From: a virus
Lineage: Duplodnaviria; Heunggongvirae; Uroviricota; Caudoviricetes
IMG/VR virus record: IMGVR_UViG_3300033150_000619
Strand: one strand, 5' to 3'
Length of the DNA stretch: 64,000 nucleotides
Shown here: positions 1 through 64,000 of the stretch, piece by piece
How the letters are laid out: every line of letters begins with the position of its first letter
How positions within the stretch are numbered: the first letter of the stretch is position 1
The notes under the pieces: model-generated
Seen by the model: the letters and a program-made list of their open reading frames with translations, nothing else
The model's database searches: none
Told to the model about the DNA's origin: nothing
Made by a program: the position numbers and the translations under genes

Positions 1-400
1 GCAGGTCTATATGTCCTTTCCATATTCTAGAGTTATTGAAGATACCATCGATATAGGACGTAGCTACCCGTATCTCTTCCTTAGTATCACTGTATCTTTT
101 CTCTAGATCTTCCCAGGTAATATCCTCATTATCGAGGATATCATCTACCATAATGGCAAAGTCCTTCAGGTCCCACTCGTTGACGGAAGACCGATTCCTC
201 CTAGCTTCTATTATCCTATTGATTATCTGCTTGATCCTGGCTACCCTATATGAAGAGTAAACAATCTTCATATCCTCTAATAGGTCTTCCATCTCTTTGC
301 GTTGAGATATAGTTAGCTGATCCCAATAGAAGTCTCCTTGTATATCCCATATACTCCTATCCTTGACCAAACCGACTTCCCTCTTAGTAATATAGAACAT
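1..400 (-). CDS. hypothetical protein, N-terminal part (gene runs past window start)
   Basis: Minus-strand ORF with ATG at 400..398 (MFYITKREVGLVKDRSIWDIQGDFYWDQ...) open through position 1; no recognisable motif. Confidence 0.4.
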   Translation of the reverse strand, partial: MFYITKREVGLVKDRSIWDIQGDFYWDQLTISQRKEMEDLLEDMKIVYSSYRVARIKQIINRIIEARRNRSSVNEWDLKDFAIMVDDILDNEDITWEDLEKRYSDTKEEIRVATSYIDGIFNNSRIWKGHIDL

Positions 401-432
401 ATCTAGATCAACGTTTTAAGCCTTCATAGTGA

Positions 433-672
433 TCAATTAGTTAGCTTTGATCTAAGTCTATCCTTAGCTTTCTTATGTTTAGCAATCTCCATACCATCCC
501 AGTCTAATTTCTCTAGTTTAGATTTTAGACAGAAGAAATCACAGAAGTGCCACTGGAATGGATTATAGGTTCCCCTGAACTTGTAGGTTCCGTGTAGCTC
601 AATCCATAGCATCATATCTGGGATCAGCTCACCGCAATAATCACACCTAGTAATACCATCTTTAGTATACAT
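433..672 (-). CDS. small Cys-rich protein
   Basis: 79 aa with CDYCGE...HFCDFFC cysteine pairs; contains a 12/14 variant of the dispersed palindrome at 444-457. Confidence 0.4.
   Translation of the reverse strand: MYTKDGITRCDYCGELIPDMMLWIELHGTYKFRGTYNPFQWHFCDFFCLKSKLEKLDWDGMEIAKHKKAKDRLRSKLTN
444..457. repeat. dispersed palindrome variant gCTTtGATCTAAGT (12/14)
   Basis: Inside 433..672 (codes RLRSK). Confidence 0.75.
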
Positions 673-933
673 AGATTACACCAACAATACAGTGATCGAG
701 TTAGATAATGATAATAGTCTACCCTTGCATTTAGTCTATTAAGGTCAGCTATCTGATGTAGCATGAGACGATGATAGTTATTGGCTGACCAGTCAAACCT
801 CAGTCTTACCATCTCATTACCAGTTGGAGCGTTAGCTAACTTATCTATTAACTCCATCTCATAGAGATATTCTATTAATCCTAGCTTAGACAAGTTCCTT
901 CCTCTTTGTGACTTTGGGCTGGTTCGTCCACCA

Positions 934-1200
934 TTAGTCAAGCAGGAGTCTCACCCCCACTATAAAACTTATGAAAGCCAAGAAGAATAGAAAAGGCGAT
1001 GCAAAGAAAAATAGAACTGCAAGCACTATCTCCAGCATCGGCTTATCAAGGAGCTCTATAAGCGGTACACTTAGAGTCGGGAAAACAAATAGAGAGAACC
1101 ACCTATATCCAATGTATATCAATACTCCGGGAAAAGCTACTAGAAAACCAATAAGCCATGCCCACTTTACCCAATCAATCTTCACGTTTATCACCTCCAA
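934..1200 (-). CDS. small membrane protein
   Basis: 88 aa, two long hydrophobic stretches (LIGFLVAFPGVLIYIGY, LAVLFFFASPFLFFLAFISFIVG). Confidence 0.45.
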   Translation of the reverse strand: MEVINVKIDWVKWAWLIGFLVAFPGVLIYIGYRWFSLFVFPTLSVPLIELLDKPMLEIVLAVLFFFASPFLFFLAFISFIVGVRLLLD

Positions 1201-1226
1201 CTATCGTAAACCTTAACCTGTATGTT

Positions 1227-1559
1227 TTACAGATCATTCTTTGTCTCCTTAGCAGGCATGGGTTCACGGTACCTACAGTTGAAAACATTTCTAATATCTA
1301 AACACTCTCCCTTGCAATAATTATCACATCTAGGTGTTCCAACAAAACTACACCTATATGTCGTAAATTGCTTTGAACCATCACTACTCTGTATGACTCC
1401 CAAGATATCACTTATGGGTTCTGGCAATGGGATACCCATCTCGAAAGCTGCAGCATAGTTGACGTTAATTATACGTTCAATTCTCTTTAGTTTTTCTTCC
1501 GGTGTCATTCTTTTCATTTCTCCATCTCCATAGTAAACTTTGACGGGTTCTCTGGACAA
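1227..1559 (-). CDS. hypothetical protein
   Basis: 110 aa compact minus ORF, Cys-rich C-terminal half; no motif recognised. Confidence 0.4.
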   Translation of the reverse strand: MSREPVKVYYGDGEMKRMTPEEKLKRIERIINVNYAAAFEMGIPLPEPISDILGVIQSSDGSKQFTTYRCSFVGTPRCDNYCKGECLDIRNVFNCRYREPMPAKETKNDL

Positions 1560-1587
1560 TACTTCGGCAGGTAATGTTTTATCTTAT

Positions 1588-1929
1588 TCAAAGTCCTAAC
1601 CTCCTAACCTCCGGTATGTCACTCTCGTCTATGCACTTCCGTCTTTGTCGATGAGGATTTATTAAAGTCCATCTATTTATCATAGAGGTCTTCATAGAGA
1701 GGAGTCTAATCAGTACAGCAAACATATCTAGATGATGGAGAGGTTTCGCTGTAACCCTCTCTAAATCTTTGATTGTGAGCCTCCCCTCAAGTACAGCTCT
1801 ATATGATTGGTATTTGTCCGTCTCGACTACAATGTAGGTTGTATATCTACCGTAATCGTACAGTCCATTGCACAGATCATTAGCTTCTTGTACGACTGCG
1901 TCCCATCTGCGTTTATTGACTACTCCCAT
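1588..1929 (-). CDS. hypothetical protein
   Basis: 113 aa minus ORF packed between neighbouring genes. Confidence 0.4.
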   Translation of the reverse strand: MGVVNKRRWDAVVQEANDLCNGLYDYGRYTTYIVVETDKYQSYRAVLEGRLTIKDLERVTAKPLHHLDMFAVLIRLLSMKTSMINRWTLINPHRQRRKCIDESDIPEVRRLGL

Positions 1930-1999
1930 ATCCGTAGCACTCCCTAGGAAGTTAGCGACCTTGCGAGAAGGACTGAGGTAATGAGTAATGAATAGAGAC

Positions 2000-2308
2000 T
2001 TAGCTAATCTCTAACTCATTCATTACGTATGCGGTTCGTACTTCCGGATGCTCTTCGAATATCTCTTTCCAGAGCTTCTCTCTACCTTCAGGGGAGCCTA
2101 ATGAAACTATAAGCTCGTCCTGCAGGTCTTTGGGAAGATCTGACACTTCTTTCACTGCACATTCCTTGCAGACTATGAAGGGATGAATCATCTTCACCTT
2201 AACAAGATACTCGACTTCATCGTCGTCTATCTCGTACTCTTCTCCGCATATCTTGCATATCTTCTTCATTCGTGTTTCCTCTCTGTCCGTTGGACTATGA
2301 TAAATCAT
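2000..2308 (-). CDS. zinc-ribbon protein
   Basis: 102 aa with CKICGEEY ... CKECAVKE (two CxxC pairs). Confidence 0.45.
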   Translation of the reverse strand: MIYHSPTDREETRMKKICKICGEEYEIDDDEVEYLVKVKMIHPFIVCKECAVKEVSDLPKDLQDELIVSLGSPEGREKLWKEIFEEHPEVRTAYVMNELEIS

Positions 2309-2357
2309 CCCGAATCCGTAGCATAGTTAGCAGTTTATACGACTTCTAATTGTGCAA

Positions 2358-2888
2358 CTATGCTGCGGAGTCTGGAATGTCGCTACCACCGCTATATCCA
2401 TCTTCCTTCACTTCTGATATAGCCTTCATGATTTCCTGTATGTCTACCGGTCTATAATCCCAGACGTCTACCCCAACATTGACACAGACTTTGTCATGGG
2501 ACTTCCAGACTTTCCAATGGTCGTGTACATGACCACATATATTATGCTTGAACTTGAGGACTGGTCTATGCTGAATCCACCAGTCTACACCACCATACTC
2601 CATGACTATAGACTCTATGTTGGTACGAACTCCATTATTGTTATCATGATTACCTCTCAATATTACCTTGGTACCGTTTAGCTGACCGATATAATACTGA
2701 TAGTTCTTATGACCGCGAAAGAAACCAAAGTCTCCGACATGGATAACTATGTCGTCTGCCTTAACCCGTTCATTCCATCTCTTTATCAGGACGTTATCCA
2801 TTACATCTACATTCCTAAACGGTCTACTACAGTACTTGATTATATTAGAGTGGTTGAAATGATCATCACCTGTAAACCAGTACTTCAC
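2358..2888 (-). CDS. calcineurin-like metallophosphoesterase
   Basis: 176 aa with the ordered phosphoesterase motifs GDDHFNH, GDFGFF, GNHDNN, GHVHDH. Confidence 0.7.
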   Translation of the reverse strand: MKYWFTGDDHFNHSNIIKYCSRPFRNVDVMDNVLIKRWNERVKADDIVIHVGDFGFFRGHKNYQYYIGQLNGTKVILRGNHDNNNGVRTNIESIVMEYGGVDWWIQHRPVLKFKHNICGHVHDHWKVWKSHDKVCVNVGVDVWDYRPVDIQEIMKAISEVKEDGYSGGSDIPDSAA

Positions 2889-2903
2889 TCCGCCCTCCTC
2901 CTA

Positions 2904-3176
2904 CTATTCACTCAATCCACTCCACATAGCTCTCCAGTCTTCCCCACTCATCCATCCTAGACGGTAGTAGTTATTGATTATCTCATCTATTGCAAATGGA
3001 TTGACCCTGAGTTCAGCTATGTATAGATTGTCAACCTTAAGTTCAGCTATGTATAGATTGTCGAACCCAGTAAAGAATATTCTATGATTAATGTTGGAAT
3101 TGCAGGCTTCTAAGAAGCATATTCTAAGGTCTGGCATCGTAATTCTCCATTCCTTACCTCTATTTCTGGTATCCAT
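2904..3176 (-). CDS. hypothetical protein with internal 10-aa tandem repeat
   Basis: 90 aa; DNLYIAELKV/DNLYIAELRV encoded by an exact tandem DNA repeat. Confidence 0.35.
   Translation of the reverse strand: MDTRNRGKEWRITMPDLRICFLEACNSNINHRIFFTGFDNLYIAELKVDNLYIAELRVNPFAIDEIINNYYRLGWMSGEDWRAMWSGLSE
3011..3062. repeat. tandem direct repeat, 22-nt exact core with 30-nt period
   Basis: gttcagctatgtatagattgtc at 3011-3032 and again at 3041-3062; in-frame inside the 2904..3176 ORF. Confidence 0.9.
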
Positions 3177-3393
3177 GATTGTCCCTTAGACTGTTCTTCT
3201 AGATGCTGTACAATATTGTGATCTTTGCTCCAAAGATAGTGCCATATGGTATGATTTGTAATATTACCGTATATCACCTTCTCCATGTGGTGCTGAGTAC
3301 CGGGTATTGTTGGAAGAACACACTCTAATTCGTAGATCCTAACTCCATTCTTTAGAGGTGGAATATAAATATGCCATATATGGCGACCTAGTC

Positions 3394-3795
3394 TCAAACC
3401 CATTGCATCGGCATCCCATAGTCTGGGGTATAGCACCATATCATCGGATATAATCTGTCAGGGGTAGCCTTGAACATATTATGTGTACGTGTAACTCCTT
3501 CTATTACATAGTTACGGGCAATATTATGCGCTGCGCTCGCAGACATATTGGAATGTCCGCTACAGGACTTAATCGTAAGGTCGTAGATCAGTGGAGGATC
3601 ATCTCTCCATGCTGCCTCATTCTCAAACTCCTTGAACTTGTTGAGTAAGTAGAGATGAGTTACTATATAGAGTGCTGTGTAGTGTATACTCTTCTCGTAG
3701 ATACAGAACTTACCGAAACCAGACATCTCTATGACTTCTCTAGCGTTAATCTCTAACTCCCATATCTTTAGAGGATTGTGTCGTATTGAACTCAT
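3394..3795 (-). CDS. hypothetical protein
   Basis: 133 aa minus ORF; its start may be internal because it overlaps the 3110..3439 ORF. Confidence 0.35.
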   Translation of the reverse strand: MSSIRHNPLKIWELEINAREVIEMSGFGKFCIYEKSIHYTALYIVTHLYLLNKFKEFENEAAWRDDPPLIYDLTIKSCSGHSNMSASAAHNIARNYVIEGVTRTHNMFKATPDRLYPMIWCYTPDYGMPMQWV

Positions 3796-3940
3796 TTCTA
3801 TTTTAACAAGACCGCCTACAGCTGGCTATGAATATCATAGTTTTCTCGCACCCATTACGCAGGAAACAAGCCCATACGTTATGTCAGCGAATCGTAATGG
3901 GTGTATCGAGACTAGCATGGATAGGTGTATGACAGATGTA

Positions 3941-4306
3941 TTAGCTCTCAGGGAGAGATGATGCATCTATTGGATCCATACGTAGTGGTGCCGTCAGCAT
4001 TACAACTATCTTCTCAGGTGCAAGCCATTCATTGTAGACGCAAGACACCTTACCGACTATAGGAGCACCTGTATATGGATCCTTGAACCTGTTGTTGAAG
4101 TATCCAATTAGTTTCTTGTTGTCTCCCAAGAATAGGATGCTTGGGAACTCCATCATCTGTACTTTATGGCATTTCTGCTCCATAACAGGATTCTCTGCTA
4201 TCAGCGGGTGAGGCCAGTAGACGTCCACCATGACAGAGATTCTATCCCTTGGGTTGTAGTCTATCTCCTCAATCTTTGAGGACAGTTCCTCAACACTTAT
4301 GCTCAT
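3941..4306 (-). CDS. hypothetical protein
   Basis: 121 aa minus ORF, 6 nt from the next gene. Confidence 0.4.
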   Translation of the reverse strand: MSISVEELSSKIEEIDYNPRDRISVMVDVYWPHPLIAENPVMEQKCHKVQMMEFPSILFLGDNKKLIGYFNNRFKDPYTGAPIVGKVSCVYNEWLAPEKIVVMLTAPLRMDPIDASSLPES

Positions 4307-4312
4307 TCATTC

Positions 4313-4948
4313 TCACTCCGTAGTGACCTTGGCTATCTTAAATCCAACATTCAGACCTGCACTTCCACGTACTTTCTTCTTCTTACCAGTCATTCGGTCA
4401 ACACCTGGTACCTTCTTAACAGGAGGTACTCCATCTCTATAGAAATACTTATTCCCTCTTATAATCGAAAGGGTATACAAAGTATCTATTAAGAGACTAA
4501 GGTTGTACTTAGAGTTGTACTTGGTTAATTTCATCCTCTGTTTACATTTGGCTATGATATCCTCAGAGAAATCCATTATCAGTAATATATTCTTATGCCC
4601 TGAGTTATATGGATATAGATTATCGTAGTCATGTACCCTAGTATCAACTATGTCAGGGCTGTATACATCAAAGAAGAATCCTATTGTCTTGGTAAAAGTC
4701 CTGCCCATTATGGTCTTAGTGACAGGTATCCTAAAACTTACGTTATAGCAGTATTTGTCTATCTCATCTTTGTCTACCTTACCACGAGGGGTAATCCCAT
4801 CTAACAGGAACTGATAGGTCTTGTACTCTATGTCGCTAATCCTATCTTTTAGATGCTTAATCTGCTCCTTCCTATCATTTAGCCTCTTAGCTTCTTCCAG
4901 AATATCTCTTAGGACCTGTTTGTACTCCTCATTAGTTAGTTCTGACAT
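4313..4948 (-). CDS. hypothetical protein
   Basis: 211 aa minus ORF immediately downstream of the radical SAM gene; no motif. Confidence 0.45.
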   Translation of the reverse strand: MSELTNEEYKQVLRDILEEAKRLNDRKEQIKHLKDRISDIEYKTYQFLLDGITPRGKVDKDEIDKYCYNVSFRIPVTKTIMGRTFTKTIGFFFDVYSPDIVDTRVHDYDNLYPYNSGHKNILLIMDFSEDIIAKCKQRMKLTKYNSKYNLSLLIDTLYTLSIIRGNKYFYRDGVPPVKKVPGVDRMTGKKKKVRGSAGLNVGFKIAKVTTE

Positions 4949-4950
4949 TG

Positions 4951-5907
4951 TTATCCTCCGTTATCTATGTGTGTCTGCGATTGTAGAGGGGCATATGGAC
5001 ATTTATCAATAGCTGGTATATTATCCCATAATTCCAGTAAAGTCTTCTCTGTTAAGTTGCCCGATGGCTCCCTGACAAAAGAGCAGGGATAGATATCTCC
5101 TGTAGGAGATACGTCTATGAATGAGTATCCACCCTCGCACCTATCGAAAGTAAATCCATCTACTCCGACTGGTATCTTCCTTGAAACTGAGTTACCCTTC
5201 TCCATTATTTCGTCGTTGGGGATTACCTGATCTATATCTCCTATCACCGGTTTGTAGGCCAGCAACAGTAACTCCATCTTACCGTGGTGATTGTGTGTTA
5301 CTGCATTCATAGAATGAATATGTCTAACTATATCAGGAAACTGGTACATCTCATCCTTGCGGCATAAGAAGTTAATGCCAACATTCGTATAGTTCCTGAC
5401 TATGACAGACTTCCATCTGATGAAGTCCCAGTTATCGTGGACTGATAGATTAATCTGGTCAAACCACTTAAGTCTATCATCTGGTCTAATCTTTATTCCA
5501 TTGGTGGTCATACCTAAGTTCATCTTAGCCTTGGTCTTGACATACTTAGCTAATTCATATAAGTCGTCTCTTAGAGTAGGTTCCCCACCACCGAAGGTAA
5601 CCTGTAGGACACCGGACTTAGATAAGTCCTTAATTACTCGTTTCCATGTTAGTGTGTCTAACTCTGACTTTGGGTCTCCAGACGCATAGCAGTAGTGACA
5701 TCGAGGATCCATGTTACAGCGACTGGTAAGTTCTAAGTGAACTATCTTAGGAGCCATAATTCCTTTCTTAGACTCGGGAAAGTCTTCACTATATCCCAAG
5801 GTCCTACGAGTTTCCTCTTTATCTAATTCTACAGTCGTAGCTGAATCCTGTAGATATATTATTGATCCAAATGGTTCTATCCTAATCTTTGCCTTCAAAT
5901 CTATCAC
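4951..5907 (-). CDS. radical SAM enzyme with Cys-rich C-terminal (twitch/SPASM-like) region
   Basis: 318 aa; cluster CNMDPRCHYC has unusual CX5CX2C spacing; GGGEPTL SAM-binding glycine motif; C-terminal CEGGYSF...GDIYPCSF...C cysteines. Confidence 0.75.
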   Translation of the reverse strand: MIDLKAKIRIEPFGSIIYLQDSATTVELDKEETRRTLGYSEDFPESKKGIMAPKIVHLELTSRCNMDPRCHYCYASGDPKSELDTLTWKRVIKDLSKSGVLQVTFGGGEPTLRDDLYELAKYVKTKAKMNLGMTTNGIKIRPDDRLKWFDQINLSVHDNWDFIRWKSVIVRNYTNVGINFLCRKDEMYQFPDIVRHIHSMNAVTHNHHGKMELLLLAYKPVIGDIDQVIPNDEIMEKGNSVSRKIPVGVDGFTFDRCEGGYSFIDVSPTGDIYPCSFVREPSGNLTEKTLLELWDNIPAIDKCPYAPLQSQTHIDNGG

Positions 5908-6130
5908 ATATCTTATTTAATGCCTCAGCTAGTTCTGCTGAACTAATTAGCTCAAAGCCATCTGCTACTATATGTAGAAAGGCTACATAGTCATCATACG
6001 CCTGGTTGTAGCGTTCACGAGTAGGATAGCTGGTCTTGAGAATCCAATTATAATTCTCTGGGTATAGAAGCTCCAAGTACTTAACTAGTAACTTAGTCAT
6101 TTGTACACCTACGGATAGCTTCCTACGCAA
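5882..6130 (-). CDS. hypothetical protein
   Basis: 82 aa minus ORF. Confidence 0.35.
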   Translation of the reverse strand: MRRKLSVGVQMTKLLVKYLELLYPENYNWILKTSYPTRERYNQAYDDYVAFLHIVADGFELISSAELAEALNKICDRFEGKD

Positions 6131-6145
6131 CTTGGGTGAAGGCTA

Positions 6146-6607
6146 TCACAGAAACTCGTCAGATACAAGTATGGGTGCGAACTGCGTAATCATTTGTTCT
6201 GCTTTCTCTCTAAGTTCCTCGAATTCCTTATCCTGTTGTTCTCGAGTTGTTGTATCTATGCCACACTTGATCATCTCTAAGAATTCAACAGGGTGTTCAA
6301 TCAAATAGGCTTGTATTCTATCTCTACGGTCACCCATGCCTGGCTCAAAGTAAATAGACCAAGAGTCAGGTGCCCACCTGGGCTTGTTAGATATCATTAT
6401 TGATGTCTTGAAGCCACTGCTGGGAAAGTACCATCTCTTAAAGTACTTACCGAACTGTTCTAGTATAGCCTCTTTCTCTATGGACTTAGACAGACTCTCC
6501 CTAGTGGAGGTTGCTTCTATAGCATCTACCTCTAACCACTTAGATCTAAGTCTTGTTAGATGCTCCAAGCACCACTCGAAGTCAGAAAGGTCTTCCAAAT
6601 CTACCAC
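6146..6607 (-). CDS. hypothetical protein
   Basis: 153 aa; contains palindrome copy at 6538-6551 encoding TRLRSKW. Confidence 0.4.
   Translation of the reverse strand: MVDLEDLSDFEWCLEHLTRLRSKWLEVDAIEATSTRESLSKSIEKEAILEQFGKYFKRWYFPSSGFKTSIMISNKPRWAPDSWSIYFEPGMGDRRDRIQAYLIEHPVEFLEMIKCGIDTTTREQQDKEFEELREKAEQMITQFAPILVSDEFL
6538..6551. repeat. dispersed palindrome ACTTAGATCTAAGT copy
   Basis: Exact 14-mer; inside 6146..6607 (codes LRSK). Confidence 0.95.
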
Positions 6608-7949
6608 GTTCCTTTGATGTATCTTCTAACCTCACCCATGTACCGAAGGGTGGGTCGCTGTTGTTTGCATTAGCACAGAGAATCCACAGTGTGTGGAAGT
6701 TATATCTGGACTTGTCGAGATAGTCTTGGTCCCCGTATAGGTCTGTCATGTATATCAGCAGCTTGCACTTAGGATAGTTTTCCTTGATGTGTTCGAAAAC
6801 TGGCTTAAACAGTGTACCACCGTATCCTCTACCTCTCATCTTACGAGGGTCGAATCCGTGATCAAAGTTATCCACCGTCTGTACTTCAGCATCACAGGTT
6901 ATTATTGTAAACTTGATCCTACCTTTGTATTGGTTGTCAAGCCCCACTATCTCAGAGATGAATTCCTTGTATTCATGGTCAGAAATAGAACCAGAGGTAT
7001 CTATGCCTACGAATACCTCTATCTCCTCTTTCTTTAGGTTCGGTATATAGAATCCTGCCTGTTGTGATCTCTTATTTGGCTTGAAGTATGTGTAGTCTTT
7101 AGGCAGAGTCGCCTGTACAAACTTCTTCACTATAGATTGCCATGGTACCTGTGACTCTGTCAATCCGTCAATAATCCTCTCCATACCGAGAGGAGCTTTG
7201 CCTTGTTGCTTGGCGTAGTTGTATGCTTCCTTTAGTACCTTATCCCAGTGAGGTTGTTGTTTTTCGTCTCCCTCTCCAAAGCCATATCCGTAGTTCTTTG
7301 AGCCATCGCCTTGCTGTGATGTCTTCTTACCTGTACCGTTGCACTGTTGGCATTTTTGCTGTGTCTTAGGATCTCTGCCGGTACCTTTACAGTTATCGCA
7401 CTGGTCGCTTTCTCCATCTCCCTGTTGGTTGTCAACGTCGATATAGATGTGCACATCTATCTGTCCCTCTCTCATTCCATCGAGCTGAGACTGTGATAGA
7501 GTTTGTAGATCTTCGTATACCTCTTCAGCGTACCAATCTCTGTACTTTGTATCATGAAGCCAGTTATTCGGTATATGGAAGTTGTTCTGCTTTAGAATCT
7601 CGTTGATAACCAAGTCAGCAGAGTAATTCCACATATCTTCATCCCTCGACATCTTACGATCAAGATGTAGAAGGACTGCATGATGTACTTCATGACATAT
7701 CACTGACAGTAATTCCTCTAAGCTCAATGAGTCTACGAAGTCAGGTGAGTAGAACAGTCTACCCCACTTATCCACGCCCATTGTTGGAACTAACTTCATC
7801 AGGAACTCGTTATCTGCCTCAATAAACCTGAGATGCAGAACAAGCGTCCCGAAGAAGGGTCTCTCCTTAAGAAGAATTACCCTAGCCTTCATCAGCTTCT
7901 CTAGAGGTGTTAGTTTCCTTAGTCTAAACTTCTTTATCTGTGACAACAC
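6582..7949 (-). CDS. VWA-domain protein with N-terminal HExxH metallopeptidase-like domain (partner of MoxR-type ATPase)
   Basis: 455 aa; CHEVHHAVLLH zinc-binding motif in N-terminal half; central Gln/Cys-rich linker; C-terminal VGIDTSGSISD MIDAS motif of a VWA domain. Confidence 0.7.
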   Translation of the reverse strand: MLSQIKKFRLRKLTPLEKLMKARVILLKERPFFGTLVLHLRFIEADNEFLMKLVPTMGVDKWGRLFYSPDFVDSLSLEELLSVICHEVHHAVLLHLDRKMSRDEDMWNYSADLVINEILKQNNFHIPNNWLHDTKYRDWYAEEVYEDLQTLSQSQLDGMREGQIDVHIYIDVDNQQGDGESDQCDNCKGTGRDPKTQQKCQQCNGTGKKTSQQGDGSKNYGYGFGEGDEKQQPHWDKVLKEAYNYAKQQGKAPLGMERIIDGLTESQVPWQSIVKKFVQATLPKDYTYFKPNKRSQQAGFYIPNLKKEEIEVFVGIDTSGSISDHEYKEFISEIVGLDNQYKGRIKFTIITCDAEVQTVDNFDHGFDPRKMRGRGYGGTLFKPVFEHIKENYPKCKLLIYMTDLYGDQDYLDKSRYNFHTLWILCANANNSDPPFGTWVRLEDTSKERGRFGRPF

Positions 7950-8233
7950 GTCACCCGCTCATTGTTTTTAGGGTCGGGTCTCCGGTAGTGAGCCGGAATA
8001 TAAAAGAAGTATGCTTACTCAGATAACCACTTTCGTACATTGGCAATTACAGCTATCAACTCATCTATCAGTTCTTCTGGATCATAATACTCGTCATTGA
8101 ACATTAAGTTCACTTTAACTTCTGACTTGTTGAATGGTTCGTTTTCATACTCATATGCTTGAACACTCATCATATGCGTCCGTGCAGCTACGTGTACTCT
8201 TACACCTTTCCGTTCCTCTATTTCCACTATCGT

Positions 8234-8545
8234 TTACTTCCTAAACAGTTCCCAGTAGACTGCATCCTCTGTCGAGTTTGCGTATAATAATAAATACACT
8301 ATAGTACCATGTCTCCAAGTCCGTATAGTATTAACATCAGATATACCTCCCCCAAGTGGATCCTTACCACCATCCTCGTTAATGATGGACTCAAGATTCT
8401 TAACCATCAGTCTTAGGTACGGATAGGCTGTCCATCGATGATTCGATACTACTATTATATGGTAAGTTGCTGTCCCATAGTAGCTCAGGAATCTTCTTAT
8501 TGATTCAACGGACTTATCGGGAATAAAGAAGGGATATTGTTCCAA
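8234..8545 (-). CDS. hypothetical protein
   Basis: 103 aa minus ORF between the AAA ATPase and VWA genes. Confidence 0.35.
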   Translation of the reverse strand: MEQYPFFIPDKSVESIRRFLSYYGTATYHIIVVSNHRWTAYPYLRLMVKNLESIINEDGGKDPLGGGISDVNTIRTWRHGTIVYLLLYANSTEDAVYWELFRK

Positions 8546-8551
8546 GGCAGG

Positions 8552-9979
8552 CTAACTAAACTCCTTCCCCACGAACAGGACCAGGTTATCAGATATCTGA
8601 TGGAATATCTTGTTCCTTGATATCCTATTCTTTAAGTTGGGATCTACTGCCCTGAGCATAGTCAAGAACACTACTGCCATCTCTGACCTAGCTGCCTCAT
8701 CCGTTGTTAATCTGAGACAGAACTGAAGGCAGGGATTTAGTATCTTATTGTCGTATTTGCTGGCTCTGTATCTCTCTGCTAGTGCAGAAAGGAGTGTCCA
8801 TACGATGCTGGTGTTTCTAAAGTCTATCCGCGTTCCCATTGGATCCTTGAGATAGCTTTCTATCGGTGGAAGCTGTTCTCTCATCTGTATGAAGTTGTGG
8901 AATTCGTTAGCTACTTCCAGTCCGACAGCCGTCGAAACCATCAGCCTAACCATGTTCAGATCGTCCGTACCTATCTCATTCAGTATATCAGATACAAACT
9001 CCCATGTCCTTGGAGTTGGTTGTGCGTCGACACCCATTGCATTTGGATCGAACTGATTCAGTGCTACAGCCTTAAAGTTTATGTAGCCAATAACCCATGG
9101 ATGAATACCAGCCGTTCCTGCCCATTCAGTCCATGCCTCTACTGATGGACTTCTTAGTGTCACCCACAGGAACCTAGATTTGAGAGGACTGGGCATAGGC
9201 GTCACACTTGCCATATCCTCCATCCTGTTACCGGCCGCAAAGATACTGTAGCCCTTTGGAACTCTGTACTCACCTAGACATCTTCTGAGTATTAGCTGGT
9301 ATGCAGCCTTTAGATTTAGCTCTGCAGCCAGATTCATTTCATCTAAGAAGATAATGCCACTTCCTGCAACTGGCAGGTCCGACGGTGGTGACCATCGCGT
9401 AACAAGCTCAATTATCTCTGCGTCTGGATACTGCTGTAGGACAGACACAGGAACTTTGAGTATCTTGTGCCTCTTTATCTGTTCTCCATCTTTGTCAGGG
9501 GGAAGTTTAGGAATGGTCTTAACCTCGTACTCCTTATGTTCTCCAGGTGTGTGGAGTTCTGGATTCTTTTCGACCTCGACACTTTCGAACTCGTCCTCGT
9601 CTATTGCAATAGGAACCTCCTCTATCAGACCGTCATTGGTCTTTATGAGTGCATACACCCATGGTATACCTCTCAGATCTGAAGGGTCTAATTGTGCTAG
9701 ACGTAGGTCAATGAGAACGAATTTGGTTGGGTCGTTGATGGCTGATGGATTGTCTTTGTACTCCACGTATTCCAGCCCAGCCTCTTCTGCAAGTTTCATT
9801 GCTACCTGCCTAACGAGGTCGGACTTTCCTATTGCTGGTGGTCCCTTGATAAACAAAGGTCTCTGTATCTGGTGGCAGACCCTTATTATCATAGAGCACT
9901 CTTCGTGGGAGACAGTCCTAGCCATATTCCCTAGGATACTTTGCTCGGAAGTACCACTACTTCTTCTTCTAGAAGACAT
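8552..9979 (-). CDS. AAA_5/MoxR-like ATPase
   Basis: 475 aa; Walker A GPPAIGKSD, Walker B IIFLDEMN followed by AAGN sensor, the typical AAA_5 arrangement; GGAG Shine-Dalgarno 7 nt upstream of ATG. Confidence 0.75.
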   Translation of the reverse strand: MSSRRRSSGTSEQSILGNMARTVSHEECSMIIRVCHQIQRPLFIKGPPAIGKSDLVRQVAMKLAEEAGLEYVEYKDNPSAINDPTKFVLIDLRLAQLDPSDLRGIPWVYALIKTNDGLIEEVPIAIDEDEFESVEVEKNPELHTPGEHKEYEVKTIPKLPPDKDGEQIKRHKILKVPVSVLQQYPDAEIIELVTRWSPPSDLPVAGSGIIFLDEMNLAAELNLKAAYQLILRRCLGEYRVPKGYSIFAAGNRMEDMASVTPMPSPLKSRFLWVTLRSPSVEAWTEWAGTAGIHPWVIGYINFKAVALNQFDPNAMGVDAQPTPRTWEFVSDILNEIGTDDLNMVRLMVSTAVGLEVANEFHNFIQMREQLPPIESYLKDPMGTRIDFRNTSIVWTLLSALAERYRASKYDNKILNPCLQFCLRLTTDEAARSEMAVVFLTMLRAVDPNLKNRISRNKIFHQISDNLVLFVGKEFS

Positions 9980-10076
9980 ATGTGTTCTCCTTCGTGTTTA
10001 CTCCCTTTCGGGGCTCAACGTTAGTTGAGTGTTCAAATATACAATCCATACTAAAGACCGTTATAGTCCTTTACCC

Positions 10077-10634
10077 TCATATACCTAGCCAATCCAGAAA
10101 TATATCTGAGTATTCTATAGTCAACCCATCTCTAATGATATACTCTTCTCTGTGTCTGGTGTTGACAAGTAAATACTCTTTCTTCTTGTAGCCGCGCCCA
10201 TCCTTAGTCCTACGGGAGATAACAGCCCAGTCTTCTGATAGAATGTTACTGAGCTGTAGCTTAGTAATCATCTCCTGCCAAGCAGATAGAGTAGACTTTG
10301 ATAATATACCATTAGAATCAAAGACTAACCCATTGAATACTGAGTTACTGCCCACAGTCTGATACTTAACAAGGAGGATAGGAGTCTGATGGAGAAATCC
10401 TATCTTGTAGGCTACGTCATTGTCTGTATCTTTACAATTCCATATTTCTATCTTATAGGCAGTAGGACCCCAGTTGTCGTACTTCTTAGGACATCCATCA
10501 ACTGGTTTACAGGGACATCTCATCCAACCAATCTGGACCTGATGTGGCTCAGATTGATATATTGGAGTTCCTTCGATTGTCTCATAAGAAAACTCCTCTG
10601 ATAGAGGAATGAAGTTCTCTATGTACTTAACCAA
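10077..10634 (-). CDS. hypothetical protein
   Basis: 185 aa minus ORF. Confidence 0.4.
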   Translation of the reverse strand: MVKYIENFIPLSEEFSYETIEGTPIYQSEPHQVQIGWMRCPCKPVDGCPKKYDNWGPTAYKIEIWNCKDTDNDVAYKIGFLHQTPILLVKYQTVGSNSVFNGLVFDSNGILSKSTLSAWQEMITKLQLSNILSEDWAVISRRTKDGRGYKKKEYLLVNTRHREEYIIRDGLTIEYSDIFLDWLGI

Positions 10635-10640
10635 TTATAT

Positions 10641-11201
10641 TCACCGATATAGATTCCTGTCTGCTATGTCTGGGTATTGGTTCTTATTACACCACTGTTC
10701 GAATGCATCACCATGACCCCCGTCAAATGGATGCCAATAATATCCACCTGCGCGCATAGCCTCGGCTATGATAGAGAACTTACTTGTATCATAGTCACCT
10801 ATCATGAGGCAGGCTTCCCCGTTATCATGTTGTGAAATAGATGCACCACCAGTGAGTATTCCCTTTAAGAAAAGGCTAACGTCAAACAGCCCAGGTTTCT
10901 CCAAGGATTCTACCTTGAGTGAACTTAGAGCACTATCTGGTACTTTCTTTGCCACGAAAGAATCTCCATCGATAACGAAGTCATCAATACCTAATTTAGG
11001 TAGTCTGACTATCGTATGTCTTTCCCAGTCAGGGAGCTTATAGTCAGCATCAAAGTTGTACTTGATCAATCCTATCTCTAATTTATCTGAAGTCTGTAGT
11101 AACGCCTTAAGCTCCTCCTTCAGATCTTCTTCATTCCATTCTACCCCGAGTCTAACTATTATCTCAGAGCAGTTAGGATTGATACCCTTGCTCACCTTCA
11201 T
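10641..11201 (-). CDS. hypothetical protein
   Basis: 186 aa minus ORF, overlaps next gene by 4 nt (coupled). Confidence 0.4.
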   Translation of the reverse strand: MKVSKGINPNCSEIIVRLGVEWNEEDLKEELKALLQTSDKLEIGLIKYNFDADYKLPDWERHTIVRLPKLGIDDFVIDGDSFVAKKVPDSALSSLKVESLEKPGLFDVSLFLKGILTGGASISQHDNGEACLMIGDYDTSKFSIIAEAMRAGGYYWHPFDGGHGDAFEQWCNKNQYPDIADRNLYR

Positions 11202-11584
11202 CTTTCTAGAACTTCCCTTACGAAGTTAATCCAGCAGTTATCTGTTAGTCCTACCATGTAGCTTACCAGTTCCCTCCACTTACTTTCATTAATAACTCTG
11301 CCAGCATAGCTAATACCTTGAGAATAATACCATACCACCAATGAGTATGGTGGAAGGAACCAGTATTCTGCCGTAGCAAGCTCTCTTACAGAGAGATACA
11401 TATGATGATCTCTAAAGAGAGATAGCTTAGGATTATTGATTTTAATGTAACTCCTATTCGGGAGGGTATAGGTTGGAGAGAAGTCTTTAGGATACCACTC
11501 AGGTTTCCAACTAGGTTCCCGAACTAACTGTTCATCAGGCAATGCTCTATCAATAACCCCTATTACCTTATAGATTGATGTCAT
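11198..11584 (-). CDS. hypothetical protein
   Basis: 128 aa; 4-nt overlaps on both sides. Confidence 0.35.
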   Translation of the reverse strand: MTSIYKVIGVIDRALPDEQLVREPSWKPEWYPKDFSPTYTLPNRSYIKINNPKLSLFRDHHMYLSVRELATAEYWFLPPYSLVVWYYSQGISYAGRVINESKWRELVSYMVGLTDNCWINFVREVLER

Positions 11585-12027
11585 ATCAAGTCCAGTCTCT
11601 CTAGCCTTTCCTTAGCTGACCTTCTGCTCAGAATCTTACTAGATAGTTTCTGGAACTCCTCCTTTAGTTCGGGAGTTATACCATCCTCCATGTCCCATAG
11701 GACAAATGTAAGTCTGGCTATGGTTTCATCTGTGGTATAGTCGTACATAGAATCTTCATTAAGGACTTTGTACCCTCTAAGTTCCTTTAGATTCTCTAGA
11801 ATATCGTGCTCTTCCCTAGGAACTTCTAGCTTCAGCTTCTCTATTTCCTCATCAGATAGTTCTAGTATAAGTTCTATCTGTCTTAGAAAGGACTCAGGGT
11901 TATGGCGTGATGGCTTTAGTTCACCAACGACTTTCCACTTTAGCGGATTGCCATTATGATCTCTGGTCATCTTATCCCAAAGGATGTCTCCTTCTTTTAA
12001 GGCTTGTACTTCTTCTCTACTCTTCAT
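11581..12027 (-). CDS. hypothetical protein
   Basis: 148 aa, charged and coiled-coil-like. Confidence 0.4.
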   Translation of the reverse strand: MKSREEVQALKEGDILWDKMTRDHNGNPLKWKVVGELKPSRHNPESFLRQIELILELSDEEIEKLKLEVPREEHDILENLKELRGYKVLNEDSMYDYTTDETIARLTFVLWDMEDGITPELKEEFQKLSSKILSRRSAKERLERLDLI

Positions 12028-12383
12028 CTTAAATCCACCTGGACAGAGAGCCTTTAACGAGGCTGCATCAACAACATCTTCCTCCTCACTGTAGTCTCGC
12101 AGTTAACGATTTGTTTGGACAGCTAGGGAATCCCCTATCCAATAAATTCACACCGTGGGGAACTTAGATAACTCTGGTGGATCGTAGAGTCCGACAGACA
12201 CCTTTCTCCATGTGCTTTAACCACACAGGTCTATACGGTTTCTTGTGAGACCTTGGTTTAGGCTGTGGTTTAGCCGCTACCAATGGATCTATGACAACCG
12301 TATGGTTGGTGCCTGCTTCTTCATCCACTACTCGCAGTTCTATTTTCATTTACCTTCCTCACTTGATAGTCTATCTCAGCAGG

Positions 12384-13034
12384 TTAGAGATTACAACTTG
12401 AGTCTGGTCCAACGTTGAGAGGCTCATCAACCTCAGGTACCTTCATCTTGGGCAATTGCTCAGCTATACTCAGTGTAGTGTCTATAGCCCACTCTAATGA
12501 GTGACCAAGGGGCATCGGTAGATCAACTTTGTGTACATCATCTTCTACCTCATCCTTTAGCCTCTTAGCCCTTACACTAACTGCAACATACCCAAGGAGC
12601 ATGGTCTTTATCGCATTGCAAAACTCGATAGTGATACTGCCATCATCATTATAGTGTTCTTCCGTATAGTACTGTGTAATTTTACTGAGCCACTTGCGAA
12701 TAAATCCTATGAGCTCTTCCTGAGACCATTCTTCAATGTCTATATTCCAAGGTTTTAATCCCATAGAGTCCACTTCTCTACGAGAGTAGCCTGAGTCAGA
12801 TAATATGTCATAGAACATATCTTCTCTAACCTTGTTCTCATCAAGAGGTCGATTGACCATCTGCCTCAGCTGGGCAAAGATATCTCCCTTCTCTTCTTCG
12901 CTTAGCTGGGAGAAAGCCTCCCTTGCTTTCTCTTCCTCAGTAGGTTCTTCATCAATGGTGAAGTCCCAAGGGTCTATATCATCTTCTGGACTGTTCATTT
13001 CTTTTAAACTCCTTAGCCTTCTCTTCACTTTCAA
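12384..13034 (-). CDS. acidic hypothetical protein
   Basis: 216 aa, Asp/Glu-rich N-terminus. Confidence 0.4.
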   Translation of the reverse strand: MKVKRRLRSLKEMNSPEDDIDPWDFTIDEEPTEEEKAREAFSQLSEEEKGDIFAQLRQMVNRPLDENKVREDMFYDILSDSGYSRREVDSMGLKPWNIDIEEWSQEELIGFIRKWLSKITQYYTEEHYNDDGSITIEFCNAIKTMLLGYVAVSVRAKRLKDEVEDDVHKVDLPMPLGHSLEWAIDTTLSIAEQLPKMKVPEVDEPLNVGPDSSCNL

Positions 13035-13422
13035 AGTACACGAATCTTCTATTATAGTCTACAGCCGACAGACTCTGTATTGTCCTGGCTTTATACTTAT
13101 TGATAAGGTCTATTGCACGACTTAGATCTAAGTGATTTAACTCATCTTTACCGAAGGGTAGTTGTACAATCACATAGTATGATGTATTGTACTTCTTCCA
13201 ATATCTGGACGTGCGTGTGAATCCAATGTCAGTGACCTTGGGGAGGTCCATATAGAATTCTATCTCGTCATCTTTATAGATCGGGGAAGCTTCATCCCAT
13301 ATGGATTCAATAGCTGTTGATGTACAGACCACTATAGGGCATAGCCAGTCCAGGTCTATTACATCACACACTACATACGGAAGCAGATTAATAGAGAAAA
13401 CTGGTTCATCATAGGGACTCAC
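12979..13422 (-). CDS. hypothetical protein
   Basis: 147 aa; contains palindrome copy 13120-13133 encoding HLDLSR. Confidence 0.4.
   Translation of the reverse strand: MSPYDEPVFSINLLPYVVCDVIDLDWLCPIVVCTSTAIESIWDEASPIYKDDEIEFYMDLPKVTDIGFTRTSRYWKKYNTSYYVIVQLPFGKDELNHLDLSRAIDLINKYKARTIQSLSAVDYNRRFVYFESEEKAKEFKRNEQSRR
13120..13133. repeat. dispersed palindrome ACTTAGATCTAAGT copy
   Basis: Exact 14-mer; inside 12979..13422 (codes LDLS). Confidence 0.95.
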
Positions 13423-13437
13423 AATAACACATCCTAA

Positions 13438-13866
13438 TCAGAACTTATCACCAGGTCCACTGTACCCACACTTAGGACATGTTGCAGTATAACCATACAC
13501 CGGCCTATTATCTATCCAGTCCACTTCCTCCTCCTCAAATGCAAGAGGAATGTATACCCATTTAAGACGTACTCCATTTCTTTCGAAGATATACTTACGT
13601 ATGAATTCACGATCTCGGGTTTGTATAGCTCTCTCTACTGAAGAAAGAATATATCCAGATGAATTCACGTGATTGACGAGTCTAGGTCTCAGTGAGAGAA
13701 TCCATTCTATATCTGAGATATTTAACGCACTCGCTTTCCAATGATCATCGGGCTGTTCTATCTTATTTCGTAACCAGCCCATCATGCCGGATGGCATGAG
13801 TCGACTATCCCTCATATCTTCTAGCTCAGACGTATATCCACATTTATCACACTTGAAGATGAGCAC
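13438..13866 (-). CDS. protein with zinc ribbons at both termini
   Basis: 142 aa; N-terminal CDKCGY and C-terminal CPKCGY CxxC pairs. Confidence 0.4.
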   Translation of the reverse strand: MLIFKCDKCGYTSELEDMRDSRLMPSGMMGWLRNKIEQPDDHWKASALNISDIEWILSLRPRLVNHVNSSGYILSSVERAIQTRDREFIRKYIFERNGVRLKWVYIPLAFEEEEVDWIDNRPVYGYTATCPKCGYSGPGDKF

Positions 13867-13907
13867 TTTAATACCTCAGACAGTGAATTATAGGCTATGT
13901 ATAGGTT

Positions 13908-15671
13908 TCACTTACTGACCTGCGCCTTGTACATATCCTTTATCTTGATTATGGTATCTATGTCCTGTACTTTCTTATCCCATCTAATCCTAACCAACCT
14001 AGGACTTCTAAGTGAGAAGCCACTGCTGTACTGGTTGCTCTGGATTATTTCATAGGTAATAACCTCTACAACCAACTCCGGCTTAACACGGACTCCTTCT
14101 TTATCTTTAGAAAGAACAGTCAGAGACCTAGCTATTACTTCTAGGTCTGACTCAGATAGATTAGAGAAGTCACCTATCTCATAGAGAGTCTTCTTGGAGG
14201 GATGCTTCACTGCCAACCTAAAACTGGAGTAAACACCGGACTTCCTGCCGTGACCGTACTTAGCTTTGACGATGACTGCATCTATTGTATCTGTATTCTT
14301 CTTGAGTTTCATCCATGAGTTACTTCTCTTAGAGGGATAATACTTACCGTCTAGGTCCTTTACCATTATTCCTTCTTTACCCTTCTCAACCATAGAGTCG
14401 TAGTAAGCCATAAGTTCCTGTGGAGAGTTGAAGTAGTCTCCTTCTACAACTATCTCAGCCGGGAATATTGTATTGAGCTTACGGAACCTAGATCTAAAGT
14501 CCCAGTTAAGCATAGGGTGACCATCACAATACAATAGGTCGAATACTCTGATCTCTAAGTTCTCAGCACCATTGGTCAGGGCACTATGTGTGTCTCCTAT
14601 TGGCAGCTTCTCCCCATCAGAACCTCGAGCCATGAACTCGAACTCTGCTATGAAGGAAGTGGCACCAGTTACCTGCTTGAAGACGTTAGTTACATAACCT
14701 GCATCTGTAAAGGGAATACCATTCTGTAGGTGTCCGGTCCTCGAGAAGAATGCTATATTGTCTCCTGACTTATGGACTTGGATTCTGGCACCGTCATACT
14801 TCACATCTGCACGGCATGGGTACCTAACTCTTCCCGAATCAAATAGTTGAGCCAACATACAATTGATGAATGTACCTGGGACTATCTTCACATTATTGAG
14901 GGCATTATCCCCCTGCTGGGCAATGAGTAAGCCCTCAATCGTACCACGGAGCAAACACACATTGCTGAGTGTGTCCGCATTTACCCCAGCATATTCTCCA
15001 ACAGCAGAGATTATAGTCTCTGTGTTCAGACCCAGGTACACTCTCTTTCTCAACAACCAGGCGATATACTTAGCTTCTTCTTTCGTAGCTACTTCGAACA
15101 GTGAAACGATAGCACTGATCTTCTTGTGTGTCCCACTGGTCTCAGCTATCAGGTTGATTGAGTGATATACTTCATCTGCCAGCAGAGTTTCTTTGTCTCT
15201 GTCTTTAGCTAGGAAATAGGCTATGTCACCAATATCCCCATAGTCCTCTATGAGACTGTTCATCTCATTCCTACTCTTGTTAGATAGGATACGTAGGGCA
15301 TCTATTATTCTCTCATATCCTACGCCTATGGGCTTGTTCGACAGCTCACCCATTAGGAATTGAATCTTCTCTTTGTACGGTAAGGGTACTTCCCTAAGAA
15401 ATCTAATAGATTCTGTCCTCTTCCCCTTCAGGCTCTTTCTATCAGTGATAGCCTTATAGTGATTGATTATCTCACTGAACAGATACTTAGATCTAAGTGC
15501 TCTGCCTGAGCCGTATATCATGACCCAATGAAGGGGTAGGTTATACTCCCTAGAGATTTCCATCTCTGAGTATCCATTCTTCTTGAGTTCTTCAATAGCT
15601 CCTCTTAGGCTACCCTTCATCTTTAAGTAGTCTTCCAGAGAGGGCTTCTCTACAATACTCATAAGCGTCAA
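13908..15671 (-). CDS. lig: ATP-dependent DNA ligase
   Basis: 587 aa; ligase motif I ADVKYDGARIQV, motif IV EGIMVK, motif V WMKLKK; the size and an N-terminal domain resemble archaeal/eukaryotic-type Lig. Confidence 0.85.
   Translation of the reverse strand: MTLMSIVEKPSLEDYLKMKGSLRGAIEELKKNGYSEMEISREYNLPLHWVMIYGSGRALRSKYLFSEIINHYKAITDRKSLKGKRTESIRFLREVPLPYKEKIQFLMGELSNKPIGVGYERIIDALRILSNKSRNEMNSLIEDYGDIGDIAYFLAKDRDKETLLADEVYHSINLIAETSGTHKKISAIVSLFEVATKEEAKYIAWLLRKRVYLGLNTETIISAVGEYAGVNADTLSNVCLLRGTIEGLLIAQQGDNALNNVKIVPGTFINCMLAQLFDSGRVRYPCRADVKYDGARIQVHKSGDNIAFFSRTGHLQNGIPFTDAGYVTNVFKQVTGATSFIAEFEFMARGSDGEKLPIGDTHSALTNGAENLEIRVFDLLYCDGHPMLNWDFRSRFRKLNTIFPAEIVVEGDYFNSPQELMAYYDSMVEKGKEGIMVKDLDGKYYPSKRSNSWMKLKKNTDTIDAVIVKAKYGHGRKSGVYSSFRLAVKHPSKKTLYEIGDFSNLSESDLEVIARSLTVLSKDKEGVRVKPELVVEVITYEIIQSNQYSSGFSLRSPRLVRIRWDKKVQDIDTIIKIKDMYKAQVSK
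15485..15498. repeat. dispersed palindrome ACTTAGATCTAAGT copy
   Basis: Exact 14-mer; inside the DNA ligase gene (codes ALRSKY). Confidence 0.95.
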
Positions 15672-15858
15672 CTTCTACTTCATGTATCCAGTAAAAAAGA
15701 CTATAGCCAGGATAGTAATGCCTTATCTTACTCCACCTATGGTGATCCCATAATTCCTTATCTATTAAGAAGGTTGCAGATGCGGGTATGTCAACTGGGA
15801 ACTCCGATAGTATTCCAGGTATATCAAATGTCTCAATCTCCCATACGTATTTGTACAA
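15610..15858 (-). CDS. hypothetical protein
   Basis: 82 aa; overlaps the ligase start by 62 nt. Confidence 0.3.
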   Translation of the reverse strand: MYKYVWEIETFDIPGILSEFPVDIPASATFLIDKELWDHHRWSKIRHYYPGYSLFYWIHEVEVDAYEYCREALSGRLLKDEG

Positions 15859-16216
15859 AGATAACCCCCTTATGAAATAGTTGGTATCCTATGAAATACT
15901 GGCTTAGGTCGCTCTAGACTCCCTTCAGATAACTTATAATCAACTTCAATATCTATTACCGTAATTCTTTCACTATAGTAGCGAAGCTTATTGAGAGACT
16001 GCATTACGAGATAGTTCCACCTCACTTCACGAGACCATCCGAGTGTCATACCCTTTCTCACGGTAGTAATCATCTACTGCGTCAACGTCATAAGTATTTG
16101 CAAAGTACTGGTATCTTTCACCTTCTCCATATGGGTAAATCTTCTCTAGGTGGCATACTCTAACTGATAGGAAAATGGAACTGGTCCAATGAGACATTAT
16201 CTTTCCGTAATTATCT

Positions 16217-16921
16217 CTATTTGAGGTACTTAACTGATTCATCTATTGGGTCATCTACGTAACCTTGCTTCCACAGGAGATATCTATACAACTCATCCTT
16301 GGTTGGTTCTCTGTTGGAGATAGATTGAGTCATATCATAGAGCATATTATACTCTGGTGCAGGTGTATGTATGAATCCAGCTCCCTCACCCTTCAACCAA
16401 GCGAATGTAGTATTAAACAATGCAGGCTTCTTCATCCTATCTAGTTCCATAGCAGACAGTAGCTTAATCTGTGTCTTACCAAGATATCCCTCTGTAAAGT
16501 TCTTATCAAACTTGTTTGTGGGTGCTGACCTAAACAATAGGAAATCAAAGTTGGTACGTATACTAGGGTCACAGCCATAGAACCTATGAAGTCCCAGTAA
16601 TGTAATAACTATACCATCTTTCCTGCCGGTAGCTTCTTCAATAACGTGCCTGATTCTAAAGTATCTGGATATATCAGCTTTCTTAGTATCCGACAGAGTT
16701 AAGTCATCTAAGAATAGGAAGTTTACTAATGTACCCCTAACACCTGATAATAGAGTTCCTAAGTCTGCACTGCAGGAAACTGCATTGACGTTCCTAGCTC
16801 CGTACTTCTCACATAGCCTATCTGCCATCCACCTAGCAACTAATGTCTTACCACTGCCTGGTCTTCCTAGGACTATACCCTGAAACTGCCTAATATGATT
16901 TAGATTGTACCCTACCTCCAA
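16217..16921 (-). CDS. P-loop NTPase
   Basis: 234 aa; Walker A GRPGSGKT, Walker B-like LFLDDL. Confidence 0.55.
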   Translation of the reverse strand: MEVGYNLNHIRQFQGIVLGRPGSGKTLVARWMADRLCEKYGARNVNAVSCSADLGTLLSGVRGTLVNFLFLDDLTLSDTKKADISRYFRIRHVIEEATGRKDGIVITLLGLHRFYGCDPSIRTNFDFLLFRSAPTNKFDKNFTEGYLGKTQIKLLSAMELDRMKKPALFNTTFAWLKGEGAGFIHTPAPEYNMLYDMTQSISNREPTKDELYRYLLWKQGYVDDPIDESVKYLK

Positions 16922-17079
16922 CGTAGGGACTAAATATTCAGGATCAAGAAATATAGTATCTATAAACTGCTTCTCTATATCTTTCGTATCTTATACCCCA
17001 TTATGTAATAGGGGATGGGCGTTGCTTCCTTTTAAATGATAGACTGACTGTAATTGCTTTACGTATATTCAAGGATATG

Positions 17080-17424
17080 TCAATCAACATATACTATCTC
17101 GATATCATCTGCTGTCATGCCTGCAGTTAGAAGGTTATTAACTATATATCTCCTGATGGCTGTATCGATATCCAGCTTCTCTAAGTACCTGAGAAGTGGA
17201 GAGTCTAATACATAGTTGGCTGTGTACGAGTCTATACCGGTCTTAGTTCGATATACCTTGGGATGATCATCTACTCTAAACTTAATGTCCCACTGCACAT
17301 CATTGGAATAGGTATCTCGGACATTAACTCGCTTAAAACCTACTATAGTTATCTTGACTTCAACCTTCTTATAATCCCTAGAGGGCTTAATGAGTCTGTC
17401 CCTTGAGCGCAGTATTTTCCACAT
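17080..17424 (-). CDS. hypothetical protein
   Basis: 114 aa minus ORF. Confidence 0.35.
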   Translation of the reverse strand: MWKILRSRDRLIKPSRDYKKVEVKITIVGFKRVNVRDTYSNDVQWDIKFRVDDHPKVYRTKTGIDSYTANYVLDSPLLRYLEKLDIDTAIRRYIVNNLLTAGMTADDIEIVYVD

Positions 17425-17723
17425 TACTGATCTTCTTCCTTTCTTCTATTCGATGAAGTCCCAGGTAACTGTGCTAGGCTGTCCATACTACGGAATCTTT
17501 CCCTATATTCGTTTAGAAGTATTGAATATGGTTCCCCGTCACACTGATTACATCCTAAGCATTTATCAGGATCGTCACTGAGACAGAACTCCTCTAATTT
17601 ATCAACAGATACTCGATGATAGGTCTCAATAAACCGACCGACCATATCCTTTCCTTTGAACATTGATAATAAAATAAACAGGTTATCCTAGGGGACACCT
17701 GCATTGGGGATACGATTGCTATT

Positions 17724-18695
17724 CTAATTCTCAAGTAATCTCAGGAATCCGTCACTGGTGATGTCTACTGGCTTTCTTTCTCTGTCAAAGTTACATAGAC
17801 GACAATCCATGATCTTGATCATGCGGACGTATGTCCCCCTCTTACCCAGTTCTTTTATCTGGTCAGAGTGGTATGTCCTACCATAATCTACTAGGATAGT
17901 GCCGTCTACAGCGTGTGCAATAGCATGACCACCAGCCATCTCATAGGCATCCCAAGTTTCCTTGGTACGCTGGTTCACCATGATAGCAGTTATTCCATGC
18001 TCCTGGTTGAACCTACATATTTCCATAACTCGGAACTTGAGGGCACCACGTGTGTCCTCAAGCATAGTTATAGAGTCTATGAGACTTAGCTTGATGCCAT
18101 ACTTCTGGCATACATACCTGTATGTTTCAGCAAAGTCCTTCCATTGACGGAGATCCGGATTGCTTACAGCATCCAACACAAACAGGTTGTCTTGAATAAC
18201 TGTCCAATCAAGTTCCAGTATGTCTGACTTAACCTTGAGGCGTGACTGTAGATCGAACCTCTCCGATTCAGTTTCAAATACATCCTCGGACGTAACCAGT
18301 AGTGTTGGGGTACCACCAGCAGCAGACTTCAATGCTATCTCTGATATTAGGATAGACTTACCTGAACCTGCCAGGCCGGTCATAGCCATCTGTGCTGTCT
18401 TAGGTACTCCGTTGATGCTGCTTCCCTTATGGTCGAGAAACATAGTATCTAAGAGAGTACCTGTAGGTATACCTTCAAGTTTCTTGAAGGAGAAGTCAAC
18501 GGCTTTGGGCTTAGATATCCTAGACTCGTAGTCTGCTAATCCTACTTCATCACCAAGTATGATATCGGATTGCATGGGTTCTTCGGCTAATTCCCACTCA
18601 TCAGTAGATGGTGTAGGTGGTTGTATCTGTCCTTGTTGTACCATTTGCATAGCCATAGCCATAGCTTTAGCCATGTCTTCAGGGTTCATACTCAT
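17724..18695 (-). CDS. KaiC/RadA-like RecA-superfamily ATPase
   Basis: 323 aa; Walker A GLAGSGKS, Walker B LIDSITML, GITAIMVNQ and C-terminal VRMIKIMDCR...F pattern typical of COG0467 KaiC-like ATPases. Confidence 0.65.
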   Translation of the reverse strand: MSMNPEDMAKAMAMAMQMVQQGQIQPPTPSTDEWELAEEPMQSDIILGDEVGLADYESRISKPKAVDFSFKKLEGIPTGTLLDTMFLDHKGSSINGVPKTAQMAMTGLAGSGKSILISEIALKSAAGGTPTLLVTSEDVFETESERFDLQSRLKVKSDILELDWTVIQDNLFVLDAVSNPDLRQWKDFAETYRYVCQKYGIKLSLIDSITMLEDTRGALKFRVMEICRFNQEHGITAIMVNQRTKETWDAYEMAGGHAIAHAVDGTILVDYGRTYHSDQIKELGKRGTYVRMIKIMDCRLCNFDRERKPVDITSDGFLRLLEN

Positions 18696-19307
18696 TGTTA
18701 TGATCTCCTTGGACTGTAATATATTATGAATAGAATCTACTTATAGAGGACAAAGGTCTCCCTAGTGTATCTCCCACAAATAACTCTTATCCCTGTAGGT
18801 CTTTCCTTCCCATCGAAAGGCATTGTCCCTTGGACACCAAGTTAGTATGAGATTGGACTTGCACCATAATACTGCCCATAACTGCTCCTCATCAGTAGGA
18901 GTATACTTCATCTCACAGTACCTTATGAGCTTAGGTATCTCAATCTTAGATTGTAACTTAAATGCTTCTACGCAGGACTCAAGTATCGATTGTTCATTCT
19001 GGTCCCTTAATTGACATATAGACATAGACATCTCCTAGAGTGGTATCTCCTGCAACCAGAGAGCTGTCCAGTCCCCTCCGTCGAGCAGAGGGATTTGTTC
19101 CACTCACACACCAAGGAGAGCTACCATTATCATATCCCACATAGCTACACAATATGGTTATACTGGACTTGTATGAGGTAGCCATACTCACTGTCTCATT
19201 ACATGGGTACAAGCCACATAAATCAGCAACAGATTGTATTTGTTGGTGCCCATTCGGTCCGGCTGTTTCAGGTACCACTCTTATCTATTAATCCCCTGTA
19301 TCTTCTC

Positions 19308-19646
19308 CTAATAAATGTTAAAGCTGTAGACTGTTTGCCATGAGAACTTATCTAAGATTGACTGAGGTGGATTCCATATAACATTGGGACTTAGATCTAA
19401 GTAATCCCAATGAGCTATTGTTTTCCTCCCCTCAATATACCTAATCTTTTCCTTTAGAGCGCGGATATCATAGGAATTTAGGCTAGCAATGCCAGCGATG
19501 TATAGTGATTCTATCTGCCATACTCGACAGAGTGTTAGATACTTGGGATGAAGGGGCAGACAGCCATCAGCCTTACTTATTTCCATTACCCTCAGGGTCA
19601 ACTTATCCATATATGGAAAGTGAACCTTACTCGAAGAATGACTCAT
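19308..19646 (-). CDS. hypothetical protein
   Basis: 112 aa; contains palindrome copy 19389-19402 encoding DYLDLSPN. Confidence 0.35.
   Translation of the reverse strand: MSHSSSKVHFPYMDKLTLRVMEISKADGCLPLHPKYLTLCRVWQIESLYIAGIASLNSYDIRALKEKIRYIEGRKTIAHWDYLDLSPNVIWNPPQSILDKFSWQTVYSFNIY
19389..19402. repeat. dispersed palindrome ACTTAGATCTAAGT copy
   Basis: Exact 14-mer; inside 19308..19646 (codes LDLS). Confidence 0.95.
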
Positions 19647-19854
19647 CTACAGCAATGTCCTGCGATCCACATACTATACAGACAGCCTCGAAGTCTCTGC
19701 CAGTATCTGCCCACTCTATGACCTGGGGAACCCTACCATCTCTATAACTTATTTCTAATCTAGACTCGTTAAAGAATACATCGAAATCCTTGGTATTACC
19801 ACATTCTAGACAGATAAGTGTCGGCTTATCCGCGTTCATGTTGTACTTGGTCAT
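19627..19854 (-). CDS. zinc-ribbon protein
   Basis: 75 aa; CLECGN ... CIVCGS. Confidence 0.4.
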   Translation of the reverse strand: MTKYNMNADKPTLICLECGNTKDFDVFFNESRLEISYRDGRVPQVIEWADTGRDFEAVCIVCGSQDIAVDESFFE

Positions 19855-19882
19855 TACAAAGAAAACCGGTGTACTGAGATAT

Positions 19883-20203
19883 TTAAGTTATCTCCTCTAT
19901 GGAGATAACCTTCTTATGAACTCCTGGTTCGTATATTATCTTATAGAGATGCCCCGGTAGGATCTCATGATGACCCTCAAACCAGAATATCGCATCTCCT
20001 CCAATATACAGAACAGTAGTGAAATCATTATTCCACCGTACGCACTTAGGTATTATGAACATTATCTCAGTCTCTTGGGTTGTCGTACTAGGAAACAACG
20101 ATGGTGTCCCTGCCATTGTTATTCCTGTCACCACAATAACAAGTATTATCACTGCGTAGTGTAGATAAGACCACCTAGGTCTCCTTAACTTCTTCAGTTT
20201 CAA
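19883..20203 (-). CDS. small membrane-anchored protein
   Basis: 106 aa; basic N-terminus followed by one TM helix (AVIILVIVVTGITMA). Confidence 0.4.
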   Translation of the reverse strand: MKLKKLRRPRWSYLHYAVIILVIVVTGITMAGTPSLFPSTTTQETEIMFIIPKCVRWNNDFTTVLYIGGDAIFWFEGHHEILPGHLYKIIYEPGVHKKVISIEEIT

Positions 20204-20609
20204 CTTCAGCCAATCCTACTAGATTTGTGCTTGAGCGCAAGCTGAAAAGGAACGACTGCGCCTGGTATATAATCCATACGAACTTAGTGTACAGTGTCGG
20301 AGATAATCCCATATAGTCATACCACCATATCTGAAGTACAACGTACTCATAAATCCAGTAGTATAATAGGAAGCCAGCAAATGGCACGTGACCTATATGA
20401 GCTAATGCAAACGCAACGTAAGGAAGTAATAGAACTGCTACTATTGATTTCAATGGATAGAAGAACAACCCGATCAATCCAAAGAACAGCTGGATCAATA
20501 CAAGTCCTATTGTCCGTCTGCGTCTGCTAGATAATCCCTCTATATATTCAGCTATCTCATCTTCTGACATCTTCTTCATCTTCAGGTAATTGAACGCTAT
20601 CTGACTCAT
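20175..20609 (-). CDS. multi-pass membrane protein
   Basis: 144 aa with three or four hydrophobic helices. Confidence 0.45.
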   Translation of the reverse strand: MSQIAFNYLKMKKMSEDEIAEYIEGLSSRRRRTIGLVLIQLFFGLIGLFFYPLKSIVAVLLLPYVAFALAHIGHVPFAGFLLYYWIYEYVVLQIWWYDYMGLSPTLYTKFVWIIYQAQSFLFSLRSSTNLVGLAEVETEEVKET

Positions 20610-20753
20610 CTGGAACTAGGTTTGATATTCCCATCAGATAATTAACTAAGGGCTTGAACTCAGGGAAATCCGCTAGAGTGGTCTGCTTCACCCTTTCTTC
20701 AGGTTCCATAGTCTACACTAACCTTAGAATACAGCAGTCTTGCTACTGCTATC

Positions 20754-21359
20754 CTACAACATATGCCAGTGATTAGGCATGTCCCATCCATAAAGGATAG
20801 TAACTACTGCCCATTTCCCGTTGTCGCGCTTGTAAGACTTACAGAGCAGAGTATAGTCATACTCATTATAATCCAGCTTACAGTTGAACTGCTCCTCAGT
20901 ATTGATGAACTCGGCACACTCATAGGCAATACCTCTCAAGATCTTATCATCCGAGTCAATTCGGAACGCAGACCCAGCTCTAAGAGCGAGCATGTTCTTC
21001 GCTACATTGAGGAACATTCCTCGCAGGTACTTATCAGATATTTCAGGGAAATCATAGCCAGACTTAAAGATACGACTTATCTCAAGTTCTGGGCATTCCG
21101 CGATGAAGTCCAATATCGGTTGCTTACCCTGACTTCTGACAACGGCTACGTGTGGGAACCTAGGTTTATCAAATGTCCATTGGATAGGACTTCCCTGTGG
21201 CATAGATACCTTTACAGGACGTACGTTCTGCACGTATATGTCATGTTGCCCTGCTCGATACATGAACATCTTGGGGTTCATGTTTGTAATGAGGAGCTTA
21301 GAAATGGTCCAGTCGTGTTCTATCTCCCACTGGATACCTTTGTCCTCTCCTTGCATCAT
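20754..21359 (-). CDS. hypothetical protein
   Basis: 201 aa minus ORF. Confidence 0.4.
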   Translation of the reverse strand: MMQGEDKGIQWEIEHDWTISKLLITNMNPKMFMYRAGQHDIYVQNVRPVKVSMPQGSPIQWTFDKPRFPHVAVVRSQGKQPILDFIAECPELEISRIFKSGYDFPEISDKYLRGMFLNVAKNMLALRAGSAFRIDSDDKILRGIAYECAEFINTEEQFNCKLDYNEYDYTLLCKSYKRDNGKWAVVTILYGWDMPNHWHML

Positions 21360-21365
21360 AATATA

Positions 21366-21953
21366 TTACCTCTCAATATACTCCTTCCATATTTGTTCTT
21401 CCTTATCTGTAAGAATAAATCCTAGCTCCTTTATCTTAGCAAGAGCTCTCCTAAATGAATCTATATGGCTGTCGTCATAATCATAGATTGACCAGAAAGG
21501 ATGTATGATCTCATATATATCGGACCTGGGAAGTATTTCCTTCCCCAATAATCCTTCCTTCTGTAAGATTAGACCTGCCGTCCAAATAGGATTTGATAGA
21601 TTCATGACCTTAATAGGTGCCTTGAATACGGTACTCGGACTTGAATATCCGTTACAGCTAACTATACTCCTAGTAAGGTAGTCTATCACTACGATACCAT
21701 ATTCGAAGGGGGCTAGATATGGGTAGTTGTACATCTCCCATGTAGATATTATTGTATTTCCTTGGGAACCCTTAGCAGATTCTGTATACCAGTGTTTGAC
21801 TAAGTCCATAACTTGTTTGTCAGAACCATACCTGATAAATTCTGGATCTTCAAATATGGAAGGGAGTATGTTAGTCCATCTCTGCATTCTGTGTTCTGTG
21901 CCGTCTGCTTCACGTACAGTAAAGCCAATTACTCCACCCATATCAATCATCAC
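21366..21953 (-). CDS. hypothetical protein
   Basis: 195 aa minus ORF. Confidence 0.4.
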   Translation of the reverse strand: MMIDMGGVIGFTVREADGTEHRMQRWTNILPSIFEDPEFIRYGSDKQVMDLVKHWYTESAKGSQGNTIISTWEMYNYPYLAPFEYGIVVIDYLTRSIVSCNGYSSPSTVFKAPIKVMNLSNPIWTAGLILQKEGLLGKEILPRSDIYEIIHPFWSIYDYDDSHIDSFRRALAKIKELGFILTDKEEQIWKEYIER

Positions 21954-21985
21954 CTACTCAATGTACATTTACTTCCCCATTGAAA

Positions 21986-22100
21986 TGGAGCCCCGGGCGG
22001 GAGCTTACCCCGCACCTACCCTACTGTACTACTCGCTCTCCGAACATAGTAGTGGTGAGGTTCCAAGTGGGTGTCCTGGCTACAATTAGACTACCGGGGC
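21986..22100 (-). ncRNA. GC-rich structured element with tRNA-like termini (not a canonical tRNA)
   Basis: On the minus strand a 7-bp perfect terminal helix GCCCCGG / CCGGGGC is followed by T-CCA; internal hairpins GCGGG-GTAAGCT-CCCGC and ACTACT-N14-AGTAGT; 115 nt; the D-arm and anticodon arm cannot be fitted. Confidence 0.3.
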
Positions 22101-22354
22101 ATAACTGCTATTCTACCATCTACTTCCCAATATGTAGGTTCTAGGTGTCTGACCAGTGATGGTACAGATGCTATAAACCCATCCTTGTTATAAATGGCTG
22201 TCATAATACAGGGCTTATGATTCCTAACAGACCTTATTATCTTAATAGCCCTAACTACCCTAAAGGGTGGGGTGGGAATAGATGCACTATATCCCTTGTA
22301 TAGCTTAATTTCCAATAATACCCTACCTAGAGGTTCCCATCTATAGTTATTCAT
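22091..22354 (-). CDS. hypothetical protein
   Basis: 87 aa. Confidence 0.35.
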   Translation of the reverse strand: MNNYRWEPLGRVLLEIKLYKGYSASIPTPPFRVVRAIKIIRSVRNHKPCIMTAIYNKDGFIASVPSLVRHLEPTYWEVDGRIAVMPR

Positions 22355-22628
22355 TTAATCGTAGCATATCATCCTCACTAGGACTAACAGGAGGAGTAAC
22401 AAAATACCTATCTAAAGGAAGGGGGAGTTTCCTTATCTGACTCTTGGGCAGCCATACTTCTTGTTCTTCTGTAACTCTAACCAGAATAGCCTTCTGTGTC
22501 TCTGCTACAAGATGACCCGATAAGTCCTCTGCTATGTTGTTCTTATCTGCTAACCAAGCAGGAACGCTAACACGTATAGGATCTAATTCAGATGTATCCT
22601 TTCTACGATGTTTCTTCTTACCAGACAT
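22347..22628 (-). CDS. hypothetical protein
   Basis: 93 aa, basic N-terminus. Confidence 0.35.
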   Translation of the reverse strand: MSGKKKHRRKDTSELDPIRVSVPAWLADKNNIAEDLSGHLVAETQKAILVRVTEEQEVWLPKSQIRKLPLPLDRYFVTPPVSPSEDDMLRLNE

Positions 22629-22711
22629 TTCTACAACTGATGAAGAAATACGAATATATAATCGTAACTAAGGTGGTAGGTAAGAGACATCTCCCCTCTC
22701 TATCCTGTAAA

Positions 22712-23464
22712 TCACTCTATGAAATCCCGCCGTTTTAACTTCCATATCACTCTCTCACCCTTCCTGTTGTATATCATAGGATTGCTCTTGCAGACCACTC
22801 CTTCCATAAGATAATCTGGATTCCCTCCATCCTCCTCAGCTACGATAGATGTAGGACTGGACTTTACGTATTCTATAATCTGGTCTATGGTCATCCTACC
22901 TATGAAAGGTGGAGTATCAACATCTAAATCCCTGGCTACAGCCTGTATTGCCTTACGAGACAACCACCACCCTGCAGCTGATTGACTCCCATCCTGTGAA
23001 TATGGGGCTGGTCCATTGAGGTCGAGTACAAATATATCGAATATCCGAGCAGATACACCTTTACGGTAGTTATGTCCACCTTGTATCTTCTCACCATATC
23101 CTTCCATATAGAGGATTACTCCCTGTGCCCCTCTAGCCTTCCTAACAGCATGAAGGACTTTATCTAAAGTATATGTCTCAGTAAGATACTCTTGAAGATG
23201 TTTAGGTATCTCCGATGTATCAGTCCTTCCCATAAACCACAGCTGTGGATCCATGTGATCCATGTCAGATATGGGAGGATCGTGAAGATCATGGAGAGGA
23301 CCTATCATAGCTCTGATATTAGTCCCGTCTATCTTCTCATATACGTCGTAGGCTCTGACATACGGAAAGGTAGCATCAGTATAGTCTCCCTCTATAATCC
23401 TGCCAGGCTTCTTCCCTTTCATCTGTCTCTTAAAGAGAGTCTGTATCTTAGGGTACTTTACCAT
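22712..23464 (-). CDS. RNA ligase-like covalent nucleotidyltransferase
   Basis: 250 aa; motif I YEKIDGTNIR, motif IV EGVVCK, motif V IWKLKRRDF in the ligase order and spacing. Confidence 0.6.
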   Translation of the reverse strand: MVKYPKIQTLFKRQMKGKKPGRIIEGDYTDATFPYVRAYDVYEKIDGTNIRAMIGPLHDLHDPPISDMDHMDPQLWFMGRTDTSEIPKHLQEYLTETYTLDKVLHAVRKARGAQGVILYMEGYGEKIQGGHNYRKGVSARIFDIFVLDLNGPAPYSQDGSQSAAGWWLSRKAIQAVARDLDVDTPPFIGRMTIDQIIEYVKSSPTSIVAEEDGGNPDYLMEGVVCKSNPMIYNRKGERVIWKLKRRDFIE

Positions 23465-23557
23465 TCTTAATCACCTTTGAATAGATGTTCAGGTGCTCAG
23501 TAGTGAACTAAGAAAAATGGATGTGCCTCAACTTCTACAGATAACTTGAGGCACCTC

Positions 23558-23776
23558 CTATCTGTCGAATCGAGGGTGCTTGTAATCGTAAGTATCGGGA
23601 TGTGGATCATAGTAGATTCTACCGAAGTCATCCAATATCTTGGTATGACATACGGGGCACTCAAGCTCGTCAGCATATTGAGCCCGGTGCTCATCTATCT
23701 TGATCTTGACTCCGTTTCTAATCCTCTCAAGCTCCCTGTTGCAGTTTAGACATATCGGATTAGGCATATTAGACAC
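23558..23776 (-). CDS. zinc-ribbon protein
   Basis: 72 aa; CLNC ... CPVC. Confidence 0.4.
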   Translation of the reverse strand: MSNMPNPICLNCNRELERIRNGVKIKIDEHRAQYADELECPVCHTKILDDFGRIYYDPHPDTYDYKHPRFDR

Positions 23777-23862
23777 CTATTTCTCTTCACCCGGACTCCA
23801 TCACGACTGTAATCCCTCTATCTTACGTTCCTGTATATTGGATTCACTCACTTAGGGCAGCC

Positions 23863-24420
23863 TCATAATGTATCGGGTGAGTAGGCTATGTAAATCTCGT
23901 GATAGAACTTATAGTAATCTCCTTTCTTCTCACAGGAGTGAGATATCTTATAGCAGCCTCGTACTTCTCCTCCATACTCGTCACTGCCAGAGAAGGATGC
24001 TATTATCTTCCCTTTAGAATCTAGGATAGTAACAAACCCATTAAAGTCATAGACGACAGCTATATTATCAATTGATTTACTGTACAGAAATACTCCTATA
24101 GTTCCACTAGCGGGGTTGATTGAAACACCTATATTCCTTGGGTCATATCCAGGTGGAATAGACCATACTACCTTACTTTCACCTACATCAGGGAAGCGTG
24201 GATGTTTAGGACACTGCCATTTAGGGAATGGTTCTCTCTTTCTACTCTCTCCCTGGATATTAGTCCACCTGAATATTTGACCAGCTTCACAGACCCACTC
24301 TTCAACAAAGAGAGTTCTTTCTGTAAGTGTCTTTTCATCCTGTTCGGTAGTCTTAGTTAATGTCCAGTTATTATGAGGACAGGTCTCACAGATACCAGTT
24401 CTATACTTAAAGTTACTCAA
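23863..24420 (-). CDS. hypothetical protein
   Basis: 185 aa, Cys/Trp-rich N-terminus. Confidence 0.4.
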   Translation of the reverse strand: MSNFKYRTGICETCPHNNWTLTKTTEQDEKTLTERTLFVEEWVCEAGQIFRWTNIQGESRKREPFPKWQCPKHPRFPDVGESKVVWSIPPGYDPRNIGVSINPASGTIGVFLYSKSIDNIAVVYDFNGFVTILDSKGKIIASFSGSDEYGGEVRGCYKISHSCEKKGDYYKFYHEIYIAYSPDTL

Positions 24421-24439
24421 TCTCTGCTACCGTCTTTCT

Positions 24440-24769
24440 CTATGCATTGTTTTCATCCCAGTCTCTTAGCTCCAGATACTTGACTTTACCGCTGTTAAGA
24501 GGTATAGCAAATAAGACCCGCTTCTTAACTGAATGAGCTAACCTACCAGAACGTACTAAATCTAGCCCTCCTAAGACTGGTCCACCTGTAATGATTTCAA
24601 CTAAATAATCTGAGTGGATAGAACTATCTCTATACAGAGCTAGGTGGAAGCCATACTGAGTAGCTGGAGTAACATGGAATCCACGCCTAATTAGATCTTG
24701 TCTAACACGGATGATAGACTCATCTTCACTCATCGCTAAGTCTCCACCACTAAGCTTCTTCATCTTCAT
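24440..24769 (-). CDS. hypothetical protein (possibly a degenerate PD-(D/E)xK-like fold)
   Basis: 109 aa; GFHV...SDYLVEIITGG loosely resembles Hjc-type nuclease core but lacks the Lys. Confidence 0.3.
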   Translation of the reverse strand: MKMKKLSGGDLAMSEDESIIRVRQDLIRRGFHVTPATQYGFHLALYRDSSIHSDYLVEIITGGPVLGGLDLVRSGRLAHSVKKRVLFAIPLNSGKVKYLELRDWDENNA

Positions 24770-25779
24770 AGATTATTGATGGCACCTACAAACAGTACGG
24801 TGTTGCTTAGTCTATCTCGGATGAAGAATACAAATGGGTGGTCTACCCTGACTTCAACCGGCGGTGGAGGAACGTACACACACGCCAGCCGAGTCATTAC
24901 TACACTAGTAGCTGCAGCAGCTTCAGTACCTTCTTCATCTACCTCTATGAAGGTCTTGTGTACAACACCACTTATCTTAAGGCGTTCCTCAGTACTGATT
25001 CCCGTGAAGTCAGCATAGTCACTAAAAGCCAGGGGCATCCCCATATCCCCCAGTACCTTATTGAGATTATACTCAACCTCTAGACGGAATTTGGGTAGGC
25101 GAAGTATAACAGGTACGCTTCGCCCTCCAAAGGCATTAGGTGGCTTAAGTAGAGTTCCCTGGGAAACACGACCTGATCGAGACTTAGGTAGCATGATAAC
25201 CATAGAGAGTCTACTAGAATTGTAGGGCAACTCTACTATCTGCAAATCCTCGGTTTCAGCATAAGACAAATCCTTCTGTAGATGCATTATATCAACCTTA
25301 TTGGTTGTCTCAGTACCATAGAAACTATCCTTGACAGTCAAGGTCTTAGAGAACTGGTGAAGCCATTTACCCTTAAAGTAGACAGCATTAGTTATGACCA
25401 TCAGTTCATCTTCTTCTAATCTCTTTATCAGATCCTTAATCTTCCCCTTTGTTTGGATGGAGACCCAGTTGTTGATAATATCTTCAGGACAAGGTAGTCC
25501 TGATATATCCATCGTTGTAGACCTGAATGTAGTCTTAACATACTCAGCCCAATTGGGGTTGATTGGGCACCTGGTCCACACAGCATTAGCTACATTGAGA
25601 GTATCTACTTCAATATGGGGCGGATTATCTATCCCCAGTACTGAAGACATCTCGTCCAGTGTCCGCCCTCTAGCACCGTGGCGTACCATACACAGTGCCA
25701 TCTCTATACTATATGGAGATACTAAGAAATTATCTCCAGTCTCAGAGAAGATGCTGTATAACCTATCTGTAAATGTCAT
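24766..25779 (-). CDS. serpin (serine protease inhibitor)
   Basis: 337 aa; N-terminal NFLVSPYSIEMALCMV...GARGRTLDEM, hinge/RCL EVDEEGTEAAAATSVVMTRLA (predicted P1 Leu, P2 Arg), C-terminal DHPFVFFIRD...VLFVG signature. Confidence 0.8.
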   Translation of the reverse strand: MTFTDRLYSIFSETGDNFLVSPYSIEMALCMVRHGARGRTLDEMSSVLGIDNPPHIEVDTLNVANAVWTRCPINPNWAEYVKTTFRSTTMDISGLPCPEDIINNWVSIQTKGKIKDLIKRLEEDELMVITNAVYFKGKWLHQFSKTLTVKDSFYGTETTNKVDIMHLQKDLSYAETEDLQIVELPYNSSRLSMVIMLPKSRSGRVSQGTLLKPPNAFGGRSVPVILRLPKFRLEVEYNLNKVLGDMGMPLAFSDYADFTGISTEERLKISGVVHKTFIEVDEEGTEAAAATSVVMTRLACVYVPPPPVEVRVDHPFVFFIRDRLSNTVLFVGAINNL

Positions 25780-25782
25780 CTC

Positions 25783-26055
25783 TTACTCCTTGATATTAAA
25801 TATCCCAGCAATAACAACCAGGTATATTACTAGACCTACGGTTCCAATACCAAAGGTTCCCGTATCTCCTACTCTCACTCCTATTTGCCACGAGTGTGTA
25901 GTAGCCCAGTATGGGACGAACCATTGAGTAAAGTAGATAGAACTAACTACCTTACCTGCTTTGACTATAAGACTGTAAAGCCTCTTCAGGTCTGGAAACT
26001 TGATGTTGGGTATCCTAATAACATTCCTTCTATTTCTCCCCTCTGATAGACTCAT
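25783..26055 (-). CDS. small membrane protein
   Basis: 90 aa; C-terminal TM helix GLVIYLVVIAGIF. Confidence 0.35.
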   Translation of the reverse strand: MSLSEGRNRRNVIRIPNIKFPDLKRLYSLIVKAGKVVSSIYFTQWFVPYWATTHSWQIGVRVGDTGTFGIGTVGLVIYLVVIAGIFNIKE

Positions 26056-27260
26056 AGTCTGCCGTACTTCCTTAGATACATTGTAAATGCGTTGTATGCA
26101 AGACTTGGTTTAACCCTGACTGCATCTATCCCCGCCAGAGTTCTCATAACCTCAGCCTTATTATCAATAGAGACTTCTATCTTATCCTCTAGCTTCTCCA
26201 ACTCTGACCATATCATAAGAGTGTCTATCGGGAACATTCTATTGATTACTCTCTCAATACGGGCCATAGAAACCTCTACGAGATTAGCAGGGAACTCTGA
26301 GTACAGTTCCTCTATAACCATACTATGAAGCTCTCCTACAGAGTCTATCATAGCTATGTTCTCTAGAACCTTTCTTACTGCCTTATCTATCTCTTTTGTG
26401 GGTAGGGCTCCACCAGCTCTTAATTGAGCAAGGCGTCTGACGGCATCACATTTGATCTTACCCATGAACTGGTCTTCATACAGCTCCGACCAGGTCTTAG
26501 CAATAAACCCTTCATACTTTCCCATAAGTGCTTCTAAGTCATGTTGTAGGTACCCTATGGCGTCGTCTGTAATAGTTCCACGCCAGTGAAGTGTCGGAAC
26601 GGGGATGCCTACATCACTAAATAGCTCTACCTTCTTCTCATAGGGCATGAAGGAATGTGTCCGCATATCTATGATGTCAATACCAGATATCTCAATGGGA
26701 ATGGTTGGGTAATCAATGTACTCACAGGCATTTAAATAGCCATACAGTTCAACGACTGGACAATACTCATCCCTGGTCAATTGATGTAAGGCATCCCTGC
26801 GACCTGTGTTACCCACTAGCTCATTCCATTGTCTACCCATATATCCACCTAGATCATACCTGGGCACAGCTCTGGTTTTTCCCATCATAGTGCCATCAGG
26901 CAGCGGGTAGAGAATGATATTTGTACCGTCTAACTTCTCCTCAACCACAGCTTCTTTCTTATAGACGGTACTGGATTCTACATAGTTTATCTTAGGATAA
27001 CCCCTGACAATTCTAGGGTTATCATTATCCCACTTATAGAATACTGTACCATACAGCTGTCCCTGTTCAGATGAAATATAGGGATTATAGATGTACCCCC
27101 TAAATGAATGACCATGGTACTGATAATTGAAGTAAGTGAATCTGCTCTCAGGCTTCTGTACGTATCTACATATTACTGAAAGCATCTCCTCCTTGCCTTT
27201 AACTCCCTCTAGAGCTTGTTGGCATATTCGGAGCTTCTCACTTATTATCTCCACTTTCAT
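26052..27260 (-). CDS. RNA ligase-like nucleotidyltransferase (Rnl2-like motif set)
   Basis: 402 aa; motif I EEKLDGTNI, motif IV EGFIAK, motif V GKIKCD. Confidence 0.6.
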   Translation of the reverse strand: MKVEIISEKLRICQQALEGVKGKEEMLSVICRYVQKPESRFTYFNYQYHGHSFRGYIYNPYISSEQGQLYGTVFYKWDNDNPRIVRGYPKINYVESSTVYKKEAVVEEKLDGTNIILYPLPDGTMMGKTRAVPRYDLGGYMGRQWNELVGNTGRRDALHQLTRDEYCPVVELYGYLNACEYIDYPTIPIEISGIDIIDMRTHSFMPYEKKVELFSDVGIPVPTLHWRGTITDDAIGYLQHDLEALMGKYEGFIAKTWSELYEDQFMGKIKCDAVRRLAQLRAGGALPTKEIDKAVRKVLENIAMIDSVGELHSMVIEELYSEFPANLVEVSMARIERVINRMFPIDTLMIWSELEKLEDKIEVSIDNKAEVMRTLAGIDAVRVKPSLAYNAFTMYLRKYGRL

Positions 27261-27528
27261 ACTGTATCATCTTATCTATGTACTTCAATAACATGGTTAA
27301 GATCATCGATGATAACAATACACCTACTCCTCCTAGAAAGGGCATCGTTAAATGAACATCATCAGGTCCTAGGGAACACATTGGAATGATCAGTAGAGAT
27401 AGCGTCATCATTCCATGTGAAGCTATCAGTATGTATTTAGAGTACAATGGCTTCCTATAAAAGAAGAATAAACCAACTATATCCAGTACAATCGCTATAG
27501 AGCCAGCGACATAAGACCAGATCATCAC
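27238..27528 (-). CDS. membrane protein
   Basis: 96 aa, three hydrophobic helices. Confidence 0.4.
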   Translation of the reverse strand: MMIWSYVAGSIAIVLDIVGLFFFYRKPLYSKYILIASHGMMTLSLLIIPMCSLGPDDVHLTMPFLGGVGVLLSSMILTMLLKYIDKMIQYESGDNK

Positions 27529-27725
27529 TACGTATCATCTTTCTCTTTCTTATACAAGTTCAACCAGTAATCTAAGCTATTGCGTATAATCTCTGCTTTC
27601 TTGCCCTTGGTCTTTAACCAAGCAATAAGCTCAGATACTGTAGTTGGACTAGGTTCTTCATCCATACATCTCACCACTGCTGTACCTTCCACCACAGATT
27701 ATAATAAGACTTAGACTTGTCACCA

Positions 27726-28217
27726 TTACGTCTTCTTGAGAAGATAGATACAGTAAGACAGAATCATTATAACCCTTATAATACCTCTGTAAGGTTGTGG
27801 AATAACTGATAGAGCTATAAACACCATTACAAATACCTTATTGCTGAACCACCTGTATATCTTCCTATCTCTCTTAGCTTCTCTCCTAGAAAGATAGAAG
27901 TAGAGTATGATATACGATAACACCGACAATAATAATAATAATATACTAAACTGTAGCCAGGGGTAGAACAGAGTCAGTAATACAACAAGTACTTCGAATA
28001 TATACCAGTTGCTCAATCTCTCTACTGTTAAGTTCTCCCACCACTTCTTAAGAGACTTAAGAGACAATTCTGGCATCTTCAGCCTAGGTAATCTAACCTT
28101 CAACATACCCCAGCTTCTTCTCTGCGTAATTCCAGAACTCGTGTACGTCCATTTGGTGAGAACAACAACCAGTTTCGTGTGAACAGCTTTGACAGTTAAT
28201 GGACGGTGATTGTTCAA
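27726..28217 (-). CDS. membrane protein
   Basis: 163 aa, multiple TM helices (LVVLLTLFYPWLQFSILLLLLSVLSYIILYFYL). Confidence 0.4.
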   Translation of the reverse strand: MNNHRPLTVKAVHTKLVVVLTKWTYTSSGITQRRSWGMLKVRLPRLKMPELSLKSLKKWWENLTVERLSNWYIFEVLVVLLTLFYPWLQFSILLLLLSVLSYIILYFYLSRREAKRDRKIYRWFSNKVFVMVFIALSVIPQPYRGIIRVIMILSYCIYLLKKT

Positions 28218-28473
28218 AGTATGTACAAGTACGTTCTATTTGAAAGACTAACTCAATGTTTCTAATAAAGAGCATATATGTTCTCCTCTAGCTATACAGT
28301 GAGTCAGTTATATCATACCATCGCGGTTCTAAATTGGACGGAGAGAGTGAGGCTTTCACCCCAGCTCTCCCTCGAGTGGTGCCCCCCATTGGGATTCAAA
28401 ACCACACATATCCGCCGCTTCAATATAATAGACTCCCATTTATCTTACGGGGGTACAATGCTTAGTAGTAAAG

Positions 28474-28487
28474 ACTTAGATCTAAGT
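28474..28487. repeat. dispersed palindrome ACTTAGATCTAAGT copy
   Basis: Exact 14-mer; intergenic, last base overlaps the stop of 28487..28840. Confidence 0.95.
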
Positions 28488-28840
28488 CATATGCCTAATA
28501 TATCTCTGGCTTCCTGAACAGCTCCCTCTAACTTAGACCACGTTTCCAAACTCCATCGAGATGTACCGTTCATGGACATCTTTATGTAATAAGGATCGCC
28601 AAAGTCCTCTGGATGCCACCTATTAGTTTCCTTAGTAGGATTCTTGAAAACAATGACCAGTAGGTTAACCCAAGGCTCTGTGCTACGTATCTCTATTCTC
28701 TCGTTCTTACCTGTGATGTGCTTAGCTCTCCATTTCAGCTGATCTGCACGGGACATATTAGGAACATAAGTCCCAGGAGCATGCTCCTCCGTAGGTATTA
28801 GCTTCTTAGGTCTATCGAATGACAGTACCCCTATCTTCAT
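28487..28840 (-). CDS. hypothetical protein
   Basis: 117 aa; its stop codon overlaps palindrome copy 28474-28487. Confidence 0.4.
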   Translation of the reverse strand: MKIGVLSFDRPKKLIPTEEHAPGTYVPNMSRADQLKWRAKHITGKNERIEIRSTEPWVNLLVIVFKNPTKETNRWHPEDFGDPYYIKMSMNGTSRWSLETWSKLEGAVQEARDILGI

Positions 28841-28862
28841 CTCCTCCTATCAGAGTTCAGAC

Positions 28863-29207
28863 TCACACACTGAACTTCTCGTATATTCTAGTCTTGTCCT
28901 CTATAATCTCTTCTAAATGTCCTATTGCTTCCTGTAGCTGAGAAGCAATGGCTGGATATACTAAGAACTGTTGGACATAGACCAATACGCGCCTATAGAA
29001 CTCCAGATATTCTTTATTACCTACGTGTGAGTGTCTTTCACAATCTTCTGCTCTAAGCCAGTAGTACCCGTCTGGTGGGTCAGGTCCAGACTTAGGCTTG
29101 CGGTGATCTGGTCTATAGTAGGGAGTGCAGACAAAGATACAGCCACAGTCTGCTGTTAACTCCTTGCCAGAGTCCGTAGCACTACCTTTGGTTGGTATTC
29201 GTACCAA
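28863..29207 (-). CDS. hypothetical protein (TTG start)
   Basis: 114 aa; the ORF begins at TTG (29207..29205); Cys/His-rich. Confidence 0.4.
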   Translation of the reverse strand: MVRIPTKGSATDSGKELTADCGCIFVCTPYYRPDHRKPKSGPDPPDGYYWLRAEDCERHSHVGNKEYLEFYRRVLVYVQQFLVYPAIASQLQEAIGHLEEIIEDKTRIYEKFSV

Positions 29208-29364
29208 TTAAGACCCTATCTCCTTAAAGTATTCACGTACTACTTCATTGAAGATAAATGTATTAACCCAGAGAGAATAACTCCGATTGAACGATAGACC
29301 TAATCCCTCTATCTCCCATATCCACCTAGCATATCTTTCCATAGCATTATTCCCTGTTTAGAGT

Positions 29365-29440
29365 TGGAGCCGGAGGGAGGACTCTAACCCCCGATCATTA
29401 GCTTACAAGGCTAACGCTTTGGACACTAAGCTACTCCGGC
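29365..29440 (-). tRNA. tRNA-Thr(UGU), CCA encoded
   Basis: Minus-strand 76-nt fold: 7-bp acceptor GCCGGAG/CTCCGGC, D-stem GCTT/AAGC, anticodon stem TTAGC/GCTAA with loop CTTGTAA (anticodon TGT), T-arm GGGGG-TTAGAGT-CCTCC, discriminator T + CCA. Confidence 0.8.
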
Positions 29441-29449
29441 TATCCTACT

Positions 29450-29740
29450 CTATCTCCCTGAACCACCAAAGAGCCTACTCCATATACCTGCAGCAGTCTC
29501 ATCCATATTTATCTCTGGCTTCATGGCTTGGACTTCTACAGAATCTGGCTCTTCCTCTTCTTTCTTCTCGAAGGTAATAGGTGGTAGAGGTTCTAGAGAT
29601 GCCCTTCTCTCAGAGAGACAGTTACTACCGCAATAGTAACCAGCCATTCTCTTGTCATTGCTTATCAATTGGAGATATATGGTATCAGCCCCACAGTGTC
29701 TACACTTCTGTATCTTCTTTGGAGTTGGTATTGTAATCAC
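29450..29740 (-). CDS. zinc-ribbon protein
   Basis: 96 aa; CRHCGAD ... CGSNC. Confidence 0.4.
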   Translation of the reverse strand: MITIPTPKKIQKCRHCGADTIYLQLISNDKRMAGYYCGSNCLSERRASLEPLPPITFEKKEEEEPDSVEVQAMKPEINMDETAAGIWSRLFGGSGR

Positions 29741-30136
29741 CTACAAGTTGATAATGTTCCATCCTGGGATGAAAGATAAACATCTCCCGTCTCCTAAGTG
29801 GAGCCAGATAGATTGATGTTTTATCTGGGATAGACATTGCTGGAGTTCCGTACTCTCAGTATCATAGATATATCCATCTGACGCTATCATCACCGAATCC
29901 TCAATCTCAAGAAGAGATTCTAGATGTTTAATTGTAGGCAATAGTATTGAACCTCCCCCTGCTTTATATGAATGAACGAAGTCCTTTATATCGTGAATCG
30001 TCTGGCCAGGGCGTGGACGAGTATCCCACGGAATGATGTGTATGGGAGTACCCATGACATCAATTGCCTTTGATACTATGTCATCCAACATCTTCTCTGG
30101 TATCCAACCAGAGACATCCAACAATAAGTAGTTCAT
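29741..30136 (-). CDS. hypothetical protein
   Basis: 131 aa; abuts the previous gene (stop/start adjacent). Confidence 0.4.
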   Translation of the reverse strand: MNYLLLDVSGWIPEKMLDDIVSKAIDVMGTPIHIIPWDTRPRPGQTIHDIKDFVHSYKAGGGSILLPTIKHLESLLEIEDSVMIASDGYIYDTESTELQQCLSQIKHQSIWLHLGDGRCLSFIPGWNIINL

Positions 30137-30153
30137 ACACTTTCACCTTGAGA

Positions 30154-39676: not shown

Positions 39677-39988
39677 CTAGAGTATTCCCTGCTTCATCAT
39701 ATCCCTTATACTATCAGCAAAGATGTCCTCTAGAAACATACGCAAGCCGTAGTAGTATGCAAGGTAACCTGAACGTTGTCCCTTAAAGTGGAGCCTAAAT
39801 TCCATTGGCTCTCGCTTGGGAATTATGAGCTGGAAGTCCGCCACACCTATTTCAGCTCCGTACTCGTTCAGTACATCGAAGGAGTTGTATGCACCGTAGT
39901 ACTTCCTTTTATCTTCGACATCCCACTGGTAATTGATACCAGAACCGTGAGGTAGTGCCTCCTTAATCTTATCTACCTTAGTAAACAT
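39677..39988 (-). CDS. hypothetical protein
   Basis: 103 aa. Confidence 0.35.
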   Translation of the reverse strand: MFTKVDKIKEALPHGSGINYQWDVEDKRKYYGAYNSFDVLNEYGAEIGVADFQLIIPKREPMEFRLHFKGQRSGYLAYYYGLRMFLEDIFADSIRDMMKQGIL

Positions 39989-42396
39989 CTCGTCTCTACC
40001 TCCACATTAACTTCTGTGTATCAGTGGTCATTAACCACTGCTGGAAGTCGAAGCTACTATCCTGTTTCATCATCTCTAAGATGTGAGTTACACTCGAGTA
40101 GTTCATAAGCTCACCTCAGTAACTCCACTGCTTTCTCTAGAGCAGATGCTGAAGCAGTAAGTTCAGACTCTAGTTCAGAACAGAGCTTAACATAAAGCTC
40201 CCCATAGGCTTCACCTTCTTTATCGGTACAAGCTGTATCTCTAAAGAAGAGTACTGCTCTTTTGAGCCTATCTATCTCAACAATATTAAGTTCCATAGCG
40301 TTTCACCTGAGATTACTGGGTAGGGGAACGGGGCGGGCATATTGCCTCTCTACTCTCCCCGGCGACTCAGCATCATCCCAAGCGTTCCTACGCTTGTCCA
40401 CGAAGTTGTGGTCTTATACATCTTGCCACTCACCTTGGGGACGGGCTCTATAGCTGGGTCTTATTCGAGTTATGGGGTAGCTAGCAGGTTTGCTACCGGT
40501 CTCCCTTTTTGCTCCCTCTACTCTCCAGTCTCCTATCAGCTCTCTAATTCATCTAATGACTTTCCAGACTCCATAGAGTATTTCAATACCTCTAAGTGCT
40601 GGATAGTTGATTGGACTATACCAGAGTACCTCCTTCTTAATACCATCCTTCTATACCTCTCTAAAAGAGATATAGCGGTCTTGATTTCCTCCAGGCTCAG
40701 TGGGTCTACTTTAAAGACCGAATCGCTAATATTCTCTGGCTTAGCTGTCTTGAGCAAATTGCTCAGGTTCAGCCTTACTACTTTCTCGCCCATCCTCTAA
40801 CACTTCTCTAGTGAATATATCTTTTCTCTCACAACTCTTCTCGAGGCAGTCCCATACTGAAATACTCTTATGGTTGGGATAAACAGCAGAGATTATTCTC
40901 GTTGCTTCTTCCTCTGATTCAGCTTTACAATATTTAACTCGCGGGTGAGCCTTATGCTTCTCACCAAACCAGATTAGTGCCCTATAACACCTATCTTCTC
41001 CCATCTTTCTCACAAGCTGTAATCGTTACCAACTGGAAATGAGTGATGTCTCCCTCTAGCTCAGCCTTAGCTAAGACTCTGAGTACCTTATTCCTAGCTT
41101 CTGCAAGAGTATCTCCCTCTACCCGCAATATCACAGAGAATGTTCTTTCCTCTCCCATAATAACCACCTGATAATCTTTAGGCTTGTTCTTAAGACTTAT
41201 CCCTAAGTGTGTGACTGGTAACAATAATGTTCTTAGTGATAAGTGCCTCTGGATTCTTCAGACCATTTAGCTGGTCCTGCCAGGACAGACGCAGAGGGTG
41301 TTTCTTACCAATTAAGCTATAGCCTAACCTCTTCCTGATGTACTCCATTAACTCTCGATATGAAGTGAATACAACTATCTGAGCTGGAGCCATACAGAGA
41401 GTACAGGTATAATCATTACCGAATGGTAATGAAGCTACATATAATCTCCTGTTGTTAGCTCCCCATATTTCCCAGCACTTAGCACAGTAATAAAATTGAA
41501 CCAGCTCTATTCCTCCTAACTCTCGTTCATCTAATACTTATCGAATATGTTGCTGGTCTTTCTCTCTATTCCATCTCCTCTAAGGGAAGGAGCCAATCCC
41601 TCCAGCTCTAGCAAGCCTTCCCTAATATCTCCATCCTGAGACTCTAAGAAAGAATCTCTCTCGAGATGAATAGTTAGACCATCTCTGTCTGGTTCATTGT
41701 GTCTGAAATGAATCCTTATCCCGACGGCAGTCTGTACCGTCTCAACATAGGTATAATCGCCTATGATACCCGACACATGACCAGACTTTATCCATATAGC
41801 AGACATTAGTTAAACCCTACATCATCCATTATCTCATCGACTAGCGTTGCAATATCATCGAATCTAACTTCAAGTACCTTGAGTAATCTATCATCTTCAT
41901 CGGTAATAACCGGCAATATTAGATTCTCTAAAACTACCTCTAGCGTTGCTAGAGTAGTGTGTATCTGCTGTCTATTCTCTAGAATGGAGAATATACGAGG
42001 AATCATATCTACGACTGCACCTGGATATATGCGCCTAATAGACTTCTTGTACTCTTCCATTTACTTCTCTCTCCTAAGTGTTACTCACACTTATCTTCTC
42101 GGGGATTCTCTAACCCACAGAACGGCTGGCGACTGCACCACCTGTCCTGATAATTGGGGTCGAATCCAATCTTGGTCATACATTCTGTACAACTCATTGG
42201 TTCCAACTCCTGTTGGAGAATAATAAGAGAAGAAACCAGCTCTCGGTCTATCTCTTGCCCTTCTCAGTCTTGGTCTTCTTCTCGAATATGAGGCGGATAG
42301 TAGGTGCTTCTTCTACACGCTTAACCAGTTCGCAGTACTCTATTACCGTCATGTTAGGCGGGTAATGTACTCTACCGCGCCATCCTCTCTTTCCCA

Positions 42397-42876
42397 TTAT
42401 TCTTCAATCTCCACCCGTATTGTGAACCTGGGTATCTTATCTGGTGTAATCTTTCTCGTGCTCTTTCTCTTTTCAGTCACCTGAGTGACTGTATGCTTTC
42501 TGTAGTACTCCTTAAGCTGTCTATTCCTCTCTACCAACATAGCAGATATATCTTGATTCAATAGCTTAAGACGAGCCTTTATTTCTTCCATATCAGCCCT
42601 GCGGTCAGCTATCGCCGCATTGTACTTTATTATCATATCCCTAGCCCTTCTACTACTAAAGACCGGACTAACTAGGGGACAATATGAAGGTAGCTTCTTG
42701 TCCTTGATATACTCTTTAAGATTGAAACCCTCATCGAGACACACCATGTTCTTACAGAGTGAACAGTTCCAATCCATCTTTTTAGGTCTGGGTTTAGGCT
42801 TGGAACCACTCACCCTTGGTCTCGGTGCTGGGGGCACTGGGACTTTAACAGCTACTATCTTTTCTTTACTACTCAT
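42397..42876 (-). CDS. basic protein, possible nucleic-acid binding
   Basis: 159 aa; Pro/Lys/Arg-rich N-terminus (PVPPAPRPRVSGSKPKPRPKK), CSLC motif, coiled coil. Confidence 0.4.
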   Translation of the reverse strand: MSSKEKIVAVKVPVPPAPRPRVSGSKPKPRPKKMDWNCSLCKNMVCLDEGFNLKEYIKDKKLPSYCPLVSPVFSSRRARDMIIKYNAAIADRRADMEEIKARLKLLNQDISAMLVERNRQLKEYYRKHTVTQVTEKRKSTRKITPDKIPRFTIRVEIEE

Positions 42877-43271
42877 GTAAGCACCTCTTTCAGTCTGTCA
42901 AGCAGGTTAATCACCTGCTTAGATAGTAGCTTATTGTCTAGGTGCTTACCTTTTACCAATTCCCATAGGAAATAAGATGTCTCTACCTTAACTCTAGGTG
43001 TATTAATTCTTTCACTTATAATCAGGGGGCTACCGTCAAATTGCCAGAACGTGCGTGTCTTGGTCTTGACTGGTTTAATCTTAATAGCTGTATAATCTTT
43101 ACCGTAGTGTAGGTTTAGGTCGTACCTACCTACCCTAACAATATCTCCCCGTAATAACCTACCTATCTTTCCTCTAGTAGACTTTATCGGGGTATATTTA
43201 GGTACAACTACATTAACAACCTTTAGGAGATTACCCTGCTCCTGCTCTATTAGCTCTTGTTCTCCTTCCAC
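42873..43271 (-). CDS. hypothetical protein
   Basis: 132 aa; its upstream region carries AGCTCTCG iterons. Confidence 0.4.
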   Translation of the reverse strand: MEGEQELIEQEQGNLLKVVNVVVPKYTPIKSTRGKIGRLLRGDIVRVGRYDLNLHYGKDYTAIKIKPVKTKTRTFWQFDGSPLIISERINTPRVKVETSYFLWELVKGKHLDNKLLSKQVINLLDRLKEVLT

Positions 43272-43284
43272 TGCCCAGCACCTT

Positions 43285-43380
43285 ACTTATTAGCTCTCGT
43301 TAATCGTGCTAAACCAGCTCTCGGAAATATATTAGCTCTCGTCGGTAATTGCCGATTAACTCCAGCTCTAGCTGATAAAA
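43285..43380. repeat. iteron-like array: four AGCTCT(C/A)G motifs spaced at about 18-30 nt
   Basis: tagctctcgt at 43291, cagctctcgg at 43316, tagctctcgt at 43334, cagctctagc at 43364; lies in the promoter region of 42873..43271. Confidence 0.8.
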
Positions 43381-43394
43381 TCGTTATGATAGAA

Positions 43395-43447
43395 TATAAA
43401 AAAGGGAATGGGTATCTCCACACTCGCCGGTTCCCCTATCCGAGTGT
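43395..43447 (-). terminator. hairpin plus oligo-T downstream of 43436..43696
   Basis: ACACTCG (43420-43426) pairs with CGAGTGT (43441-43447) and overlaps the stop; on the minus strand a T6 run (plus 43397-43402) lies 16 nt beyond. Confidence 0.35.
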
Positions 43448-43696
43448 AAAGATAACCTTTTCTTTGCCTTCGGACATGGCTTCACGGAATTTGTCTATCA
43501 CTTCGGGGAACCAGAATTCCGCTAACTCTTTAGCCACTGCAGTTCTTTCGTAGTTGGGGAAGGTGTTATTGAGGGCTATCTTATGTGAATCCTCCTCGAA
43601 GGTCACATAGATTTTGGCGGGAAGGTCACCGGTTCGTACCTGTGTGGGTATGCGAAGGCTAACATTCGTTTCCTTTTCGTTGGGTTTTGCCGACAT
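43436..43696 (-). CDS. hypothetical protein
   Basis: 86 aa; preceded by TTTATAAAT 32 nt upstream of the ATG. Confidence 0.4.
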   Translation of the reverse strand: MSAKPNEKETNVSLRIPTQVRTGDLPAKIYVTFEEDSHKIALNNTFPNYERTAVAKELAEFWFPEVIDKFREAMSEGKEKVIFTLG

Positions 43697-43728
43697 AACG
43701 CATCAGCGTTCTAATAGCGGTTCAATGG

Positions 43729-43737
43729 ATTTATAAA
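43729..43737 (-). promoter_or_regulatory. TATA-like box TTTATAAAT
   Basis: Minus-strand TTTATAAAT ends 32 nt upstream of ATG 43696. Confidence 0.4.
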
Positions 43738-43985
43738 CCTATCGCCGTCCATCGCCTTAACGCTACTACCACCATTCTTCTACGGTTAATCTGATTATTC
43801 TATCTTTAACATAATAATATACCCTATACATACATACCCTACACCCTACTTATGATAGCTATCGGTCAATCGGTGATTAATCTGTCGTCGTTGGTCAACC
43901 TTTCATAAATCAATCAGCTAAGTCGTAAACAGTTGACACAACTTTACAATTGATTGAGGCGGTTTCCTTTACTGATTTACTGATT

Positions 43986-44011
43986 GAAACGGTTTTACAC
44001 AAGACCGTTTC
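43986..44011. repeat. palindromic hairpin cassette copy A (GAAACGG-N12-CCGTTTC)
   Basis: GAAACGGTTTTACACAAGACCGTTTC; 7-8 bp arms; loop TTACACAAG in the ACACAA orientation. Confidence 0.9.
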
Positions 44012-44033
44012 TATAAGGAAATAAAAGGGGTAT

Positions 44034-44369
44034 TTAGGATATTCTCCTTATCCATTGTTGGGGATGTATTGGTTTGTTTATTCTACTCATGTCTATGATA
44101 CACGCTTTACAGTCTGATACAGATATGGTTACGCCCCTGTTGGTACAATACAGCTCGGTTGAATCACCAATTAACCATATCTCTATGTACGGGCATTGGA
44201 ACCGACCGCGTGTAAGACAACCGTTCATCTTCTCTAATTCCTTTATGCGGTTCTGTATATATTCTATCTCTCTGGTTCTGTCCCTATCTGTAAGTGTCTG
44301 TTGGTATTCTAATTCCATGTATAAACCATGTAGACTTAGACTGTCTATCATATCCTTAAACTCTAACAT
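44034..44369 (-). CDS. hypothetical Cys-containing protein (island)
   Basis: 111 aa; T-rich codon usage distinct from the rest of the window. Confidence 0.4.
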   Translation of the reverse strand: MLEFKDMIDSLSLHGLYMELEYQQTLTDRDRTREIEYIQNRIKELEKMNGCLTRGRFQCPYIEIWLIGDSTELYCTNRGVTISVSDCKACIIDMSRINKPIHPQQWIRRIS

Positions 44370-44881
44370 TATATCGCCTCTATTATGCTGTGTGTAGGTG
44401 TTAGCTCTTGTAGTGCCGAAGGTAGTGATTCATCTACCATCTTAGGCGGGTAAGATATAGGATATGCTAAGTGCATCCCTGTCCTCGTTAATTCATAATA
44501 CGTTAGTTTATCCCATCTTTTCTTTTTAGACTCACGGTTCCTAATCCTTAATACACTTCTTATTTCTATTATCCCTAACTCTAACAGTCTGAGGATAACT
44601 TTAGTAGCTGTAAACTCTGTTATGTCTCTTAGCTTATAGTGCTTACGCAGTCTCATCTCTAGTTCCTTTCGTTGGAATGGTTCACCGTAGATTAACCTAA
44701 GTAGCTTTCTATCTATGTTGATAGGCTGTTCTATATTCATTAACTCTCGCTGTATCCGTAAAGCATAGCCTACGCTTAGTTTACCGTGTTCTCTCATATG
44801 TTCTAGTTTTTGTTGTAGCTGTGGGGATATGCTACCTTTGGATACAGTCTTAGGGAGTTTCGGCATAGTGTTGACTGACAT
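44369..44881 (-). CDS. putative winged-helix DNA-binding protein (island)
   Basis: 170 aa; two wHTH-like segments (LSVGYALRIQRELMNIEQP; KVILRLLELGIIEIR...YYELTRTG); leaderless ATG 24 nt after a TTAAATA box. Confidence 0.45.
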   Translation of the reverse strand: MSVNTMPKLPKTVSKGSISPQLQQKLEHMREHGKLSVGYALRIQRELMNIEQPINIDRKLLRLIYGEPFQRKELEMRLRKHYKLRDITEFTATKVILRLLELGIIEIRSVLRIRNRESKKKRWDKLTYYELTRTGMHLAYPISYPPKMVDESLPSALQELTPTHSIIEAI

Positions 44882-44904
44882 AGTGGATAAACGACATCGG
44901 ATAG

Positions 44905-44916
44905 CTATTTAACACT
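44905..44916 (-). promoter_or_regulatory. TATA-like box GTGTTAAATAG, 24 nt upstream of leaderless ATG 44881
   Basis: Minus-strand aaagtgTTAAATAgctatccgatgtcgtttatccactATG; no Shine-Dalgarno; lies directly downstream of hairpin copy B. Confidence 0.5.
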
Positions 44917-44926
44917 TTGCATTAAT

Positions 44927-44952
44927 GAAACGGCTTTACACAAGACCGTATT
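44927..44952. repeat. palindromic hairpin cassette copy B
   Basis: GAAACGGCTTTACACAAGACCGTATT (3-prime arm slightly degenerate). Confidence 0.85.
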
Positions 44953-44961
44953 ATGTTGTCA

Positions 44962-45255
44962 TTAACATACTCTCTTACCATGTATAGGGTGGTATTCCCC
45001 TATGTTGATTATATGAGGGGGTAGAGTCCTTAATCCGTTTACAAATCCTATACGTTCCATCTCTCGATAAAGGTTCTGTATAGGCTTAGTAACTACAACA
45101 TTAAACGGCTTCGTGAGTGGGGCATTATCCTCATACAGATATGTGCCTCTGCTTAGACTCCTTAGATGAGTTAAGCTCTCGACTTTGATAAATCTCTGAG
45201 TGAATAAGGTTTGAGTGTATATTGGCGTCATCGTAAACTCTATTGTTGACGACAT
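44962..45255 (-). CDS. hypothetical protein (island)
   Basis: 97 aa; leaderless ATG 24 nt after a TTAAATAC box. Confidence 0.4.
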   Translation of the reverse strand: MSSTIEFTMTPIYTQTLFTQRFIKVESLTHLRSLSRGTYLYEDNAPLTKPFNVVVTKPIQNLYREMERIGFVNGLRTLPPHIINIGEYHPIHGKRVC

Positions 45256-45276
45256 TGGGTAAGAAGAAAGAGAATA

Positions 45277-45289
45277 GAGTATTTAACAC
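45277..45289 (-). promoter_or_regulatory. TATA-like box GTGTTAAATACTC, 24 nt upstream of ATG 45255
   Basis: Minus-strand ggaagtgTTAAATActctattctctttcttcttacccaATG; downstream of hairpin copy C. Confidence 0.5.
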
Positions 45290-45298
45290 TTCCTACAT

Positions 45299-45324
45299 GA
45301 AACGGCTTTGTGTAAGACCGTTTC
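45299..45324. repeat. palindromic hairpin cassette copy C
   Basis: GAAACGGCTTTGTGTAAGACCGTTTC; perfect 7-bp arms; loop is in the opposite orientation to copies A and B. Confidence 0.9.
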
Positions 45325-45435
45325 ATAAAGGAATAGATAGGTTAAGGGTTATGTCAGCGATTATATTGCCCTCAACCTATCCGAACATATAGCTTATGGA
45401 GTATATTTAAGATTATCGAAATAAAGGGGGAAGTG

Positions 45436-45708
45436 TTATCTATTGTATTTGTGTCTATACTTATTTCTCTTATGGACATAAGACCCCTTAGTATTTCCGT
45501 GGATAGTATAAGCTGTTTCAAACAACTTATTATCTATCTGTGTTTGGGTTTCAGCTAAACATGAGTTATACTCTGTCACTCTTACTTTACCCCTACACCG
45601 TGGACATCTTACAACAGTGCCCAATCTATCAACGGCGTGAGTAAAGATATATCCACATACCTTACCCCTCTTATTTCTGTTTAAACAGCGTATAAGGCGG
45701 TTAGGCAT
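45436..45708 (-). CDS. zinc-ribbon protein (island)
   Basis: 90 aa; CLNRNKRGKVCGY ... CPRCRGK; basic C-terminus. Confidence 0.4.
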   Translation of the reverse strand: MPNRLIRCLNRNKRGKVCGYIFTHAVDRLGTVVRCPRCRGKVRVTEYNSCLAETQTQIDNKLFETAYTIHGNTKGSYVHKRNKYRHKYNR

Positions 45709-46034
45709 TAGGGCTGTATCTCCGTTAAGTTATATCGTGGTTCTCTGTCGTTGAGTGCATCCATGTATCCCTCATAATATCCACTTAAGCGTCCGTTTTG
45801 ATATGATACATGATAAGCGTTCATCCATCCCTTCAATGACTGTTTAGTATTATTTAGTATCTCCGTTGTTAGTTGGTGAGTCTTTAGCAGTTTATTGTAT
45901 TCGTTAGTTAGTGCTTTATTCTCTGTCTCTAATTCTTCTATACATTCCCTTAATGGAGTTATCTGTGTCTGATATAGAAAGGAAAGAAATAGGAGATTAA
46001 AGGCTATGGGTATAGCGTAGTATTTCTTACGCAT
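45708..46034 (-). CDS. membrane-anchored coiled-coil protein (island)
   Basis: 108 aa; N-terminal TM/signal segment (AIPIAFNLLFLSFLY) then coiled coil. Confidence 0.4.
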   Translation of the reverse strand: MRKKYYAIPIAFNLLFLSFLYQTQITPLRECIEELETENKALTNEYNKLLKTHQLTTEILNNTKQSLKGWMNAYHVSYQNGRLSGYYEGYMDALNDREPRYNLTEIQP

Positions 46035-46407
46035 CTAACCACTCACCATAACCGTGACTCTGTAACCATTGAGTATAGGCTTTCACTGTGTCTTTATCGT
46101 GGTCTGTGTTTATCGTAAAACCATTCGACGTAAGATATTGGTGAACATTGATAAAGTCTAAGGCATAGGGTGTTCTCTTAATCATTGGAGCTAAACCCCA
46201 TAAATCGTAGTCGTTATCTTCCTCAACCACATGGATAGATAGGTAGCCGCCAACATAATGTATCATGGCTGTATGTTTGTGTTCATTATTGAACATTAAG
46301 TAGTAACCGCTTAGTGAAACGGATATGGGACGTAGGTAGTGATTAGAGAATAACATTAGCTTCTCTTTAGTGTCTGTTACCTCAGCATAAGTCATCATAT
46401 GACACAA
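46027..46407 (-). CDS. hypothetical protein (island)
   Basis: 126 aa. Confidence 0.4.
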   Translation of the reverse strand: MCHMMTYAEVTDTKEKLMLFSNHYLRPISVSLSGYYLMFNNEHKHTAMIHYVGGYLSIHVVEEDNDYDLWGLAPMIKRTPYALDFINVHQYLTSNGFTINTDHDKDTVKAYTQWLQSHGYGEWLDA

Positions 46408-46739
46408 CTCTGCTTAAGTCTATAATGAACGTCTATTAATGAGATAACAGCGTTTAACATAGCCTCTCTATTATAGTATTGAAGTTGCATACCTTCGTTA
46501 TGAGCGGTTGCCCACCGTGGTTCATGTTCATCGTAGGGGTGCACATATATTGTTAGTGTATGTTCTCTGTGTGGTATCTTAAAGCCTTCAAATCGGATAA
46601 CTGTATCATTGGGTTTTATGTGTATCATGGCTGTGTCCGACAAATCCATAGAAGGGATAAAGTCTATGGTTTCAGTGTAGAAGGGTATTCCCTCACGTAT
46701 TTTATTCTCATACTTTTCGGTTAGTATCATCTCTATCAT
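46395..46739 (-). CDS. hypothetical protein (island)
   Basis: 114 aa. Confidence 0.4.
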   Translation of the reverse strand: MIEMILTEKYENKIREGIPFYTETIDFIPSMDLSDTAMIHIKPNDTVIRFEGFKIPHREHTLTIYVHPYDEHEPRWATAHNEGMQLQYYNREAMLNAVISLIDVHYRLKQSCVI

Positions 46740-46933
46740 CTCTCGTATTTCCTAACTATGTAAGCATGATTCTCTGTTATGTCTCTAAAAGCTACACTGA
46801 ATAAGTGAATAAGAATATCTAACTCTGTATTTAGTTTTAGGTGTTGGAACATATCCCAATTTTGGATTAGGCGGATTAGTCTGTTGCGTAGGGTGTTGGG
46901 GTATTCATCTAACTGAATTACTATCGCTGACAT
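46736..46933 (-). CDS. hypothetical protein (island)
   Basis: 65 aa; leaderless ATG 25 nt after a TTAAATAC box. Confidence 0.35.
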   Translation of the reverse strand: MSAIVIQLDEYPNTLRNRLIRLIQNWDMFQHLKLNTELDILIHLFSVAFRDITENHAYIVRKYER

Positions 46934-46955
46934 AGTAATAATGAAAGAGGGGTAA

Positions 46956-46967
46956 GAGTATTTAACG
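46956..46967 (-). promoter_or_regulatory. TATA-like box CGTTAAATACTC, 25 nt upstream of ATG 46933
   Basis: Minus-strand aacgTTAAATActcttacccctctttcattattactATG. Confidence 0.45.
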
Positions 46968-47149
46968 TTTATGATTCATTGATTTGAGTTGATGATAAAA
47001 GCAGTTGAATATTAGACTAAAGTATCTTAGTCTTTCTGCCTTAGTCTTAGCGTTCTCAAACCTTATGAGCAGTGGATTTCTGTCACTCATGAATAAAAGG
47101 CTACAACATGGATAAAAAGAGATTATGGATTATGACTCTATGACTCTAT

Positions 47150-47175
47150 GAAACGGTGTTGTGTAAGACCGTTTC
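47150..47175. repeat. palindromic hairpin cassette copy D
   Basis: GAAACGGTGTTGTGTAAGACCGTTTC; perfect 7-bp arms; loop orientation matches copy C. Confidence 0.9.
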
Positions 47176-47233
47176 AATTGGGTATTGTTGGTGGCCAGAT
47201 TCATGACTTTGACGCCTCATAAAAAGAAAGGGA

Positions 47234-48133
47234 TTAGTTAATCTGGCCCATATGGGATAGGGTATTGGGTATCGCTACCCTTTCGCTTAATCTGCTTTGT
47301 TCTTTATACCACCGAATTAGTTTAGTATCGTCATATTCCCAATAACAACTTAGTATAGCTTCAAATAGCTGTGTAGCTGTATCAATGTCTAATTCCTTAA
47401 ACTTATCTATGATTGAATAGAAGCATTTACTGATATTACCAAATTGCATCTCAGCTGGTGAGTTGTATGGTATATCCCTACTTTTACCGTATACTATTGG
47501 TGTTATTCCTAATTTCTCTAACCCCTCAATAACTGCATTAACCTTTCTATCCATTCTTAGATATTGTATATTCTCACCGTTATCTATTGCTTTTTGTATG
47601 AGTTGGAGTATTCTAACTGTTGTTTCTGTCGGTTCATGGTATACGTGATAATACCTTTTCTGTGTCTTAAGGTTGACTAACATAAGTATCTTAATTATTG
47701 CTTTATCTTCATACCGTAGATATGTGCGTGCGTGCTTTCTTCTCTTTATTGAACCGTCATTTAATCCATATCCATCCATGGCGTGAGTAACCAAATCGGT
47801 AGATAGATTTGAATTATATGTTTGTTTAGATGTTTCATACCTTACGTTAAAGACTCTTTTAGGGATTATGTTTAAACTCTTTTTGAGTCTAAACAGACGG
47901 GTTTTATTAGTGTTTAATATGTGTGCTGAAACATCTAAGCCTAAACCTAATTCGTTATGTATTGTTAGTCTTTCTTCTATTTCCTTTTCCTTTTCCGCTG
48001 ACATGGCTATACCCCTAACCGTTTCACCATTATATAAATGGCTAAGGTTGTTTTGGGAGGTGTTGGGTGAAAGTGGTTGCCCCACTATATTCACCCTTTC
48101 TGTTTCTTTTTGAGGTTTCATCGTTCTCCTCAA
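47234..48133 (-). CDS. hypothetical protein (island boundary)
   Basis: 299 aa; GAGGAG Shine-Dalgarno 4 nt upstream of the ATG; no recombinase or transposase motif recognised. Confidence 0.45.
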   Translation of the reverse strand: MRRTMKPQKETERVNIVGQPLSPNTSQNNLSHLYNGETVRGIAMSAEKEKEIEERLTIHNELGLGLDVSAHILNTNKTRLFRLKKSLNIIPKRVFNVRYETSKQTYNSNLSTDLVTHAMDGYGLNDGSIKRRKHARTYLRYEDKAIIKILMLVNLKTQKRYYHVYHEPTETTVRILQLIQKAIDNGENIQYLRMDRKVNAVIEGLEKLGITPIVYGKSRDIPYNSPAEMQFGNISKCFYSIIDKFKELDIDTATQLFEAILSCYWEYDDTKLIRWYKEQSRLSERVAIPNTLSHMGQIN

Positions 48134-48304
48134 TAAATAAAATTCAACCTTAAGGGTGACTCTGCATATAGATACGCGTCGTCATATGTCAGTGTCTAAT
48201 CCAAATCCAGATCATAACTGTATCGTAGTTGTTGGTGTAGTATAAATCTAGATCCTAATTGTATAGGATCCCCGTGTCGGTTAACATCCATAAAGTCCCC
48301 TATA

Positions 48305-48320
48305 CAGTAGTAAATGTACT
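48305..48320 (-). terminator. oligo-T tract downstream of nrdD
   Basis: Minus-strand ccatatattttttggagc about 40 nt after the nrdD stop (plus-strand aaaaaa at 48308-48313). Confidence 0.3.
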
Positions 48321-48357
48321 AGCTCCAAAAAATATATGGATAGGGATATGGTACAGG

Positions 48358-51300
48358 CTATGCTACATTGATGTAAGTCCTATCATTAAACTCCTGGAGC
48401 TTGCCCTTGTTGTATTTGTTAGTTGACCTATAATATCCTACGACTCTGGAGAATACCTCAGTTGCACCACCACAACTGCTGCAGTCATAGTGTACACCAC
48501 GTTGGTAGCTACCACATTTGGGGCATATACTAAACGTAGCAGAGAAGTCAAAGTATGGTACCTTGGTGTTCTTAGCTATACTCTCCGTTAGCTTAGCTAG
48601 ACCTGCTGGGTGCGGGTCAGCTTCTCCTACATATATTCTATGGACTGTACCACCGGTAAAGGTAGTGAGATATGGCTCTTCAAAGAGCAGTCTCTCCTCC
48701 ATTCCCATTTCATAGGAAGGTGGAGTTATCATAGAAGTATAGTATGGGGAATCTGTCTCTCCCATCGTATATATATCTGGGTACTTCTTCCTGTCTTTGA
48801 TGGCTAAGTCAGTAGCAGAACCTTCAGCCGGTGTCATCTCAAAGTTCCACAGCAGACCCGTTTCCTGCTGTGTTGTCTTAGTCCAGTTCCTGATGTATTG
48901 AAGGACTCTAATTGCTAAGTCTCCAGCTTCTATAATATTACTTCCTGTATGGTTGATGCACATCTCATTAAGACCGACTATACCAATAGTACGGAAGAAT
49001 CTACTCAGGTCTACTTCGTAGATTCTTGCTATAGGCATAAGTCCACTATTAATAGACTTATTGACTATATCGCCCTTAATCTCTAGTGCTTCCCTAGCCA
49101 TAGAAAGAGTCATGTCTAGGTTATCAAATAACTCACTCTCTTCACGACTGATATACCCCAGACGACCTAAATTCAGTGTTATTACTCCTATTGAACCTGT
49201 GTTGCCTGATAAAGCCCACCTACCTCCTGCAGGTGGTAGCTGACTTAGATCTAAGTTTAATCTACAGCAGTTATGCGTTATTACACCATTAGCTAGTTGA
49301 TACAGATGCGGCTCTGGTAATTCAAGAGTATATACAGTGTCAGCGTGATACTTCTCCTTAATGTCTATGACCGATACCCACTGATAACCACCTTGATCAG
49401 TGTACTTACTGCTATTATCCTTACAGATACGTATTACCTGTGATGTCTTTAGTGTTCTAGTATATTTTATACCAAGGCTTCCTAATACATCACAGATATC
49501 ATCGGCTAACTCTGGATTGTTAATGTGTAGTTCATTGTCTCTATTGTAGCCGTCCCCCTGCCATAGACCATCTATCAGTCCTTGTCTGAAGTCTACAGAC
49601 CCTCTAAAGACAGCAGCTCTTAGTTTCTTCTCGGTGGATAACCTTCCACTCACGAAGCTTCTGACTAATCCTCTAACAGATTTATCATACGTTAATAGGG
49701 AAACAGCAGAGGATCTAGGATCAGGTACCTTAATCGACCTCGCTCCTAACGTGCGTTGCAGGAACTTAGTTATAAAATCTATATGTTCTGCTTCATCAGA
49801 ATGGAAGGTGAACTGTATCGCTTTACCAGTGTCTAGTCCTTCTGCAATGTATAGTCCAATTAGCCTACCTAGATCATAAGTTCCATATTCTGTATCATAT
49901 GGAGTAGATGCCATTGGGAGTCTCACTCCCGGTCGTAAGTCAACGGCTCTAATCACTCCATCATCTGTTAGGAATAGATGTGATTTCGTAACCTTTAGTA
50001 TGTTACCGTTGTCTAGATAAACATACAATAGATTGCTATCGTACTGATAGGCATCTACGTAGCAGGGAACAAACTCACCATTGACTAGTGCTTCTATGTT
50101 GTGTTTAGTGCTCGTTCTATAGAGATTCCTTAAGGTATCTCTAGAAACTCTACCATCAACGCGATAGATGACTTTGGTTTCTCCCTGGAAGCACATTGCT
50201 TGTACGCTGTCTTCATCAATACCAGAACCTACATAGTTCATGTAGTACCAGTTACCGAACTTAGCATCTGTACGCATTATCTCATAGAATAGATCTGAAC
50301 TAAAATCTGTAGACTTGATCAGATTTAGAGTTGGTATAGGGAACGTAAACACAGATCCTATTCCGTCCCCTTCATACAGAACATGATTAAAGGCTTTGAT
50401 TATAGTCTCTGCTTCATCTGCAAAGTCTTCATATGTATTACCATTGTCTAATACAGGTAACTCCCTGAGTTGTTTAGGACACTTAGAGTCAAATATTAAA
50501 TTAGTAAAGGGTGTATTACCAGTGAAGGCTATCTTACCATTTCTAAGAACTATCATGCTATTGTTGTCTGTATTAATACCGTACACTCTTCCATCGTAAG
50601 GAATAGTCTCAACCTCTGCATAAGTTCTATCTGTGAAGTCCCTAACTATAGATATATCATAAACTCCGTTGTCTCTTAATCTATTATTGGTTAAGTACCC
50701 AGCAATAACACATAATTCTTGGAATCTCAATAAGTCGGATTCGGAATTAGTATATAACCTAAATCTGGACTTAGATCCATCTCCCAACCTATATTCAGAT
50801 AAGAACAATCTGGCCTGGTTTCTTGACAACAAAGATGTCCACTTAGGTATGGATTTACTATATCCACTCTTATAGAAAGTAAATCTCTTGACTGGTGCAT
50901 TAGCACACCCGCCGGAATATTCAGACTCTGTCCATTCTATACCATTATCAGACAGAGTGGATCTTATGCACTCTATATTCTCTGGATTGAGTATAGATTG
51001 TCCTATTACTATTCTATCCTCTTTGGTTTTGTTAGGTGTTATATTACCCTCAGAGACTATCCATGCCCACAACCTTATTTCTTCATCCGTAATTGGATAA
51101 TCTTCCCTGTCAATAAGTCCCATAGCAGGAACTAAGACTCTAGATTTCCTATCGAATATGTCTTTAGCCATCTCAAATCTAGGAGTATCATCATAATAGG
51201 GAAATGTAATAACTCTGTGTTCTGGAACGACTAATTGATCAGTTCTCTCATTGTGTATGTGATACATTAATCCATTATAATTGTATCTAACTACCTTGTG

Positions 51301-52947
51301 GATGGGCAATACCTCTATTTCTCTAGTCTCCATATTGAAGGTTAAGGCTAAGTCGGACTCAGATATCTCATCTATTGATTTCCATCCATCTAGAGTTAGA
51401 GTAAGGGTATCTTCAGATACACACTGATAACCTGCTCTAGAAGGATAATTTAGATTGAATATAAGCCTCTGCATCTCCTGCTTAACTTCCTCATAGGATA
51501 GGTTGTCGTGGTAGACAAACGGGGCTAACAACCAGTTGACATTAGATATAGCTTGGGCACCAGCCCATTCCTGCTGTGATGTAGCCATAAAGTTCACTAT
51601 ATGGTCTACAGCTGTATTAAGGTGCTTAGCAGGCTTAGATCTAATTCTTGTAGTTATTAGTCCCATATTCAACAGTTTGAACAGATCAGCACCATAACAA
51701 TTATGTACTTTGAGTCCAACAGTAGAGAATATACCAGATTCTGTTGTTATATCATAGACCATCTTCCCCTTCCAAGGAATCCTCCATAGCTTCTTTACCC
51801 TAGGAGTTCTGTCGTAGTAATCTATATTGCCTGGCTTTCCAACTCTGTACCGAATATCATTCTTACTGGTAATCTTTAATGATTCAGAGAATAGAGTGAT
51901 ACATCTCTCTTCCATGAATATCTTAAGTTTGAATATATTCTCAGTGGTACTAAATCTCATTGCTACCGGAAGACGTATGATATCAAACAGTGTCTTTAGT
52001 TGGCTGACTAATTCATATGATGTAGTGTCTATCCCAATTATAGATGCTCCTTGTTTAGGGGTGATACACCAACCGTCTCCGTCTATTATACCTGCTATGA
52101 TATCAAAGAAGGTCTCTTGTGTGAAGTCAGTATATGGAATAGCTTTATTGTGGGATCCGTTCTCCGGAACAGAGAATAGACGTTTGACTAACAGATTATC
52201 TCCATTAATAACTATATCCTTCCCGTATATCGAGAAATCTATATTATAGTCTACTAATACCCTTAGTATCTTGTTCTTCTCTGGTGAATCGTATTCTATA
52301 CAGTAGTTCTTCCCTCTTTTGAATCCTTTGGCTATGTACATTCCTAACAACCAGGCAATATCAGACGCAATGTGTGTTCTTCCAAAGACAAATCGTCTAG
52401 ATGGAAGAGCTGTAGTTAACTTATCTCCTACATTCAGTTCTGAAGCAGGCACAGTAGTTTCTGCAAGTCCTACAAAGATAGGGTGATCCTCTGTTACAAT
52501 TAGTATCCTTCCATTGTCTGTTTCAATTCCAATTAGATCACAGTGTGAGGGATGTGACTGTGTATCAATTATATTAACCCAGGTAGCATTGTCCTGTAAA
52601 GTCTCTAGATTGCTCTTACCTTGTACGTCTTTAAGAGACGTAAAGAAAGGTCTCTTGATGTTAGCATCTCGAACTAGGATTGATGTAGAGCCTATATACG
52701 AATAGGGAACTATACCATCGCTGAGATTATGTATATGGAAGTACCCATCTAAGTAAGCCTTCCTAATCATATCGGGATACTGGCTTAGTGAGTATCTCTT
52801 AATGTTCTTCTTAGTCATATATGCCTGTAGACCTGAGTATGATATATCTGAGTTAGCGTTCTCCTTAATCTGCCAGTCACTCTTCTGTATGTAACTCTCA
52901 ATATCATTGCTCCACGAATCGTCAGTAGTCCTTAATAGCTCGTCCAT
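48358..52947 (-). CDS. nrdD: anaerobic ribonucleoside-triphosphate reductase (class III RNR) interrupted by three inteins
   Basis: 1529 aa; N-terminal YLDGYFHIHNLSDG; conserved CCRLNLD just after intein 3; C-terminal Zn ribbon CPKCGSY...CSSCGG and glycyl-radical motif SRVVGYYRS; the extein sums to about 637 aa; GGAG Shine-Dalgarno 8 nt upstream. Confidence 0.85.
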   Translation of the reverse strand: MDELLRTTDDSWSNDIESYIQKSDWQIKENANSDISYSGLQAYMTKKNIKRYSLSQYPDMIRKAYLDGYFHIHNLSDGIVPYSYIGSTSILVRDANIKRPFFTSLKDVQGKSNLETLQDNATWVNIIDTQSHPSHCDLIGIETDNGRILIVTEDHPIFVGLAETTVPASELNVGDKLTTALPSRRFVFGRTHIASDIAWLLGMYIAKGFKRGKNYCIEYDSPEKNKILRVLVDYNIDFSIYGKDIVINGDNLLVKRLFSVPENGSHNKAIPYTDFTQETFFDIIAGIIDGDGWCITPKQGASIIGIDTTSYELVSQLKTLFDIIRLPVAMRFSTTENIFKLKIFMEERCITLFSESLKITSKNDIRYRVGKPGNIDYYDRTPRVKKLWRIPWKGKMVYDITTESGIFSTVGLKVHNCYGADLFKLLNMGLITTRIRSKPAKHLNTAVDHIVNFMATSQQEWAGAQAISNVNWLLAPFVYHDNLSYEEVKQEMQRLIFNLNYPSRAGYQCVSEDTLTLTLDGWKSIDEISESDLALTFNMETREIEVLPIHKVVRYNYNGLMYHIHNERTDQLVVPEHRVITFPYYDDTPRFEMAKDIFDRKSRVLVPAMGLIDREDYPITDEEIRLWAWIVSEGNITPNKTKEDRIVIGQSILNPENIECIRSTLSDNGIEWTESEYSGGCANAPVKRFTFYKSGYSKSIPKWTSLLSRNQARLFLSEYRLGDGSKSRFRLYTNSESDLLRFQELCVIAGYLTNNRLRDNGVYDISIVRDFTDRTYAEVETIPYDGRVYGINTDNNSMIVLRNGKIAFTGNTPFTNLIFDSKCPKQLRELPVLDNGNTYEDFADEAETIIKAFNHVLYEGDGIGSVFTFPIPTLNLIKSTDFSSDLFYEIMRTDAKFGNWYYMNYVGSGIDEDSVQAMCFQGETKVIYRVDGRVSRDTLRNLYRTSTKHNIEALVNGEFVPCYVDAYQYDSNLLYVYLDNGNILKVTKSHLFLTDDGVIRAVDLRPGVRLPMASTPYDTEYGTYDLGRLIGLYIAEGLDTGKAIQFTFHSDEAEHIDFITKFLQRTLGARSIKVPDPRSSAVSLLTYDKSVRGLVRSFVSGRLSTEKKLRAAVFRGSVDFRQGLIDGLWQGDGYNRDNELHINNPELADDICDVLGSLGIKYTRTLKTSQVIRICKDNSSKYTDQGGYQWVSVIDIKEKYHADTVYTLELPEPHLYQLANGVITHNCCRLNLDLSQLPPAGGRWALSGNTGSIGVITLNLGRLGYISREESELFDNLDMTLSMAREALEIKGDIVNKSINSGLMPIARIYEVDLSRFFRTIGIVGLNEMCINHTGSNIIEAGDLAIRVLQYIRNWTKTTQQETGLLWNFEMTPAEGSATDLAIKDRKKYPDIYTMGETDSPYYTSMITPPSYEMGMEERLLFEEPYLTTFTGGTVHRIYVGEADPHPAGLAKLTESIAKNTKVPYFDFSATFSICPKCGSYQRGVHYDCSSCGGATEVFSRVVGYYRSTNKYNKGKLQEFNDRTYINVA
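49243..49256. repeat. dispersed palindrome ACTTAGATCTAAGT copy
   Basis: Exact 14-mer inside the nrdD extein right after CCRL (codes NLDLSQ). Confidence 0.95.
49270..50193 (-). mobile_element. intein 3 in nrdD
   Basis: aa 919-1226; starts CFQGETKVIYRVDG, ends VYTLELPEPHLYQLANGVITHN followed by CCRL; internal GLYIAEG / LIDGLWQGDG LAGLIDADG-like motifs. Confidence 0.7.
50515..51423 (-). mobile_element. intein 2 in nrdD
   Basis: aa 509-811; starts CVSEDTLTLTLDGW, ends RVYGINTDNNSMIVLRNGKIAFTGN followed by Thr. Confidence 0.65.
51634..51645. repeat. dispersed palindrome variant CTTAGATCTAAT (11/12)
   Basis: Inside the nrdD extein (codes RIRSK). Confidence 0.8.
51700..52542 (-). mobile_element. 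intein 1 in nrdD with LAGLIDADG homing-endonuclease domain
   Basis: aa 136-416; starts with Cys after SHPSH, ends MVYDITTESGIFSTVGLKVHN followed by Cys; two LAGLIDADG-like motifs (LLGMYIAKGF, IAGIIDGDGW). Confidence 0.75.
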
Positions 52948-53145
52948 CGGATTAATCTCCTTGTGGATGATTGTATTCTATTCCTTATCTTAAAAGTATA
53001 TCCTTGATCCCTATGAATCTCAGTTGTCAATGAAATCACGTAGCTATAACTCGCTCTTGGAGCATTATAAGTCTGCTTTCACGTAATCATAACGATAGTT
53101 AGACTTAATTCTATACAGACTGTAAAGATAGTAGGAGAGACACAG

Positions 53146-55242
53146 ATGCCCTATAAGTCTATCTCTGAGTTACCTGCCAGTGTCAGAAATACACTACCAG
53201 TGTCTGCATTAAGGATATGGATGAATGCATATAATTATGCCATAGCCAATCCAGATAAAGTCGAAGGTGAGCCAGCCCAGTATGCTTGGGGAGCTGTTAA
53301 GAAAGTCTATGAGAAAAGGGACGGTAAGTGGGTTAAGAAGAACAACTTAGATCTAAGTGTGCAGGAGATAGAAGACCTGCAGCTTACTACTGCTGACATT
53401 GTAGACATACTTCCTAAGAGGTTCTGGGAAGTTCCTGTTAGATATGGGTACAGAGTTGCATCTGACATGGGTAGATTGCTATGGAATGGGTTGAAGAGTA
53501 CGTTTACTTCTAGTGTCAGCCTTGATGACTACGTAGGACAGCCTATCCACCTAATAGAAGATGTAGTATCCTACGGTACCTTCATCCTTAAGAAATCAGT
53601 AAGTAAGAGGAAGGATGAGGACGAAGAAGATGAGTTTGACTTCTATGTATATGAAGTAGACTGGCTTAGGAAGTTCCCTGGTCCTTTGCCTGTTAGGGTT
53701 AGGAAGAAAGAGTATGGTCTACTCAATAGGAAAGACTATTCCTTTAAGATGTTAAGTGGACTTAGTAATAGAGACCTACTCTATATACACTCTTACTGCC
53801 ATAGTGGTCACCATCTCGGGATAAAGGAGTTTCATGACCTTGTGGCTAAGGAAATGGAGAGAAGAGGTATAATACATCCAGTCTATGCACCAATGGATAA
53901 GGACACACCTGAAATACCTGCTCCTGACATTGGGGATACACCTCAATTAGATATAGAGGATAAAGTTACATTAGAGCAGTTCCTGTCTATGCTACCAGAT
54001 CAGTTTTCTCTAGACGCTCCTCCACCTAAGATGTGGGTTACAGGGGATATAGTTAACAAAGGGATAACTACAATATCTGATGGCATAGACATAGTGGTAG
54101 GGCAGGATGAAGTAGATCCCCGCATAATCAGTAAGATAGCCAGCTTAATAGGAGATGACAGAGTTAAGAAGAGTATCAGGGTCATATTCTCTACAGAGGG
54201 TCCTCCCTTTGGATATAGTATTCCCCTTTACAGGGATGCATTCCAGAAACTAAGCTATAGAAGCACATTTAATCCTACAGACTACCTTAGATATACGCGT
54301 CCATCAGACAATACATATACTAATCTACAGACTTTATGGGATGAGTGGGGCAGCGTTAGAATAGATGACGGTTTATTCGTAGAGAAGAGATATGATGGTA
54401 TACCTGTATCTGTACATCATTTCCCTGGCAGTCGTACAATAATCCGCAAGAACAAGGTACCACTTAAGTTAGATTCGATAGAGTTAGAACTTAGTAAAAT
54501 TGATAGACAGTTTGTAGGTATGGGTACAATAGTCCAGTATGACTGCAACAACATCAAAGTGAATAAGATAGAGGAGCTCTGTAAGCCTATCCCCGCTGGT
54601 GCTGAAAAGTTAAGGAAGAAGCCATTTGGATACACACACGCATCTGACTGTACAGTCCTCCACTTACACGAAATAGTATTCTTAGATAATACACCAATAC
54701 ATAACGGATCATATAAAGAAAGGGTAGAGTTAATGGACTCCCTCATCCCGGATGATTTAATCCATGTGAGGAAAGTACCCTATTCATTGGTTAAGTCCAA
54801 AGCAGAATTAGAGAGTGCAGTATCTCAGTTATTGAGTATCGGATCAGACGGTGTCAACATTAAGGAAGCTACCTCAACATTCAACTTCAGTGGTAAGAGT
54901 AAACAGATGGTAGACTTAGACAAAGACAGTGATGTTATTGTAATAAAGCTAAAGGACTGTACTCTGTTTCATGATGAGAATATATGTCCTCTCTACACCT
55001 TAACACATCATTCATTAACTAAAGTAGCTATTGAAGAATTACAGTACCCAGTGAAGTGTCAATTAGCATCATTAGTAAAGTGTCCCTTGGTGAAGGACTA
55101 CTACTATCAGTTATCTAAGCCTGTAGAAATTAAGAACTGGTTTATACCCTTGACAGAACCAGATCCTTCAGATACTCATACTCCTCTAAATCAATCAGAC
55201 CAGCCTTATAGGACTTATACAGAAACCGGAGGGCTTTCCTAG
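53146..55242 (+). CDS. ChaB-domain protein fused to a large C-terminal domain with degenerate ligase-like motifs
   Basis: 698 aa; N-terminal 70 aa (MPYKSISELPASVRNTLPVSALRIWMNAYNYA...AWGAVKKVYEKRDGKWVKK) closely match the ChaB N-terminus as recalled from memory; C-terminal FVEKRYDGIP, VLHLHEIVF, DGVNIKE and IVIKLKD resemble ligase motifs I, III, IV, V with the catalytic positions altered; AGGAGAG Shine-Dalgarno 6 nt upstream. Confidence 0.6.
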   Translation: MPYKSISELPASVRNTLPVSALRIWMNAYNYAIANPDKVEGEPAQYAWGAVKKVYEKRDGKWVKKNNLDLSVQEIEDLQLTTADIVDILPKRFWEVPVRYGYRVASDMGRLLWNGLKSTFTSSVSLDDYVGQPIHLIEDVVSYGTFILKKSVSKRKDEDEEDEFDFYVYEVDWLRKFPGPLPVRVRKKEYGLLNRKDYSFKMLSGLSNRDLLYIHSYCHSGHHLGIKEFHDLVAKEMERRGIIHPVYAPMDKDTPEIPAPDIGDTPQLDIEDKVTLEQFLSMLPDQFSLDAPPPKMWVTGDIVNKGITTISDGIDIVVGQDEVDPRIISKIASLIGDDRVKKSIRVIFSTEGPPFGYSIPLYRDAFQKLSYRSTFNPTDYLRYTRPSDNTYTNLQTLWDEWGSVRIDDGLFVEKRYDGIPVSVHHFPGSRTIIRKNKVPLKLDSIELELSKIDRQFVGMGTIVQYDCNNIKVNKIEELCKPIPAGAEKLRKKPFGYTHASDCTVLHLHEIVFLDNTPIHNGSYKERVELMDSLIPDDLIHVRKVPYSLVKSKAELESAVSQLLSIGSDGVNIKEATSTFNFSGKSKQMVDLDKDSDVIVIKLKDCTLFHDENICPLYTLTHHSLTKVAIEELQYPVKCQLASLVKCPLVKDYYYQLSKPVEIKNWFIPLTEPDPSDTHTPLNQSDQPYRTYTETGGLS
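53345..53358. repeat. dispersed palindrome ACTTAGATCTAAGT copy
   Basis: Exact 14-mer inside the plus-strand ChaB-fusion gene (codes NNLDLSV). Confidence 0.95.
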
Positions 55243-55347
55243 TGTCCCACTTCAGTATTATATCTGGATCTATCTTAGTAGGTCTATACATCGTCTCTCC
55301 AAATATAAATACACCTACAGGCTATATACACATTAGGGAGGAATATC

Positions 55348-55668
55348 ATGGCTAGACTGGAATTAGTAAGGAATGACTACGGTTACCCATTAACATTTAC
55401 TATAAAGGATTCCCAGGAGAACTTAGTAGATTTAACCAATGCTACGGTTACGCTCAAGGTAAAGAAGTCTGGTCAAACCTGTTTGACCATAGACGCCGAA
55501 TGCACAGTAGACCCAGATCCAACAACAGGAGTTTGTACATATATTGTTCAAGACGAAGACTTTGATACTGTTGGTAGATATGTAGGAGAGTTAGAGATAG
55601 AGTGGACTGGTGGGAAGGTTATGACAGCTACAGACCTTAACATCGATATAGTCCCAGATCTCTCTTAG
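55348..55668 (+). CDS. hypothetical protein, possible Ig-like/beta-sandwich
   Basis: 106 aa, Thr/Val-rich with alternating beta-strand pattern; second gene of the only plus-strand block. Confidence 0.4.
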   Translation: MARLELVRNDYGYPLTFTIKDSQENLVDLTNATVTLKVKKSGQTCLTIDAECTVDPDPTTGVCTYIVQDEDFDTVGRYVGELEIEWTGGKVMTATDLNIDIVPDLS

Positions 55669-55702
55669 CCTATATGTGATCCATATTTGGTCTAATGGTG
55701 AT

Positions 55703-56080
55703 CTAAGATTCCTTCTTGAATATTGCAGACTTTGGTATTACACAACTGTCGTCTTTGTACATCTTCCATATGCCTTGGAGCTTCTCCCCTCCGAAGATCA
55801 TAGTTGTACCTTCTTCACTATCTATGATATTAATTAAGCCAGAGTCTATATTGACGATATTACTCTCAATACCCTTGGGAACGGGTCTCAGCTTCCTTTC
55901 TATAACTATGGTAGATTCGGTTGTAGTAGGATCATCTACTAAACTCCATTCAGAGTTCCTACCCTCAACACGTATGTCCCAGTGTGTCTTAACTTCACCG
56001 TCTACAACAATATCATGCTGATTAAGTGTAAAGTCCCTGGGTTTTATATCCTTGAGCATATCCTTAGTTATCTTCACCAT
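55703..56080 (-). CDS. hypothetical protein
   Basis: 125 aa; first gene of the distal structural-like module. Confidence 0.4.
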   Translation of the reverse strand: MVKITKDMLKDIKPRDFTLNQHDIVVDGEVKTHWDIRVEGRNSEWSLVDDPTTTESTIVIERKLRPVPKGIESNIVNIDSGLINIIDSEEGTTMIFGGEKLQGIWKMYKDDSCVIPKSAIFKKES

Positions 56081-56883
56081 CTGTACCTCTGTTTGAACTT
56101 AGCCTCTAAGGTAGTACTAGTCTTCTTGATGTATGTTAAGGCTTCTATATCCTGAAGTGATAGGGTAGCTGCCTGTGGTCTGAAGTAGATATCAGAGGTT
56201 GTATCCATTAGGTAGAGAATATATGGTGTCCTGTTGAGTGGAGAACCTATATCATACAAAGATGTACTCTCTGTTAGATTTACTGTATAGTCCTCCCCTG
56301 GTTCTGGCTCGGTAATGTTCCATGTAACCTCAAGTTGAGGAGAAACACCTGAACTGTGCTCAAAGGAGCAGCCCCTCCTTAAATGGGTACCATCATCACT
56401 TCTACCGTCATGATCATCCCAAAAAATGACTAGATCATTTCCCGCAACCCAGTTTGGTCTATCAACAATTTCTTGGATGATTGTCTTAATATTGGGGCTA
56501 GTATAAACAACTCCTGCTGTCCATGGGGGAATGTCATCCCAATAAACAACGGCTGAGGTTCTTGGTCTCGTTGAGTAGTTGTCGTAGTTTGTGAAGGTTA
56601 CTGCATTATCAGAGTCTTCCCCTCTAAGTTTGCTTCTTACACCTGTAGAACTATCTGACCTTCTTGCTCTGATATTAAAATATGCACTTTCTATCGTTGC
56701 ACCTTGAGGAATATCAACTCCCACAAACCGCCCCCCACCACCTGCTTTTACCTCACTTGTACCCCAATTACCGACATGCCACCTTTCATTTATAAGTTGA
56801 CAAACCCAATCAGTTCCATTGTAACTGACGAAGACATCATCGGTATTACCTTCAATATTCCATGTGTTGGTTGTCATTCTCAA
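56074..56883 (-). CDS. hypothetical structural-like protein
   Basis: 269 aa, Trp/Asn/Asp-rich, Gly run GGGGRFVGVD. Confidence 0.4.
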   Translation of the reverse strand: MRMTTNTWNIEGNTDDVFVSYNGTDWVCQLINERWHVGNWGTSEVKAGGGGRFVGVDIPQGATIESAYFNIRARRSDSSTGVRSKLRGEDSDNAVTFTNYDNYSTRPRTSAVVYWDDIPPWTAGVVYTSPNIKTIIQEIVDRPNWVAGNDLVIFWDDHDGRSDDGTHLRRGCSFEHSSGVSPQLEVTWNITEPEPGEDYTVNLTESTSLYDIGSPLNRTPYILYLMDTTSDIYFRPQAATLSLQDIEALTYIKKTSTTLEAKFKQRYRW

Positions 56884-57987
56884 TCACCCCCTTATCTTAG
56901 TGTATATGTCTGTAACTGTATCCTTGATGGTTAATGCTACCGATATGGCTGCAGTATAGAGACCTGTACTAGTCTCTTTAGTTAACATATCTGTAGCTAA
57001 ATCTTTTAGGTACACAGTCACATACCTACTGAGTACTGTCCACCATGTATAGAACTCTGATATGATGGGAGCCTCGCTCCACGTTCTATACCATTGAGAC
57101 ACCCTACTAAAGTAATCACTTAGATCTAAGCCCTGTAATCTAACCGATTGATATTCCTTAACTATGAAGTCCTGTGCTGAGATACCTTGGGTCCTTAGCA
57201 TGAAATATGTCCTGTAGAGGATATGGTATAGATTGATAGGGGTATACGGACTCCTGTACCAACTTAATGTCCTGTTATAGGCATCCTGTATTCTAATATC
57301 CGTAATCCTGCGATGGTTGTATCTATTGGAGATATTGTCAATGACGGACATACCTGTCTCTGATACCCACCCATACACTTTGGAGAGATAACCTGCCATT
57401 AGAGTACTGTCATACATATTACGGTAATATTCTACCTCCCTGAAGAAGATGGAGTATAGACTTAGGTACTCATTGAATACGAATAACATATATTGCTTAA
57501 AGATAAAGTATCCATCTACAACTACAGAGTCTACTAGAGTCCTACTGTATCCCCACACTCTCTGTGATGTAGCCGAGAGAGATGTAGAATGAGTCAGCTC
57601 CTTACGTACATCCCATATTCTGTTATATAGACTATACATGGACCATGATTGGATCAAAGATGGTCTAAAGTCTGCCTGGCGAATAGCAGATGCAATTAGA
57701 AGTAATGTGTCCTCACATACCTGCCTAAAACCATACGTTGTTATTATGTAATCTAAGAGATATATGGACTCTACAAATCCTTGAGATACAAGTGGCTTTA
57801 GATAACTAAAGTAATCTGCTATAGAGATACCCTGGATTAATGACCACTGTAACTGAGATACTGCGCTGTAGTAGTGTGATAGTATTAAAGATTGTAATAG
57901 ACTTAGATACTCGCCAACAATACCATAACCTCGGGTTACGAGCTGTTGGTGCTCGCCGAGTCCTCTGGTTATGATGGTATGTGGCAT
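56884..57987 (-). CDS. Tyr/Ser-rich structural-like protein (baseplate or fibre-associated?)
   Basis: 367 aa, low-complexity Y/S/L-rich; abuts the previous gene; contains palindrome copy 57118-57131 encoding QGLDLSDY. Confidence 0.4.
   Translation of the reverse strand: MPHTIITRGLGEHQQLVTRGYGIVGEYLSLLQSLILSHYYSAVSQLQWSLIQGISIADYFSYLKPLVSQGFVESIYLLDYIITTYGFRQVCEDTLLLIASAIRQADFRPSLIQSWSMYSLYNRIWDVRKELTHSTSLSATSQRVWGYSRTLVDSVVVDGYFIFKQYMLFVFNEYLSLYSIFFREVEYYRNMYDSTLMAGYLSKVYGWVSETGMSVIDNISNRYNHRRITDIRIQDAYNRTLSWYRSPYTPINLYHILYRTYFMLRTQGISAQDFIVKEYQSVRLQGLDLSDYFSRVSQWYRTWSEAPIISEFYTWWTVLSRYVTVYLKDLATDMLTKETSTGLYTAAISVALTIKDTVTDIYTKIRG
57118..57131. repeat. dispersed palindrome copy (exact 12-mer, 13/14 of the 14-mer)
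   Basis: ACTTAGATCTAAGc inside 56884..57987 (codes GLDLSD). Confidence 0.95.
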
Positions 57988-57989
57988 TA

Positions 57990-58871
57990 TTACTCAGGTA
58001 CTCTTTCGTATACCTTAGTACTTGAAGGTAGTCCTGCATCATCCTTAAGATTGAAGGTTATTAGTGGAGTAGTACCATCAGTATCATAGAATGTCATCTT
58101 ATTGGTGGACGTATCTATCTTCCACCTGCCCATTTCCATTTGATATATAGAAGACACCTGTGCTAACATAGTCTGTTCGTCTATGATGATTCCTTGTGAT
58201 GTTACCTGGAACTCCATTCCTACATATCCCTGATCTGGTATAACCCACCTAGGAGAGCCGTCATCTGTGATTAGAGTTCCACTTACAAACGATTCATAAT
58301 CATCACTCGCTACTGTCTGTCCCGCTGTTAAAGTAACTATGGTATTACCTAGGCTATCTTTAATGATTATATCACCAGCGGTGGCTGCAGATAGTAGGAC
58401 GTAATATATACCACTGTTATACCCTCTGGCAGTGAAATCTATTGGTGATCCACTCTTAGTGATATCAACTGGATTCGTTCCATTAAGTGTGATAGCATCC
58501 GATACATCTGGATCTCCTGTATCATCATAGCCGTAGACTGTAATGGTTTGTGTAGTGTCACCAGAATCTGTGGATTCTGCTGTTATTTTAGTAGAGTCAC
58601 TGTCAATTGCATTGAAGCTATGTCCTGAAGTAGCCCATGGCTTAATCTTCCAGTTGTTGACTAAACTGTACACAGAGTCAGTGTACGCTCCTCCACCCAG
58701 CGGGGCTTTACCGGTAGATGACATAGGAACGTCGTATCCCATATTTTGTACTTCATCACACCAGTCCATTGATTCATCATATAATTCCTGACCGCTGTAG
58801 ACAATGTGTGGTTCATTAACTAATATGCACTTAGTAGCAGGATCGAAGGTAAACTTAGATGTCAACGGCAC
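57990..58871 (-). CDS. tail-fibre-like protein
   Basis: 293 aa, Thr/Gly/Asp/Ser-rich, typical of phage fibre or adhesin composition. Confidence 0.4.
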   Translation of the reverse strand: MPLTSKFTFDPATKCILVNEPHIVYSGQELYDESMDWCDEVQNMGYDVPMSSTGKAPLGGGAYTDSVYSLVNNWKIKPWATSGHSFNAIDSDSTKITAESTDSGDTTQTITVYGYDDTGDPDVSDAITLNGTNPVDITKSGSPIDFTARGYNSGIYYVLLSAATAGDIIIKDSLGNTIVTLTAGQTVASDDYESFVSGTLITDDGSPRWVIPDQGYVGMEFQVTSQGIIIDEQTMLAQVSSIYQMEMGRWKIDTSTNKMTFYDTDGTTPLITFNLKDDAGLPSSTKVYERVPE

Positions 58872-59100
58872 TCCCTATATAGGAATGATCACACTGTGCT
58901 TTATTGTTTATTCTCATTCCTTTCTATAAGAGAAATATAGAAACTGTACTCGGTTATAGTCTGCTTTTCCTTAGCAATGGCTTCTTCGTACATCTTGATA
59001 TTATCTTCTGCCCTGGCTATATTCCTTTTCAGAGCTTCTTTGTCATAGTTGAGGATGGTTTTTAGCTGTCTTTCTGTATATCCCACAGTCATTACACCTT

Positions 59101-62100
59101 CTATGATACTATCGAGTCTGTTGTTCTGGTTGCTGGAATACTTACTCCATCGCTGTCGAAGTCTGATTCTATCTCAAACGGAATGATGCCTTTCTTCCTA
59201 ACCCTGGCTAAGATGTCTCTATCTGTGGTGTATATTACCGTAACTGTTTCTGTTGATCCAGTAGCCTGCTTGTCTATGAACGGAATATATGCTGTGTCTG
59301 ATCCAGTTAGTGTCTCTGGGATGGTATGGAAACTGTATGTGTCTCCGCTGTCCCATGTATTTCCAGATCCACCGGACAGTGCTGTAGTTGTTACTTGTCC
59401 AGCTGCAACTGTAACAGCGTAGGCATAGCTACCATCTGTTTCATTACATACTATATCTCCATAGATGATACCATTGTTAACAAAGTCACCGTCTGCATCA
59501 TATAGTATTGTTGCACCACCGTTCTGGTCTGTCGTCGAAGTCACCTTGGTTCTTAGCGTAACTGTGTCGCTACTCCACGATGCATACCTAATCCTGTACT
59601 CTAAGGACTCTGAGTCATCAACTATTCTGAGTACACCGGTCGTTGGAGTGTCGTCATCTAGTGAAGCTGTCATTACTACTGAGCTACCATACTGTGAACC
59701 ACTGGATACTGTGTATATGTCCTTATCTATTTCTCCACCATTACCGGTCAGTCTAAATACAGTTACTCTATCTCCTGACTCCAGACCTGTGATAGTTATT
59801 GGCTGCTTGTTTGGAGGATTGCGTACTGATCCATCTGAGTCGATAAGGGAATATGCCTGCTCGTCAGAAGTAGCCATGTTCTCAATCCATACACCCTGTG
59901 CACCGAAGAATACACCTCCGGCAAAGGTACCGAATGGACTTGCTGCCTTTTCTGCATAACCATAGTATGCTGTGGTATACTCTTCTCCAACTTCTGGATT
60001 ATAGATTTCCCACATGTATCCCTGCCCTATTACTGGGTCAGTTGTAGTTGATGAGAACGATGAGACTCTGGCTCTTACCCAATAATAGTCTTGTTCAACT
60101 GTACCGTCACCATCACCTGCTGCCCAGTTTGTGGGCATATCCCACCAAACGGCATACCATCCAGTTCCTGAGCCATCGAAATCACCAGCACCTGTTTGAC
60201 TCTCTCCTTCACCGGCGTCTCCATTGTGTGTTACAGCAGTCCATGTAGAACCATTGTAATATTCCCACGTGATGGTGTTAGCATGGTCTCCTTCTGTAGT
60301 CAGATTATACCATACCTTATTGAATTTCTCAGTTGATCCAAAGTACAATGCATCTTCTTGTTCAGTCATATCAAAGAGTACGTCATCCGCTGTGTCACTA
60401 ATCCAATCGGACGTCTCATCTGTATAGGACGTTCCAGTCTCGTTATAGAAGTAGACCTTACCCCACGGTCTCTGTACTTTGTATATACTTGTACTACTAT
60501 CCCATCTATTTACAAACTTAAGGTATTCATATAACTCTGCAACGGTATGTGGAGCCATGTGGTAGCTCTGTGTACCTGCAATATCGTAGTAGTTCATATC
60601 TATGATTACGTCATAGTTGTATGAGCTGCCTAACTCGTAATTCTTTGTTGTTGTGTGTATTATTTCACCTGTACCATCAGCAACTGCGTGGGTTGTGAAC
60701 CCCCCGCCAGTGGCATCTTCGACCTGTAAGTTTTCATCGTCTTGGAATGGACCAGTTACATTCCCTAAAGTTAGAGTACCGCTAGTTCCCTGATCATTGT
60801 CTGCTATAACTATACCGAATGAACCAGAAGTAGCTCCTTTAACTATATCTCCCACACTGAAGTTTACTGTCTGTCCATCATATGCTAAGTCCAAGTTTAC
60901 ATTCTGTATTTTGATATCACTATAGCCAGATACACAGTGTACGGAGTAGCCTGCTATAGTCTGACCCATCGCAGACCCTGATGTCATGTTGACATCTGCG
61001 GTATTTGTACCATCAGATATAGTCTCATCATCTACATACTTGTGATAGTGGTACTGTTCGTCCTGTAAGTTTGTTTCAGATGAAGGAGAAGCTCTTAGTA
61101 CTAATGCGGAGTTAGTTGAGTCTTTACCAACCAGTAACCTGCGTGCTGTTGAACCTGACGTAGCGTAGTATATTGTATTGGTTGTAAGTGTACCCGATTC
61201 ATTATCAAAGTACATGAATGTATCTCCAACACAACCAGCAGTACTGTCACCGTTTGCGACCCCTCTAGTTGCTCCTGATACCTGTAGGTTTTCATTATCT
61301 GTAAAGTCACCAGAAACACCGATAAGCCTTAGTACGCCTTCTGTTCCCCAATCTGTAACTGCCAGTATTTCAGCTTCAGAACCTGATGATGCCCCTACAA
61401 TAATGTCCCCTGCAGCAAATCCACCGCCAGTTTCTCCATCGTATAGTAGGAAGTAATCTCCTGTGTCGTCTTGATCTAGGTCAGTAGATGTAGCCAACGG
61501 TACCGCGTTACGACCGCCTGCACTCAAGTCAATTTCGAAGTGGTTGTATAAGTCTCCTCCTTGCCTAGCGAACACAGTAACAACTGCACCATCAATCTCT
61601 ACTCCCATCTCTTTGACTTGTATAACAATGTCTATATGTCCTCTATCCCAGTTTGTTAAACTTGACCACTCTGCAATAGCCTCTTTGTTCTGGAAGACAT
61701 ATATTTGGGGATATGGATTTGTTGCAATGGTACCTAGAGTATAGATGTTAGCAAACAACTCATCTCCAGACAATGTACCATTAACGTCTTTTATACTACC
61801 ATAGCTTACTCCACCAACGTCAATGGTATTGGTTGTATCTGAGAATACGTCACCTGTGTCATCCTGTCTAACCCATAGATAGTGGTTTGTATTGTTATAT
61901 CCTATCAAAACACCAGTTGAGCCATCTCCACCTGAATTATAGTCAACGACATCTCCAATATCTCCAGAAGTGAGGGTGCCACCAGTCCATGCTTCAAGTT
62001 TTAATAATCTAATGACATTCGTTTGACCACTTGTTGCGATCGCTCCGCCTCTTAGGTATTTGTGGGCATTGGAATCGTCTCCTATATCAAGCCACCAACC

Positions 62101-62286
62101 ATTCACCATCGTATACTCAGTTGGCGTTTGAGCTGTCATAGGAACTTCGTCATCCATCTGGACTAGTTCGTCAAACGTATCCTGTAACCATGAGTATAAG
62201 GCATTAACAGTATAGACAGTTGTACCACTTGTATGATGTATCCTCTTGTAGTTGTAGTCTATACTGAAGTCATCACCTATAGCCAT
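59101..62286 (-). CDS. large fibre/adhesin-like protein (putative receptor binding)
   Basis: 1061 aa, very rich in Thr/Gly/Ser/Asp/Tyr/Asn, no enzymatic motif; largest gene of the distal module. Confidence 0.45.
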   Translation of the reverse strand: MAIGDDFSIDYNYKRIHHTSGTTVYTVNALYSWLQDTFDELVQMDDEVPMTAQTPTEYTMVNGWWLDIGDDSNAHKYLRGGAIATSGQTNVIRLLKLEAWTGGTLTSGDIGDVVDYNSGGDGSTGVLIGYNNTNHYLWVRQDDTGDVFSDTTNTIDVGGVSYGSIKDVNGTLSGDELFANIYTLGTIATNPYPQIYVFQNKEAIAEWSSLTNWDRGHIDIVIQVKEMGVEIDGAVVTVFARQGGDLYNHFEIDLSAGGRNAVPLATSTDLDQDDTGDYFLLYDGETGGGFAAGDIIVGASSGSEAEILAVTDWGTEGVLRLIGVSGDFTDNENLQVSGATRGVANGDSTAGCVGDTFMYFDNESGTLTTNTIYYATSGSTARRLLVGKDSTNSALVLRASPSSETNLQDEQYHYHKYVDDETISDGTNTADVNMTSGSAMGQTIAGYSVHCVSGYSDIKIQNVNLDLAYDGQTVNFSVGDIVKGATSGSFGIVIADNDQGTSGTLTLGNVTGPFQDDENLQVEDATGGGFTTHAVADGTGEIIHTTTKNYELGSSYNYDVIIDMNYYDIAGTQSYHMAPHTVAELYEYLKFVNRWDSSTSIYKVQRPWGKVYFYNETGTSYTDETSDWISDTADDVLFDMTEQEDALYFGSTEKFNKVWYNLTTEGDHANTITWEYYNGSTWTAVTHNGDAGEGESQTGAGDFDGSGTGWYAVWWDMPTNWAAGDGDGTVEQDYYWVRARVSSFSSTTTDPVIGQGYMWEIYNPEVGEEYTTAYYGYAEKAASPFGTFAGGVFFGAQGVWIENMATSDEQAYSLIDSDGSVRNPPNKQPITITGLESGDRVTVFRLTGNGGEIDKDIYTVSSGSQYGSSVVMTASLDDDTPTTGVLRIVDDSESLEYRIRYASWSSDTVTLRTKVTSTTDQNGGATILYDADGDFVNNGIIYGDIVCNETDGSYAYAVTVAAGQVTTTALSGGSGNTWDSGDTYSFHTIPETLTGSDTAYIPFIDKQATGSTETVTVIYTTDRDILARVRKKGIIPFEIESDFDSDGVSIPATRTTDSIVS

Positions 62287-62332
62287 TGCTTTCTCTCCCT
62301 AACAACATATACCATGGAGACAATATTAAATA

Positions 62333-64000
62333 TTATCCACCAATGGTATCTTCGACCAGTGTAATAGTTATACTGTAACTTCCAGTGAATGATGCTGATA
62401 CATTGGCTGGGAGGTATCGTGTGCCGGAGTCTGGCGAATGTCTTACTCTAATTATGGCATTTACCGTACCACCTGGATGGTTATATGATAGGGAAACATT
62501 ACCATCGCTATCTGTATTGCTGTTGATTAAGGGTACAGTAAATGTGTCTGATCCATCATATGACTGCGCAAGGCTGCAAATACTATATGTATCGCCGGTA
62601 TCCCAATGATTATCGGTGCCATCGATTAGTGGAGAATGAGCAATATGATCAGCGTCAATAATCTTAGTTACTTGTGCCCATGAACCATCCGTTTCATTGA
62701 CAATCATATCTCCCTCTTCAATATCAGATGTTAAGAAGTTAACACCACTATCATAAAGGACTGTTGGAGAATCATCAGTGTTATCTGCCTGGGCAGTAGT
62801 TTCGGGTGGGAACGTAAATACAGTACTAGACCTTGAAGCATATCTATACCAGTGCCATTCCTTTTCGTCAACTGCTCTAACAGTTATCCATCCACTAGAT
62901 GGCGTATCAGAATCTACTGAGGCTGATGCCTCAAATGTAGTGTCTCCTTGGCTGTTGTTAGTTGCATGGCTATAATAAGTAGTTGGGTTAGTCTTTTGCA
63001 TATATACCTGTGCCCCTTCGACACTATTCCCATCACCATTTTCAATATGGATATCTATCGATACTGTAGTCTCAAAGGATACTGTTGAACCCGCCGGGTT
63101 GTATGAACTTGCATTGCTATCAGTATTAGTTACTGTTATTGCACTGCCTGATGAGTTATAAACATCATAGGTATTGTTTGTAAATGTTAGATTGTTGAAT
63201 CCAATTGCAGATGCCACACTGATCTCAATAGCATCTGGATTACTGATAAAGCTACAGTAGGTAATATTGTGTGATGCAGATTCTATCAACACCGTGCCGT
63301 TACCAGCCGTTGGACCGGAGATGAAGTTACAGTTCGTTACATCCATTGTGTTTGGTTGGAACTGTCCCTGTCCATTAACAAAGTTACAGTTAAGAACTTC
63401 TAGATTTGTACCATCTGGCTGTAGGTCTATAGTTCCATAAGTATCAAAAGTTGAACCATATAATCCAAAATCATCTACATCTGTGTCTGTGGCAGTAAAC
63501 TCAAAGGCAAGGGTTGTAGCATTACATCTTATCGTACATCCGTTTATTCCCGCCGTGCCTGACTTTTCACCTAGCTCAAACCTCTGTGTTGCTCCGGTTG
63601 AGTTGCCCACTACTGTAATGGAGTATAGTGATGAAGATATGTAATCACTCTTATCTTCGAATATTACTACCTGGTTCTTGGCTACAAAGTCACTGCTGGA
63701 CGTACCAGTATCTCCTATGGTGAGGCTACCTGATGCGTAGTATATTCCTCCAAACTTCTTTAATACACCCCATCCACCGGTTGTTGCACTATCAGCTAGG
63801 TAGATGTCTTCAAAGTCAAATGAACTTCCACCATCGTCTCCATAGGCTGTCAATCCATCACAGTATATTAGGTTGTCCCACCAGAAGTTGTCTGTGTTCT
63901 TTGCAGTACTGGTTAAGTTTATTCTGATTATGATATCTGTTATAGCATTCATACTTGTTGGTTTTGTACCAGAGTCTACAGCCGTTGAAATATCTATAAT
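62333..64000 (-). CDS. parallel beta-helix repeat protein (tailspike/depolymerase-like or adhesin); N-terminus probably beyond window end
   Basis: More than 539 aa; repeated NCNF / ITYCSF / NLTFTNN rungs typical of right-handed beta-helix; the reading frame stays open upstream of the annotated Met to position 64000. Confidence 0.5.
   Translation of the reverse strand: MIDISTAVDSGTKPTSMNAITDIIIRINLTSTAKNTDNFWWDNLIYCDGLTAYGDDGGSSFDFEDIYLADSATTGGWGVLKKFGGIYYASGSLTIGDTGTSSSDFVAKNQVVIFEDKSDYISSSLYSITVVGNSTGATQRFELGEKSGTAGINGCTIRCNATTLAFEFTATDTDVDDFGLYGSTFDTYGTIDLQPDGTNLEVLNCNFVNGQGQFQPNTMDVTNCNFISGPTAGNGTVLIESASHNITYCSFISNPDAIEISVASAIGFNNLTFTNNTYDVYNSSGSAITVTNTDSNASSYNPAGSTVSFETTVSIDIHIENGDGNSVEGAQVYMQKTNPTTYYSHATNNSQGDTTFEASASVDSDTPSSGWITVRAVDEKEWHWYRYASRSSTVFTFPPETTAQADNTDDSPTVLYDSGVNFLTSDIEEGDMIVNETDGSWAQVTKIIDADHIAHSPLIDGTDNHWDTGDTYSICSLAQSYDGSDTFTVPLINSNTDSDGNVSLSYNHPGGTVNAIIRVRHSPDSGTRYLPANVSASFTGSYSITITLVEDTIGG

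Follow-up and report, generated by a model that had tools for sequence, protein, structure and literature searches.

An open reading frame on the minority strand of a 64,000-nucleotide stretch of viral DNA (the whole stretch analysed, hereafter the window) encodes a 698-residue protein with a genuine ATP-dependent ligase adenylation (NTase) domain from which nearly all residues needed for ligation have been lost; its most likely role is therefore to bind or scaffold DNA, not to join it. The reading we lean towards, with modest confidence, is that the gene product is a pseudoenzyme: it would have lost catalysis while descending from a multidomain viral ligase that processes nucleic-acid ends, and would now serve as an adaptor or scaffold at DNA ends or nicks. 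It descends from a large, apparently undescribed viral family with the architecture metallo-beta-lactamase (MBL) nuclease-ASCH-MNT-ligase-4-Cys.

Overall architecture

The protein consists of five parts: ChaB, ASCH, MNT-like, ligase NTase and a 4-Cys module. The features of the gene are (residue numbers refer to the protein):

53146-55242, + strand: ORF under study, 698 aa
53146..53340, + strand: ChaB domain, residues 1-65 (Pfam PF06150)
53346-53357, no strand assigned: one copy of the dispersed palindrome CTTAGATCTAAG (12 nt); it encodes N67-L-D-L-S71 of the linker behind ChaB
53431..53895, + strand: ASCH/PUA-like beta-barrel plus two helices, residues ~96-250
53953..54270, + strand: minimal Pol-beta-type nucleotidyltransferase (MNT-like) fold, residues ~270-375
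54337..54930, + strand: ATP-dependent ligase adenylation (NTase) domain, degenerate, residues ~398-595
54379-54399, + strand: motif I, V412-EKRYDG-418
54511-54543, + strand: motif III, F456-VGMGTIVQYD-466, aligned with EGEIV / EGELV of solved ligases
54655-54681, + strand: motif IIIa, V504-LHLHEIVF-512, aligned with LNLFDILY / VFLFDLMY of solved ligases
54844-54864, + strand: motif IV, S567-DGVNIK-573
54907-54924, + strand: motif V position, M588-VDLDK-593
54958..55107, + strand: conserved 4-Cys module (C605, C614, C638, C646), ending K650-x-Y-Y-Y654
55108..55242, + strand: C-terminal tail, residues 655-698 and stop codon (alignment; low pLDDT)

The coordinates, length and strand of the ORF agree with the first-pass annotation, which had also remarked that the gene runs against most of its neighbours; indeed, nearly all ORFs of at least 150 aa in the window lie on the - strand. 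Its proposal of an N-terminal ChaB-like domain is confirmed by PF06150, which matches residues 9-65 over the full model (1-60) with E=7e-12 and 46.2 bits (curated cutoff 27), and by a match to the E. coli ChaB structure 1sg7 (E=8e-4). Among the relatives, ChaB is restricted to the clade formed by the 698-aa protein and three homologues, P0002, P0003 and P0004; the N-terminus MPYKSISELP is common to the 698-aa protein, P0002 and P0003.

The two folded domains in the middle of the protein, the 4-Cys module and the deletion at the OB position (see below) are additions to the first-pass annotation. Residues ~96-250 have the beta-barrel fold of ASCH domains, and their structural matches include both DNA binders and RNA binders. 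The MNT-like domain retains G300 and reads D312-G-I-D315 where the family has D-I-D, so that the first Asp is displaced relative to the signature G[GS]-x(9-13)-D-h-D. The four cysteines of the C-terminal module are 98-100% conserved among the 65 relatives aligned there and present in 78-79 of 79; the predicted structure of the module is not confident, and it is a candidate zinc binder. The tail that follows is common to the 698-aa protein and P0002 only.

The palindrome CTTAGATCTAAG, which had been noted before as a dispersed element with a copy inside the gene, does occur there. K-mer counting detected 10 exact copies in the window, and exact and one-mismatch copies together number 12 against 0.43 expected; the homologous gene at locus L004 has a copy at the same codon position. 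An inverted-repeat search with 12-nt arms found no hairpin within the gene.

A genuine ligase adenylation domain

Three independent lines (Pfam, profile comparison and predicted fold) establish the ligase adenylation domain as genuine. PF01068 matches residues 408-588 with 30.3 bits (gathering cutoff 26.2) and is matched by 42 of 43 relatives, with E-values down to 1e-33. The family profile aligns with the solved archaeal ligases 2hiv (E=5e-7) and 4eq5 (E=2e-6) with the motifs in correct register. In Foldseek searches with the AlphaFold model, LIG1, LIG3 and archaeal ligases are matched over ~200 columns (E~3e-8), and more than 50 ligase structures reach a probability of 1.0. The ligase-like fold proposed from the motifs is thus present, and the converse reading, that the motif resemblance is coincidental and no nucleotidyltransferase fold underlies it, is refuted.

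Alignment to the solved ligases upholds two of the four motif assignments made in the first-pass annotation and moves the other two. Motif I is altered as described (VEKRYDG), with Arg at the nucleophile position of KxDG, and motif IV is SDGVNIK. VLHLHEIVF, taken previously for motif III, aligns with motif IIIa, and the real motif III is FVGMGTIVQYD (GMGTIV). The KLK of IVIKLKD, taken for motif V, is absent in the closest relatives; by gap-free spacing from motif IV, the K-x-K position of motif V reads D590-L-D592. A relationship to capping enzymes, also raised earlier, is not favoured, because the best matches are always DNA ligases. A few relatives do weakly match the capping-enzyme and RNA-ligase Pfam models, and DNA_ligase_A_M is always far stronger.

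Loss of the catalytic residues

Ten catalytic positions, each 78-99% conserved, were scored across 137 relatives, and the 698-aa protein retains three of them. R415 stands at the nucleophile position, where 126/137 relatives and the aligned solved ligases have Lys. The acidic pair of motif III is gone (M459 for D in 107/137, T461 for E in 118/137), E509 is found where 128/137 relatives have D, and both lysines of motif V are Asp (D590, K in 123/137; D592, K in 112/137). P420 occupies the place of an Arg found in 77% of the family. In motif IV, D568 conservatively replaces E (124/137) and K573 is kept (K in 124/137), so the (E/D)G...K pattern is intact while the Lys of motif I, D-x-E of motif III and K-x-K of motif V are not.

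In characterized ligases the Lys of motif I acts as the nucleophile in adenylylation, and mutating it stops step 1, for which motif VI in the OB domain is needed as well; the Lys of motif V and the Glu of motif III make contact with the phosphate and ribose of AMP (PMC7470946). Judged by these residues, both self-adenylylation and nick sealing would have been lost in the 698-aa protein. The first-pass annotation had suggested a pseudo-ligase repurposed for binding nucleotides or nucleic acids. The disabled ligase-type fold stands more firmly than proposed, but repurposing for nucleotide binding looks unlikely: the residues that would contact the ribose have been replaced (R420 to P, E461 to T), and the phosphate contacts are lost or charge-reversed (K415R, K590D, K592D). 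Some residual nucleotide or adenine binding may persist, since K414 is invariant in the ChaB clade and E413, D417, G418 and K573 are retained.

The same residues bear on whether the domain could still be an active ligase or nucleotidyltransferase with Lys414 (EK-R-YDG) as a register-shifted nucleophile. The invariance of K414 in the four ChaB-clade proteins, the retention of D417, G418 and motif IV K573, and the constraint on the ligase domain (see below) would fit such an enzyme. However, position 414 is Lys in only 55/137 relatives (E in 29, P in 25) and therefore does not behave as a conserved catalytic position; motif III has lost its Glu, motif V both its lysines (now Asp) and motif I its Arg, and the OB-position module is absent. 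Step 1 depends on motif VI in the OB domain (PMC7470946). In other relatives that lack this module, the nucleophile position is occupied by N, L, C or D, which points to the same route to inactivity. We regard a shifted nucleophile as very unlikely.

Concerted loss in a viral ligase family

The family comprises 337 confirmed loci in IMG/VR; a second indexed search for homologues, started from a diverse alignment, gave only 7 proteins. The window contains no second family member. Intact relatives carry a module of ~135 aa between motif V and the 4-Cys module, at the position of the OB domain. The corresponding gap in the 698-aa protein is 12 residues, and it has no Pfam match to the OB model PF04679. 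The insert measures 11-16 aa in 14 relatives versus 118-174 aa in nearly all others. A profile of the ~135-aa module found no match in the PDB, and hhalign against the C-terminus of the window's own canonical ligase gave a probability of 2.6%; its identity as an OB domain is therefore positional only, supported by a motif-VI-like ending.

Loss of this module goes with loss of catalysis. All 14 relatives without it have at most 6 of the 10 catalytic residues, against at least 7 in every member with it, and an alignment-based tally finds the DxD of the MNT domain in 76/89 members with the OB-position module versus 0/9 without. In a crude neighbour-joining tree of these fast-evolving sequences, the OB-less 698-aa protein, P0003 and P0004 form the sister group of the intact ChaB-bearing P0002, and the OB-less clades are separate. 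Both nucleotidyltransferase sites and the OB-position module have thus been lost in concert, in at least two clades.

Selection still constrains the gene. An uninterrupted ORF of 660-700 aa is kept in four lineages with 39-48% identity. Because the homologues at hand are saturated at synonymous sites, constraint was read from pN against pS, not from dN/dS: pN is 0.23-0.43 against a saturated pS of 0.65-0.89 in every domain. A 99%-identical contig shows differences at only 9 codons (5 synonymous, 4 non-synonymous). These data weigh heavily on the idea that the gene is a functionless, decaying relic, an incipient pseudogene left after a canonical ligase was acquired. Such decay would account for the loss of several catalytic sites and domains and for the truncated partner gene (see below), and a canonical ligase is indeed encoded in the window. 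It sits badly with an unbroken ORF across such divergent lineages, with non-synonymous divergence well under the saturated synonymous divergence in all domains, with the invariance of the 4-Cys module and many core residues, and with the persistence of similar reduced forms in other clades. We consider a relic very unlikely too.

Genomic context and the phosphoesterase partner

Three other genes of the window bear on function:

13908..15671, - strand: intact three-domain ATP-dependent DNA ligase (phrog_114 E=5e-37; Pfam)
48358..52947, - strand: NrdD (anaerobic ribonucleotide reductase) with inteins, the divergently transcribed, conserved upstream neighbour
55703..56080, - strand: LigD-type 3'-phosphoesterase (PE), stand-alone, 125 aa (homology, HMM, profile)

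The canonical ligase matches DNA_ligase_A_N (4e-15), A_M (8e-29) and A_C (8e-7) and has each of KYDG, AEFEF, VFDLLY, EGIMVK, KLKK and RSPRLVRIR. A tblastn search with it against deposited phages gave no match; the same search with the 698-aa protein gave ChaB-level similarity only, and a PHROGs search with the latter gave no match. NrdD (Pfam NRDD E=9e-125, plus Intein_splicing and LAGLIDADG_3) is arranged divergently to the pseudo-ligase gene in L001-L005 as well.

The 125-aa PE is homologous to the C-terminal part of the 621-aa partner protein of L001 and to a 126-aa ORF of L004, and is matched by the partner HMM (E=2.5e-12). Its site residues H22, H33, D35 and R37 are invariant, and a profile that includes it matches the solved PE domains 3p4h (E=5e-7), 3p43 (1e-6) and 5dmp (9e-5). 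The partner gene is kept downstream in 28/33 loci, with a single PE here and in L004. The 125-aa PE is the remnant of the family's multi-PE partner gene. In the window it lies on the opposite strand from the pseudo-ligase gene with a BppU_N gene between them; the conserved adjacency indicates that the two are probably linked in function.

The pseudo-ligase gene adjoins this BppU_N gene on the margin of the block of tail and baseplate genes, a position that would fit another role. Rather than a repair scaffold, the protein might be delivered with the virion or act early to protect DNA ends or nicks, or serve as a decoy: even when dead, a ligase that keeps its affinity for breaks could shield the viral genome termini from host nucleases or obstruct the host's repair or defence enzymes. 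In other viruses, head-maturation-protease-like proteins also begin with ChaB (phrog_530, a weak match with E=1e-6), baculovirus ChaB homologues are implicated in DNA replication and budded-virus production (PMC6832367), and the recurrent origin of inactive forms suggests a selectable non-catalytic role. Against this, the rest of the protein has no structural-protein homology and packaging is a proposal only; lying next to structural genes could be incidental, given that NrdD is the gene's conserved neighbour on its other flank. We think this role improbable.

Proposed origin and role

For the adaptor or scaffold that we favour, the following course can be proposed. The ancestor would have combined an MBL nuclease, ASCH, a Pol-beta-type MNT, the ligase NTase, the ~135-aa OB-position module and the 4-Cys module, encoded directly upstream of a partner gene with three LigD-type 3'-phosphoesterase repeats. 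In the lineage of the 698-aa protein the nuclease would have been replaced by ChaB, and the OB-position module then deleted; the ligase active site would have decayed (K415R, D459M, E461T, K590D, K592D, R420P), the DxD of the second nucleotidyltransferase been disrupted and the partner shrunk to the single 125-aa phosphoesterase. The remaining modules (ChaB, ASCH, two apparently dead nucleotidyltransferase folds and 4-Cys) may act as an adaptor or scaffold that binds DNA ends or nicks, the pseudo-ligase probably working with the neighbouring phosphoesterase while the canonical ligase would carry out ligation. Nucleic-acid binding or scaffolding is plausible from the folds of the modules, and in baculoviruses ChaB has been called a putative DNA-binding protein (PMC6832367).

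We know of few documented cases of naturally inactivated ATP-dependent ligases that remain under selection. Here the nucleophile, the ribose and phosphate contacts and the closing domain were lost together with a second transferase site, and more than once; this concerted, recurrent loss argues that viruses have a selectable use for the ligase fold outside catalysis, for example in recognizing breaks or in scaffolding. By joining nuclease, transferase, ligase and phosphoesterase in a LigD-like arrangement, the family could yield new end-processing or ligation enzymes, and it offers a route into genome repair or maturation in large uncultured viruses. More speculatively, and with rather low confidence, an undescribed nuclease-ASCH-transferase-ligase-4-Cys module of large, probably archaeal, tailed viruses may have been made fully non-catalytic repeatedly, its ChaB version being a break or end sensor or protector that is possibly delivered with the virion.

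Comparison with known systems

The 698-aa protein shares the NTase fold of Lig1-type archaeal and eukaryotic ligases (PF01068; S. solfataricus 2hiv, T. sibiricus 4eq5, human LIG1). Its motifs I, III, IIIa, IV and V are ordered and spaced as in those enzymes. It differs from them by substitution of the nucleophile Lys, the motif III Asp/Glu, the motif V Lys-x-Lys and the motif I Arg, by the absence of the OB domain with motif VI and of the DNA_ligase_A_N DNA-binding domain, and by the ChaB, ASCH, MNT-like and 4-Cys parts that flank its NTase.

Known ChaB proteins (E. coli 1sg7; baculovirus Ac58/59/60-type) are small and single-domain, whereas the same 60-residue domain here heads a 698-aa multidomain protein; the literature searched held no ChaB-ligase fusion. 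The MNT-like domain resembles MNTs (HI0073, HEPN-MNT antitoxins, AF0614) in fold and in the G-x(12)-D..D signature region, but the first Asp of its DxD is displaced (D-G-I-D), it has no HEPN partner and it lies between ASCH and the ligase.

RMMBL-LigB nuclease-ligase fusions are known from bacteria (Opitutus terrae and an Antarctic Dry Valley metagenome; PMC10140301). Their MBL nuclease, like that of the parent family, precedes an ATP-dependent ligase, but these fusions keep DNA_ligase_A_N, A_M and A_C and have no ASCH, MNT-like or 4-Cys module. They come from cellular organisms and the parent family from viruses, and the 698-aa protein has ChaB in place of the MBL nuclease.

The LigD end-joining systems of bacteria and archaea combine a ligase, a 3'-phosphoesterase and a primase-polymerase, and in some cases the PE is encoded by its own neighbouring gene (PMC7470946). 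Pfam scans of the family and its partner revealed no AEP primase-polymerase; there was a weak PriX match (E=0.025). Like LigD, the family links a ligase-family gene to a LigD-type PE, and the parent family adds end-processing modules on one polypeptide. Its second transferase, however, is a minimal Pol-beta-type fold, its nuclease has the MBL fold and its partner carries three PE repeats; in the 698-aa protein, unlike in LigD, the ligase appears dead and a single PE is left beside it.

A genuine ligase fold in a ChaB-headed protein

The query is encoded by the following ORF.

53146-55242, + strand, 698 aa, ATG start

The start codon is correctly called, since the N-terminus MPYKSISELP is common to its homologues. 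As the first-pass annotation had it, the gene runs against the majority: almost all other window ORFs of at least 150 aa are on the - strand. A Pfam scan returned two domains, ChaB at residues 9-65 (E = 7e-12), in agreement with the N-terminal domain noticed earlier, and PF01068 (ATP-dependent DNA ligase adenylation domain) at residues 408-588 (30.3 bits versus a curated cutoff of 26.2). No PHROGs family was found for the protein, and in deposited phages similarity is confined to the ChaB part. Many other viral contigs encode 510-614 aa proteins that begin with ChaB (P0005-P0013, L006-L038). These proteins have coiled-coil C-termini and weak similarity to a head-maturation protease (phrog_530), so ChaB seems to serve tailed viruses as a modular N-terminal unit.

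Three independent lines of evidence agree that the ligase fold is genuine: Pfam, a profile of four close homologues that aligns with solved archaeal ligases across the full domain (2hiv, E = 5e-7; 4eq5, 2e-6; 2cfm, 2e-5), and an AlphaFold model that matches human LIG1, LIG3 and LIG4 and archaeal ligases over ∼ 200 columns (Foldseek E ∼ 3e-8, probability 1.0). The ligase-like nucleotidyltransferase fold first proposed from motif resemblance is thus detected by each. Residue-by-residue alignments to 2hiv, 4eq5 and 2cfm set the motif register, which differs from the original reading at two places. VLHLHEIVF, taken for motif III, is motif IIIa, and IVIKLKD, taken for motif V, lies nine residues beyond the true position and is unconserved in the closest relatives (SIILDNC in P0003, NINIETC in P0004).

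Loss of catalytic residues and of the OB-position module

An exhaustive profile search yielded 2245 relatives at E ≤ 1e-3 (83 of them at E ≤ 1e-30), and catalytic positions were tallied in an alignment of 137 representatives spanning the ligase domain.

Ligase motifs of the query and residues at catalytic positions in the family
Motif I, V412-E-K-R-Y-D-G418 (R415 at the KxDG lysine position): nucleophile, K in 126/137, query R; Arg, R in 77%, query P
Motif III, F456-VGMGTIVQYD (aligned with FIIEGEIV / VIVEGELV; D-x-E positions are M459 and T461): Asp, D in 107/137, query M; Glu, E in 118/137, query T
Motif IIIa, V504-LHLHEIVF: Asp, D in 128/137, query E
Motif IV, S567-DGVNIK573: Glu, E in 124/137, query D; Lys, K in 124/137, query K (kept)
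Motif V, M588-V-D-L-D-K593 (aligned gap-free with WIKLKR / WLKIKP): first Lys, K in 123/137, query D; second Lys, K in 112/137, query D

The query retains three of the ten scored positions, so the suspicion that its catalytic motifs are disabled holds. A whole module is also missing. Between motif V and the first cysteine of a C-terminal 4-Cys module, most relatives have 118-174 residues; the query and 13 more representatives have just 11-16. The absent segment sits where a ligase has its OB domain and ends in a motif VI-like TWMFPxFxxKRxxKKEPDT. Neither sequence profile nor hhalign demonstrated OB homology, and we therefore infer OB identity from position and this ending. Both losses are perfectly correlated: none of the 14 members lacking the module has more than six of the ten catalytic residues, and every member with it has at least seven.

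Adenylylation uses the motif I lysine as its nucleophile, and mutation of this lysine blocks step 1; this step also requires motif VI of the OB domain, and the motif V lysine and motif III glutamate make contact with AMP at its phosphate and ribose (PMC7470946). As all four are lost, the established mechanism makes ligase chemistry very unlikely for the query. A shifted nucleophile at K414, the lysine next to R415, is an unlikely alternative: the family does not conserve this position, and the query has lost the other contacts as well.

Parent family and remaining domains

Typical family members have 800-2000 aa and the architecture (P0015-P0160, L060-L139) metallo-beta-lactamase (MBL) nuclease-ASCH-helical insert-minimal Pol-beta-type nucleotidyltransferase (MNT)-like transferase-ligase-(OB-position module)-4-Cys module. 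The ligase domain was found in 42 of 43 scanned members and an N-terminal MBL domain in 15; occasional extras are inteins, LigD_N, Pyr_excise and methyltransferase. Several members are intein-interrupted, and some carry an added methyltransferase, pyrimidine-dimer glycosylase or Nudix-like segment. The fusion-ligase family is viral. IMG/VR holds 337 confirmed loci, many on 100-156 kb contigs; species-representative genomes gave only two full-length copies, both on short contigs assigned to Guaymas archaeal MAGs, one of them equal in length to an IMG/VR UViG.

Residues 76-395 of the query, modelled with 35 aligned relatives, form two folded domains (mean pLDDT 81). The mid-protein family profile has Pol-beta transferases as its four best PDB sequence matches, each aligned on G[GS]...DxD and each individually weak (E = 0.1-0.4); G300 and D315 are 96% and 95% conserved. 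Members with the OB-position module mostly have the MNT D-h-D (76 of 89), and none of nine OB-less members aligned there does; the query has D-G-I-D. C-terminal to the ligase domain follow C605, C614, C638 and C646, then K-x-YYY, residues that are 98-100% conserved where the module is present and lie in a low-confidence region of the model.

Degeneration under constraint

The ChaB-headed clade comprises the query, its 99% twin P0001, P0002, P0003 and P0004. P0002 (1032 aa) keeps K, E, E..K, KxK, the OB-position module, MNT D-I-D and a 621-aa partner protein; in P0003 (KYNG) and P0004 (KYDG) degeneration is partial, K-x-K being absent from both, and the query is the most degenerate. In a neighbour-joining tree the clade is separate from the other OB-less groups (Fitch parsimony, five changes), and among scanned members ChaB is confined to it. 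Concerted inactivation thus occurred at least twice.

The ORF stays uninterrupted across lineages that share only 39-48% identity, and non-synonymous divergence (pN, 0.23-0.43) is well below the saturated synonymous divergence (pS, 0.65-0.89) in all five domains, the dead ligase domain included. By these measures the gene is evidently not a pseudogene, and a functionless relic is contradicted by the sequence constraint.

A phosphoesterase partner

Directly downstream of the family gene, 28 of 33 loci examined encode a 500-1040 aa partner with three repeats of the LigD-type 3'-phosphoesterase (PE) signature H-x(n)-H-x-D-x-R; one repeat in L001 matches Pfam LigD_N (E = 4e-7). Some copies of ∼ 1000 aa are apparently intein-bearing. 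We found no description of a triple-PE architecture on one chain. Copies include:

L001, 13203-15068
L063, 11548-13653
L065, 8200-10485
L075, 8220-10202
others

In the query virus and its relative L004 the partner is reduced to a single-repeat ORF of 125 or 126 aa.

55703-56080, - strand, 125 aa, reduced partner with one PE repeat (window)

A profile including the 125-aa ORF gives full-length matches to archaeal PE domains of known structure (3p4h, E = 5e-7; 3p43, 1e-6; 5dmp, 9e-5), and the PE His/His/Asp/Arg residues are invariant. In LigD systems the PE module is either ligase-fused or a separate adjacent gene (PMC7470946).

Genome context

Annotated neighbours and other features of the window
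48358-52947, - strand, NrdD, intein-expanded, conserved divergent upstream neighbour
13908-15671, - strand, complete canonical ligase (N-terminal, adenylation and OB domains; all motifs intact including motif VI)
29365-29440, - strand, tRNA-Thr(TGT)
30154-30226, - strand, tRNA-Gln(TTG)
6582-7949, - strand, HNH endonuclease-like (phrog_1314, E = 2e-91)
8552-9979, - strand, ATPase (phrog_1297, E = 4e-73)
17724-18695, - strand, primase/helicase (phrog_239, weak)
31484-32509, - strand, 'lipoprotein' family (phrog_200)

In the related viruses L001 and L004 NrdD has 585-588 aa, in the window 1529 aa; the window copy contains inteins with LAGLIDADG homing-endonuclease domains, at least two and probably three of them. 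The window holds no second fusion-family member, and most of its large ORFs, those for 1061 aa and 539 aa at the 3' end among them, lack a family match. It is a close variant of the 136,445-bp genome IMGVR_UViG_3300033149_001352 (L005, L140), with 99-100% identity in most compared genes; the neighbouring genes at 47234-48133 (70%), 56074-56883 (76%) and 56884-57987 (93%) are much more divergent, and the spacing from canonical ligase to ChaB gene differs by ∼ 460 bp.

The 12-nt palindrome CTTAGATCTAAG includes GATC and a BglII site and shows strong over-representation in the window (12 matches including one-mismatch copies versus 0.43 expected).

Exact copies, window: 6539, 13121, 15486, 19390, 28475, 32701, 37129, 49244, 53346, 57119
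One-mismatch copies, window: 445, 51634
Copies in relatives: L004 8932, 10198, 16249, 18391, 19576; L001 8004

The copy reported earlier within the query gene is exact and lies after ChaB (53346). Copies are mostly intragenic, in two stop-avoiding frames (L-D-L-S in seven, L-R-S-K in two), and recur at homologous positions in related viruses, in the query gene after ChaB and within NrdD. This over-representation and recurrence suggest a conserved DNA-level site for a putative dimeric binding protein.

Downstream of the query lie a BppU_N gene and tail-like genes. It is possible that the protein is delivered in the virion as an end protector or decoy, given this place beside structural genes and the head-protease-like proteins that ChaB also heads. 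With the folds, losses, constraint and context established here, the best-supported reading is a non-catalytic pseudo-ligase that retains its putative nucleic-acid- and protein-binding modules, to which we ascribe a binding role. It would act as an adaptor or scaffold that binds breaks or ends, probably together with the phosphoesterase next to it, and leave the sealing to the canonical ligase. With this putative function, the protein would be of interest to those who work on ligases and on the DNA metabolism of viruses.

The literature searched holds no description of a ChaB-ligase fusion or of the MBL-ASCH-MNT-ligase-C4 architecture. Bacterial RMMBL-LigB fusions are already known, but they keep canonical ligase domains and are without the other modules of the query family (PMC10140301).
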